A DNA stretch of 60,264 bases, filler included, from Sphacelaria rigidula (GCA_964200075.2; 7 parts of 7 records of this genome joined end to end with filler, not necessarily neighbours in it); one strand, 5' to 3'; shown: positions 1-60,264, counted from the first letter of the whole stretch. Numbers and translations: made by a program. Notes: generated by a model not told the origin, from the letters alone.

Positions 1-152
1 CGTCGATCGTTAAGTCGAATTTCGTGTACCCACGACATTGTCGCTCTCCACTGTTGGGCATGGTGTGAGAAAAAATCCCAGATCGCTCCAAGAATTGAAG
101 CCACGACCCATCAGAAGGTTTCGAGGTTACCAACTGAGCTACCGGGGCGACC
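1..152 (-). mobile_element. tRNA-derived SINE copy (3' part cut by contig start)
   Basis: Aligns with 16209-16388 and 34496-34676. The minus strand begins GGTCGCCCCGGTAGCTCAGTTGG (Pol III A box) followed by a degenerate B box. Confidence 0.75.
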
Positions 153-626
153 AGCGTATGCAGTCAGTACAAAAACACCACTGAAGTCGCTGCTGAGGGG
201 AGGTAAAAACTGTGGTAAAAGGCATACTTATGCACCGCGCCTTTCCTATAAAGTGTACATCCTGTCCCGTCCTGCCTTGTGATGGATGGTGGATGTGCCA
301 TGTGTTGCGCTGTGGATATACGGGACCCCTTTTACGAAATGATCACGAAGGCAGCGCTGTCGACATGACTCGAAAATCGTCACTTGAAAGATCGTTCCTG
401 GGAAACATCTGAAATCGCGGAAATTGCCTTGACCCCACACACAAAAAAATCGGAGGCGTTCCCTGTTATTGCAGGTCGTAGTCATGCCAAGAAAACACCT
501 TGTCCAACCTCAACTAAGCAAAATCTGCAGCAACGTCCCACACAAACAAGCAAGAACACTTTCTGAACACGACGGGACCAAAACTCCAAAGCACAAATAC
601 GTTCTATCGGGCTAAAATGACGACAC

Positions 627-2482
627 TCATTGGACCTCGCCGCAGTCCTCAATCAACACCGGCTTGGACGTCGTACCCATCGGCGAGCTGCCAACAGCTT
701 CCATTTGGTCTATCACGTCCATGCCCTCTGTAACCTTGCCAAACACAACGTGCTTCCCGTCCAAAAAGTCGGTCTTCGTGGTACAGATGAAGAACTGTCC
801 AGTATCACGGGTTTCAGCCAGTTGCAAACGATGGAGGCGGCATGAAGGGGCGATGAGTTTCTTTTCGGTATGTATTTCAATGGTCGAGCGACGACAACAC
901 TTTATCCAAGCGCACCGTGTGAGTGCACCAGTCAAGACCAACTTACAGGTGCGTACCCGCTGTCACTACCTGCGTGAGAGCAGAGTACAGCGACAAGCCG
1001 TTCGTCAGGTATACTCGAGACACCGCATCGTAAAAGGTGGGAACGGGGTATTGCTAGGGTTATGGTTACGGTCAGACAAGGGGAACGACAAGGATAAAGG
1101 TGGGTGGCGACCTGAATACACCACCAGCCTCGGGACCGGCGCGTATCACGTCTCTCATCCCGTGAAATTATTACCAGAGAGTCACTGGACCCGCATGAAA
1201 ATTGCGGGAAAGTGAAACCGAGAGAATATATCATGACACATAATACAACAGATATTCAGGTCTCGATCAAGACGAAAAAACAAGGGTCGCATGCGGAATA
1301 TTGCGGGGTAGCTTTCACACGTCGAACAGATCATGATCACTCTGAAAATTACTTCTTCTCAGTATACGGACCCGGATCATAATCCGCATCGTTTGGCCCC
1401 CCCTTTTTCATGTTTGCTCCTGACAGCGCGGGACGCCGAGCACACCGAGTAGGGCAAAGGTCGCGCTTTGGCTTTTCTGACTCCGCGGTCACATATTTTT
1501 ATTTTTGGAACAACGAATTCGAGAGTCTTTTTTTGATTAGTTGTTTCAGACAGATCATGATCTGACCCACGTGCGGTAGCTTTTTCTTACCTGGCTGCCG
1601 TTCGTGCCGGGTCCAGCGTTGGCCATGGAAAGAATACCCGGTCCGGTATGGCCAAGCTTGAAGTTCTCGTCCTCGAATTTGTGCCCGTAGATGGACTTGC
1701 CCCCTGCCCATACAGAGGAGAGATGGCGCAATCATCAGGGCGTGACACCGGGGAAACCGACGACTGTGCAAAGTAAAACAGGAGCAGATGCAAGTGGTCG
1801 GGCCATGTGAACATCCCTCACATATGGAACAGAGGCGCATGCCTATTTCGTCAAAAGAAAAAAAGGAACGCCCGCGGGAAGCTCAAAACCAGAGATATTT
1901 TCTTCCACCAACTACATCTCCAGAATCTGTGCCATTAGATGTGAGTTTACTACGTTGTGATTTCCCTCACCAGTGCCGTTACCAGCAGTGAAGTCTCCTC
2001 CCTGGCACATGAAAGAAGGGATGATCCTGTGGAATTTGGAACCCTTGTATCCGAAGCCGGGCTCCCCCGTGCACAACTGTCGGAAATTTTCTGTCATTTT
2101 GTTTTTGCGGAAAAGGCAGAGGTAGTTATAGTAATCGCAACAGCGGGCCATAAACACGTACAGGCAGGGACACGCTGTCATGAGTTGTCATGTCGGGAGA
2201 GAAGCGGAACTGTAGCGCTATGCCGTTCAGTATCCTCGGCGATAAATACACCTGGGGTACAAAAGTTTAACAGTGATGGGCAGACACCATCAAGCACGTG
2301 GCTGGCGCTTGTCTGGAGGAAGGTTAACACCAGCTTGTGGTTTCCAACGGAGCGACTGGATACGAGACAAAAATATGAACACGAGCCAAGGTCGAACCTG
2401 CTGTTTTGGGCACAACGTCGGCTCGGAGCTCCATGACTACCCTGCCCGTTGCCTTTCCTCCGATGTTGATGTCGAAAAATAC
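627..2482 (-). CDS. Cyclophilin-type peptidyl-prolyl cis-trans isomerase, spliced; exons 2398-2482, 1971-2090, 1591-1703, 627-794 (first short exon not located)
   Basis: All introns are GT..AG with compatible phases. The joined peptide [127 protein letters not shown]...IEDCGEVQ* is a canonical CypA-like domain. Confidence 0.96.
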
Positions 2483-5400
2483 CTGCGCACAAGCAATAAT
2501 CATTGGACATGAATTTCCACGGACAGGGAAGCGCGGGACAAATGCAGTCAGGGGGTGCATGTAACGAAGAGACACGGCAAACCACCGCCTGACACTTCAT
2601 CAGAGGCCAGGAAATACTTGCACGGTTAGGACAAATCATCACGACTCAAAATGACCAAATCCACGATTTCTTCGGCCTGATTACCCAAAAGGNNNNNNNN
2701 NNGTCACGAGTCGACTCATCATACTAAAACCAAGTAATCTCCAGACGAATTAATATTCGTCCGACCCTTGAATACTTTCATCATCACGGCATTTTCCAAA
2801 CGTATTTTCCCCCAAGAAGCAAGGGAGAAGGGTGACGGCCACGATTTTCGCTGATGAGCAACACACGGGGTCGTCGTCTGCAGGTTCGAACGACCGTGAG
2901 CAGGTGAAATTTCGACTATCCTCGAAACTGTCCCTCAAATCTTCATCCGTGCGAAGACGTGTGCTGTTGTGTGGACGCATCTTGTTCTTGGACTTAGAAC
3001 ATTAAAAAAAACGCCTCCCTTCGGAAACCCGAAGGCAAGCATCATCACAACCTCCACCACATGCCCAACCTGATGTGAATCCTCCAACTCTGGGGAAGCA
3101 ACACCGCGACTGGAGATGATTCTCCCCAAGACACCAGGAGGGAAATACGGTACAACTCTCCACAAACCCGGCATGAAAAAAATCAGCTAGTTGTGAATAC
3201 ACCCGTTGTCTTACCGGTCCCAACTCCGCATATGTCGCTCTGCGTGTCTTAGAAGCCAAGAGAGTGCCATCGGCTGACACGAAGAATAGCACCACCCCCT
3301 TCAAACGAGACTGGATCTGTACGTAAACTCCGCCTAAACACACGCTACGGCACGCCCACCGGGTTTGCGCAAGTGGGCTCGCCGAGTATCGACAACCGGG
3401 AAATATCTTGAGGTGTGTTCGCGAACTCAAGAAACTTCTAATACTCGCTTGGCGCCTCGTGATGTAGCATACTGTGGGGGGAAGGGACGTTCGTCCTGAT
3501 GCGGTCGAGTACCCTTTGGTTGCGTTTCTTTTTGCCTGTAATTTTCGAAGCCCGACGGGGGAGCGTTGCCTGCAGTTAAAAAACTGGTATGCTGTATCGA
3601 TAATGGTAAGACACAACTCTGCGCACACGCGATGCAATGTTCGATCCATGATACGCTCGGTGTGCTCACTGACACAATAGTTACCTGTCTTTAAATCTGC
3701 AGCTTGGTCCATGTCAGTTGACATTGAAGGTCGGACTTACTGTAGACTTTAGCATTTTTGTACAGCATCGTCTGCGGGTAGGATTTGGAGGATGTCCATG
3801 TAGTACAACAGGACAAGATTTTCGTCCAGGGGAACATCGACGTTCACGTGGGTGAACTCTATTTTATGGGGCTTCAGCACACTCAAGAATTCATCAAGAT
3901 TGATGACTTGGATGTACGGCGCGTTCAGGAGTGAAATACTTAAAACTATAGCTAGACCTGGATATTGGCGGGTGGTGAATGGTTCGGCAGGTGAGAGAGA
4001 AGTGGGCGTACCTTGTGGGGGTCATCTACGGTATGCTCGGGGGTGGTATATACCGTTTTGGCACGCTGTGTGCTGAGGTCGACGCTCCTGATTGTGATAG
4101 CTTTTCGTTAAAATACTTGCAGCATGGGGAGAGGACAAACCGAAAAATTCTGCCCACCCGGGGACAAACTAAAGCTATCCCTCTCATAACATTCCAAGCC
4201 TGAGGGGGGGGGTGGTATCCACCGTTTTTGCCTGTTACATATCAACAGCAAAGCTAACGAATACGCCAGGGATGTAATTATATCATGTGACTCGCACCCT
4301 CTCGTCTGAAGACCCACCCGTTCCGAGGGATGGTTTGTCACACCACCTCTCCCTATATATGTTCACAAGGGGTCATTATTCCCGTATTTTCCACGTGTGG
4401 GCGGTTCGATGCCCCGAACACGTGACAGGGTATAACTCACATGTCCAAAACATATCCCATTTCTACCCCGTGTACTTTTTAGTTTGCAAGGAGTATGGCC
4501 AGTCGTTCAGAATAGGCCGGAGCGACAGATTACACCCCTGGGAATGATTTTTTCCCACCCTCGAGTAACCATGCGTTCATCCTCCACATCCATCCATCCC
4601 TTTCCTCTACTGCTTGGTGTTGTGTTTGCATTTGTTCTTGTTCCCCACTTCACTTCGTTTGCTTCTTCTATCCTCTTGTCTTCCCCCGCTTTTCTTGTTC
4701 TTTAGCGAGGATCTCCATTTTGTCTTACCGTGGGTACGTCTATGCTGTCGGTGCACTAAAATGACCAAGACGATTGTGTATGTGCGCCCAGGGAATGAGC
4801 GAAAAGAGTGCTATATTCCACCTCTTCAGCGCCCACAAGCAAGCAGGCCACCGATTCTTTTTCCTCCCCAGGGGATGTGGAATCATTATTTTGGCGGACG
4901 AGAAAACGCCTTTATGCAAACAAGGGGGTTCAGGCCCGTTTACACCATTGTCACGCACAAAGCTCGTGCTCTCTCCTGGTGATGTTTGCACACCACTAGC
5001 ACCTACCCTGCACTCGCACATGCATATCCGCTGTTGTGCGTATCAGTGGCAACTTCAGGAGGATACGAAAGCGTGCAGGGCGTAGCCATCGTGCCCACCA
5101 TAAGCGTTGCCTAACATCAGCTACATTGTAGCAAAACTCCACCTTGGCTGGTCAACCATATTAGGTTGCTTCTGCGATGCTATCGGTCGAAAAAAAATAG
5201 AGCTCGGATGTCCTGCTGGGTCTTAATTTTCTACAGTATTCTCTTCCTCCACGTGACTGTCAGGACTCGCAGCAGGTCGCGGGCGTTAAAACAGTCAAGA
5301 AATGAAGAGTATAAGGCGTACAGGTCAGGCTAAGCAGTAGGCTGGCTTCGCCGACATGCCACCACGTGTCTATTGCTCGAGTACTACGGAGCTTAACCCT

Positions 5401-6182
5401 TTGAGCGCCGGACCTCGTTTTGGTCCAACGTTTCGACTGACAGTCCCGCGGGACATGTGCAGTCATGATCATATTGCTACAGACAGGAACAACTTACAGA
5501 ACAGACAATAGTACAGCGGTCTGCCGACAATAGATACACCGCGGTGCATGCGGCAGTGAAGGGGAGATGGTGAATGATGTTGACCCTACAGGCGCTGGAC
5601 AGAGGCCATTGCTTGCTTGCCCGTGTTTTACTCCGGCAATATTTTGGTTTTGTGCAACGCAAGTGCCCAGGGTGAACCAGTAAGAGTCACATTTGGGGAG
5701 CACAGGACAAGACATGGCGCTGTGTTCTTTGTATTTGCTGTGTTCTCCGTCATCGCTCTCATCTACTGGAAATTGCAATGCAATCAGCCACGGGAAGCTG
5801 GGCGAAAGTGATGTTGGATGCACGTTGTGAACCTGTGCTCTGTTCATACTTCACCCGCGGGGCTACGAAAATGGCGTACAATATTCAAACACTAAAGCAA
5901 GTACGAGTAGTTTGTCCTTTAATGATTATCTTGGTTTTCAAGCGCTTCCATTTCACCCGCTCACCCCCGATAACACCTCCTTCCGCAGAAATCCGGTGTC
6001 CCGAAGCCGTCACTTGCGTAATATGGCGTTTTGAATTTTGGTAAAGCCGTCGCTTTTGATGCTTTCTTGGGGTTATCTAGAGTCCATCTGAGGGCTGCGG
6101 CGGCAATAGGGTCAATGTTCCCGTTCTTCTGGACAATGGGTAAGTACACTTGTACAGACAGTAGATATGTATGGACAGAAGT

Positions 6183-6254
6183 ACGAGCTGGGCCAGCCTA
6201 GAGACAGGTTCAAGCTCTCAAAGCAATATGTCATCGACACAGACGAGTTGGACC
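6183..6254 (+). repeat. Dispersed host repeat, also at 8625-8697 (reverse) and 25720-25772
   Basis: Shared core (ACG/ACA)AGCTGGGCCAGCC..G(A)..(A/G)CAATAT(G/C)TCAT is seen in three different contigs. Confidence 0.7.
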
Positions 6255-6634
6255 GTGATCCGCATTTCGTTTTAATCGTCCAATCAAGGGGAAGCTGCCC
6301 ATCTGCTCAAAAGTCTGAGCCAATATGTTCTCGTTGATTGACCCCCATGCCCCGTAATTCCTATACCTGACGGAAATAGCGTCCAAACTAACATCTATAT
6401 GTAACCTTCAACGATACATTCAGCGGATGACGATTTTTCACGTAGATTTTCCCGGGGCACGGGGAGACGATGGATCCCCTCACCTTCACCTACTTCGTTA
6501 TCTATCTCAAGATATGGCGCACATAAGGTCCCGTACTACAATCAATATATTACGAGCAGAGGCACTAGATGCACAAAATCTGGACATCGCGTCTCAGTTT
6601 TTGAGAGTTGTGATGAAATCTCCACGGGAACCGT

Positions 6635-7972
6635 AGGTAAGGTACCGTACCGAGCGTACCCCCGGTATTTCCCGAGGTATCCCATACCGTGGTATGCGTA
6701 GGTATCGTAGGTATGAGTTTTGAAAATATCTGATTGAGCGGGTACGGTAGGTATTCAAGTATCAAAATATCGTGGTATCGTAGGTATGAGTTTGAAAATA
6801 CCCGATCGAGCGGGTACGGTAGGAGTTGGGTCCGAGCGAATTTTCAAGCTTCCGATCGAAAAAAGACTGAAATTCGTGATACGACACACGGTCACTCGTG
6901 TACAGTACAAACAGTTTGTACTGTCTGCACTGCCTGCAAGCAGTCTGTCTTCAGTGCGTGTGTGCGTGTTTCGTATAGTAGGGTGTGAAAGAGAAGCGGG
7001 CCACGTGCAGTGCAAACAGCCCAAGACTAGCATTTCCCTCTGCTTACAACGCAACGTGAAAAGGACTTCAACAGCGTGCAGCTTTATACTGCCTGCACTG
7101 TGCGTGAGCGTGTACGCAACTCGGTTGCCCACCCTACCACGCAGTTCCGTCGCTGATCCCACCATGAAAGAAGATGCACAAGTTTTCGCCCAAAAAAAAA
7201 TAAACAGAGCATACCCAACAACTGGAGTGTATATATCCCTGTGCACAACTTATACTCGATGCTGCAGGGTTGCGGTGGTAGCTGAGAATGAGCTTGATGG
7301 AGTTAGCATGGTTTTGTGAACGGGTGTTATCTGACGTGGTGGTCTGTAAGGTAGGAGTGAAGTGCCGCTTCGTGCCTTTCGTTTTGTAGTTTTCTCCACG
7401 CGCCACTAATTACAAATTCAAGCTGCAGGCTTCTAAGAACAGAAATGCGGTAGACCTATCAGATCGAGGAAAAAAATCGACCGCACTTCAGACTACATAA
7501 TAGTGAGTGTTCATTCGAATTTACCCAAGCACGAAAATCAGGGGGAATTTGGGTATATATTACTTGTGAAAACAAGACGTACCTACTCCGACAACTTCCA
7601 GCCTTCGCGTAATTTAGTACCAGCTGCTGCACTGCGGGGAGTGCATCGCGTCTGGTATTTACCGGGTATACCCCCAGTATTCACCGGGGTATCCCATACC
7701 GTGGTATGCGTGGGTATCGTAGGTATGGACTTTGAAAATACCCGATTGAGCAGGTATGGTAACTATTGAAATCTCGAAATACCGTGGTATTGTGGGCATC
7801 GTAGGTATGAATTTTGAAAGTACCCGATCGAGCGGGTACGACAGGTATTGACATCTCGTACTACCGTGGTATCGTGGGCATCGTAGGTATGAGTTTTGAA
7901 AATACCCGATTGGGTCGGTATCGGTAGAGTATGAGATGTCCCAAATACCGATACCGGGTGCCTACCTTACCT
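6635..7972. mobile_element. Putative non-autonomous DNA transposon with subterminal tandem repeats
   Basis: Terminal inverted 10-mer AGGTAAGGTA (6635) / TACCTTACCT (7963-7972). About 65-76-bp repeats (ATCGTAGGTATGAGTTTTGAAAATACCCGATCGAGCGGGTACGG) occur twice at 6660-6825 and three times at 7660-7930. No coding capacity; no clear TSD. Confidence 0.6.
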
Positions 7973-8524
7973 TCGCCACCTGTTGAAATTTTGTACGGAG
8001 AAACGCTAGTCCAAAACAAAATAAAACAGAACAGTTTTTTTCTTCATTTTTTTCGTTTTTTCAGAGGAGTTTTGAGGAGAAATAATCATTGCTCTCGAGC
8101 CTCATCTCATTGTTTCAGCTTCATGTTTAGAATTGTGAATTGTGAATTGTGATTTGAAACTTAGAATGAAGAACCACAGAGGTGTGTGTGTGCCGAATTG
8201 AAAAAAAGGGCCTTCATTTTTGGGAGGGGGAGAGATTCGGGCATTCTGGTGAAAAAATGGTCACTACCATACCAGAACGCCCTTGAGATGGAAAATACCC
8301 CACGTGACCCACTTCACTTGGTTCATTATGCCCCAGCGAGGTCTCACACCAAATCTCAATACACGAACACCCAAACGTGGGCCGGTAAGTGACCTGCAAA
8401 ATACTGTTCCGAATTTCTATCGACCCTGTTACTTTTTTTTATTATTCATTATTATTTCCGCACATTTGTCCGATCTCGCGAACCCGTGGTCACAGACGTG
8501 GGCTCGCCTTTCCAATACCGTCCC

Positions 8525-8624
8525 NNNNNNNNNNNNNNNNNNNNNNNNNNNNNNNNNNNNNNNNNNNNTTAATTAATTAANNNNNNNNNNNNNNNNNNNN
8601 NNNNNNNNNNNNNNNNNNNNNNNN
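8525..8624. other. Artificial contig-joining linker (N44-TTAATTAATTAA-N44); identical linkers at 17149-17248, 25773-25872, 34396-34495, 43019-43118, 51642-51741
   Basis: Identical 100-bp spacer with stops in all six frames. It separates contigs of 8524, 8524, 8524, 8523, 8523, 8523 and 8523 bp. Confidence 0.98.
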
Positions 8625-9144
8625 GCCCAATTCGTTTCCGGTGATGAGATATTGCTCTGCCAGGTTAAATCCGTTTCTGGGCTGGCCCAGCTCGTAAGGG
8701 TTTCAAACCATCGTTTATTCACATCTATCTACCGGCTGTATGAGCCGTTATTACCGGTTACGTAGTATGCTACATACAGCCCTCAAAAATTGCCCCAAAT
8801 ATCACGTATTTCGTAGCTCTAGTGAAGCCAAATAAATCGCGTAAAACGTGCATTTCGGCACGTCGCCTCCAGCCAGATCCTCCGGGGGTGCCTCCGGCGA
8901 GGTTTTCTGCCGGGGGGGCTTTCGGTTCGCGGCTGCACCGCTTGATGACCGCGATGATGACCAAACAATTATGTACCATTCAGCTGGTTAATGAGTGCGC
9001 TACGCAACCATTCAACAAATCAGACAAACATTTCCGAGCTCCACTTCTGTATTATTACTGTAGGCTTGTGCCCTTTAAGTGGGGCATTTTGAAGCAGGAA
9101 CCCCGCCGGGGTCTTATATTTATTTCCTCGAATTCGGTGTGTAA

Positions 9145-9341
9145 GGCCAACTCTTATGGGGGCGTTTAGAATCTTATTTTGCAATAATTTTGAACGATTT
9201 TTTTTTTTTTCTTTGCCGTAGTTCAGTTGTGTATTTTGTGCCCGTTCACCATGATGACAAAGAAAAAAGAAAAATTCCTCTGATAAATTTCTCTGATATT
9301 GTTGCAACATAAAATTTCAAACGCTCCCATAAGAGTTGGCC
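9145..9341. mobile_element. Tourist-like (PIF/Harbinger) MITE, 197 bp
   Basis: ~45-bp imperfect TIRs GGCCAACTCTTATGGGGGCGTTT... / ...AAACGCTCCCATAAGAGTTGGCC, flanked on both sides by TAA (9142-9144, 9342-9344). Confidence 0.85.
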
Positions 9342-11469
9342 TAAGCAAAACAAGGACGCATAATTTATGCGAAGTGTGCAAAACGCATGAAGAAGGGCAA
9401 ATGTCTGTGATAGTTATTGTTGTCTTCACGTTAATTAAACGCTTAGACCGCGAGGGTAGGTCACCTGCTGAATCGGCATCAATTTTCATTTGAAAAAAGT
9501 GTGCGCGATCCAGATGGACTACCCGCACCACGGTCTGAGGGTTAAAGTATTTATATCCGATAATACATGATCCGGTTCGTTCTCCGATGCAGTTCGGTCG
9601 TGAACAGTTGCATGTGATGACGATTCGTCCTGACCCACAAACCTCACATCCTGCTACTACCCTGTGATCGCCCACGTCAGAGCAGCGAGATTATTTGTGT
9701 TCACCGGAGTCGCCAATGGTGGACTTGATGCTTCCCGATATATTCAGCTGCAAATCAATGTAAAGCTATACCGGAAACCCCGAGCTGGGTATACCTCTTC
9801 TGTTCACGGTTGCTTCTAACAGGAAATAATAATGTTATACCAAACTCTTCGTGGTCAAGGGGTTCATTTGACCTTTGATGGTCATGGTGGGTTCTGTGTT
9901 GAATCGGCATCATTTTCACCTGAAAAATGACTATCACCTGGTGGCACACGGGATGTCGGTCAGGTAACCCTTTGATATCAAGGGTGGATCGTCCGGGCCC
10001 TCTAGGCCTTGATCGATGTCGTATCAACAGATGGCCCACTTTGGCGTTTTAAAAAATTACTCCTTTTGACAGCCAGGGTGGGCATCTCTATCTAACTTTT
10101 GGACAGCCCGGGCCGAAACTCCGTTCAACCTCTTGATTGCTAGGGTGAGCGATTGCCTCTAACCCTTCGACTGCTGGGGTGGGCAACCTGTTGAATGGGC
10201 ATACTTTTCACTTGAAAAATGAGAGACAGGGCGGTTCACCAGGGTCTCAGTCATGGTGAATCATATTGGTCTCACAGTCACCATTGAGGCAAAAAGTATG
10301 ACGGTTAAAGAGAGTACTTACTCTGGCGGTCAAATGGTCAACCCCATCATGGTGGTCAGGGGCAGTTGTCTATTCCGGCGGTATCACTCTGCACTGTTTT
10401 ATTCAAATGAAAACAAGTCAAGACCCGGGCAGCGAGTAGCCATCCCCCTGCCGGTCAAACGGTTAAACACTTCTGATTTATATCCTCGGATCTTCAAGAC
10501 TCACAGCAATACTGAACGGCTGCGAGCGGGGTATTCTTGTGCATGCGCATTTCCCATTTTCTGTGTTGTGTTCATCGAGTTTCGTTTCATCAACTCAACA
10601 GTCTCGGGTGCCCTTTCCTCCTCAAAAAATCAACTGTCGTTGAGTATTCTGCATACTTTCGTTGTGTGACCTCTACGATTGGAAAGAAGTGTGAAACGTT
10701 GGATGTTTTTTTTTACTTGTTGGTACTGTATCTAGCGGCTTACTTCTTCAATGAACTTCTCTTGTTTTGTCTGGGTCGTTTTTGTGACGGAGTTCCAGTA
10801 CAATATAGAGCATGACATTTTATCCTGTACCGGGCACTAGCATGTGTAATCATCCCGAGTCTATCTGTGAGCGGGAGAACAAGACTGAGTGACATGTACA
10901 CAGATGTAATGCTAATCTCTGCCTTGGCGAGGTTCCACACGAGCAGGGTGTACCACAGTCCAGTCCAGGGTGAGGTGCAGTGAAATCATCGCTGTATCCC
11001 TTGGCCGTGAGAGCTGAAGGGTTCCAGGCGTGGCAAAAGCAAGTGGCGAAAGGTTCGTCTGTGGATACGCGTCTAATCCAAGCTTGCTTAAATCACCCAG
11101 TCGGCCTACCTCATGTATCTGCAGTAGGGTACTGTACAGTAGTGTCATTTTTTGAAAAGGAGCTCTACGTCCCTTCACCGAGGCGGACAAAACGACACAA
11201 GAGTTTTTCACAACAGGCGAAATTGTGCCACTGGCTGCCGTAGTCGTAGTTATCCCCACCACAGTAATCGGTCGTGGCTGCATCATCTAGCCAGCCAACA
11301 CTTTCACAACGACGCGAAAGTGAACATCACGGAAGAAGGTTATTACAGACGGGGGAGGGGAGGAGGGTGAAGTTCAGAGGAAGGAACAGCTGTTGATAGC
11401 CTGGAGGGACAACAGCCCGAGAAGAAGGATAGCGGAGAGGAGAGGCTTTGTGAAAGAGAAGTAGGTGGC

Positions 11470-12935
11470 ATGGCCTCTTCGGTGAGGAGGACACGGGAGA
11501 GAAAGAAGCGGGAGAGGCTGAGAAATACCAACTTGACGCCTTTGTCGCAGCTTTCCCTCCGGGGCGTGTTGCTGGAGCCAGGCCCCGCGAGTCCTTTGAT
11601 CTCCACGACGAACCTCGTGCCGGGACTTAGTTCGAGCGTTGTGAAGCTCGATCGACTCGGGAAAGGTACGAGAGGGGTCAAGTTTGTTGTGATACAAGGA
11701 AAGGTGTGGAAGATCTGTACACGTTCATGTCTTCCCGGACGTGGGGCCTTCGTTTTGTAGTCTCTTCTCAAAGTGTTCCTGTATTTTGATCGAGCAGTAG
11801 AATGTGCTACTTTCGCTTTCGGCCGATTTGGACTGATCAGAGAGTCTCTAGGCATGAGTCTCGCGATCCCTCCGTGGCTTCGCCAACCAGAGATGGAAAC
11901 GGCACAACGACTATAGAAAAGTCAAACAGACGAACAACCCGACAACCTCATCAGCTAGCACCAGAGTTCGTCAGTAGTCTCGAGTTTAAGACGGATGACA
12001 CCGAGAAGGGTCTCACCAGCGACATCTAAGCTGTGCTGATTTTTCCCCTTTTCTCTACCTGGCTCTAAATGCCGACCTTAGCAAGGAAACACGCCCAACC
12101 ATGACGGTAGATCTGTTGATGCTCTAAATGAAAGAGAGTAACGGATACCCACACATGATACACCCACAGACTGAACTGTTGTGTACAAGTTCTACTAGAC
12201 TGTCTCTACTTGACCTACTACAGTTGACTGTACTCAAATGCATTATAGTGGTCTATGTCACCTCTTGATTTCTTGGGACGTGATGCGATCGAGCCGGGGG
12301 AGGGGGCAGGCAAGAGCCGATTTAATTGACCTATTCAGCCCGCTTCTGCCGTTCGAGCCGGCTTTTGTTTCTCAATGTCGGTGCAAATTAGTGCTCAGTT
12401 GTTGACGAAACATGTCTATTCGTCCTCGCGCAACTTTCCCCGGAAAAGAAAACAGTTTTCGGTACCTCTTTGTCCCGTGGTACTAGTTGTGGTGCGTTGG
12501 TTGCACGCGAGAAACCAGACGGATGGCTTAACTCTAAACTCCGAAAACTCAATTGATCTCATCGACATGATACTGTACGTTGAAATAATCACCACAGGCG
12601 CAACGAGCAATGTTTTCCGAGCGGTCCACGCAGCCACTTTGAAAATGGTGGCCCTGAAGGAGGTGTCTGTGAGCACAGACGCAGATCGGAGGGCTGTGCG
12701 TACGGAAATGCGAGCTCTAGTCACGCAGCGACACCCTTTACTACACTCGGCCTTCACGACCGACCTGGCATCCTGCCCGCGAATTGTGGATTACTATGGC
12801 AGCGTTGTCAGAGAAAACGGAAATGCGTGTATTGCCGTGGAGTATGTCGCAGGGGGTAGTTTAGATAGCTGGCTGGACAGCGGCTATCGGTGTCCGGAGG
12901 CGTGGATCGCCCACATCGCGCATCAGGCCCTTGAG
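11470..12935 (+). CDS. Ser/Thr protein kinase, MAPKK (STE7)-like, partial; exons ~11470-11665 and 12598-12935
   Basis: Splicing G|GTACG...ACAG|GC joins VKLDRLGK-G-ATSNVFRAVHAATLKMVALKEV (Gly loop, VAxK), then SCPRIVDYYGS and IAVEYVAGGSL. The exon ends GAG|GTACG. HRD/DFG exons were not found in this contig and the 5' start is uncertain. Confidence 0.85.
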
Positions 12936-15900
12936 GTACGTAGCTGCTGTTACAACTGACTGTACTCGAATATATGTGACTGATTGTGTTTTATTTTATT
13001 TTATTTTTATACATATTTTTTTATTTCAGGGGGGGCAGTCTTGGATTCTCTCCTGTCCTGTGTCTCTTGGCCGCTTTTGCACCCTTCACCATTTGCAGGC
13101 AGGGGCCTCGAGTGCGGAATATTTATATGTTATACTACCCGGTCGCACGACACTACTATCATCTGCCCATTCCGCCGTGGCATTTATGGGTACGGTGTCA
13201 GTCCTGTCTCTTCTGTGCATTTGCCTACAACAGTACTGTAGCACCGCGCTCGGACTGTACTGTGGTCCCTGTACCTCGTATCGTATTCCATACACGGGTC
13301 AACATTTGACGATTCTGATACGTACTGCATTTGAAAAGCTTTAGACTCCCTTGTGCGATGCACACAGCTGACAAGCTACAGCACAGTACAGGCAGTACAG
13401 TCGTCGGGGTCTCTGCGCGGTCTGGTTTATCTTTCGTCTCGTATTCCTGCAAACACAACAGTTGCTGATGAGGCTCAAGTCGAGGTTCGCTTTCCCCTCT
13501 GTTGATATAGATTTGTAGCTTTCAGTTACCCACAGTCATTCCCCTCCTGATCTTCATTGCAAAGCGTATTTATACACTCCTTCCTTCACTGAACTATCCA
13601 CATCCTGGTTCCGAGGAAATCAAGTACAGTGCGCACAAAAGCTCCACAAATGCTTCATCTACAATACATGTATTGTACAGACCTCTTCCTTTTCTAATAT
13701 TTGGCAGCTCTGACGAGATGTGCATACGCCCCCTCCCCCTTCAAAGTCAAGCAAATATGAATCCCACTTTTCAACAGTCGACTTCGGAAGGCAGCAGGCA
13801 GTGTCTCAGCAGTGCAATCCTGATGTGCGGCCAGGTTCAAAATTGCATTTGTCTGGACTTCCCCCATGCCCTTTGTGGCTTGTCGAGTGCGTTATGGCAG
13901 CATCGGGCACTCGAGTTACGTGTGTGAGCGTTTGATCATGGTCCATGGTGCTCCACTTTGTTGCCGTCCGTGCCTCGCTGTGTTGAGATGGGAGTGTCGC
14001 CATGCCGTTTCTTCCTCATTTACTGAAAAAAGAACCCTTCGCTCATAAGGTCGTCTGCCCACAAGTAGGAGTTAAAGTGTTGTGCCAAAATTTCGGAACA
14101 CACACACACACACACTTTTTCCGAGATCGGTATTTCTTTTCTACTGGACGCAGGTTCCGATAGGACCGACTATTTGGATGGGTCTCCACCTGCCTGAACC
14201 ATGTTCACTTCTTTTAGTATAGTTGTTCAGACGATGCAAATTCATGGTTGAACATACCGGGGTTCAATATATTGGTCATCATATTCGGGTCTTTTCGGCG
14301 CTCACGATCCCAACAGCTCGCTCATCAACAAGGTCTTGACTCAAATCAACACCTGTGTCGACTAATGGAGCTCCGCCAGCCCGCCGCCGCATAAAGGTTT
14401 GCGGGTGGTCCTGACACTAAGCTCGCATCTCATATAATTCTGAAGCGATTCAGTCCAAAAAGAGCACATCGTACTCGGCCGATTCGGAACCAGGGCTCGA
14501 GCTATTTGTTGTTGAACCTTGAAACCAGCTTGGAACAGACCACTTGGAGAACTGATGTGTGATCGCTTCTTGAGAATCAGTGTCTACTATAGTCTCTGCA
14601 TCCTGTGTTGTTTTGTTTTATATTTCCCACGCCAAATGTTTGAACGCGAGACAAAGTAAACCTCATTTGACCCTTCGAGAGCCAAGGTGAGCCATTTGGG
14701 TCTTCTGGGCCCTGAAGTTATTGTTTGAGCAGAATTGCGTCATCCCAACAGATGCCCCATCTTGGTCAAAGAGCTGAGTATGCTCAAGGGATGGTGCTCC
14801 TGCAGCATTTTTAAACTGCGTTTATCAGAGTGTTTTTGCCGTTCCGCTCAACCTCTCGATGGCCATAATGGACCATGTGTTGAATCGGCACCTTTTCCAC
14901 TCGATAAAATACAGTAATGCGCAGATGATCCATCCGACTAGTCAATGTTGGTCCTCGACTTCCAAGAAAAACTTTTTTTTTCCGTCGGGGGTTTGGATCT
15001 TTGTTTGTGTTTTGATGAAGAGACAACGTCTATGATACCCTCAAAAAACCGTTGCCATGCGCAGACATCAGTAACTGTTGTGTTTGTAAAGACCATAGGT
15101 GTACTCGTACGGACAATACAGACAACTGAGACTGTACGGACAACTATTCAGCGCAGGCCGGCCCTCTAGCGGTGCCTTATTGCAATTTTGAACAGGTCAC
15201 TACTATTGTACAGTCAGTAGTATCTGTGATGGCGGTGACAAACAGTAGTACATGTATATAGTCATCAAACACACCCAACTCTCGACTACTGAGAAGCCCG
15301 AAGGTATAGCGTGTTTGATGGGAGGTGTATGTGCTGCAAGCGCGTGCTGGTGTGGTCTTTTATCAGGGACGTGGGTTTGCCGGAAATTTCATCCCACCTC
15401 CAAAACCCAATCAAAGTACTAGTGACGAAGGTTGACAATCTCGAAGGCACTACCCGCGGAACGACGGCGTACAAAGCACCCGACCCGCGATGGCAGTTGC
15501 AATGTCAACCATATCTGGCTGCGATCCCAGTCATACATTGGCTCAGACAGGTCGAAAGGAAATCTATCGAACCCCTGGACGGTCAGAGGGCGATCATTTA
15601 CGCGTAACAGTGTTTCCGTGAAATTGAGCGCAGAGGATACGATCGAGAGTGAAGAGCGGCCAATTAGTGAATTGATCATTTCAGTTCCGAAATGCTCCTT
15701 CGCGAGGCCCAATATGCTTTCTGTAGTAGCTTGCCATTGATGCCCTTGATATCCCTGAGTAGGATATCGACGTGTGGCTGTAAGCACGCGCCAGTAATGG
15801 ATGCAGAGAAAAGCACACACGGGATGAAAAATTGGCTTAGTTGAAGAGAATGATCAAAGCCATCATCAAGCAGCCCTCTACTCTCGATCTCAAAAAGACC

Positions 15901-16208
15901 TTGTTGCGTACTTCGTACAATTTTGCCATCCGCCAAGCATCGGCGGGACTGTTGGATGTGCCAGTTAATCTGTTGCCAACGTCATGGTTTTGTGGAAAGA
16001 CCGCGATATTTCCCACCATTACTGTAACTCCCTAACTGTGTGTGTATTATCGTCCCATCTATTCTGGACGCCGGCCTGCAGATTTCGGTATATGTGGGCG
16101 CAGCAGTCGCGGTCACACGTGAGGAAGGTCAACACGGGAGTTTCCATCTTTCTTGTTTTCTTAGTACTCCACCTTATGCGGTGCTTGCCTTTATTTTTCT
16201 TCACGAGA

Positions 16209-16388
16209 GGGGTCCAGCAGTCCCTTCCCCTCGGCGATCGTTAAGTTGAATCTGGTGTACCCACGACATGGTCGCTCTCCACTATTGGCATGGTGTGAGA
16301 AAAGATCCCAGATCGCTCCGAGATTCGAACCCACGACCCGACCGTCAGAAGGTGTCGAGGTTACCAACTGAGCCACCGGGGCGACCGG
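16209..16388 (-). mobile_element. tRNA-derived SINE, best-preserved copy
   Basis: Minus-strand head GGTCGCCCCGGTGGCTCAGTTGGTAACCTCGACACCTTCTGACGGTCGGGTCGTGGGTTCGAATCTCGGAGCGATC has A box TGGCTCAGTTGG and B box GGTTCGAATC, followed by a conserved non-tRNA body shared by the other copies. Confidence 0.8.
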
Positions 16389-16913
16389 CGAGAACTGTTC
16401 TGATAAACGATGAATCACGACTCAAAAAGTGGTGTTGTGTTTCGCTCCTTGATGCCAACGTCTTCGCCACCAGCCGGCCCCTCCTTTTTTTGTTATCGCA
16501 AGGTCTTGTAGCACGCCGTTGGCCGTACGACACTAAGGACCCGTTTCAACGAGACAAGGAAAGTGAGAACGCGCTGAAAGAGTGAGAGCGATTCTAGCGT
16601 ATTTTTGTTTATTCCCCTTCAGATTGTTTGAGGCCGCTCCTTATAACAGACAGAAATAAAAATCTGGAAAAGTGCCTTTGTGGAGCTTCCACGTCGTTTT
16701 GCGCCCTGAGGAGAGCCAGGCGGACGTTGACACCTTGGAATGACTTGCTCTACTGGTTGAGGCGGTTCCAGGACGTTTCCCGTTTTCCGGTGGCCGCAGT
16801 TTTGGTTTTGGCCAAACAAGATTTTTTGTTCAAGATAGGTAAAAAGCAGTCAAAGAAACGAGTTTATTTGTTTTGTCGCTGAGGAAAACAGGGTAGGGCG
16901 GCCTGAATTCGGT

Positions 16914-17148
16914 TTGCGTTCACCAGTTGGCCTACACGTAAGCGAAATAGAGGCAGCACCAACCAGAATGGATGACATTGCAAAGTCAGAGTTTCGAGAG
17001 GCATGGTTAGGCGCGATGCAGGCCGAGCTAGGAGGTCACGAAAAGGCTGGAACATTTTCGACTGGCCCTGTACCGAAAGCAGCAAACGTGATTTCAGCAA
17101 AGTGGGTTTTTAGTTGGAAGACTGACGCAGATGGTACTGTAACGAAGG
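16914..17148 (+). mobile_element. Ty1/Copia LTR retrotransposon pol fragment (start of RT domain), truncated by contig end
   Basis: EAWLGAMQAELGGHEKAGTF...VPKAANVISAKWVFSWKTDADG matches the Copia RT N-terminal motif W..AM..E......TW/F...P....I..KWVF..K...DG. Confidence 0.9.
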
Positions 17149-17261
17149 NNNNNNNNNNNNNNNNNNNNNNNNNNNNNNNNNNNNNNNNNNNNTTAATTAA
17201 TTAANNNNNNNNNNNNNNNNNNNNNNNNNNNNNNNNNNNNNNNNNNNNCCCCCCCCCCCCC

Positions 17262-17346
17262 CGGGCTCCCCCTCCTCGAAAGGAATGCGTGGTCAATGGT
17301 CAAATGACTAAGGCAAGCAAAAAATGGTTACCCCCCCCCCCCCCCC
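17262..17346 (+). repeat. Dispersed repeat with C-run tail; also at 43119-43180, ~53410-53500, ~54030-54111
   Basis: Shared core GCGTG(G/A)(T/C)CAATGGTCAAATGAC(T/C)AAGG(C/T)AAGCAA followed by poly-C. Confidence 0.8.
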
Positions 17347-20330
17347 GAGCTCTGGAAACCCCCGGATGTGTCGTAACTGTCAGCCTGTACAAGTGTTCCG
17401 AGGCGACGCTCGTCGTCGAAGGGATAACCCTCTTTCAGGCGTAAAACGATGGAAAAGAGCCGAAAAAGCAGTTTTGAACAGGAGCTTTGAACTGCTCCCA
17501 TTAGACACGAATGACAGCTGGGAAACATATACAACATTTGCGTGAGATGGAGACTCTAGTGTTAAGTGAGTTTTGTTATTCGCTCTCGCTTGATCAATTT
17601 TGCTTGTTGTGCGTGCTTTTCTTTGCCTGTAATATTGCCGTGTGCTTTTAGCTACATGTCGATATCCTACTCAAGAATATCAAAGGTTTCAATGGCAAGC
17701 TACTACACAAGGCGGAGGGGCATTTCGGAAGCGAGACTATCTCGTTCATCAATTGAACACGTGTCACTATCAATCGTATCATAGATTCCCAATCTCACCA
17801 AAACATGGAACGTTGTTATACCGCAAGAAGAGTAGAAAGTCGGGTCATGCACTATTTTTTCAAGGGAATTTGACGCCGATTCAACCGGTTACCTATCCTG
17901 GCTCCCAGAGAGTCAAGTTCACCTGTTCTTCCCGGATGATTGAATTCGCCCTTCTCCTGCGAACAGGTACAAACAAGTATTTACCTTGTACTAAAAAAGG
18001 ACATGGGTGCATCATTGTCTTGATCAGCATCATCTCTCACAGTTTTGTCACCGTGCGGAAACCAAAGAGTCCTCCCTCATTATATATACTCCGCAGTATT
18101 GATAGTGGGCGGGACAACGCCCATATAAGTCATACGGTACCCCCATCCCGCACGGAAAGATGGGCGAAAAGGAGTGTCAGTTGGATTCATGCGTATGAAT
18201 CAAAGGCGGGAAATGTATACCCGCACGCATTCAGGGCTTCAGATAGGCCGCAGGTGTGTGCAGCAGCGAGGGCCCCCCGCAAGGGTCCCCCAAAGGGCTA
18301 CAGTAGTCAGCGTCAGAAGTATGCAGAATTCGTAATTTTTTTGTTTCCTAAAGATTTTCCTAATTTGTTTCGCTTGCCACTGCTCATCACAGTGATTGTT
18401 GGATGCCAAGAAATGGGCATCTGGAGATATGTTGATCCTCTTGACAAATATTGAAAGAAAAAATATCTGCGATCAATATTGAGTGACTCACGGGCTTGAC
18501 CGATCTTCCGGGGTCTCACGAAAGTGCAACCCCAGGTTCCAGCTTTTCGGTATTTCCGGTGGACCGACTCGATCCCGATCATATAGGTGAAGACTCAATG
18601 AGGATTGTTTTTTTTAAATTTCACCCATTCACTGCGCTAAAGCCGGAAAACTATGTTTCTTGGATCATTCACAATCAATAACACCCTCCTGATAAGCAGA
18701 GTATCTAGCCCTTATCGCCCCCACAACACCAACTTGGGCATTGTGATCTGAGCACGGTCTGCTTATTTTGTCAAAACTGTCGACGCTAGCACTTTCGGGT
18801 GCTCATGGAAAATGTCATGCAAAAAAACCCCGAAATGAGGTCATCCGCAGAAAATGCTAGATTGATGTCTGTGCAGTATAGGAGGGAAAGACGATCCTCA
18901 TCGTTATTGTGAAGAATTCTATACGTTTGCATTCATCTGAATATTTACCGTTTCGTTGCGGAGAGCCGGAAAACTGATTATATTGAACCAAAAACGGTTA
19001 AGAACACCCTCCTGATGAACGGGGTATCTGGTCCGTATCGCCCCAAAACCACCAACTTGGGCACTGCAGTTTGAGCGTAGCCTACGCTTTCCCCCTAAAT
19101 CTGCCGGCGCTAGCACTTTCGAGTAGTATTAGAGAATAATCCTTGAGAAAAACTCGAAAACCACAACAACTATGAATTCTGAAAACTTGTGATGCTGACT
19201 ACTAAATCCCAGAAGGTCGCCGCATGCGAAACTCTGGGGATATGTGCACATTTTTTTTTACAAAGGACTTGTACAAACAAACCTTACGGCGAGAGCAGTC
19301 GCCCCAAATGTCTCTTTCACCGTTGGGTTAGAAGAAACAGACGCAGTTTTTTTTCATCTTCATTGAGCGATTCGGATTATGTCGCACTTCAATTTCGCCT
19401 GCGGCCAAGAAGAGTGCGCGCCAAAATTGGCTGGTACGGCAAGCCGCACATGCCAGCGACATTGCAGAAGGTGCACTTTTCCTCATGTTCAGTCCATCTC
19501 TTGCGGAACCGCAACAGCGCAGCACTTGTTTGAAATGCTGACGCATGATTCATCCAGTGTAACTGGCATGTGGGAATTATGTAGGCTTGGTTCATATTCA
19601 TACGGTACGAGCACCAGTTGCGAAATATGTATAGCGAATTTATGGTTCATGCCGTACTAATGGACGGCGGGAACCATGTATTATACCTTTGATTCATGCC
19701 GTATGAAAAGAAGGTGGGAAACGTGTCCCTCAGATTTATGCCACATCATTCATAGCTGGGAAAAATGTACCTTCGATGGTGTACCGCATGATGTATAACA
19801 CGCGGGAATATTTACGTTTCATATCATGTCGCACGAATCACGAGCCAAAAACATGTACGAGTCTCGATTTTCTTCGTCCGACCTAGAGGGCACCGAAAAC
19901 AAATTCAAGACATGTAGGCTCCAAGATGGAAAAATTGAGATTTGAGGGTGGGAGGGGGTAGGGGAGGGGGGGGGGACACCCAGCTGTGTGTCCCCTCGTT
20001 CATTGCCGAAGCGTTGGCGGGTGCGGTCAGCTGCCGTGGACAGTGGAGATCCTTATATGTACAATATAATATATTGTATATTATATAATATTATATACCA
20101 TATATTATATGTATGCTTCTGCTCCTTAATATATGGTATATTATATATCGTATACAGTATATTATATACTATATAGAGTATATATGTCGTACATTTATAT
20201 AAATATAACAAGGAGCAGAAGCAAATGTGCAATCCCCGCGGAACCCACCGGACTTTTTGAGTTTTGTCATTGTTTAATAATTAATTTATTGTAAAAAAAT
20301 CAACGGAAATATAAAAAAAAGTGTTTATTA

Positions 20331-20537
20331 GAGGTATCTCAAACTCGATTCCCGGTTTCCTGGTTTATTCGCTGGCTCTGGGTTTTGTACTATTTTTTCA
20401 AGTGAAGGCGATGGCGATCATAGGAAGACCTGACCTGGTGGTCAAGAAGTATCATCATCTGATGAATCGCCATCGCTTTCACTTGGAAAAATAGAGCAAG
20501 CAAACCAGGGAACCGGAAACCGAGTTTGAGATACCTC
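20331..20537. mobile_element. Stowaway-type (Tc1/mariner) MITE / long fold-back, 207 bp
   Basis: GAGGTATCTCAAACTCG... / ...CGAGTTTGAGATACCTC with TA on both sides. A second inner stem pairs CTATTTTTTCAAGTGAAGGCGATGGCGAT with ATCGCCATCGCTTTCACTTGGAAAAATAG. Confidence 0.8.
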
Positions 20538-23500
20538 TATTGATCAATTTCTTGCGACAAAGTTGACAAAAAAAAAATATATATATGACAATTTTCGAAA
20601 AAATGCTCTCCGAGAGGGGGGCGGGGGGAGGGCTACGTGTCCGAAAAAATTATCCTCCCTGCCCCGTATCCGACCCATGAAACTTTCCGCAGTGGGCCCC
20701 TCATGGCTTGCAGATTACGTGCATATCTTCGTTGTATCAATGTAACATGGCGCCGGAGAGTTCTCCATTTGATAACAGCGCAGCAGTATCAAACACGTAG
20801 CGGCCGAGGCACACTTGCTACGAGAACGGAGTCTGTAGGAAGTGGGATTTTCGAGTTAATTTTCCCGGCACTTCATCGGACCTTGACTAAGGTGTGTAAC
20901 TGACCACGTTTGAATAAACCTATCAAAACTTTTGTGAAAACACTTTTGATTTTGACGTTGTGTATGTTGCGTTTCTTGCCTTCTGTTGCGTTGTGCACGT
21001 AAATAGGAAGCAATATATTACGAGAAAACAGTCTCTTGCAACACCATGGGGCTGGTCCGCGCGAGGGGTAGGGATGCTGAACATCAAAGCATCTATAATC
21101 TCCACCTACCCGCGTCCCACGCTTCATTGATTTATTTGCCCCAAAACGTTGACGATACTTTGCTCGTGATATATGTCATACATGTACATCGTTTTCACAG
21201 TCGACCACGCTCGCTGCGTACTTTAGTTCGTCCTGAAAAAATGGACGGTCAAGTGCGCAGCGTCCAGCCCAGAACCTCGCGATACTCGTAGTCATCTACG
21301 AAAATACCAACGAGTTGAACCGATATAATATAAGTATAATAGCTGGTTAAGCACTGGCCTCGATAATAGCCCCTGTAATAGTAGGCCGCGTAGACCAGTT
21401 GGACGCGTAGGCAACTTGGACGTTGAAACAAGTTCGCGCATTTTTCATGTTAACCAAAAAGATTGCAAGATGGGAGTGTAAGGCATTTTCTTGTCTACAA
21501 GTTCAAAATGGGTTGTAGTCCACTGAGGTCAATCGATACGTGGTTCATCTGTGCATCATCACCCCACAGGGTCTATGAAACAAGAAGACGAAGAGATGAA
21601 TCTGTTTGATGAGAATCAATTTGCCCTTTTTTTTCCTGGCGGAATTTTTTCCATTCGTGTCAATGCACAGTCAGAAGCAAGCATCAAGCAGACAGTGTGG
21701 TCATCACGCTATTGAAACGCATGCTGTGATGTTCTGCGAGCCCCTCTCCGTTCGTCGTCTCGATGAGTCATGTCGCAGTGCTCGTGCATCGCACCCACAG
21801 GGGCGCATGGCCTGAAAAATATGCACACGTTGTGGGACAAATCGCACAAAACGCCACATAGCTGTTGTACAACGTCTCCTGTATGGTATGTACACTTGCC
21901 TCAACACCCAACGTTGAGGAAAAATCCAACGGAGCCCCGAATCCGCAACAAATCTGGATCTCCGTCGGAAGTTTCTATTCGAGGGTTTCTGCTTGATTTT
22001 TGCCGAAATCTTTGAATCTGCTCCGCTAATATTTTGGCGATGGAGCGCAGTTCTACTTTTTCATGAGCGGCTAAATACGACAGTATGGTGGAGTGCCATT
22101 GATCTCCGCTAAAAACACTACACAGTACACGCTATTTCCAACCATGCTCAGTGCTCTGCAACAACAGCGCATAGTCATGTTGACGGTACAAAAGGGGGGA
22201 AAGCAAAAAGTACCTCACCTTTAGTGTGTTTCAACGGTTGACTGCTTGTTGCTGAAATGGTCTACTCCGCCTTGACGTTCAGGTGGGCGATATTGGGTGA
22301 TGGAGAATATAATCAAGGCTTTTACCGTGCAGGACAAGTTATAACATGATAATCTCTGAGCCGGGCACGAGCGGTCACATGATCATGTTTGAGCCAGGCA
22401 ACAAATTCACATGACCATTCTTGAATCGGACGGCAGTTGTGAAAATCTCACATGATCATACCTGAAGCAGTTCAGCGATATCGACACTTGAAATGCACAC
22501 GTGTAATGCCAGTCATGTGAAGACACGTAGACATAATTGATCATTTGACCAATCCAAAACTATCAAAATGGCACTCCACTCCCTTCAGAATTGCCTGGAA
22601 ACGCCTATGATTGATCAAGGGAGTTTTCTCTTATGATCGGGGAACCCCGACGTCCCTTTTCCCCCCGCTTAAGAACATAGAAAACTCCCTGAGTTGTCAA
22701 CCGGTAATACTGTTCCAGACGATGCCAGAGGTCAAAGGATACTGTCCTGAGATGGCAATGCTGCTGGCCGCGGCTCATGCAGGAAGATCTCTGACGCGCG
22801 GCATATGACTAGTAACTGACTACCTTTTACATGTCGACATTTTCCGTTCACCAAAAAGAAATAAGAACAAAGTGCTCACTACATCACTACAGTATTCCGA
22901 ACACCCGTCGAAAGAAGAGCAGAGCGGTCTACTCGTCATCAATGTGCGCATGGGCGTCTAAAAGGTTGACCCTTTGACAGCAAGACCTTCTCTCGGAACA
23001 ATATAGTTCTCTGACAGTCCCGCGCTATCGCCCGTTGGTGTATATTGCCACGTATAGGTTCACCGCAAACGCAGTAGGGTCGGGTGCAACTGTGTCCTGT
23101 GGCATGTTCCCCCTGTGCAGTAGTAACCCTTTCGTCGGTGCATATGGTCTCTTCCGAGAACCCGCCCTCTACCAGTGTCCTGCCGGTTTTTCGAGGACGA
23201 TTACTGTAGGCGCATATGACCGTCAGCAGACCGGATGAGCGCTAAGATGAAATGTGAACGAATTTTAGCGTTGCCCAACAAGACTGCAAGACTGCAGCAG
23301 ACTAGGTTACTTGGTTGAGTGGGTGGGAATGACTGTGAGGCGTTCTTTTTCTTGCCCTCGAGCCCGAAACTTTGTGAGGAGGAAAACTTCGCGGCTGCCA
23401 TCCCTTGCGCGTTGCTTGTGCGTGTGTCAATTTGTGCTCGGGCTTTTTCACTTGGCTGTGGGAGGTGGGGGTGGGGAATCCGTTGACCTTCAAGAAATGA

Positions 23501-26056
23501 AAACAACATCCAACCATACCCGCAAGCACCACCTACAGCACGGGCACCTCCAATACGTCACGCCGTCCAGCTATTCAGAAACAGACAGACACAGCTATGT
23601 GCGTTGACCACGTACATGCTACATTGGCACGATCGCGGCCACTGTCCTGAGAAGGCAATACCGCTGGCCGCTACTTACGTACTATCTCTGACGCGCGGCC
23701 TGTGTGGGTGAATAGGCTTTATTACGTAGGGATTGTCTCTCCAGCTACGGTAGAGTAACTATTCTGAATCCCCGGCGCAAAAAGAGCAGAGCGGCCCACT
23801 GACGTATGGATACCCAGAGGGTGGATCGACCCTTTTGGTACTGAACACCCCCACGGAGATTGAAGTTGATGTTTTGTGAGTCAGGCAGCATGACCATGGG
23901 TGAAAACAAAACTTGAAAGGCGTATTTGCTCTGGTTGTTGATGCCGTTTTTTTGCACGTGGTGAACATGGCTGGATGCTGCATTTACGGGGGAGTATAAT
24001 TCATGAACGCAGGACCGTAGAAAGAGCACGCGCAAAGCGGCGTGGCTCTGCCGGATGGATTCCTGCTTACATGAACCTGATGTTTGTAGCTGAACAAGGG
24101 CTGAAGTCCAAGGTGTTGTGCATGTACTGGAACCTTCTGTACGTGTCATTCGGTCGCCCGGGAGTAACGGCGGCTTTACGCACCCGAAAATCAGCACTCG
24201 TATTATTTTTCAAGTGCTAGCCGCTCCCCGTAAGGATAAGTTCGTTCGTTGCTCTTAACCCAATGGTGAATACACAGCCAGAATGAGGCTAAGCTGTCAG
24301 GTTATTTGAAGTGCGTCGGGAGTAGGTGTTGTTCATCAACGGCAGTTTCGATCTAGGCATGGCCGTGGTGGAGTTGCTATCGAATTCTACCAGGCGCAGT
24401 GCGTCTGTTGTCGAAATTTCCAGTATTGTACTGCTGTGTTCCCATTTTCTGTGTCAAATAATAAATATGGAAAAAGAGCTAGTGTCTGCACGGTTAAAGG
24501 CAGAAGCATGATCGCGTTTCAAACGTCGATCAGAGGAGTGCTGAAATCACGAAGTTCGCCCCATTTCCCCCACATTTTTCACGTTGCACGGTGGTACACG
24601 GTGGTACACGGCGGTACAGTTTGTCCATACCCTCGACGTTCGTTTTTGCGCCAGTAGCATTTGCTCTAAACAGTATCGGCACATGCTGCTACAAGTACTT
24701 CTCATTCGGATTTATTGAAGGTGCGGATAATCTCGCCATATCCAGTCGAACCGTGATATTTGTCTTATGCGAGAAATGTGGAACTGTTCATAGGTGCATA
24801 AATAGAGGGCAAGCTGCCCAGGCGCAACACTGGGTCGAGTGATCAACATCCCGTGAATGGATTGGATGATGGCCGATACTACAAGCAACATTAAGCGCCG
24901 GATCGCCTCGTCTCCCCGCCAGAGACGACCTAAAAAAAAACTCTAGTTCAGTTGTCCCTGTCACACGTACCAACATTGGTGAAGGTTGTCATGCCACACC
25001 TCCAAAATGGGGGGGGGAGTCGGCGAAGGATTCTTGTTTCCCTTGTGATCAGCTTGTCGGCCCAATTTGTGACTTTGTTGGGGGAAATATTTCTAGTTTC
25101 GATTTATGTACCATCACATCACTCCACTTTCCCTTACCATGCTCTCAGCGAACAGGTGTTTGCTTGGCTTCTTCAAGCACAAAGGTTCTGGACCCCCCAG
25201 AAACAGCGTTCGCTGTATGGCACTCTGAGCGGGGCAAGCGGTCAAAGGGTTGGCAATATCCAGCACCCGCGGTTTCTGTTCCGAGATTCAGTCCGCTGGC
25301 AGCCTCGCGAGTTTTCAGAGCATGGTTGGGTAGGCTGAGACGAACGCTAAGTTGACATGAGGGGTCAGCACGAGCGATGGAAATCTCCTCATGTCTGCGA
25401 TGAGCCGTGCGGCAGCATTCTACCATGATTGGGATTGAAGGGTTGCGGTGTTTTCGTCGAAGCATTATCCTACTGTCGATTGCTGAAATATTCCTGTAAA
25501 TGTGACCACATGTACTGCTGGTGCGATCACTGCTACTGATATGCTGCACCAAGACGGCAGCAAGCTGTGAGTCGCGACTTGTGCACATCCGTGGTAGCCA
25601 CCTTTTCATGCAGACTCTGTCTCTCCTGCATAATCAGCTATTCCGAACTCCTACAAAAGCCCATCCAGTAAAAGGGTTGATGAACTTCGATCGGGCGTCG
25701 AGGCTCAACTTCAAGTTTATACAAGCTGGGCCAGCCTAGACACGGATTTAAGCTCTAAAAGCAATATCTCATNNNNNNNNNNNNNNNNNNNNNNNNNNNN
25801 NNNNNNNNNNNNNNNNTTAATTAATTAANNNNNNNNNNNNNNNNNNNNNNNNNNNNNNNNNNNNNNNNNNNNGGGGAAAGCACTGTTTTGGGCTTGAGCC
25901 TCATCTCGAAGTTAAACCTCAATTCGCACAATTTGTTGTTGTAGGTTGAAAATCAAGATCTATTTTTTCAAATTATCAATTTCCAAGCTGCGTGAGTTTT
26001 CGCCCAATTTATTTCATTGCACTTAAGTAAATCGAGAAAGACAGAGAAACTGCAAG

Positions 26057-27043
26057 ATGCCCCGGTCAGACGACATGTTCTCGGATTCCGACGAGGATTC
26101 TTCGCCGACCACTTCGACTCCTACAACGCCGGTGAAGAAGACCAACAGAGACATGACAACCGTGAAGAAGCCACGGTCTAGACAAGATGTTCGTCGAGAA
26201 TACATGGAGTACAAACAAAGGGCTGCCAAGAATAAGGCCAATGATGCCATGGCTGATGCCAAGAATGATGCCAAGGCTGACGTCAAGGCTGACGCCAAGA
26301 ATGATGCCGACGCCAAGCCTGTCAGGAGTAAGTCAGGGGTACGAACACCGCGCAAGTCTTCGGCTTACTTGGCGGTGAACAAGCACTTCCACCAGGCTTT
26401 CAAGCACACGTCGGAGAGTGGTGACGCGGAGGCATTCAAGTACTTGCTCAAGAAGACTCCTGTTGCCGTTGTGCTTCACCACATGCATTTCCTCTTCCAC
26501 CTGAACCGCGATAACGCGAACAACATGCGATTGCTCGTGGTGTACAACGCCAAGTACAACATCGTCTCGAGGTACTTCCTGAAAGCGATGAAGTCGGAGG
26601 ACAGGGCATCTTCGGCCATACAGTCTCTGGGGGAGGTGTTGAAGCAAATCTCCAAGAAGACTCCGCTGAAGGACATCGACAACCTCCTGCATTTTACGCC
26701 AGAGTTCATCCTGATGGCAACGATCCAAGCGGGGGACATGGCTTCCGACGACAAGATTGTGTCAGAATGGGAAGTAGTAGATGCTTTCAAGCGTTCCTCT
26801 GACTTGATCGCGGCATTCTTTGGGGTGAAGAACTTCTTCGCGGAGCCCTCGAGGTTCGTCGGTCGCCAGTGTCTGATCATTTCCTGCATTTGCGGTGGAA
26901 GCGTGGATACTTTGGCCAAGATCGTCAAGAGTACGGATACCAAATGGCTTTCGGATTACACGATGCGCAAGACGCGTGAGATGAGTACTCCTCCGCAGGC
27001 GATGCTGGAGCACCTAGCGGACACGTACGGGTTGAAGATGTAG
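26057..27043 (+). CDS. Viral hypothetical protein, 328 aa, basic/low-complexity N-terminus
   Basis: Intron-less ORF with codon style similar to the adjacent polB. It has an S/T/P-rich start and DAKN/DAKA tetrapeptide repeats (26242-26317). Confidence 0.85.
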   Translation: MPRSDDMFSDSDEDSSPTTSTPTTPVKKTNRDMTTVKKPRSRQDVRREYMEYKQRAAKNKANDAMADAKNDAKADVKADAKNDADAKPVRSKSGVRTPRKSSAYLAVNKHFHQAFKHTSESGDAEAFKYLLKKTPVAVVLHHMHFLFHLNRDNANNMRLLVVYNAKYNIVSRYFLKAMKSEDRASSAIQSLGEVLKQISKKTPLKDIDNLLHFTPEFILMATIQAGDMASDDKIVSEWEVVDAFKRSSDLIAAFFGVKNFFAEPSRFVGRQCLIISCICGGSVDTLAKIVKSTDTKWLSDYTMRKTREMSTPPQAMLEHLADTYGLKM

Positions 27044-27147
27044 TTAAGAGAGTTATAGGTTTTTTTTAAGGCCGTTCTTGATGTTTCGGAATTGGAGATT
27101 TAGGGTTAGGATCAGGCTTCACACAGTTATAATAAATTCAGACCCAA

Positions 27148-30100
27148 ATGGAACTTTACCTGCATGACATCAAAATCGAGAACCGTAACCCTACCAAACC
27201 GACGGGTTTCGACAGTCACACGTACGTGCACATCTTCGCCGTGGACTCTACCGGTGACCCGGTGTTCGTCGAGGTGAAGGATTTTCGGCCATGGATGTAC
27301 GCTGAGCTTGGACCGGGCGTAGACTTCGCGTCTTTCAAGTCGGAGCTGCAGCAGCACTTTTGGTACCGGAACGTCGTGTCGTGCGAGTTGGTCCAGAGGA
27401 AGCGATTCATCGGCTTTTCGGACAACAGACTGTTCGACTACGTCCTCTTGCGCTTCACCGGCCTCCTACCGATGTTCTGTTGCCGGAAGACACTGCGAGA
27501 GACTACCTTTCAGGGACACAAAATCATCACGTACGAGGACAAGGTTGACCCCGTGCTGAAGTTTTTCCACGAGACGAAGGTTCGTCCTTCGTCTTACTTC
27601 TTTATGGAGAACTATCACAGGGTCTTTGGGGACGGGAGGACCCACTGCGACATGGAGTTTACGGTGGAGTCGAGGCACTTGTCCAACTCGTCGAGCTCTC
27701 GTCCACCTCCTCCGATGACGATGTGTGCGTACGACATCGAGTCTTCGGGCCTGGATCCCAAGACGGACTTCGTCTTCCAGGTTTCCCTGTGCTTCTCCCG
27801 CTTGGGAGACAACTTGGAGGATTCCGGAGATCACGCGTCCTCGTCTTGCAAGGACGGCATGGTGATTTGTGTGGGAAAGACCGACTCCTTGGACGGGACC
27901 CCCATCGTGGAGGTTTCAAACGAGGTTTCTCTTCTTGAGAAGTTCCGTGACGTGGTTGTCGAGCGGAAAGTCTGCATCCTCGTGGGTTACAACAGCTATC
28001 AGTTCGACGGGCAGTTCATGTACAAGAGGGCGGTCGAAACGTATTCCAGCAAAACTTTCCGGAAGATCGGGTTCCTGAGGGACGAGGAAGCGGAGCTTAA
28101 GGTCAAGATTTTGGAATCCTCCGCTCTGGGAAAGAACGAGCTGGCTCAGTTCATCATCCCCGGTCGGTTGGAGTTCGACGCACTCATGACTCTGCGGAGG
28201 AATCACAAGCTCAGCTCGTACAAGCTGAACGCCGTCTGCGAGAAGTTTTTCGGCGGAACAAAAGACGACGTTTCTTACCAGGACATCCTCGAGGCTTGCA
28301 CGACGAAGGATCCGCACAAGCTGGGCGTGATCGCCAAGTATTGCTACCAAGACTCTTGGTTGGTCCTCCGCCTTGTGGACAAGCTCAAGGACGTCTACAA
28401 CGGCATGGAGATGTCCAAGCTGTGCAAGGTGCCGCTGAATTTCATCGAGTCTCGCGGGCAGGAGGTGAAGTGCATGTCTCTCATCCTCGACCGGATCCAC
28501 GGTTCGTACGTGTGCAACCACGTCCCGGCGAAAGACAACGAATCCACGGGGTATCAGGGAGCGACGGTGATCGACGCGTCAGTGGGGTTCCACGTGAAGG
28601 ATCCGGTGGTTTGCTTGGACTTTGCTAGCCTCTACCCTTCTATCATGCGTTGGAAGAACCTGTGCTACACGACGTTTGTCATCAAGAGCTCAGGCAATCA
28701 TGACAAAGATCCAGATCCTTCTTACCTCGGCATCGACGGCGTACACTACGAACACTTCGAGACTTCACCTGGGCACTTCGAGACGTTCGCGCACCGTCCT
28801 GGAGAAAAGGGCATCCTGTCCTTGATCGAGGAGAACCTGGGCGAGTCGAGAAAGGCGACCAAGAAGCTGATGAAGGAGGTTGACAAGGAGAAGGACCAGT
28901 TCAGGTACAACCTGCTGAACTCCAAGCAGCTCGCGAAGAAGGTGACGATGAACTCCCTGTACGGCTTCTGTGGAACGTCCAACGGGGTTTTGCCTCTCGT
29001 GGCCATCGCTGCCGCCGTCACCTGCACAGGGCGAAAAATGATCGACGAGACAGCGGAGTTTGTTCGGACGACAATGGGAGCGACGGTGGTGTACGGGGAC
29101 ACCGACTCGGTGATGTGCACCTTCCCTGTTTCGGACGAGGTCAGGGCGGAGGGCGACAGGGCTCTGCTCCGTCACGCTTACGCAAAGGGTTTGGAGGCGG
29201 AGGAAAAGGCCTCGGCCCTCTTCGGCCACCCTGTGTTGTTGGAGTACGAGAAGATGTACTGGCCGTTCCTCCTCCTGTCCGAGAAGAGGTACGCGACGAT
29301 GATGTACGAGCGCCCGGACGATGTGCCCAAGATGACGTCTTCCGGTTTGGTAACTGTGAGGAGAGACAACGCCCCGGTCGTGCGTGACACCGCGAACGAG
29401 GTCATCAACCTGCTAATGGCGAAGAAGACCGACGACGAAGTCCTTGGGTACGTTCGAGGCGTTCTGCAGTCGTTGGAGAATTCTGATATACCGTTGGAGA
29501 AGCTCGTCATCTCGAACGAGTTGAAGAAGCGTGCCGAGGAGTACGCCAGCCCTACGCCGCACTCGGTTTTGTCGGGGAAGATCGCGTCGAGATCCAAGCA
29601 GCAAAAGGTATTCCGCGAAGTCGTGAAGCCTCTGTACGAGACTCCCGGGGGTTTCGACGACAAGGCCTTGTGTTTGGCGTATGCCCGACTCGAGAATCTG
29701 CGCAAGCAGCTGTCGTTCAGGGAGAAGAAGGACCTAGACATGTACGATTTCGTGGAGGGTCTGGCGAAGGGGGCGGTGGCGGTAAAGCACGCGGGGTTTG
29801 ACAAGGAGGCGGTGAGTTCGGCGGAAAGTCTGGCCAACGCTCCGGAGGGGAGGCTGGTCCAAATAGGGATCAACAACTCTTTCGACCTCGGGCAACACTA
29901 TCGCAAATTCTCTTCCTACGACAAAGTCTACTGGGAGGAACCCAGGCTGGGCAACAGGATACCGTACGTGATCGTGAGGGGCCGTGGGGCCGTCAACGAC
30001 AGGTCGGAAGACCCCAAGTACGTCGCGGCGTCGACGCATCTCAAGGTCGACACTCTGTACTACATCGTGCAGCAGTTGAAGAACCCCTTGACGGGGATAT

Positions 30101-30234
30101 TAAAGCACACTCTGGGTAATCCGGAGAGACTGAGCCAGCTCTTCACGGAGTTTTCTAGGAGGGCTTCCAACGCAAATCTAGGACGACGCGAGATTACTAG
30201 TTTTTTTACCAGGAACGTCAAGTCGAAGACTTAA
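27148..30234 (+). CDS. polB: Family B DNA polymerase, phaeovirus-like, 1028 aa, apparently intact
   Basis: Exo I YDIESSG, Exo II GYNSYQFD, Exo III YCYQDS; polymerase motifs DFASLYPS, KVTMNSLYG, YGDTDS, EKRY; C-terminal PIP-box-like EITSFF. It has no introns and no Pol-delta Cys-rich CTD. The phaeovirus assignment is from recalled similarity, not from a search. Confidence 0.97.
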   Translation: MELYLHDIKIENRNPTKPTGFDSHTYVHIFAVDSTGDPVFVEVKDFRPWMYAELGPGVDFASFKSELQQHFWYRNVVSCELVQRKRFIGFSDNRLFDYVLLRFTGLLPMFCCRKTLRETTFQGHKIITYEDKVDPVLKFFHETKVRPSSYFFMENYHRVFGDGRTHCDMEFTVESRHLSNSSSSRPPPPMTMCAYDIESSGLDPKTDFVFQVSLCFSRLGDNLEDSGDHASSSCKDGMVICVGKTDSLDGTPIVEVSNEVSLLEKFRDVVVERKVCILVGYNSYQFDGQFMYKRAVETYSSKTFRKIGFLRDEEAELKVKILESSALGKNELAQFIIPGRLEFDALMTLRRNHKLSSYKLNAVCEKFFGGTKDDVSYQDILEACTTKDPHKLGVIAKYCYQDSWLVLRLVDKLKDVYNGMEMSKLCKVPLNFIESRGQEVKCMSLILDRIHGSYVCNHVPAKDNESTGYQGATVIDASVGFHVKDPVVCLDFASLYPSIMRWKNLCYTTFVIKSSGNHDKDPDPSYLGIDGVHYEHFETSPGHFETFAHRPGEKGILSLIEENLGESRKATKKLMKEVDKEKDQFRYNLLNSKQLAKKVTMNSLYGFCGTSNGVLPLVAIAAAVTCTGRKMIDETAEFVRTTMGATVVYGDTDSVMCTFPVSDEVRAEGDRALLRHAYAKGLEAEEKASALFGHPVLLEYEKMYWPFLLLSEKRYATMMYERPDDVPKMTSSGLVTVRRDNAPVVRDTANEVINLLMAKKTDDEVLGYVRGVLQSLENSDIPLEKLVISNELKKRAEEYASPTPHSVLSGKIASRSKQQKVFREVVKPLYETPGGFDDKALCLAYARLENLRKQLSFREKKDLDMYDFVEGLAKGAVAVKHAGFDKEAVSSAESLANAPEGRLVQIGINNSFDLGQHYRKFSSYDKVYWEEPRLGNRIPYVIVRGRGAVNDRSEDPKYVAASTHLKVDTLYYIVQQLKNPLTGILKHTLGNPERLSQLFTEFSRRASNANLGRREITSFFTRNVKSKT

Positions 30235-30355
30235 ATCAAAATTACCACCATCTTTCTTCCAGGAGAGAGAGAGACGCGAGATTACTAGTTTTTTACCAGG
30301 AACGTCAAGTCGAAGACTTAAATCAAAATTACCACTCATCCTTTTTCCAGGAGAG
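30185..30355 (+). repeat. Tandem duplication (~88-bp period) of the polB 3' end and stop codon
   Basis: GACGCGAGATTACTAG(T)nACCAGGAACGTCAAGTCGAAGACTTAAATCAAAATTACCAC...CCAGGAGAG at 30185-30267 and 30273-30355. Confidence 0.92.
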
Positions 30356-30810
30356 TTTTAAGGTTAGTTGTAGATTTCTGTTCAACCTGTTTTGCGGGCA
30401 GGCAAGGGGGAAGGGGCAGAAAGTAAGTCGATGCAAACAGACTTACTTTCTTTTCTTTTTTTGTGAGTTTTAAAAAAGGTTTTGGAAAGATCCACTCTCA
30501 AGTGTCGGAAAAATATTCTCAACTATCATAGAGCAGGTTTCCTGGTCTACCAAAGAGCTTTGGCAGCAAATGCTCCGCTGTAAAAAGAGTCGGACAGGTT
30601 CCTACAGGTGTTTCCACCCAGGACTCCACAATTCCGCTTCCCACACCGAGAGCCCGTGTGTGTTAATGAAAGCAATCGACGAATGTGGTATATGTACATG
30701 CGTGAATCGACGAATATAATACACAGGATTGGTTTCTTTAACAGGGTCGTTCCGACAACGTACACTCCTCCTTTCCGACAACGTCCTACTCCGTGGCTCG
30801 TTGATTAGAC

Positions 30811-31254
30811 ATGACATTTTTCGATAAAAAATATGAGAGAAAATATGTCCAAAACATCATGTCCGGTCAAGGTAAGTCAAGCTTGGGGGTTGTTTATCGT
30901 CTGTTTGTGTTTCCTCTGAGGATTCTCTTCTTCCGCGGCCCGAAGCTGTGGGGTTACGGATTCGGAGGAGGAAGTTCTGCAGACGAAATGTGTCAGTCGT
31001 TCACGGACGTCAGAAGCGAGTTCTGGCGTTCTTCCGACGCGACACAGAGGGAGTGTTTTGAGATACTAGAAAGAAGATTCGACGCGTTCGTCGTCGGGGC
31101 TTTCGCCCTTTCGACAATCGCTGTTTGCATCCAGACCATGTACCTGTCAGTAAGCAGATATTTTTTCCTTAGGCCGTTGAACGAAGTCAATCGCAACCTG
31201 AAAGAGGTCATACGCCTTATAAGAATCGTACAAGAAGAAAATGAGAAAGGTTAG
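30811..31254 (+). CDS. Viral hypothetical small membrane protein (start possibly ATG 30859)
   Basis: Intron-less ORF with a hydrophobic segment AFVVGAFALSTIAVCIQTMYL, a two-Cys ectodomain-like part and a coiled-coil-like tail. It converges on the next gene with a 6-bp gap. Confidence 0.75.
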   Translation: MTFFDKKYERKYVQNIMSGQGKSSLGVVYRLFVFPLRILFFRGPKLWGYGFGGGSSADEMCQSFTDVRSEFWRSSDATQRECFEILERRFDAFVVGAFALSTIAVCIQTMYLSVSRYFFLRPLNEVNRNLKEVIRLIRIVQEENEKG

Positions 31255-31260
31255 TTATGT

Positions 31261-32565
31261 TTAATAAGCTAGGGCGTAGGTTTCCACCAAAGGATTGATG
31301 ACTGAGTCTTTCATGTTCAATTTTTCCACATACTCTTCCCTGACCCTCGCCCGAAGGATTTCCGACATCGCCTTGGAGTACTCTGGGACGGAGTTCGCGG
31401 TCTGGTAGGCTTACCGACCGGTGGATCCGACGGACTCGAGGAAGTCGTGCCGGATTTTCGCGGCAAGTTGTGCGATTTCTTTTTCAACGATGTTGATGGA
31501 GACGCATTTTTGCGCGTTGTCCAGGACCCCTTCGAAGACCGATATTATGCGCGATACCTTTCCTGTTCCACACACAACGACCCCGTTCTCGAATCCAGAA
31601 CTCAATCTCTTACACAGGGTCTCCCTCAAGTTAGACTCGATGTCTGGGTCGGGAATCGTCGATATTTTCCAAAGCACCATGTCCAGGACTTGTATCTGAG
31701 AAACCCCTGTTCCGGAATACTCATCCGGCGACAAGGACACAATGACATGGTGAGCGTTTGCGACTTCGTCTTCCGAGATCCCGGCGTCTTTGCAAAGCTT
31801 GACGGCATCGTTGATGACAACTTCGTGGTCTCTGAAAGACCTACCAGAGACCCTGAACTCGTCGGCCAAAGTCTTGATGTTGGTCTTCGTCGCGGACGTT
31901 ATGCCGTGGTCGTGAGTGTTCTGTGAACCCCCTCCTAGTCTTTGTAGTCTTTGTTGTCTCTGGCGTGTAGCTTGTCTGCCGTGTCTACGTGTTGTTGGTG
32001 TAGTCTTCTTTGATATTTTCATGTTCGCTTCTCTTCTCATTTTGGAATTCCTCAACTCCAGCTCTGTTGGTCTTGTGTCTTGTGTTTGAGGTTTTGGTGA
32101 TTTCTTCTTCGCTGTCATTGACTTTGCGAGTGTTACCAGAGAATTCCCGTAGGTAGTATCCATTGCTTGTCCGAGTTGGTCTTGCTCGGATATCGGATTC
32201 TCCGTCAAAGCTGTCATCTTCGCTTGTGCGTTTCCTCGGACAACGGGGTTCGGGCACTTCGTCGCGACTTCGTAGCAAATCCTGGCAATTTTTTCGTCGG
32301 GCAGGAGGTACGGGAAGAATCCCCTGGCGTACTCGTCCCCCATGTCAACGAGCGTGCTCCAGTCGTGTGACTTGTTAAAGTGGTTGATCATCGCCTGCAT
32401 GTCGTTATATTTGTTGTGGACAGCCCTCTGTTTGGTATAGACCTGTTTGACAGCCCCGACGACGCTTTGTTTAGGTATTTCTCGGTGACGCAGAATATTC
32501 AAGACTAACATGGAGACGAGCGTGGCGACGACCAACATAATCAACGGAGACTTCATTGGGGACAT
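31261..32565 (-). pseudogene. Viral hypothetical protein with N-terminal TM anchor, interrupted by an in-frame TAA at 31411-31413
   Basis: The 384-aa ORF continues in the same frame past the TAA for 49 more codons (AYQTANSVPEYSKAMSEILRARVREEYVEKLNMKDSVINPLVETYALAY*) to 31261. Motifs SQNTHDH and VCGTGKVSRI. Confidence 0.75.
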
Positions 32566-32960
32566 TTTTGTTTTTCTTTCACAAATAAATAAAATTTAGC
32601 GTTAGTCACGAAAGACTAGTGGGCACGCGCATATATTTTCAGACTTGTTGGCAATGCTTCCGCTGATGAAAAAAAAGAAAAAAACAGAAAAAACAAAAAT
32701 AAAATGCCCGTGCCGGGAATCGGATCCACTCCATACGTGAATCGACTTTAAAAGGGTAAGATTTACAAAAAATTCGACTTGAGCAGTCATTGTGTGTGTT
32801 GCACGCACTTTGAACGGGGCTTAAATGCTTACACACGCTGGTCGACGTGCATCTCGTAGAGATGTGTCGTTAGTGCAACAAGGATTGGATTGTCGGAACA
32901 TCAACGCACTAACGTCCGTCGATCGGTGAAGCACACTGGTCATTTTTTGCTTTTTTTGGC
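32535..32960. repeat. ~425-bp direct repeat, copy A (copy B at 33947-34395)
   Basis: Near-identical from ACATAATCAACGGAGAC to ...TTTTGCTTTTTTTGGC; B has an extra ~21 bp after GTTAGTCACG. Confidence 0.95.
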
Positions 32961-32974
32961 AAAGCATGCTGTTT

Positions 32975-33950
32975 GGCATGACAAAGGTTTGATTTTTCGA
33001 AATTGCCAGTGATGTCACGCATGTGTTGACTTGCACCACATGACGAAAAATTGGAAGTGATGTCACACATGTGTTGCATGACAAAGATTTTGGAATACCT
33101 ACTTATTGACTTGCACCACATGACGAATAATTGGCAGTGATGTCACACATGTGTTGCATGACAAAGGTTTGGAATACCTATTTATTGACTTGCACCACAT
33201 GACGAACAATTAACAGAGATGTCACACTATGTTGCATGACAAAGGTTTGAAATACCTACTTATTGACTTGCACCACATGACGAATAATTAGCAGAGATGT
33301 CACACATGTGTTGCATGACAAAGGTTTGAAATACCTATCTATTGACTTGCACCACATGACGAATAATTGGCAGAGATGTCACACATGTGTTGCATGACGA
33401 AGGTTTGGAATACCTATTTATTGACGTGCACCACATGACGAATAATTGGCAGAGATGTCACACATGTGTTGCAGATGTCACACATGTGTTGCATGACGAA
33501 TATTTGGAATACCTATTAATTGACTGACACCACATGACGAATCATTGGCAGTGATGTCACACATTTGTTGCATGACAAATGTTTGGAATACCTATTTATT
33601 GAGTTGCATCACATGACGAACAATTGGCAGAGATGTCACACATGTGTTGCATGACAAAGGTTTGGAATACCTATTTATTGACTTGCACCACATGACGAAT
33701 AATTGGCAGAGATGTCACACATGTGTTGCATGACAAAGGTTTGGAATACCTACTTATTGACTTGCACCACATGACGAATAATTGGCAGAGATGTCACACA
33801 TGTGTTGCAGATGTCACACATGTGTTGCATGACAAAGGTTTAGAATACCTACTCATTGACTTGCACCACATGACGAACAATTGGCAGAGGTGTCACACAT
33901 GTGTTGCATGACAAAGATTTGGTATTCCAATCTAATGACTTGCACCACAT
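32975..33950. repeat. 79-bp tandem repeat array (~11 units plus degenerate leading part)
   Basis: Consensus GATGTCACACATGTGTTGCATGACAAAGGTTTGGAATACCTA(C/T)TTATTGACTTGCACCACATGACGAATAATTGGCAGA. Unit starts: 33059, 33139, 33218, 33296, 33375, 33454/33474, 33553, 33632, 33711, 33790/33810, 33889. Confidence 0.97.
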
Positions 33951-34395
33951 AATCAACGGAGACTTCATTGGGGACTTTTTTGTTTTTCTTTCACAAATAA
34001 ATAAAATTTAGCGTTAGTCACGCAAAACGCTTTACATTTTGCATCTTTCAGACTAGTTGGCACGCGCATATATTTTCAGACTTGTTGGCAATGCTTCCGC
34101 TGATGAAAAAAAAGAAAAAACAAACAAATCAAAAGAAAATGCCCGTGCCGGGAATCGGATCCACTCCATACGTGAATCGACTTTAAAAGGGTAAGATTTA
34201 CAAAAAATTCGACTTGAGCAGTCATTGTGTGTGTTGCACGCACTTTGAACGGGGCTTAAATGCTTACCCACGCTGGTCGACGTGCATCTCGTAGAGATGT
34301 GTCGTTAGTGCAACAAGGATTGGATTGTCGGAACATCAACGCACTAACGTCCGTCGATCGGTGAAGCACACTGGTCATTTTTTGCTTTTTTTGGC
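33947..34395. repeat. ~425-bp direct repeat, copy B (runs to contig end)
   Basis: See copy A; the contig breaks just before a second 79-bp array would be expected to begin. Confidence 0.95.
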
Positions 34396-34495
34396 NNNNN
34401 NNNNNNNNNNNNNNNNNNNNNNNNNNNNNNNNNNNNNNNTTAATTAATTAANNNNNNNNNNNNNNNNNNNNNNNNNNNNNNNNNNNNNNNNNNNN

Positions 34496-34676
34496 GGGGT
34501 TCGGCAGTCCCTTTCCCTCGTCGACCGTGGAGTCAAATTTTGTGTACCCACGACATGGTCGCTCTCCACTGTTGGACATGGTGTGAGAAAAAATCACAGA
34601 TCGCTCCGAGATTTGAATCCACGACTCAACCATCAGAAGGTTTCGAGGTTACCAACTGAGCCACCGGGGCGACCGG
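34496..34676 (-). mobile_element. tRNA-derived SINE copy
   Basis: Aligns over its full length with 16209-16388. A box intact; B box GATTCAAATC. Confidence 0.8.
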
Positions 34677-37187
34677 TTAGATAATACAAGATGGAAACAC
34701 TTGCTGAAGCAAATTGATGAAAACAGAAAGGTAAAACGAAAAAGTAGACCAAAAGTACACAAGAAAAAACTGAAAACAAGAAGTAAAAAAAATACTAAAA
34801 AAGACTAGCCTCCGCAACACAGGTTCGGGTGCAACAGGTTACTGTACGCGTAACAGCACACGCATTCATACCCAGTCGAGTGAAAAACAAAAAAGCCGTG
34901 ACGACGGACGGTGGTTGATCTATTTCGGCCACACTATTTTGGGTATGAGCTCTCACACATGAACACTACGGGAGCGATATGCTTGGATATCGAACGATCG
35001 CACGGAATGGGTGCATAGTTTCTTCACCAGGGACTATTCCGGTAGCTCACCGTATCGGCACGCCAGATTCCGACGTAGGCTGCTACGCGGGGGTGGGTGT
35101 ACATCGACGTGGGGAACAAAATAGATTGCCTGCAGCATCACAATCGAAAAATGTTTTCGCCCGTAAGGCGCTCCGCTCCGTATGACTCAAACCCCCACCA
35201 GTCAAGCAAAAACCCGGTATACATACCCCTTGTTATCCTGCAAATGTTCTCTGGCCAAATTCCGGGAACACTCTATGGACAAGTCAAGACATCTATGTAT
35301 TTCCGGTACATCTCCTTGAACGCTCAAGCGTCGAACGGCAAATTCCATGTACCTCCAGTTCACTGAGCTAAAGTACTGCGGTGCGTGGCTCCACAATTTC
35401 AAGAGGGGTAGGAGCAGCACGCAACACGTGTCGGTATGGCGCACATTATGAGTATGCGACAACCAATCGATCGATCAATCAGCATCATCAGCTGCACAAA
35501 TACTTCGGGCGACAAACGAACTCCGCTTCCTTTATCAGTACCTAGAGTTGCGAAAGGACTGCACACCAAGTGGTCAGTTATGGGGGACACAGAAACATCA
35601 GAAGCCGAAGGAGCGACCAAGCTTTGATGTAAATTCAAGAGTACGGCGTGGGCAAGTGGCGCGAGCCAAAACAATCGGAATGCACGCCAAACCAATTACT
35701 GAGCTAGCAGCACCTGTCAATTCAAACTCACAAATTACGGCCAATATAGCACGAAGAACGTAAACAATATGTACGTGAATCGCGGTGGTACAGCGATCAA
35801 TCCTAAAATTACATCCAAACAAGGCTAGTCTTCAAAATATTCGAGAACTTACCAGTACCTTCTCCAACGAAAAAAACAACCACATCATGAGGAAACATAC
35901 AAGCACGGCACTCACAAAAAGGGCGATTCCGGCGCATAGCGCAGACTTGGCAGTGCCACAAAAAGCACCGTGAAAATGACCGCGCGGGGTCAAATCTGGA
36001 CGGGATGCTCCATTACTCTTACCAACACATTTTCGCAATATTAGGAGGCTGTCGCCTGAAGCTACACAATAATCCTGATACACAATAATCCTGATGGCCG
36101 AACAAAGACATTCACATTGCATCAAAGAGAAACCCTTCAGCTGTTTCCGATTGGCCACCTATAGTTGCAAGACGTATCCGCATGGCGATTCGAGGAACGA
36201 CGGAGTAATTATGTTCACTGAAAGGTTGACGATCGCAACTGTCGCCGGGATGCCTTCTTTCAGCAGGCTTTGCCTTCATACTCAGCGGGGGCGACGAGGA
36301 CGAATCCGTCCGGCTACCGGGCGATCATACGCTTTGATCTTCGGACACGCCTGCATGTAGTCGAGGCAGCATAACGGGACAAGGTGCTTTCTGTTCTGTC
36401 AGGGCGGGAAATTGTTATTTTACTATGCGCTGTGCACCAAGCGCGACCGTGGAACGCATCTGCATAAAATAGACATGACAAAAACAGATTGGGTGGGCAC
36501 AGCACCGTAGACAAGCCCCGCGAGTGCATTCCACGGATGAGTCGTCGTCAATCATTGCTTTGTGAATTGCTGTTCCACAGGTCGTATTCGCACCCAAAGG
36601 GCCGGTATCATCAGGGAATTTGCCTTGCTTATTGGTGACGAAACAGTGGTGTCAGGGGGGAGCCCATGCAATACCATGTGAACAACGTGGGAAAGCAACC
36701 AAGCGCTAGCAACAAGCAAACAACGCACGCACGACATAGACAAGGCAGAAAGCGGCATCCGGATCGAATCCCTGTGCACCCAAGACACGATTCAAACCAC
36801 GGACAATAGCACTGCGATAATGAACTCACTTATGTGCAAAGACGGTGTGAGCGAGAAGCCCCAATAGCACCATCAGTAGGCCTCCAAAGCCCAACGACTG
36901 CCAAGGTCTGTGCTTCCTGTCATTGTTGCCAGCATGCCCGACTGTTGTGGAGATATGTGGAGAGCCGCAGGCAAGCGAGACGACCAGGGACGAGCGACCG
37001 AATTACAAACAAAATTGGGACAGATCGGCTAGACACTGCTCGACGACTGTCAACGTGACGTAGACGCCTAATGCACTCCCGCAACGTGCACAGGATAGTC
37101 TCACGTATTTTACCGCGAAGCATCAGCATTTAGACTTTACAGCAGATAGGATCGAATCAAATCGCATACCGCACGTATCTCGACACG

Positions 37188-40100
37188 TCATGAGGTGGCA
37201 GTTGAGATGCCGGTTTTGCCTCCATCACTGCGTCTAGCATACCCGAGATTCTCGAAGTCTGGACAAGTCTGAGTCGAAAATCCTGATCCGTGGTCATCAT
37301 CAACGTCATGATAGATGGATCAGAGCCGCACAGATCGCTCAACAACAACGAGTACAGCTCGATAGCGCCGAAGGGGAAGACCAAACATGGCAAGTCATTT
37401 CTTTGGAGGACGGGTAACACATATTTGCAACGGATGACCGGGTTCATGCAAACTGCCAGACGGTGTAGGTTCGATCAAAGGCGCAACAATTCCCCATACC
37501 GTATGTGGCTCCATCTTCAGATATCTACACAAATACGGAAGCACGCACACTGTGGTATATGCACATTCCCCGTCGAGTGCAAATACACTTTTGACTGAGA
37601 AGATTTTACCTGTAATCGGACCCCCGGCAGTACAGGATGCACTCCATACCACATGCACTCACCGCATCGACCAGGTGGTACGCGACTTTTGGAGGAGTCC
37701 AGCTTAATCCCCTTCACAATATTTCTGCCGAATGTGAGGGCGGGAACAAAGCAAAGTCTCCAAATCAATGATGAGCAAAGGTGCTTGTGCGTCGGAAGGA
37801 CAAAGGCGACCATGACTTCAGGATGCCTCAACATCGACTAAGCAAATATTTCAGTCCGTCGTTATCCGGCTCGATGATTCCGGCGCTCTGACCAAACAGG
37901 GAAAGCCGCCCCTGATGAATAGGAAGCCCTTGTCAACACACTAAAGCACTAGAGCAGGCATTTTGTAAACGCGTTTGCTGGATTGAAAGCTCACCTTGGA
38001 GTTCGCGGGACGCACTGAAGTCTAGCGTTTCCGTTCAAGTCCCTACCAAAAGCAATCGCGGCAAGAACGGGCAAGGACACAGTCAAGGTTAGTACATGAA
38101 GTGGAAGAGTGACCTAGGCAAAAGGGGGGTGAAAAACCTAGACATCATGACGGAATGCCTTGCGAGGCTTTCAGACTCACTGCGTAGCACAGGCAGCATC
38201 CGAAGGAACGCTAGAAAATACCGTCGGAAGTAGGACTTTCACCACCAGCACAAGCTACAGGAAAAACTGAAATTGCCTTGCAGCAAATAACCACGCACGG
38301 ACAGACTCACAGCGTTTTGATGCTCTTGAGATCAGAAAAGAGCTCCTCCGGTAACGTGTTCAGGTCGTTCTGGCTAAGGGACCTGCACATGAGGGCGCGT
38401 GGAGCGCCGGGTTTCGAGCGGGCGGGTACGGGAGAAAAGACCTTGAATGACGTGCAAATATCGACTGAACCATACGCAGCATGTTATATCGGGGCAAATA
38501 TCCCCAGAGCAAGTAGTATATATCGGCACGTCTTGTGCTGGATTCTTAGTCGGCGCAAGATAACGTCCCCTGTCGCCATAGAAAATGCATCAAAAAATAT
38601 TCGACAAGGCGTAGAGACTCGCGAGAATTATCTCACGCGAAGAAACGGCCGAAAAGGTGTCGAACATTTCTCCAACACATCCAGCGAACTTCAAATACAG
38701 AAGTATCTGACATGTCGGAACTAGTGGGGTCGGTGGAATGAGACGCTTGCTTCTCCCACCAATCCCCTGTGCGAAGTCGATCGTTGAAAGATTACCCGGA
38801 ACGGCGCTTGGAAACAAACTCCGACACAACGCGACTCTGTCTGAGTACCGTTCTCTGTCTTGGCATCCAATGAAACAATTTACCTGCAAGTGGTTGGTTG
38901 GTAAGGTCGAGGGTACCTGAAGATCGCTGTGTGTACGGGGAAAGCGCGATAAGCATTTGGAGCTTCTGGAACGAGGCTCAAGTTTCCAGACTTAAAAGGT
39001 TAACAGGAAATAACTCACAGACTATTCAGACGACTCATGCCAGCAAACAGTCCCTCTGGAAGCATCGTCAGCTGATTGTCGAGAAGTACCCTGCGGGAGT
39101 AGTCACAAGATAGCGAGCGGGATGGAACACGATCACATTTTGGTACAAACCGATTCCTGTACATTACTGGAGTGTACTCATATGATGCTTTCCTTGGTCG
39201 TTCGACCATTGATCACGCATCCCTCTTGATGGAAGAGCACCGCTCCTAGTCCTAAAAGGAACACCTCCAACATGTGGGCGCTCATAACGTTTCTTCGATA
39301 TATGACACAAAAACCTCCAACTTCCTCATCCCCTTCTTGTTTCGCCGTCTGTGGACACCATATATCTCTACTACTTTAGCGATCGGTTTCTCCATACTGT
39401 CTGATGTACTAGACGATTTCATGCCACCTTCGTTTACTCCCCACATTTCCCCTTCCAACACGCCCCGTTCCTCTTTGTATACTTCACAGTCTGCCACTGT
39501 ATGGGCTCTACTTTATTGCTTTGCCACAGCGACAACTCTGTGCATCTACTTACTTCCTCCTCCTCTTGACTACTGTTTTTGCTTTTTTCTGGCAGGTCCA
39601 GGTTTCCCACGCGGAATCGCAGTTTCAACTTCTTCGCGGAGCTCATCGGGCCGTGCAGATATGTTTTCATCCCGATTCCCTCTCTCAGCCCCCTGTATAT
39701 CTTCATGTGCTCTTCCTCGTCTGCTTCCCGTCCCAGCGCTTGGCTTTTCCTCATGTTTATGAAGTCTGGTACTTTCGTCTTATACCCGCCACGTTCACCT
39801 ATGGACACTACCTCACCTTTGTTTCCTTCTATACCCATCCATACTTTCTCGCTACACTTTTCCACCCTGTTCCAGCCTGCCCTTTCGTTATTTTCTTCCA
39901 TACTACCCATCGACTATGGCTGGCAATCTCGTCCTTGGCATGTTCCTTACGCTTCATTGTCAATTTAATTTATCTCATGTCTACTTGGCTTAGGGGGGTA
40001 TATTCCCAATTCTGCTCTTGATACAGTTTCACTCTTCGTTGTTGATCATTCGAGAGTTCGTAGCCATGATTATCTGTACTGTTTCCAGCTGCTTCACCAG

Positions 40101-42782
40101 CTTCTCGTTCCCTTCCCATACGTCTCCCGCATATTCCAGCTTCGGTACAATCACATTCATCAGAGTACACCTCTTAATCCTAGTATCGAGGTGCGAGTCC
40201 CTAAGGGTCACATCCACCTTGCCTATCTGCGCCATACCCTTGCCTATCTGCGCCATACCCTTGCCTATCTGCGCCATACCCTTGCCTGCCACGCCATCCA
40301 TGTGTGCATCCCAATAACAGTGTTTCGAGACATCTACGCTGAGGTATGTTTACTAGTCTGCAATCGCTAATTTCTCTTCTCCCCACTTCGATTTGAATTC
40401 TACCGGGTTATCTTCACCTTCGTTGCATATAAGCACCGCGCATGTTTTTACGCTCGCTTACACTCTCCATTTCCCAGTGTACTCTAGCGCCTTTTATATT
40501 CGTTTCTGCAACCCTGCTGATGTTTCTGATATCCCCACGAAATCACCCGCGAACATCAATCTCGATACAGTATTTTTCCCCCACCTTGACTCTTCGCTTT
40601 GCTGCTTCTATTGCTACGATCATGTCATTTACACATACCTTGAATAAAGTGGGTGATGAACGCATCCTCGTGCAACTCCTTGGTGGAATATCAAAACATC
40701 TCGACAGTTCCACATCTAGTATCTTAGCACTTCCCGCACAATCTTTCATCTTCACTATTCTCGACATATTTTTGCGATCCCGGTTTCCCAAACCGTTTCC
40801 CAAAGCCCATTCTTCCATACTTTCATAGGAGTTATGTACGCCTAAAAGGAAGCGGTACGCTGCTAACCCCGCGTCTTTCCTACCTTCAATAAACTTACAT
40901 AATGTGTACACACGGCCTACGCAGCTGCGGTCCGGTCTGAACGCTGCTCGACCCTTGCTGATTGTTTTCTTCTCTAGCGTCGTTCCCATTCTATCCTTCA
41001 AAAGTATTCAAGAATTGTTTCCTTACTGTGCCCAATAGCGTTATCCCTTTGCAATTCCCTGGGCCAACCTTGTCTCCTCGCTTGAAATAATTCACTACCG
41101 CTCCTTCTCCCCACGTCTTGGGTGTGGACTCGCTTTCCCAGATCCAATTATATATTGACAACAACATGGTAACCACTCCCTCTCCCTCACACTTCATAAA
41201 TCCCTTCACTGTTTCCTCTATCCTTGCTGTCTTTCTGTTTTTGAGTTTACCTACACACGCCGTTACTTCCTCTCTTGTGAACTCTGCAATTCTTTTGAGC
41301 CATCATCTTCCCGTTTTGATACCTCTGCATTGGCGTCTGCCCGTGCGTTGATCTCCTTCTCAATTTCGGTGCCAAACGTCTCGCTAGTTGTTGGTTAGGG
41401 TTTCAGGTCGTGTCTCTAGTTTTCGGTAGTGTTATGCCAGCACTTATCTATTCCCATTCGAACTACTAACCATATTGCCCTTCTGTGCCCTCAGCGTGGT
41501 TATCCCCTTGTCTGTCTCTCCTGCCTCTTTGCCCAGTATCCCTTTTATTCCTGCCCACATCTACTTCACCCCGCCACCAAAATCTGCAGGTCAGCTGGTC
41601 GGGATTTTACAAGGCACAAAATACGGTACTACTCTTCGCGTTCCCTACACACCAAGTACGAAACCGGTACAGCCATGCACTATTCTGACAGTGTCCGGAG
41701 CTTCGTCGCTCGCTGCCGGTGGTTCATCCCCAAGCTTCGTTTGTGGGGCAGGAGTTTCGTCCTCGATGCAAAAGGACTTGGAGGCTGAGTAACAATCGTT
41801 CGCTACGATGGTTCATGCACCCCGTTTGCGCTCGGCCATCAATTTTCCTGCCTCGTACGCAGCGTATGGTCCTCAATCCCAGCAAGCCCATCGTTTCAAA
41901 TTTTGTGTACATGGACGGTCGTGCTGTGAAATACAGTCAACGGAGCTACAAATGATGGCATGGGCAAGATACTCTGTCGACTACTGCAGCGCCTTGGAGT
42001 TGCAGTGCCACTTACAAGCTTTCGATACCATTCAAGCCAAAGAATGCGCCTTCGGGTAGACGGTGTATTCGGTTCGCGTACAGGTGTAAGTGACGAAGAT
42101 GCTCCAGGTCCGAGAATATGCCTGCTGGCAACGACGTCAGCTGGTTATTGCCGAGATACCTGGGGACGTATCATGTAATTCAAGCCGGTAACATTCTGCG
42201 TCAGCGATAACGCGCAAGTCAAGTGAGACCATTCATCGCACGAAGCCGACAACACTACTACAAGCCGGGCGCGGCCGCGGGAACCACGGAAACGCTCTCC
42301 AGTCGCGGTATCATTACTTCGATTACACGTGGTCCACCTGGACTAGTGAAACAACTTGACTCGTTCTTATATGACGACACGTATCAAATCCTTTGGGTCG
42401 GTGGTAACCCCGTGTGCCGAACACCTTTTCTGCACTCACAAATATTCCAAATTCTCCAGGCCAGAGAACACTTCTTCGGGCAATCCGGAAATCTCGTTAG
42501 CGTGGAGGCTTCTGTCGATACAATGCGAGGGCGCACAACGGGAAAACAAGGGGCGGGTGGTGAGCACAGACCTTACCAACGTGTCATTCATTTCTCAAAG
42601 CCGTTCTCTGCGGACTGTAGGTCAATATCTAGTTAGGCGGCACTGTTGTGAAATCATTTTCAAACACACATGGGACATGCACTTCCTCGCATTGGCGATG
42701 TGGCACTTACAGTATCTGCAGCTCGCGTAGGCCATCGAACAGACCCTTCGGCAATTCTCGAATCATGTTGCCACCCAGGCCC
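37188..42782 (-). CDS. Leucine-rich-repeat protein, 5'-truncated; exons 42711-42782, 42440-42511, 42082-42159, 39019-39090, 38311-38382, 37995-38042, 37663-37724, probable last exon 37188-37282
   Basis: Each LRR exon is AG|..|GT bounded and phase 2-2: GLGGNMIRELPKGLFDGLRELQIL; SLHANEISGLPEEVFSGLENLEYL; YLGNNQLTSLPAGIFSDLEHLRHLHL; VLLDNQLTMLPEGLFAGMSRLNSL; SLSQNDLNTLPEELFSDLKSIKTL; then a Cys cap DLNGNARLQCVP...GRC. The last exon is less certain. Confidence 0.9.
39282..41560 (-). mobile_element. Degenerate non-LTR retrotransposon (LINE, RTE-like ORF2), intronic
   Basis: Frameshifted RT fragments in the correct order: WESESTPKTWGEGAVVNYFKRGDKVGPGNCKGITLL, AFRPDRSC, SPTLFKVCVNDM, MFAGDFVG (decayed YADD), IVPKLEYAGDVW, KLRFRVGNLDL, ADCEVYKEER. 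Confidence 0.9.
40218..40286. repeat. 21-bp triplication within LINE remnant
   Basis: (CCTTGCCTATCTGCGCCATAC) x3. Confidence 0.9.
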
Positions 42783-45452
42783 CTGGAGGAGAACCAACGC
42801 AAGCGCGAGCAAAGAAGTGATACAGAGAGAGGATGCACAAGATTATCGGCGAGAGCACCGATAGACAGTGCTTCAAAGTGGAGGTATAGAAGCAACCGAA
42901 AAATACTTGTATGTGTGTGTGTGGGGGGGGGGGGGGGGGGGGAAGAAAGGGTGAAAAAAAAAAAAAAAAGTAAAAAACAAGAAAAAAAAAAAAAAAAGAA
43001 AAAAGAACAGGCGGAAACNNNNNNNNNNNNNNNNNNNNNNNNNNNNNNNNNNNNNNNNNNNNTTAATTAATTAANNNNNNNNNNNNNNNNNNNNNNNNNN
43101 NNNNNNNNNNNNNNNNNNGATGCGTGGCCAATGGTCAAATGACTAAGGCAAGCAACAAATTAGTACGCCCCCCCCCCCCCTATCGTAGGATGACTCAAAG
43201 TACTTAAGGGTTTGTACCATCCGAGCTCAATTAACCGTACTGAGGCACGAAACCTCACGCCGAATCGTGGAGTTAATTTCTTAAGCGTTGCACACATGTA
43301 CGACGTGTCGGAGTCATTCCACGGAAGGGGTTGCACATCCGGCGCAACATTGTTTCTCATTGAGAGGGGCTCCTCAAGTCACGATTGAGAGTTACACGAC
43401 AATATGGGTTAACGGATTCCCGTTCAAAAATCATTTCGAGATACCCCTAGCACGATGGAATACTAATCGTGGCGTGCTGTCACATATTTGATGAGTTGAT
43501 GAGTCTTGTTCTGGACGAGCGGACGGGCTTCTAGGGATTGAAGACTGAGGAGTGGTTCGTGCACCCCTACCGTAGCACTACTCGTCATTATAAAACCTTC
43601 CATAGGCTTGTTTTGTTCTCTTCGCCGGTTTCCTGGGACCCCCAATCATCGTCGAAATAACAAAACAAACCTTGTCTATAGGAAAATTCGTATCCACTCA
43701 CCCCAAGTATATGTGTGCAATTTTTCAAAGTTCGTCTCCAAAAAACAGCTTGAAAATACCCGGGATGGATATATTCGGGGTGATAAGAAGCGTGAACCAG
43801 CCTGAACATAACTGCTTATCAGACTAACTTTTACGCTTGTGCTGTACGTCGAACTAGGATTTCAGGAGATGATGTTCGGCACAAGAGTCATATCCATGAT
43901 AATATAATAATGTAACATGATATAACCGTGCCCAATGTCATCCCAATATCGAACTCAGACCAACGTTGACACCTCATAAACCGCCCACGGCGTGGTTGAG
44001 GAGGAGGAGTAGTAGGTTGTGCTATACTAGCAACCATAAAATAGCACCTAGCCTATATCTCCAGTGGCCGGCTCTAGTAGCTTTGATTTCCCAGCTCCGC
44101 CACGAAAACCAAATGTGGCGTCGCGCTTGGTTCTCTTGTCACCGAGGTGACTCCTGCACACCACTTGTCGGCTGTAGTCAGCCATGCGCTTGTTTTGCAC
44201 ATACCCGTATGGGATTTAGACATAACGCCGTCCAGTTGTCGGCTGTTACTGTATGTAGAGAAACAGTGTTGCCAGTAGATACCGACCTTGAAGTACCTAA
44301 TATTGTCTATCTGGCACTACATGTGAAAGTGGTTCACGTGGTCGGCAAATATGTATACTATCCTGTACCCAATCGACGCAGTTTATGCAGTATTTTAGCA
44401 CGGCAGCTTCACCACAGGTGGCTGTACAATCTATCTGTATCAAGTGGAGTACTACTCCGCCGGGCGGCCAAGCTCTACTGATGGCAAGTTGAGTGAAAAG
44501 TGTTATTACTCGCTTGCATCAACACTCTGGAACATATACAGTATGTTACAATTGTCAGACATGGTAATGTGCGATCTGGACGGCCGAAAACAACAAACCA
44601 GCACAGCACGAGTAAAATCATACGTAGATGACCGTGGTCCGAAAACAAATGGTGCCCAACAGGCATTTTCTGTCCCACCCCTCCTCATGAAAAATAAAAA
44701 ATGACAAAGAAGCGGCTGGTCGTCCGTTGCCGTTTCCCTCTCAGAAAAATGAACAGTGCCCCGTCCCCTCGAAGACTCATGACCAATGGTCCAACAGTCT
44801 AGGCACGTGAAACATGGGCGCACCGTCCCCCTTCTCTCTCCCTCTCGAAAGGACGCGCAGTTCACCTTTTCTGGTAGTTAGGGCAAACAAAGCATGGGTA
44901 GGCCTTCACGATCACCCCTACCTAGATATGCCGTGCTCATTCCAGAGTCAAACTCACCGAACCCCCGTACCTGCCTCACCGGTTCTTTGTACGCTTCTTA
45001 GCGCAGATGTATACTGGCACTAAACACTACAGTACGCCCTCCCCCCCCCCCCAGCATCCAACACCAATACTAACGCCGAAACTGACACCGTCGCCACAGA
45101 GTTCAACGCTTACGTTTCGTGTTACCACAGTGGCTCTTGTCTCCGTTTACGTTTTGCCAAGTGAGGGAGCGGGGCGGGGGGGGTTATTACTATCTGCCCT
45201 CGAAGATGCATGTCGGACACTCTTCGCTCGCTCATGACTATACGACTGTACCGTGCTGTGATTTTCAAGATCACCCACAACCTGCTGACTCTATCCGGTG
45301 CGTGCTAGACTATGTTGGGACGGACAAGTACACTTGATTCCAGTCGCAACCCCAATGTTTCCCCTCTCGCTTGTTTAATTCGGTTGTCTTCTTCGCCGTA
45401 CCCCACAATGTATCCCTTATCGTGGGCGCCTCGCCTCCGCTCCTGCCCCGCC

Positions 45453-47894
45453 CTATCGCCGACGACGACCAATTGCCACGGTCACCACTGCCGCTGCCGC
45501 CGCCGCGACCATGACATGAGTCGGGCGCGGCAACCACCACGGTCTCCTGGGTAGTGCCGGCCCCGCCCCCTCGTCCGCAGCGTGATGTACCGCTGAACAT
45601 ACCGGCCGCTGATTGCCGTTGGGCCGAGTAGCATAGGCGTCGCTCGCCCCTGGAAACCACCATCGCCCCCTGGGCGGCGCTGGGTCCACTCCCTCGTCGG
45701 CAGCGTTTGCGACAGCCAAGCGTAGCGGTCGCTCGTCGCCGGCGATTTCCACAGTTCCGCGGGCTCGCGGCGGGGGGACTGCCGCAGCAGCTATTGGATC
45801 ATTGATAGATGACGAAGATGCTCCCGGCGCCGTGCTGACCGCGATGCGGGGCACATGAGCAGATACGATGTCATTGCTCATCGCCATTTCGCGGCGAGGG
45901 ATAAGCCTCGCACCGTCGTAGCCTTCGACATCCGAAGAAGCTCCGATGCCTGTGATACTGACACGAACATCGAAGCTTCCCGCCACGGACACGACATCAA
46001 ACTGTACCGGAATCGAGGAGATATCAGCGAAAACTACCATCAATCTTGCCCCAGATACCGCCCGCGGCGGCGGCGGCAGTGACATTGGTATGCTTTCGCT
46101 CCAAAAAGATCGTGGGCGATCGGCGCAGGTGGCGGACCCGATGCTGAAGCGTTCGTGTGACTGAGGTGTCACTAAGTGCACAGTCACTGACAGAGCAGCC
46201 GATCCCGTTCGCCTTTCTGGCGCAAACGCTACCCCCCTCTCGACACCGCTGGCCATCTCGTCCTCGCTGTCAACGTTCGCCACGTGGGCGTTGCCGACAC
46301 CCAACGCCACGCCGTCCAGGGCGAGGAGATTTTCGTCGCATCCGCGGACCCCCGTCTCCGCCCCATCGTTGCCTTGCACAACGACGACCATTCTCGATCC
46401 CAACGCGGGAAAATCAGGTAGCGTCTCGACTGGTGCCGCCGCCGCTACCAGTCCCGAACCCACCGTCACGGCTACCTCTGCACGGGCAAAGTCCTCGCCG
46501 GCTATGACCTCGGGCGAAGCCCGCCTTCCTAGAAGATCGCTGTCCATGATATCTGGTATGGAATCCTCCATAGTGTTGCCCAGGCAGTGGATACGATCGG
46601 GCGACGTGGCGGCGAATTCGACAGGGCGCGGCGAGAGCGACCGTAGGGCGCGAGGGTCGATACCTTCTGGGCCTGTACCCAAGTCCTCTAAGCTCCATGA
46701 CGACATGGACGGACCCACGGGCGGGGACGGTAGCCACAAGCGTGTCTCGGGAACAACCCTGAGAGAAGCGTCGGAGAGCGGATCGATGTGGTATTCATCG
46801 CAGAAGGTGGCGCCGACCAGTGCGCTCGACGTTGCGGCAGCGCTACCTCCCCAACCGATCCCTTCTCCAAGGGAGGTGTACCCTTCCGCAACGTGGTGAC
46901 TTTCTGTAAGTAGCGCCGCGGTGTCCACTGTACCACGTGGAGAGCCCGCACCCTTGCACGCACTACCGTCATCGACGCCGCCGGTAGCCTGTTGTGGTGG
47001 CTGCAGCTCGCCGCAGCAAGACAGCAGCCCATACCCCTGCTTGGGGTAAGCGATCCGCTCACCGTCTTCCTTCCTGTAGGCGGTGTCCATGTCCACAGAG
47101 GCAGCAAAGTTGCCTCGGGGCACCCCGATCGGCCGCCGCTCTCTCTCGCAGAAGCCGTTGCCGACACACTCTTGGCTTGAGCCCCGCACGTTCATCGAGG
47201 GTACGAGACCCTCCGCCACAGCAGCCTCACGATTACTGCTCGGAAGAACTTCGGCCGAAGTGGCCTTCATGGTAGTATGCTCTTCGCACGTAATGATGCG
47301 GTCGATGAATAAGGAGCCAGGTCGTTCATATATCATGTTGATTGGCAAGCCCGGGACACGATCATCGTCGTTGTTGTGCAGGCCTACCAAGGCTGTCTGC
47401 TCTGTGGGTCTTTCGGCCGTGAACAGCGACCATGGCCTGCCGTTGTCCGGATCCCACACGGAGCCCTTTCCACGATGCATTACGTCGGAAATCAGCGGCG
47501 GCGGGTTGTCGTGGCTTGGACCCCGCAAGTCACCCTCCACCGAAGCTACGGCTTGATCGAATATCATCGGGTCAGAAGGGAGACAGCGTCCATCGTTGAG
47601 GTCCGGATACAGCGATGAGACGGCAGCGGCGCCGGAAGCGGTGGCCAGATGGGGTTGGAACATGGAGTCTCCGCCCTTGCTTTCTCGGATGGCAGGGACG
47701 CCCAAGTCCAAGGGTGGCACGTGCTGCGGGATCTGTGGCACGCGCTGGTTGGTGCAAAAGATACAGCGATGCATTTCCGAACGGTGGGAGGGGGGTGATG
47801 TTACAGCTTTCGATTCGGCTTCGTTCGTCATGCTTGCGTCAGGCGATAGTACAAAAGAGGTTGGGCAAGTTACTGCGGGGTGGGTAGGATACAC
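45453..47894 (-). CDS. Large exon of an uncharacterised low-complexity (A/G/S/P/V-rich) host protein
   Basis: 813-codon GC-rich open frame with no recognisable domain. The true exon borders are uncertain, with a possible frameshift near 45770. Confidence 0.6.
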   Translation of the reverse strand: MYPTHPAVTCPTSFVLSPDASMTNEAESKAVTSPPSHRSEMHRCIFCTNQRVPQIPQHVPPLDLGVPAIRESKGGDSMFQPHLATASGAAAVSSLYPDLNDGRCLPSDPMIFDQAVASVEGDLRGPSHDNPPPLISDVMHRGKGSVWDPDNGRPWSLFTAERPTEQTALVGLHNNDDDRVPGLPINMIYERPGSLFIDRIITCEEHTTMKATSAEVLPSSNREAAVAEGLVPSMNVRGSSQECVGNGFCERERRPIGVPRGNFAASVDMDTAYRKEDGERIAYPKQGYGLLSCCGELQPPQQATGGVDDGSACKGAGSPRGTVDTAALLTESHHVAEGYTSLGEGIGWGGSAAATSSALVGATFCDEYHIDPLSDASLRVVPETRLWLPSPPVGPSMSSWSLEDLGTGPEGIDPRALRSLSPRPVEFAATSPDRIHCLGNTMEDSIPDIMDSDLLGRRASPEVIAGEDFARAEVAVTVGSGLVAAAAPVETLPDFPALGSRMVVVVQGNDGAETGVRGCDENLLALDGVALGVGNAHVANVDSEDEMASGVERGVAFAPERRTGSAALSVTVHLVTPQSHERFSIGSATCADRPRSFWSESIPMSLPPPPRAVSGARLMVVFADISSIPVQFDVVSVAGSFDVRVSITGIGASSDVEGYDGARLIPRREMAMSNDIVSAHVPRIAVSTAPGASSSSINDPIAAAAVPPPRARGTVEIAGDERPLRLAVANAADEGVDPAPPRGRWWFPGASDAYATRPNGNQRPVCSAVHHAADEGAGPALPRRPWWLPRPTHVMVAAAAAAVVTVAIGRRRR

Positions 47895-48258
47895 CAGCGT
47901 CGCGGATTTGATTTACAGGTTGTGACACGAAAGAATACGAAGAGAAAAACGGCCAAAAGGGGCACACAAGAGAAACATCCATCACCGTACGTTCAAGGTA
48001 CGCATCAAATATAAGACACGTTAAAAAATACGAAAACAAACACAAAGATTACGTAAACAAAATGCACCATCCCAAGAACACGAAATATCTCTCGCCAACG
48101 TACAGACGTCATTACGAAAGCACACTCACACACATTGTATCCCCCACAGAAGCAAAAGCACAGAGTACAACTCCCCTCCACCAAGACACTTCGACCAGAT
48201 ATGCGTTATTTTCCAACACGACCAACACACAAGATCACACTCGTCAAACCTACTCACC

Positions 48259-49094
48259 GGCCCCTCGGCCATATATGGTTCCTCTCCCGGCATTGCCCCG
48301 TCATCCCTAAAGATGTATGCATGCCCCGGGAAGTGAACTGGAAGCGGGTCACCACCACCACCACCACCACCACCACCACCACCACCACCACCACCACCAA
48401 TACCAACACCAACAACACAGCCGCCGCCGCCGCCGCCGCCGCCCATACCGAGCCCCGACTCTACAGATAATCCCCTCGGGTGGAAACGACCCCCTATGCA
48501 CCCAGCCCTGCTCTTGACCTTGGCCACACGACGCTTCTCGCCCTCGTTCTCCCTACCGTGGTACGCGACTTCGTCTCGCAGCGCCATGTTGCACAAATTG
48601 TTCGACCCAGCAGGCGGGATCATCGGCGGCGGCGACGAAGGCGCCATCGGAGCACCTAGCACTGTCTGCGGCGGAGATAGCTGAGTTGGCGGCGCCGTCC
48701 TGACCGGCGACCGAACCCCGTCCTCCCACATCCCCCAGGAATCGTCCACGGCATTGACGTTGCGGCCAACGATACTACTGTCTCCAGACGGTACCCTACC
48801 CGCACCACGGCCATCATCATCGGGAGGCGGGGTGGCGGTAGCGGAGAGGATTTGCAAGGATGTAGACGGGGCCTTGCGGCCGCAGCGCGACTTAGTACGC
48901 TTACGGTCGCCGGTGTAGTGCGACAAGACATGTGTTTCAGCGGTTGGGTTCAGTTCCTCCTCGTCTCTGTTACTCCATGCAGACCAGTGGAGGGAATATC
49001 TATCCATCATCGTCGCCATATCCCCGATCTCGCTCTCTCCGTCCGTTATCGCTCGTTGGATCGTTCGAATGTGCCTCTTCCTTTCCCTATTCAC
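48259..49094 (-). CDS. Upstream exon of probably the same uncharacterised gene, with poly-Gly tracts
   Basis: Long GC-rich ORF with donor CCG|GTGAGT at 48259/48258. The (CAC)n/(CCG)n microsatellite at 48350-48442 encodes poly-Gly. Confidence 0.55.
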
Positions 49095-49668
49095 TAGTGT
49101 TTTCCCTCTGCTCTGGCTTCTGGTTGACGAGCTTCACCTGTGTGGGGACGGCGGACAACGGAGGTCGACAAGAGGCGAGTAGGCTGTGATGGTGATGACC
49201 TAACAGGGGTAATGAACGTCATCATTTTGACTTCCAATCAACCGCCCCAACTTGGCGGCCGAGGTAGAAATACGCACGCAATGACCCTTCTCCGACTGCC
49301 TGAGATGTCTTTGAGGATTTCCCTTGTAGTGCAGGAGGGTCATTGGTGTTCCTCGACATCAAGCCATCAAAATCAGCCCGCATCGGCCCGAAATGGCCGT
49401 GAGATGGACCGACTACCTCTGCAGCCAAAGGCATCTTAAAAGTGTACACATTGAGTACCAACGGCGCAAGACCCCGAAAAGTGCAGATTTTCAAGATAAG
49501 CATAGACCACGCTAAGGGCTGACCCGTACAGCGTTGAAGGCCGATAAGGGAGTATATTTGTCCTACACATGCACGCTCTGAAACCGACCGATCACCTTCG
49601 CCTCATGTTCTGGAGAGAAAGCACCCGAAGCTGTTTCTGTCATTTTTCAGCACGATTTGATATTCAAC

Positions 49669-50055
49669 CACGTGTTCGTGATATCAGGAACGGAATTTTC
49701 TTTCGGAACGTGAGGTTTTACGTTATTCACACCAAGACGGTCGAATCGTCCGACAAGGCCGTCGCCCCCCTGAAGGCCCGTGATCTGACGGGAATTTTGA
49801 CCCAAAATGACGTAGTCACTGCATGGTGCTGAGGGAAAATGTGTCGTGAAAAAAGAAGAGAAAAATCTGCATATGTGCGGCCGTATCTCACGAAAGGCAT
49901 CACCGACTTCAAATCTGATTGCGCCAAAATTCCCGTCAGATCACGGGCTTTCAGGTGGTTGACGGCCGTTTCGGACGACTCGATCGCCTCGGTGTAAATC
50001 GCTAAAAACACTCCCGTTTCGGAAGAAAAACCCGTGCCCGATCTCACGAACATGT
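49669..50055. repeat. Diverged long inverted repeat (arms ~49669-49806 and ~49919-50055)
   Basis: The left arm ...CCTGAAGGCCCGTGATCTGACGGGAATTTTG is the reverse complement of the right arm CAAAATTCCCGTCAGATCACGGGCTTTCAGG; similarity extends over ~135 bp. Confidence 0.85.
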
Positions 50056-50092
50056 TGTTTATTGCGATTCAATTTGCACTTCTAGTGTAATA

Positions 50093-50657
50093 CTCCCTCT
50101 GTCTCATAGGTTAGGGTACCTATGGCCAATATCTTGTCTGGGTACAACCGTGTTAGTGAGGATAGTACAGTTAGGCTTGTTCGAAAAAAAAACGGGGTTC
50201 TACTTCTTCACCGAAAATGGGTGAAAATCTACCCTAGTTTGAGAATATTTTTGATATATATATTTTTTTATGTTATCGAGAATTCTCTAAAACATTCTCG
50301 GGAGCGTCAAAATTTAGTACCCTAACTACTCACTACACCATTCTAGCGACGGACTCGCCCCCCAGCATACCCCCACCTCGCAAACGGGGGATATCGGTTG
50401 GTGGCCGCTACGCAATGGCGGTAGAGATTGCGACGGTCATGCAGTCAGAGTTGTCCCGTGGGAAAGACGTGAAATACGGCCAATGGGGACCGACTGATTT
50501 TTATCGGCCGCTCGGCCGCATGGTTCAAGCACCGGCTGGAAAAAAAATGTTTCACTCGAAAAACACCCAAGATTCCAACAAAGAAATCGAAAAACAGATC
50601 GGACACGGTTGAGCGCCCGTGCAAATCTAGGTACCCTCACTTATGAGACACACGAAC
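50093..50657. mobile_element. Non-autonomous Tc1/mariner (Stowaway-like) element
   Basis: Left end TA|CTCCCTCTGTCTCATAGGTTAGGGTACCTA (Stowaway-type CTCCCTC start); right end TAGGTACCCTCACTTATGAGACACACGAAC|TA. Confidence 0.7.
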
Positions 50658-53004
50658 TATATCTGTAATATTTTCCCGGTGAAGCGTCAACTTCCGTCGA
50701 TGATATCGTGAATGTTTCATGCATAGCATGTAGCTTTAATTCCATGATTTCCTAAATGTGAAATGTAGCTTAATCGGGTCGTCACGACAACCAAAACTCA
50801 TACTCGTGGCCTATCACACTCTACTGTATATAGACAAAACTGTAGGGATACTTTGTACCGTGTGTTCAAAGTCTGAAGTGACATGCACTTCAAGCATAGG
50901 AAACCACTGACCGGATACACTAGTATTTTTCATTTGGAGACAGACGTGCTATGGGTGCTCGGAGACATCATACTTTGCGTACTTCATCTCGACCGACGTG
51001 GCATGCTGTGTGCTGTGTTGCCACAGGGTGATGTCTCCACCATATATATGCCCACTCACTGGTGTTAAAATCACGGTATATTTTCCATCGCTCCGAACAT
51101 GTACAGTGTGTCAACAACACCGAGACGAACTCTGACCCGCCCTTAGAACTCTGACCCGCCCTTAGCTTGTATTATGGAGGAAGAAAGGTCTTCACCCCGG
51201 CAATTTGTTTTCGCTTTTTGGTGACAATCAAGGCCGGGGCGGGTAGAGCATATACCCTATAGCCGGGTATGTTTTCAATTGGTACTTCTAGTAGGGCTCG
51301 AAAAAAATGGTAGCGTATTGACGCCGTGCTAAAATATCCGACTATTATTGGGGAGAGTATTGAGATCGTCCTCACCTCTATCCGAAGTTTTGGTAGAGTA
51401 TTCAAACCATCCTCAATTATTACTTTATACCCGGGTATCAATAAGGTTACTTACCCAATTTGGGGGTAGCGTTTTGAGATCATACTCGAAGTACCCATAT
51501 TTGGGAGTAGAGTATTGAGATCATACCGAAATGTCAAAAAACATGGGTAGAGTAAATCCCCGGCAGTATTGTTGAAGGGCAGTCGAATGTGTTCATGTCT
51601 ACCTGTCGCACGTCGAGTTTGGAAAACCGAGTTCCACTCCCNNNNNNNNNNNNNNNNNNNNNNNNNNNNNNNNNNNNNNNNNNNNTTAATTAATTAANNN
51701 NNNNNNNNNNNNNNNNNNNNNNNNNNNNNNNNNNNNNNNNNCCGTGCAAGACAGATGTGCCACTTCAGCCCCATATTTTGTATGAACCCCAAAATATAAA
51801 ATCGGCTGTTATTTGGTTATTCGAATCGGCGATGATCAGTCCGAGCCGTAGAAAATAGGAGCAATGCTACGGTGGGGGTGCACTTTTTTCGCGAAATTTT
51901 GTCTAGTTCAGGGGCTCCTAACAACTCTAGACGCATAAGAATATGGGCCAGGGCATCCCTGTTTGCAGATTTATTCGGGATATCCCCAGCGCATTGGAAT
52001 AGTAATCATGGCGTACTCTCGAATATTTTCATAAGCAGTGTTATGGATGAGATAAAGGGCTCCTAACAATTCTAACCTCAGAAATTATTTGAGTACCCCT
52101 ACCGTAGCATCACTCATAGATACCACGTGTAAATTACACAACAAGTTACGGGCAGACCTTTTCACTTTAGAGCAGAAGGGCCCAGCCGAGACCATTTCGG
52201 TTTCAACGCCGAAGTCCGGGACCGCAACTTCACATCACAATCACCGAAATAAATTGAAATTGGAAGCGCCCTGGACACAGGGCAAAATTTTTACAGCAAA
52301 AGTTTGTAAATTTGGCGTTAGCTATCTCTTCGTGACTCGGAGTGGTGTAAAGTGGGAATATCGAAGGGTTGGGTGTTCATGATGGTCGTTTTAGACCTCG
52401 TAAAAGTTGTTCAGAAATTAGACAAGCTTGCATGGAGCTACCGAATACAACGGCAGTCACCACCATTCTATGTTGAAATCGACGGTATTACTAGACAAAA
52501 ATTATATATGAGTTTTAAAGCTTTAGTTTGACTAGTTGATGGTAGTAAGTGAGCTCTGGGGGTGTTGTAGACTCTGGCCACCATTGTTGCGTAGTTCAGA
52601 TACACGATTGCAGTCGGAACATGTGTAGTAGGCGTATTTACGACTAGTTCATAGATCGTGGGTCTGCGAGTAAGCTCGGTGAGTTTTGTGAGTATTTCAT
52701 CGCGATTGTTTAGAGCTGTTTGCTCACTCGATGCGAGAGAGGCTGGGACGCTGCTCTCCAGTACGATGTGCTGAGCTTAATGTATGAATAACAATAGCTG
52801 CTAACGTTTCACGTGCCCAGAATGTGAGGAGCTCACATCGTTGTCTGGTCTTGAGTGCAGAATTCTACAAACCTCAGCTGCCATTGTTGGAGCATTCACC
52901 AAAGCCACACTGGGCTAAAAAGTGGTAACGCGTAGCGGGAACGTGGTATGGCGTACAAGCGACCGACCGACTGCCAAGTGCGGAACCGCCCTTTTCTGTG
53001 CGCG

Positions 53005-54111
53005 GTTGTATGTACATGCTTCCATAGAGAATGCGTATGCTTTGAGTGCGACGTTACAAATCATACACGTTTGATTGCTATTATCGAGGAATTTTGTACG
53101 GCATCGAGAAATGCTACATACAAAACATGCCGATCGCTGACGTGTTGGCTGGGCAATGCTCTGTCCCCGGCTACCCGCAGCCCTCCTCCGAACAAACCCA
53201 TCTCACGTCAGGTATCAGCTATAATTCACCCTACCGACGCTACCCTCTCCTCCATTGGGGCTAAGGCTCTAGAACGACAAGAGCACGTTGCCCACCAATA
53301 GGACGTGAGTGCTGAACCACGCTCGATAGTTGCTACATATGAAACACGCCAACTGCTGAAGTCTCGGCTAGGAGATGTCCTGTCCCAACTCGCCCGAGGC
53401 CATCCCCCCAACTCTGCCCCGTCTCGAAAGGGACGCGTGATCAATGGTCAAATGACCAAGGCAAGCAATAAATGAGAACGCCCCACTCCCCCCCCCCCCT
53501 CTACCCCCCCTGTACACCGTTGTATGTATATGCTTACATAGAGAATGCGTATGCTTTGAGTGCGACGTTACAAACCATACACGTGTGACTTGCTATTCTC
53601 GAGGAATGATTGCATGGGATCGACAATTGCTACATACAAAACATGCCGATCGCTGACGTGTTGGCTGGGCAGTGTTCTGTCCCCAGCTACCCGCAGCCCT
53701 CCTCCGAACTAACCCATCCCACATCAGGTATCAACTACAATCTAATGTCGCACCTAGGGGAATCATACTCTTGGGAAATGCAAGATAAGGCTACTGCCGG
53801 CACGACGTTTGACCCAACAACGAGTCCAAACAGCCGAGCCAGTCCACCCTACCGACGCTACTCTCTCCTCCATTGGGGCTACGGCTCTAGAACGACAAGA
53901 GCACGATGCCCACCAATAGGACGTGAGTGCTGAACCACGCTCGATAGTTGCTACATATGAAACACGCCAACTGCTAAAGTCTCGGCGAGGAGATGTCCTG
54001 TCCCAACTCGCCCGAGGCCATCCCCCCAACTCTGCCCCGTCTCGAAAGGGACGCGTGATCAATGGTCAAATGACCAAGGTAAGCAATAAATGAGAACGCC
54101 CACTCCCCCCC
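53005..54111. repeat. Tandem duplication of a ~500-600-bp element (53005-~53500 and 53519-~54111)
   Basis: High identity throughout. The second copy has ~100 extra bp (~53742-53843). Each copy ends in the GGTCAAATGAC/poly-C dispersed repeat. Confidence 0.9.
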
Positions 54112-56831
54112 ACCACCTCCTTTCCCCCCCCCCTCCGGCCTCTCACTCGCAAACCAACCAAATCGCCAACACCACTGACTTTATGAAAGCCACGACAAGC
54201 TACAAAATGGACCCGTGTGTGGAACAGGGCATGGCAGGCAAACAAAAAATCCAGTTACGTTTCTTTATCTGACGTGGTTCAATGAGACGTTCTTCGAGAG
54301 CTACGGCCACTTAGAGTATATGCACTGTAGAACAAACGTACTGACACCTATATTTGATGGGACAGTAGATGCTCCAACGGTTTTGACAACTGCTATACAC
54401 ACGTCAAATGAAATGCGCGCAGCCCCTGAAGATCAACCCTGAATCTACCCTTCCCACGGAAGCACGTTGGCTATTAGTGCTGATACCGCAAAATCACCAA
54501 CGTCTTACAAAAGAAATGAAAAAGAAAAGACACAACGAAATACGCCACAAAAAGTGATGACTCGATTGAGTTGGAGAAACGTTTGAGATACACAACGAAA
54601 TCCGAAAAGCGCAACGACCGGGCCACCTTGTCACGTTGAACTACACACTTTCGCCCGCGATATGACGTAAAGCCTGGACTACGGAACAGTCGCGCTCCCT
54701 TCGACCCTCGTCACGAACTCCCATCTCTCTAACTTAGTCCCCGTTATCCTTGCTGCGCTATCCTGCACCGCCACGCTACCATCAATCTTCGGTTTATAAA
54801 AAGATACACCTAGTACCAGATAGTACACCATCTTCAGGTCAGCTTCCCTCTTCTTTGTAAAATTGAGTCAACGACACCCACAATGAGGCGGAAAAAACAA
54901 ATCCTCATGAAAAAGAATACGAGAAAAATATGCACCAGAGTCTTAATAATAATATAGTATTCGCCGTTGTGTCGCCGCGCTCTGAGTAGCGGAAGAGCTT
55001 CCCGATTCACCTAAAGGGAAGAGAGTGCGCCGTGAACAGCTTCAGATATCCTCCTTGTCGCTATCGTCGTTTCCATGCCGCCGCTGCTGCTGCTGCTGCT
55101 GATGTCCGTCCCCAGCAATTTGGTGCGCCGCGAGCTGGACCTGCTGCTGGGGCCTAGACGAAGGTTGAGTACCCTGCGGTTGCTGCGGTGGCACACCCGG
55201 CGTCCCACAAGCTATGGCTTTCATCTTGAGAGATGCAGCGAGGAAGATCGTGGAAGCCGGAATTCTTGCGCGTCGCCGCCCAGCCTGGCCTAAAGGATGA
55301 ACCTACGCGTCCGAACCATGCGAACGCGTGGTAGAATCGGTAGTGGCCGAGATCGCGGACGGGCGGGTGTGCGGAGTAGAAATATAACAAGAAAGAGACG
55401 AACGGCAGATGGGAGATACATACAGGCGTACATGGTCGAGACTTGATGACCTCCCCAGCTCATGTTGCATGCTGAACGATTGTACTGAAGTGAGCATGAA
55501 ATCCGTATCCTTGTAAGCGAGGTGGGCATACTCTCAGGAGGACTTCTCATTTTATTTCATAACGTGAATGAATGGATTGAAAATAGTAAGTATGCAACAT
55601 CTTATGGTGAATAGCGCAGATCAACAGGGGGAAGGGGTTGCGGGGAGGGGAGGTGCACTCATAAGGGATGGTTGCAGGGAGGGGGTGGTTTTGTCGTCCA
55701 AACTTGTTCACTTGATCGCGCAGGGCAATCACGTGCATTCCGATGACCTCCAGAATCCGTGCTGGGTGTGGCGTGATACGGGTGATTCATGTGTGAAACA
55801 AACCTGAAGCAGACACTTGGTCAAACATCCCTGTCTCCCTCGAGATGCTGTGAGGATAAGTATGTGGCATGGCTTTACTGTTCCGAGTGCAGGAGGGGAG
55901 TCGCCACAAGTGGAGATAGTACGTGAATAAGGAAGGTATCCGAATGAAAATGTGGGCGAGCCTCCTCGGGCAATGGCGGGCTAATGTAGCCTGACACGAG
56001 AAAGCCTCGGGATAAAACATCTCGCGACGTAGAGCAGTCAAGATCAGTCCGGCAAAATGTGTCCAACCGGCGGGTCGATAGGTGGGGTTCAATCTATTGC
56101 AGTTGTGAAATATTTGGAAAGGGATTTCGACCACCGAAAAAACTGGCTCGTTTTCAAAGCTGGGAGCAACATTTTTTAAACGTGGGAAATCATGAACAGC
56201 TTAGGAATAAGTGGGGTCATTCGGTTCGAGCGCAAAAAATGTACGTTTGACGATGGGATCGTCGAGAAAACAACGGTGAACCAAACCTGATGGCGGCTTG
56301 CATGCTCCAGGCGTTTCCAGCTCAGTTTTTTCACTTTAATGTTTTTCATCGGGAGAAACGTTCCACCAGCTATCTCAATGTGTCTCAGCACGCTTATCCA
56401 CAACAACATTTCGCGCAATCGCAGAGGCATCATCCCAATACTCTGGGAAGTTGCGTGTGGTGAACGTTGCCGTGACATCGGGGTGTTGGTATTGGGACAT
56501 ATGTGTTGTATTTTTCAGAAAGTCCCGGCCTCGAAGTCGGGGCTGATCTTTACCTCACACTGCAGAAGTACTTGAATATAGTTTATTGTCAACAAAGCAA
56601 TGTCGGTGATAGATTATATAGGAAAGCTGGGTAGGCAACCTTTGCAGGCTGAAAGGTGATTCCGATCGCTGTCAGACGTTGATACCGGTATTTTTTTTCA
56701 CCACTGTCTTCATTACTACGCCGTGACATGAACCCAGCATAATGCCATCTCGAGGAATCATACGTAAAAACCAATGTTTCGATTAAGGAAGCTCCCATCG
56801 CCCATACTATCGTGGCTATACTGCCTCTCAC

Positions 56832-58055
56832 CTCGCCTTTTCCCTTGCTGCCCCCACTCTCTAAGCTGTCGTCCTTGCCTTCACTGTTGCTGGCCCTTTT
56901 TCTCTCGTTCTGGTCGCCGCCTTCCCTCTGATCTACCGTGCCTTCTCTGCTGCCATCATCGTAGCTGTTTTCCCCTTCCCGTCCATGATGGCGACACTTC
57001 TCGGCCTCAACTACCTCCCGCAATACTGCATCACGTTGCTGCGGCGAAGCCGAGTTACCGCTGTCACCATCATCGACATCTTCGACATCATCGTCATCGT
57101 CATCTTCATCATCATCGTCGTCGTCTCCATCGTCATTGTCATCATCGTCACGATCGTCGTCGTCGTCGTCGTCGTCGTCATCTTCGTCGTCATCGTCGTC
57201 ACTCTCGTCATCAATATCGTCATCGTTGTCCTCATCATCACCACCACCATGATCTTCTCCGCCATCGTCATCACTGTCATCGGCTTCATCGCCATCATCA
57301 GTGGCGCGGCTACGCCGATAGTCTTGCCCGTTCTGCTCGTCGTCGCTGTTCATCTCCTCATCTTCCTGCACAGCTAAGGAGGGGTATGTCCTTCGCTGCT
57401 GCCGCCCGCCGGATGATGTCCGGGCGTTGGCTTCATCAGCATCATCATCGCTTCCGCAAAGAGATGGTCCACTGTCGTAACCTGAGTAGTGCGAGTCGTC
57501 GTCACCGTCACCAGTACGTACCTGTTGTCGCTGCAGCTGCCACTGCCACTGCTGCCACTGCTGCTGCCACTGCTGCTGCTGCTCCCGCCGCCGTAGCCGG
57601 CGCCACCCCCCAGCCGCCGCAAGATAGGGTTGGGCCGTCCGTCGCCCCGTCGGCTGGTGTATTCCCATATCGAATCGTTGTCTAGACTCAGGCAAGAGCT
57701 GCGCCCCCCGATCTGACATCGGCCCCGTGTGCTGTTGCTGTTGTTGCTGCTGTTGCTGCTGCTCCCGACGCAACGGCCCCCCAGCCGCCGCACGATAGGG
57801 CTGAGCCGTCCATCGTCTTGACGTTTGGTATGTAATACCCTGAAACAGCGGCCGAGACCCAGGCGAGGGGTCAGCACCCTGCTCTGACGCCGGTCCAGTG
57901 TGCTGCTGTTGCTGCTTCTGCTGCTGCTGTACAGGCGGACCCTCTGGACGGGGCTCCCGAAGTTGTTGCTCCTGCCCAGCAGAGGGGGGAGCGTAACTGA
58001 AACCCTCTTGAGCAGCTTGAGAGGCTCCCGGTTGGCTCAAGCTCTCGGACTGCTC
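56832..58055 (-). CDS. 1224-bp phase-0 exon of an uncharacterised Gln-rich/Asp-rich protein
   Basis: Acceptor TCTTCTTTTCATCAG| at 58056 and donor GAG|GTGAGA at 56831. It contains poly-Q tracts, two ~58-aa internal repeats and a long poly-Asp tract. Further possible exons lie near 55804-56130 and 55042-55289. Confidence 0.7.
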
Positions 58056-59656
58056 CTGATGAAAAGAAGAGAAAACAACGCCACCGACCGTTGGACAGGC
58101 AGGAGTAGAGGGGAGAGCATTGATCTGAATATTCAAACCAAGTGAGTGCAGCGCGAGGTGGGGGCGGTGGGCGGCGCGCGAAGAGAAGGGGGCGGTCACA
58201 ACAAAAAGTAAGATGCAACCAAACATAATACGCACTGATGAGATGTCGGACACCGCTACAAGTGCACCCATCGACAGGGAGTCTCCACGAGCGTGTTGAC
58301 CACGACCAAACTAACGGTCGCGGGATTACAGTTGGGGTCGATGTGCATTTTATCTCTTTGCTACATGGGTGATTTCCCCCACCAACTCACACCCGAATCG
58401 ACGAAATAAGTGCCAACATAATCAACACCTCGGCTTATGCATGGATATGCCGATGATTTGACTGTTTCATCCACGAATCTACCCGGCCCGGACTATAGGA
58501 CTTGTAACGGTACAGGATATCCCGCATGTTTGCTGTGGTGAGGGAAGTATAACACCACACGATTTTACGAATTACCTGGCGCGTGCTCATTGACAATTCG
58601 CTTCGAATCCGGCTTCAAGGCAGTTTGAGCTCTACGGCGGCAAACGTGAAAAGGAGTTCCATGTACAATTGTCGATCCACCGATTTGCTTTTACAATGCG
58701 CAGGGCGTTGGCGCATTGCACCGACGACGTACCCCAGGCGGCCGGCACTAGTTCCACTTGCACTTTCATTCAATCCACATAATGCGTCTTTCAAGGCCTC
58801 CTTCGGTTTCAGAGCAGAGTACGTTTGTGTCCGAGTTGTCTGGCAACCTGGTGCCAAACAGCACGGGTGGTTTTCAGTGATCTCTTACGTTTGGGAGTTG
58901 TCCCATGTCTGAAACGGTTCCTAGTTCGTTTCTTTTGATGGTCACTTCCGCGATCGTTCTTCCTCCGTTTCTCTCGCACACAGAAGGTGGTAAAGTCTGC
59001 ACTAGTAAGCTTTTGGAAGCATCCAAAAATGATATACAAACGGTAAACTCTCAGGCAACGGAACATGTACGCTCCTCGCAGGAGATGGGCTCTTCTGGAC
59101 ATAAATCGGTCTTCCTCCTGCTGTGAATCGTCGACCAGCGAGCAGGAGGAGAAGAAGAGCATGGCTGGGGAAATGAAGGAAAAATCAAGACGTCCAGCGC
59201 CGACTGTAGAGTAGTCCACCTCCAGCACACGTACGTGCAGGTTCATGATGATATACAATTGGAGCAATCTGCTGTAGGCGTTTTCTATTGGTTGACGGAC
59301 TTGCGGGTCTGATCGGCAGACTATGTGTATTTGAACATCACATGCTTCACGCATGTGGTTACTTCCGATAACGAAGGCTGTGTGTTCATGGATAACAACT
59401 GCCTTGAAGTCTCCAGGCCCTAGTGAGGGAGGAGGCCCTTGGAGCAATCTTGTGACCTTGTTCTGAGTCCAGGAGGGCTCTATAATAAACGTTCATGAAG
59501 AGGAACCCGCTGGTTTCTGGAAGAGGTTTTTTAGCTGTGGGAAGCTGCGGAAAAATCATACCAGACTTTGTACACAGGAGTGTGCACTCTGTCAAGTGAG
59601 GGAGCTCGCTGACAACAGAGAGACGGCTAGGTTGGCTGGAACTGTTGCGTGCAGAT

Positions 59657-60177
59657 ATGGCAACGCGCAAGAAAGTGGGTGATGGCGATGCAGGCGAAGA
59701 GGTGAAGCTTAAGTTTACTAAGCTCATGCCTGCAGGATCGCTGAAAGCCCCAGAGTACGGACGGCATTTTAGCGAAAATGCGCCCCGACGTTTTTATCAG
59801 AAATACGTCGAGTATGAAGAGGCAGTCAAAATGAACAACAAAGGACGTAGCATGTAGGCCGTCTTATTGACTGTTACTGAACTGGTGCCGAAGCACATTC
59901 GTGCGTGTTTTTCACGCACGATTTTGACGGATCCGTGCTTGCCGAAGATGATCTCAAGGAGGCACTAGGCCGACATGCGACATGTTGGCAGGATGAAGAG
60001 ATTGATCCTTCAGTTGCTGCCGCTGATGTGCGGAAAGCCTTGGCGGCCCGCAACGAGCAGACTGCAATGGGAAGAGTAGAAGGGCAGTGGGGTGCCCTGG
60101 AGGATTTTTTTGCAGAGAATGGTAACGCTGAGCGTGCGTTCCGCGATGATGTAGATTTCAAACCAGGACCCGCTTAA
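59657..60177 (+). pseudogene. Degenerate ORF, possibly LTR-retrotransposon gag-like
   Basis: Protein-like helical sequence (RRFYQKYVEYEEAVKMNN...ELVPKHIR / AEDDLKEALGRHA...WGALEDFF) broken by a stop at 59855-59857 and a frameshift. The family assignment is a guess. Confidence 0.4.
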
Positions 60178-60264
60178 ATCATAACTCGAGAAATGTTGAT
60201 TGGACTGACCCCCCCCCCCCCCCCCCCCCCCACAAAAAAAACCCCAACAACACAAAAAACAACA

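Follow-up and report, generated by a model that had tools for sequence, protein, structure and literature searches.

An 8523-base contig (positions 25873-34395) from the genome assembly of Sphacelaria rigidula is probably a piece of a phaeovirus-type giant virus (Nucleocytoviricota), integrated in the nuclear genome and persisting there as a silent relic in early decay. The window, meaning the whole stretch of DNA that was analyzed, comprises 60,264 nucleotides in seven contigs. The contig is a single piece within it, with an N44-TTAATTAATTAA-N44 linker on either side. Elsewhere in the window, the remaining six contigs had no viral or clearly assignable gene and gave 0 matches when compared to 87 giant-virus loci.

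Roughly 6.5 kb of viral genes on the contig are flanked on the left and right by blocks of repeated DNA. Four long ATG-to-stop open reading frames (ORFs) were identified: ORF1 (26057-27043, plus strand), the gene for a family-B DNA polymerase (PolB; 27148-30234, plus strand), ORF3 (30811-31254, plus strand), and the open part of ORF4 (31411-32565, minus strand). A preliminary description of this DNA had noted four intron-less ORFs, which is accurate insofar as all four run from ATG to stop, but ORF4 is closed by a premature in-frame TAA at 31411-31413. Of the seven marker genes used by Phaeoexplorer, PolB alone is on the contig; MCP is absent from it.

The polymerase gene and its neighborhood

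PolB is 1028 amino acids long and is encoded in an open frame without introns that comprises 3'-5' exonuclease and polymerase domains. Pfam profiles identified both DNA_pol_B (PF00136; 1.2e-88, 298.4 bits) and DNA_pol_B_exo1 (PF03104; 1.9e-27, 96.7 bits), for each of which the cut-off is 23 bits, and the protein is collinear with its relatives along 100% of its own length. Family-B polymerases are recognized by acidic residues in motifs Exo I, II, and III and by polymerase motifs A (DxxSLYPS), B (KxxxNSxYG), and C (YGDTDS). The complete set of these motifs, with all of the catalytic carboxylates, is present in PolB as DIE (residues 196-198), N282..D287, Y398..D402, D491FASLYPS, K598..NSLYG, and YGDTDS (residues 649-654). 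The residues that make up these motifs are invariant across 119 other rows of the alignment, or across every row with a residue at the column.

Two other conserved sites have changed. The KKRY motif, which binds the primer-template, reads EKRY at residues 712-715, where the first residue is K in 119/119 other polymerases. Position 439 likewise departs from a column that is invariant in 119/119 other polymerases. As judged from the sequence, the EKRY variant would concern the activity of PolB and leave its membership in family B unaffected. Across the 120 PolB rows, only six have at least two private losses at invariant columns and 103 have none. Two private changes are not extreme, since five other rows carry as many. 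The end branch of PolB was not judged to be longer than that of its sister (0.095 vs 0.084 under LG+G4; 0.089 vs 0.089 under LG+C20). The description of a full PolB with all catalytic motifs is thus upheld for its length and for Exo I-III and motifs A, B, and C, but requires qualification at KKRY and at position 439. An 87-bp tandem duplication (30185-30355; 1.9 copies, 95% matches) spans the PolB stop codon, and Logan contigs break within this duplication at 30219-30318.

All three neighbors of PolB have relatives in giant-virus records, although ORF1, ORF3, and ORF4 belong to no Pfam, PHROG, or NCBIfam family, the Pfam ankyrin profile included in the case of ORF1, and have no PDB sequence match at E < 0.04. 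ORF1 (328 amino acids) is a conserved phaeovirus-type gene with 38 relatives at E<=1e-3. Homologs were identified in the giant-virus bin G001 (40% identity, 1e-69) and in a 199,675-base IMG/VR contig (42% identity). The structural model of the ORF1 product (pLDDT 83) has a disordered N-terminus followed by an all-helical body, possibly with ankyrin-like repeats. Matches to ankyrin-like folds are weak (best BFVD E 0.026; VIA Z 6-8.2), and the VIA matches span 130-150 residues at Z 6-7.8, a range that is common for helical repeats.

ORF3 (147 amino acids) encodes a putative small membrane protein, with hydrophobic stretches seen by eye, and its position directly downstream of PolB is conserved. 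It has 450 relatives at E<=1e-3, four of these at 1e-30, and no Pfam family was found in ORF3 or in 17 of its relatives. An Atlas structure lookup returned nothing for ORF3 or for an 819-aa ORF.

ORF4, in its ancestral extent (31261-32565, minus strand), is a homolog of FirrV-1-A47 and of an uncharacterised protein of Feldmannia species virus (FsV), with a long hydrophobic helix at its N-terminus. There are 57 relatives at E<=1e-3. The model (pLDDT 81.5) matched proteins of Tetraselmis virus 1 (1.1e-15), FsV (B5LWL2, 1.6e-11), and FirrV-1 (A47, 1.2e-9) in BFVD, and nothing in PDB by sequence or fold. The open part encodes 384 amino acids. Beyond the TAA, the same frame stays open for 49 conserved codons before it reaches the ancestral stop at 31261-31263, the relatives extend ~50 residues past the end of the query (alignment A2), and a tblastx match crosses the TAA (31641-31282). 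Logan contigs of two sequencing runs, X1 and X2, cover the TAA region with 0 differences; these runs are not independent of the assembly since they probably derive from the same sample. Without its last 49 residues, the ORF4 protein might still work.

The arrangement of these genes recurs in giant-virus records. A contig from a giant-virus bin (L001) encodes two PolB-like genes, then a homolog of ORF3 (37% identity, 3e-22), and then a homolog of ORF4 on the opposite strand, an order that matches the window. In a 335,593-base IMG/VR record (L002), a homolog of ORF3 directly follows PolB (30% identity, 4e-11); homologs of ORF1 or ORF4 were not found within 10 kb of that PolB. The longest contigs that carry 12 of the ORF4 relatives and six of the ORF1 relatives equal in size those that carry PolB relatives. 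Scans of IMG/VR with a single-protein pattern gave nothing, and patterns based on the alignments of ORF4 and ORF1 gave matches to distant or bin contigs only. The four genes would constitute a viral replication neighborhood comprising PolB, a putative membrane protein, a FirrV-1-A47-like protein, and a helical-repeat protein.

Phylogenetic position of the polymerase

Among named viruses, FsV (60% identity) and FirrV-1 (56%) have the nearest PolB sequences, and these same viruses carry the ORF4 matches described above. Copies from Ectocarpus and Pylaiella are 48-49% identical, and the closest public sequence, to which no virus name is attached, is 86-88% identical. Phylogenetic trees were reconstructed under LG+G4 (74 rows) and LG+C20 (42 rows), with SH-aLRT supports from quick searches only. 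In both trees, PolB pairs with sequence P0002 (support of 100) and falls within an 11-row clade (100) that is nested in an 18-row clade together with FsV and FirrV-1 (99), and a branch with support of 100 separates phaeovirus-like rows from outgroup rows. PolB thus groups with named phaeoviruses and not with the outgroup rows, and a phaeovirus-like origin is well supported by sequence. The two trees and the best named matches therefore bear out the affiliation that was first proposed, and the phylogenetic check rules out a placement with cellular Pol delta.

The clade of 15 public sequences to which PolB belongs stands beside the pair of FsV and FirrV-1, with support of 99 under LG+G4 and 89 under LG+C20. 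On the evidence of PolB alone, the query is therefore beside and not inside this pair, which represents Phaeovirus 'subgroup B'. The suggestion of a possibly new lineage holds only weakly: no named virus is close, but one public sequence reaches 86-88% identity and a further 14 sequences share the clade. The PolB of L002 lies in a clade apart from that of the query and pairs with an Ectocarpus copy. L002 appears to be an EsV-1-type ('subgroup A') record on evidence that includes this pairing. The EsV-1-type elements, represented by L002 and by the Ectocarpus and Pylaiella copies, belong to the same genus-level group as the query and share its PolB architecture and the ORF3 homolog after PolB; they differ in the low identity of their PolB, in their clade, and, near the PolB of L002, in the lack of ORF1 and ORF4 homologs.

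Phaeovirus subgroups have been assigned by concatenated MCP and PolB phylogeny, and kelp subgroups C and D are described in the same report as resting on a 59-residue MCP fragment alone (PMC6116031). The contig could derive from a phaeovirus lineage, represented by the clade of 15 sequences, of which no member has been named or isolated; this lineage could be the PolB counterpart of subgroups C or D, and the ~1.4-kb repeat at its right end (see below) could at the same time be genuinely viral, e.g., related to replication or packaging, and not host satellite DNA. We regard this combination as speculative and somewhat improbable.

Flanking repeats, sequencing depth, and state of the element

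The preliminary description reported no host-type repeats, yet repeated DNA occurs at both ends of the contig. The left end (25873-25955) is formed by the terminus of a dispersed repeat at very high copy number, of which ~70 bases are present and whose copies diverge from one another at ~25940-25955, 100-117 bp before ORF1 begins. Summed word depth in the bin 25873-26157 was 760,465 in X1, 464,823 in X2, 24,307 in a second sample of the same study (X3), and 773 in a run from another study with the same species label (X4). In X1, the repeat exceeds the depth of the unique viral part (66-71) by a factor of ~10,000. Many loose contig ends fall within the repeat (25893, 25904, 25940, 25948), and X4 contigs of up to 5,096 bases carry it without any other part of the contig. 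None of the window's six other contigs carries the repeat. A tRNA-derived SINE or other known RNA was considered and rejected, with no tRNA and no Rfam family detected. The depth of the repeat and its presence in X4 contigs without the unique viral part fit a mobile element of the host rather than viral DNA.

The last 1.7 kb of the contig comprises a repeated unit. Arm A (32535-32960) includes the first ~10 codons of ORF4 and ~395 bp upstream and is 92% identical, over a 451-column alignment, to arm A' (33947-34395), a second copy that reaches the contig end. Between the two is a 79-bp tandem array (33026-33950; ~11-12 copies) with higher orders of 158, 257, and 336 bp and with the near-palindrome TGTCACACATGTGTTGCA in each unit. 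Arm and array together form a ~1.41-1.44-kb unit that begins anew with arm A', and an X3 contig links 34268 back to 32834, i.e., it goes back 1435. Summed depth in X1 was 880-3,980 at 32713-34395 (886-3,980 in the array) vs 66-71 in the unique part. Contig depth in X1 was 1,070 at 32834-32975 in arm A and 722-953 at arm A', so that the ~1.4-kb repeat beside ORF4 is present at roughly 11-16 times unique depth.

Integration had been described as not visible because both ends are assembly linkers. Linkers are indeed present on both sides, but the ends of the contig itself are repeats, and the left one, at very high copy, points to integration. Integration is further indicated because the left-end repeat recurs, without the unique viral part, in contigs of another study with the same species label. 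The assembler would have stopped at both of the repeat blocks that flank the viral genes. No single-copy host sequence was seen joined to the viral part, and both flanks are repeats. Contigs of the unique viral part had depths of 66-70.7 in X1 and 24.2-30.5 in X2, and a 17,848-base contig with the same array family at its end had a similar depth (68.4 in X1, 28 in X2), although this contig may itself be viral. These values are contig depths and not read depths, and they come from sequence matched to the contig itself.

The term 'intact' overstates the condition of the element. A nonsense codon in ORF4 and two private changes at PolB sites that are otherwise universally conserved argue for early decay. 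No RNA run was listed among those that contain sequence of the contig; three runs guessed to be RNA had next to none of its sequence words, and X4, one of the three, covers its left-end repeat only. In a live virus, a polymerase with a proofreading domain would copy the viral genome upon induction; the copy described here is, most likely, a relic that has fallen silent and begun to decay. The viral ancestry, gene order, end repeats, stop codon, and two substitutions were observed; integration and loss of function are inferred.

An alternative, which we consider improbable, is that the contig belongs to a phaeovirus provirus that is intact, latent, and inducible, or to a virus that was replicating in the sequenced sample, in which case the repeats are viral and the changes are tolerated. 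The continuously open PolB with its catalytic carboxylates and normal branch length is compatible with this, and the right repeat could be viral rather than host DNA because it begins inside the 5' end of ORF4, which implies, together with the upstream region that it includes, that it arose from viral sequence. A Feldmannia virus is reported to contain repetitive elements (Lee et al., 1995, as cited in PMC12993054), and endogenous elements in Ectocarpus are reported to be capable of reactivation (PMC13236599; bioRxiv 10.1101/2025.09.15.676377). However, the extreme depth of the left element and its occurrence elsewhere apart from viral sequence, the loss of 49 conserved codons to the nonsense codon in ORF4, and the two changed PolB columns argue against a functional virus. 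The depth of the viral part is also not elevated but is the same as that of the 17.8-kb neighbor contig. Moreover, no tandem arrays were found adjoining PolB or ORF4 in L001 or L002, and the core of the 79-bp unit gave 0 matches in IMG/VR.

It is highly improbable that the contig is a contaminant, namely viral or proviral DNA from some other organism that was sampled together with the alga, e.g., an epiphyte or endophyte that is itself an alga. While the contig is short and unplaced, and the other contigs in the window offer no viral or clearly assignable gene for comparison, the left repeat is abundant in all four runs, including that from the other study, which ties the contig to the genome of the labeled organism unless the junction is chimeric. 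In addition, X3, the second sample, contains pieces of the viral part with 0 differences; five of 30 contig bins are without cover there, from which we draw no conclusion.

Cellular Pol delta shares its fold and motif order with PolB and its catalytic subunits provide the best PDB sequence matches (5.2e-100), yet the chance that PolB is such a subunit on ordinary host DNA is negligible: those alignments cover residues 23-815 only; identity to outgroup-like rows is 32-35% vs 48-88% to phaeovirus-type rows; the C-terminal CysA/CysB metal-binding domain of the cellular subunit is missing, since there is one Cys in the last 250 residues; introns are lacking; and the clade and the three neighbors, with their giant-virus relatives and no Pfam or NCBIfam family, are viral.

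Viral insertions in brown algal genomes

The relic described here resembles what has been reported from other brown algae. EsV-1-type elements integrate into brown algal genomes (EMBO J review; bioRxiv 10.1101/2024.02.19.579948), and the Phaeoexplorer survey reports 792 viral regions in 72 genomes and finds them in 67 of the 69 genomes that are from brown algae (bioRxiv 10.1101/2024.02.19.579948). The genes in these regions are mostly mono-exonic and silent, and a provirus is considered complete in that survey when A32, D5 helicase, D5 primase, MCP, PolB, SFII, and VLTF3 are all present (bioRxiv 10.1101/2024.02.19.579948). Endogenous regions in the Phaeoexplorer genomes and those of Porterinema fluviatile are, like the present contig, short, mono-exonic, degenerating, and equipped with a partial core set, with no categorical difference evident from these accounts (bioRxiv 10.1101/2024.02.19.579948; PMC11890097). 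Because viral insertions are known to be near-universal in brown algal genomes, the contig is best viewed as an ordinary example of them.

The Phaeoexplorer viral screen is described as restricted to contigs >10 kb (bioRxiv 10.1101/2024.02.19.579948), so that, if the screen covered this assembly, an 8.5-kb contig would have been passed over. Core viral genes thus occur also on contigs <10 kb, which the largest published screen left out, and the numbers of viral insertions counted so far are lower bounds.

[quoted passage not shown] Its PolB helps to fill a clade beside the Feldmannia viruses that is without a named member. Its very early stage of decay, with one nonsense codon, two private PolB changes, and genes that are otherwise open, is useful for dating insertions.

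Gene content of the contig and its neighbors

The 60,264-base window consists of seven pieces, each ~8,523 bases long, separated by N44-TTAATTAATTAA-N44 linkers at 8525, 17149, 25773, 34396, 43019, and 51642. The contig of interest (25873-34395) corresponds to exactly one of these pieces, and the protein database likewise places its PolB on one 8,523-base contig. Positions 25873 and 34395 are therefore contig ends, and the adjoining pieces are unrelated sequences of similar length.

Four ATG-to-stop frames fill 26057-32565, namely ORF1 (26057-27043, + strand, 328 aa), PolB (27148-30234, + strand, 1028 aa), ORF3 (30811-31254, + strand, 147 aa), and ORF4 (31411-32565, - strand, 384 aa). This agrees with the preliminary description of four ORFs including a full PolB, which can be aligned with its relatives from end to end (100% of its length collinear). 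Among the four ORFs, Pfam domains were detected only in PolB (DNA_pol_B, 1.2e-88; DNA_pol_B_exo1, 1.9e-27). In a translated comparison with 87 giant-virus loci, matches were confined to 26330-32376 of the contig; none were found in 25873-26329, in 32377-34395, or in any of the window's six remaining contigs.

The gene order of the contig is partly shared with other giant viruses. In the 335,593-base IMG/VR record (L002), an ORF3 homolog lies immediately 3' of PolB (30% identity, 4e-11). In L001, a contig of the giant-virus bin G001, an ORF3 homolog (37%, 3e-22) lies downstream of two PolB-like genes and precedes an ORF4 homolog (33%, 2e-60) encoded on the opposite strand, such that the order and orientation of ORF3 and ORF4 are common to L001 and the window. 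The second PolB-like stretch of L001 (5830-8238) is more distant, with 31% identity to the PolB of the contig (the query), and sits ~1.7 kb downstream of the phaeovirus-like PolB of L001. The same bin also contains homologs of ORF1 (40%, 1e-69) and ORF4 (34%, 1.9e-57).

At E<=1e-3, ORF3 has 450 relatives and matched no Pfam family; ORF4 and ORF1 have 57 and 38 relatives, respectively. The listed 'longest contig' length equals that of a contig carrying a PolB relative for 12 of the 57 ORF4 relatives and 6 of the 38 ORF1 relatives, which suggests, short of proof, that these genes are co-located with PolB relatives. The structural model of ORF4 (pLDDT 81.5) matched no PDB entry; its matches were among predicted structures and comprised an uncharacterised Tetraselmis virus 1 protein (1.1e-15), FsV B5LWL2 (1.6e-11; Feldmannia species virus), and FirrV-1-A47 (1.2e-9; Feldmannia irregularis virus a). 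The ORF1 model (pLDDT 83) is all-helical and weakly matched ankyrin-repeat proteins.

Several features were observed in other contigs of the window. Two stop-free frames on the - strand, of 819 aa (45453-47912) and 335 aa (48126-49133), occupy a stretch of 57-62% GC in one contig; neither matched a Pfam or NCBIfam family or a giant-virus locus, and the former had zero Atlas matches. In the last contig, the stop-free frame at 56589-58310 (- strand, 573 aa) also matched no Pfam or NCBIfam family. At 12330-12959 (+ strand), a 209-aa frame covers part of a protein kinase domain (Pkinase, 4e-09; positions 5-110 of the 263-position profile) and resembles a single exon from a host kinase gene. Strong strand asymmetry extends over 3 kb at 39001-42000 (GC skew -0.21 to -0.32; AT skew -0.21 to -0.23), where no tandem repeat scoring >=150 was detected.

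Phylogenetic affinity of the polymerase

The query is 60% identical to the PolB of FsV, 56% identical to FirrV-1 A18, and 48-49% identical to copies in the Pylaiella and Ectocarpus genomes. Higher identities were observed with unnamed public sequences, including P0002 (86%, or 88% counting aligned columns) and P0003-P0016 (61-80%); the 10 nearest clusters had neither a name nor an accession. Two quick trees were constructed, a maximum-likelihood tree under LG+G4 (74 rows) and a tree under LG+C20+F+G4 (42 rows), with support on both given as SH-aLRT only. Both trees paired the query with P0002 (support of 100) within an 11-row clade (100), itself nested in a larger clade of unnamed sequences with 15 rows (99 under LG+G4 and 89 under LG+C20+F+G4). 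This clade is joined by FsV plus FirrV-1 and by P0016 to form an 18-row clade with support of 99 in both trees, in agreement with the phaeovirus-like affinity proposed in the preliminary description. The Ectocarpus and Pylaiella copies formed a separate clade with L002, which we infer, partly from this placement, to be EsV-1 (Ectocarpus siliculosus virus 1). In the available text of PMC6116031, phaeovirus subgroups C and D are defined solely on a capsid fragment and thus cannot be matched to the PolB clade of the query.

A cellular origin of the polymerase would be consistent with solved structures, among which Pol delta catalytic subunits were the best matches (5.2e-100); however, these covered PolB residues 23-815 only. 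Moreover, cellular Pol delta has a Cys-rich tail, whereas this tail is absent from the query, since its last 250 residues contain a single cysteine. The contig is almost certainly viral and of phaeovirus type.

Integrity of the reading frames

The query retains Exo I (DIE, residues 196-198), Exo II (N282..D287), Exo III (Y398..D402), motif A (D491FASLYPS), motif B (K598..NSLYG), and motif C (YGDTDS, 649-654), all of which are invariant in 119 other PolBs (73 phaeovirus-like and 46 more distant), or in every row with a residue there. The preliminary description of an intact PolB with all motifs holds for these sites and is qualified by positions 439 and 712, where the query alone deviates from columns that do not vary among the 119 other rows. 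The KKRY motif has its first residue at position 712 and is EKRY in the query. In a leave-one-out comparison of the 120 rows, 103 had no private loss at an invariant column, 11 had one, five (including the query) had two, and one had three. The end branch of the query was not longer than that of its sister sequence in either tree (0.095 vs 0.084 under LG+G4, and 0.089 vs 0.089 under LG+C20+F+G4). An 87-bp tandem duplication (30185-30355, 95% matches) spans the PolB stop codon, and its first copy retains the conserved C-terminus.

ORF4, in turn, proved not to be whole. In the alignment, its relatives extend ~50 residues past the end of the query through nearly invariant columns. Beyond the in-frame TAA at 31411-31413, the frame stays open for another 49 codons before it reaches a stop at 31261-31263; these codons still closely match relatives, and a tblastx match crosses the TAA. 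Independent Logan contigs of sequencing runs X1 and X2, which probably derive from the assembly's own sample, had 0 differences at this site. The nonsense codon, together with the two private substitutions, leads us to favor, with some reservation, a decaying relic over a piece of a working provirus.

Contig ends, integration, and published viral regions

Runs X1, X2, and X3 belong to one study, with X1 and X2 from one sample and X3 from another; X4, of another study with the same species label, is guessed to be RNA. The fraction of sampled words of the contig that was recovered was 0.91 in the X1/X2 sample and 0.40 in X3. Logan contigs spanning the unique part of the contig (25921-32594) had depths of 66-70.7 in X1 and 24.2-30.5 in X2, with 0 differences.

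Both ends of the contig are repeated, contrary to the earlier impression that host-type repeats were lacking. The summed depth of the first bin was 760,465 in X1, 464,823 in X2, 24,307 in X3, and 773 in X4. Positions 25873-25955 contain the final ~70 bases of an element whose depth is ~10,000 times that of single-copy sequence in the runs containing the contig, with copies diverging at 25940-25955 as indicated by loose ends of Logan contigs. Contigs of X4, up to 5,096 bases, contain this element and otherwise nothing of the contig. The element had no tRNA or Rfam match and zero copies elsewhere among the contigs of the window.

At the right end, summed depth in X1 was 880-3,980 from 32713 to the contig end. 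A 79-bp tandem array (33026-33950), each unit of which contains the near-palindrome TGTCACACATGTGTTGCA, lies between two arms that share 92% identity (32535-32960 and 33947-34395), and contigs of the arms had 11-16 times the depth of the unique part. The repeated arm includes the upstream region and first ten codons of ORF4. Because an X3 contig runs from 34268 back to 32834 and the two arms surround the array, a unit of ~1.4 kb repeats head to tail; this higher-order repeat, either viral or formed after insertion, opens with the 5' end of the viral ORF4. The core of the 79-bp unit was absent from IMG/VR, and no similar arrays adjoin PolB or ORF4 in either L001 or L002. A 17,848-base contig ends in the same array family (12 differences) and has the depth of the viral part (68.4 in X1 and 28 in X2). 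The left-end element and these equal depths indicate that the contig is probably integrated.

The available portions of the Phaeoexplorer preprint (bioRxiv 10.1101/2024.02.19.579948) describe 792 viral regions in a set of 72 genomes, with 67 of the 69 brown algal genomes containing such regions, from a screen restricted to contigs >10 kb. Of these regions, 81% are 2-50 kb, most are on short contigs, and the genes within them are for the most part mono-exonic and silent. One alga is described, in the accessible text of PMC11890097, as carrying seven such elements, with the full core gene set in only one. Against these published brown-algal viral regions, the contig is ordinary.
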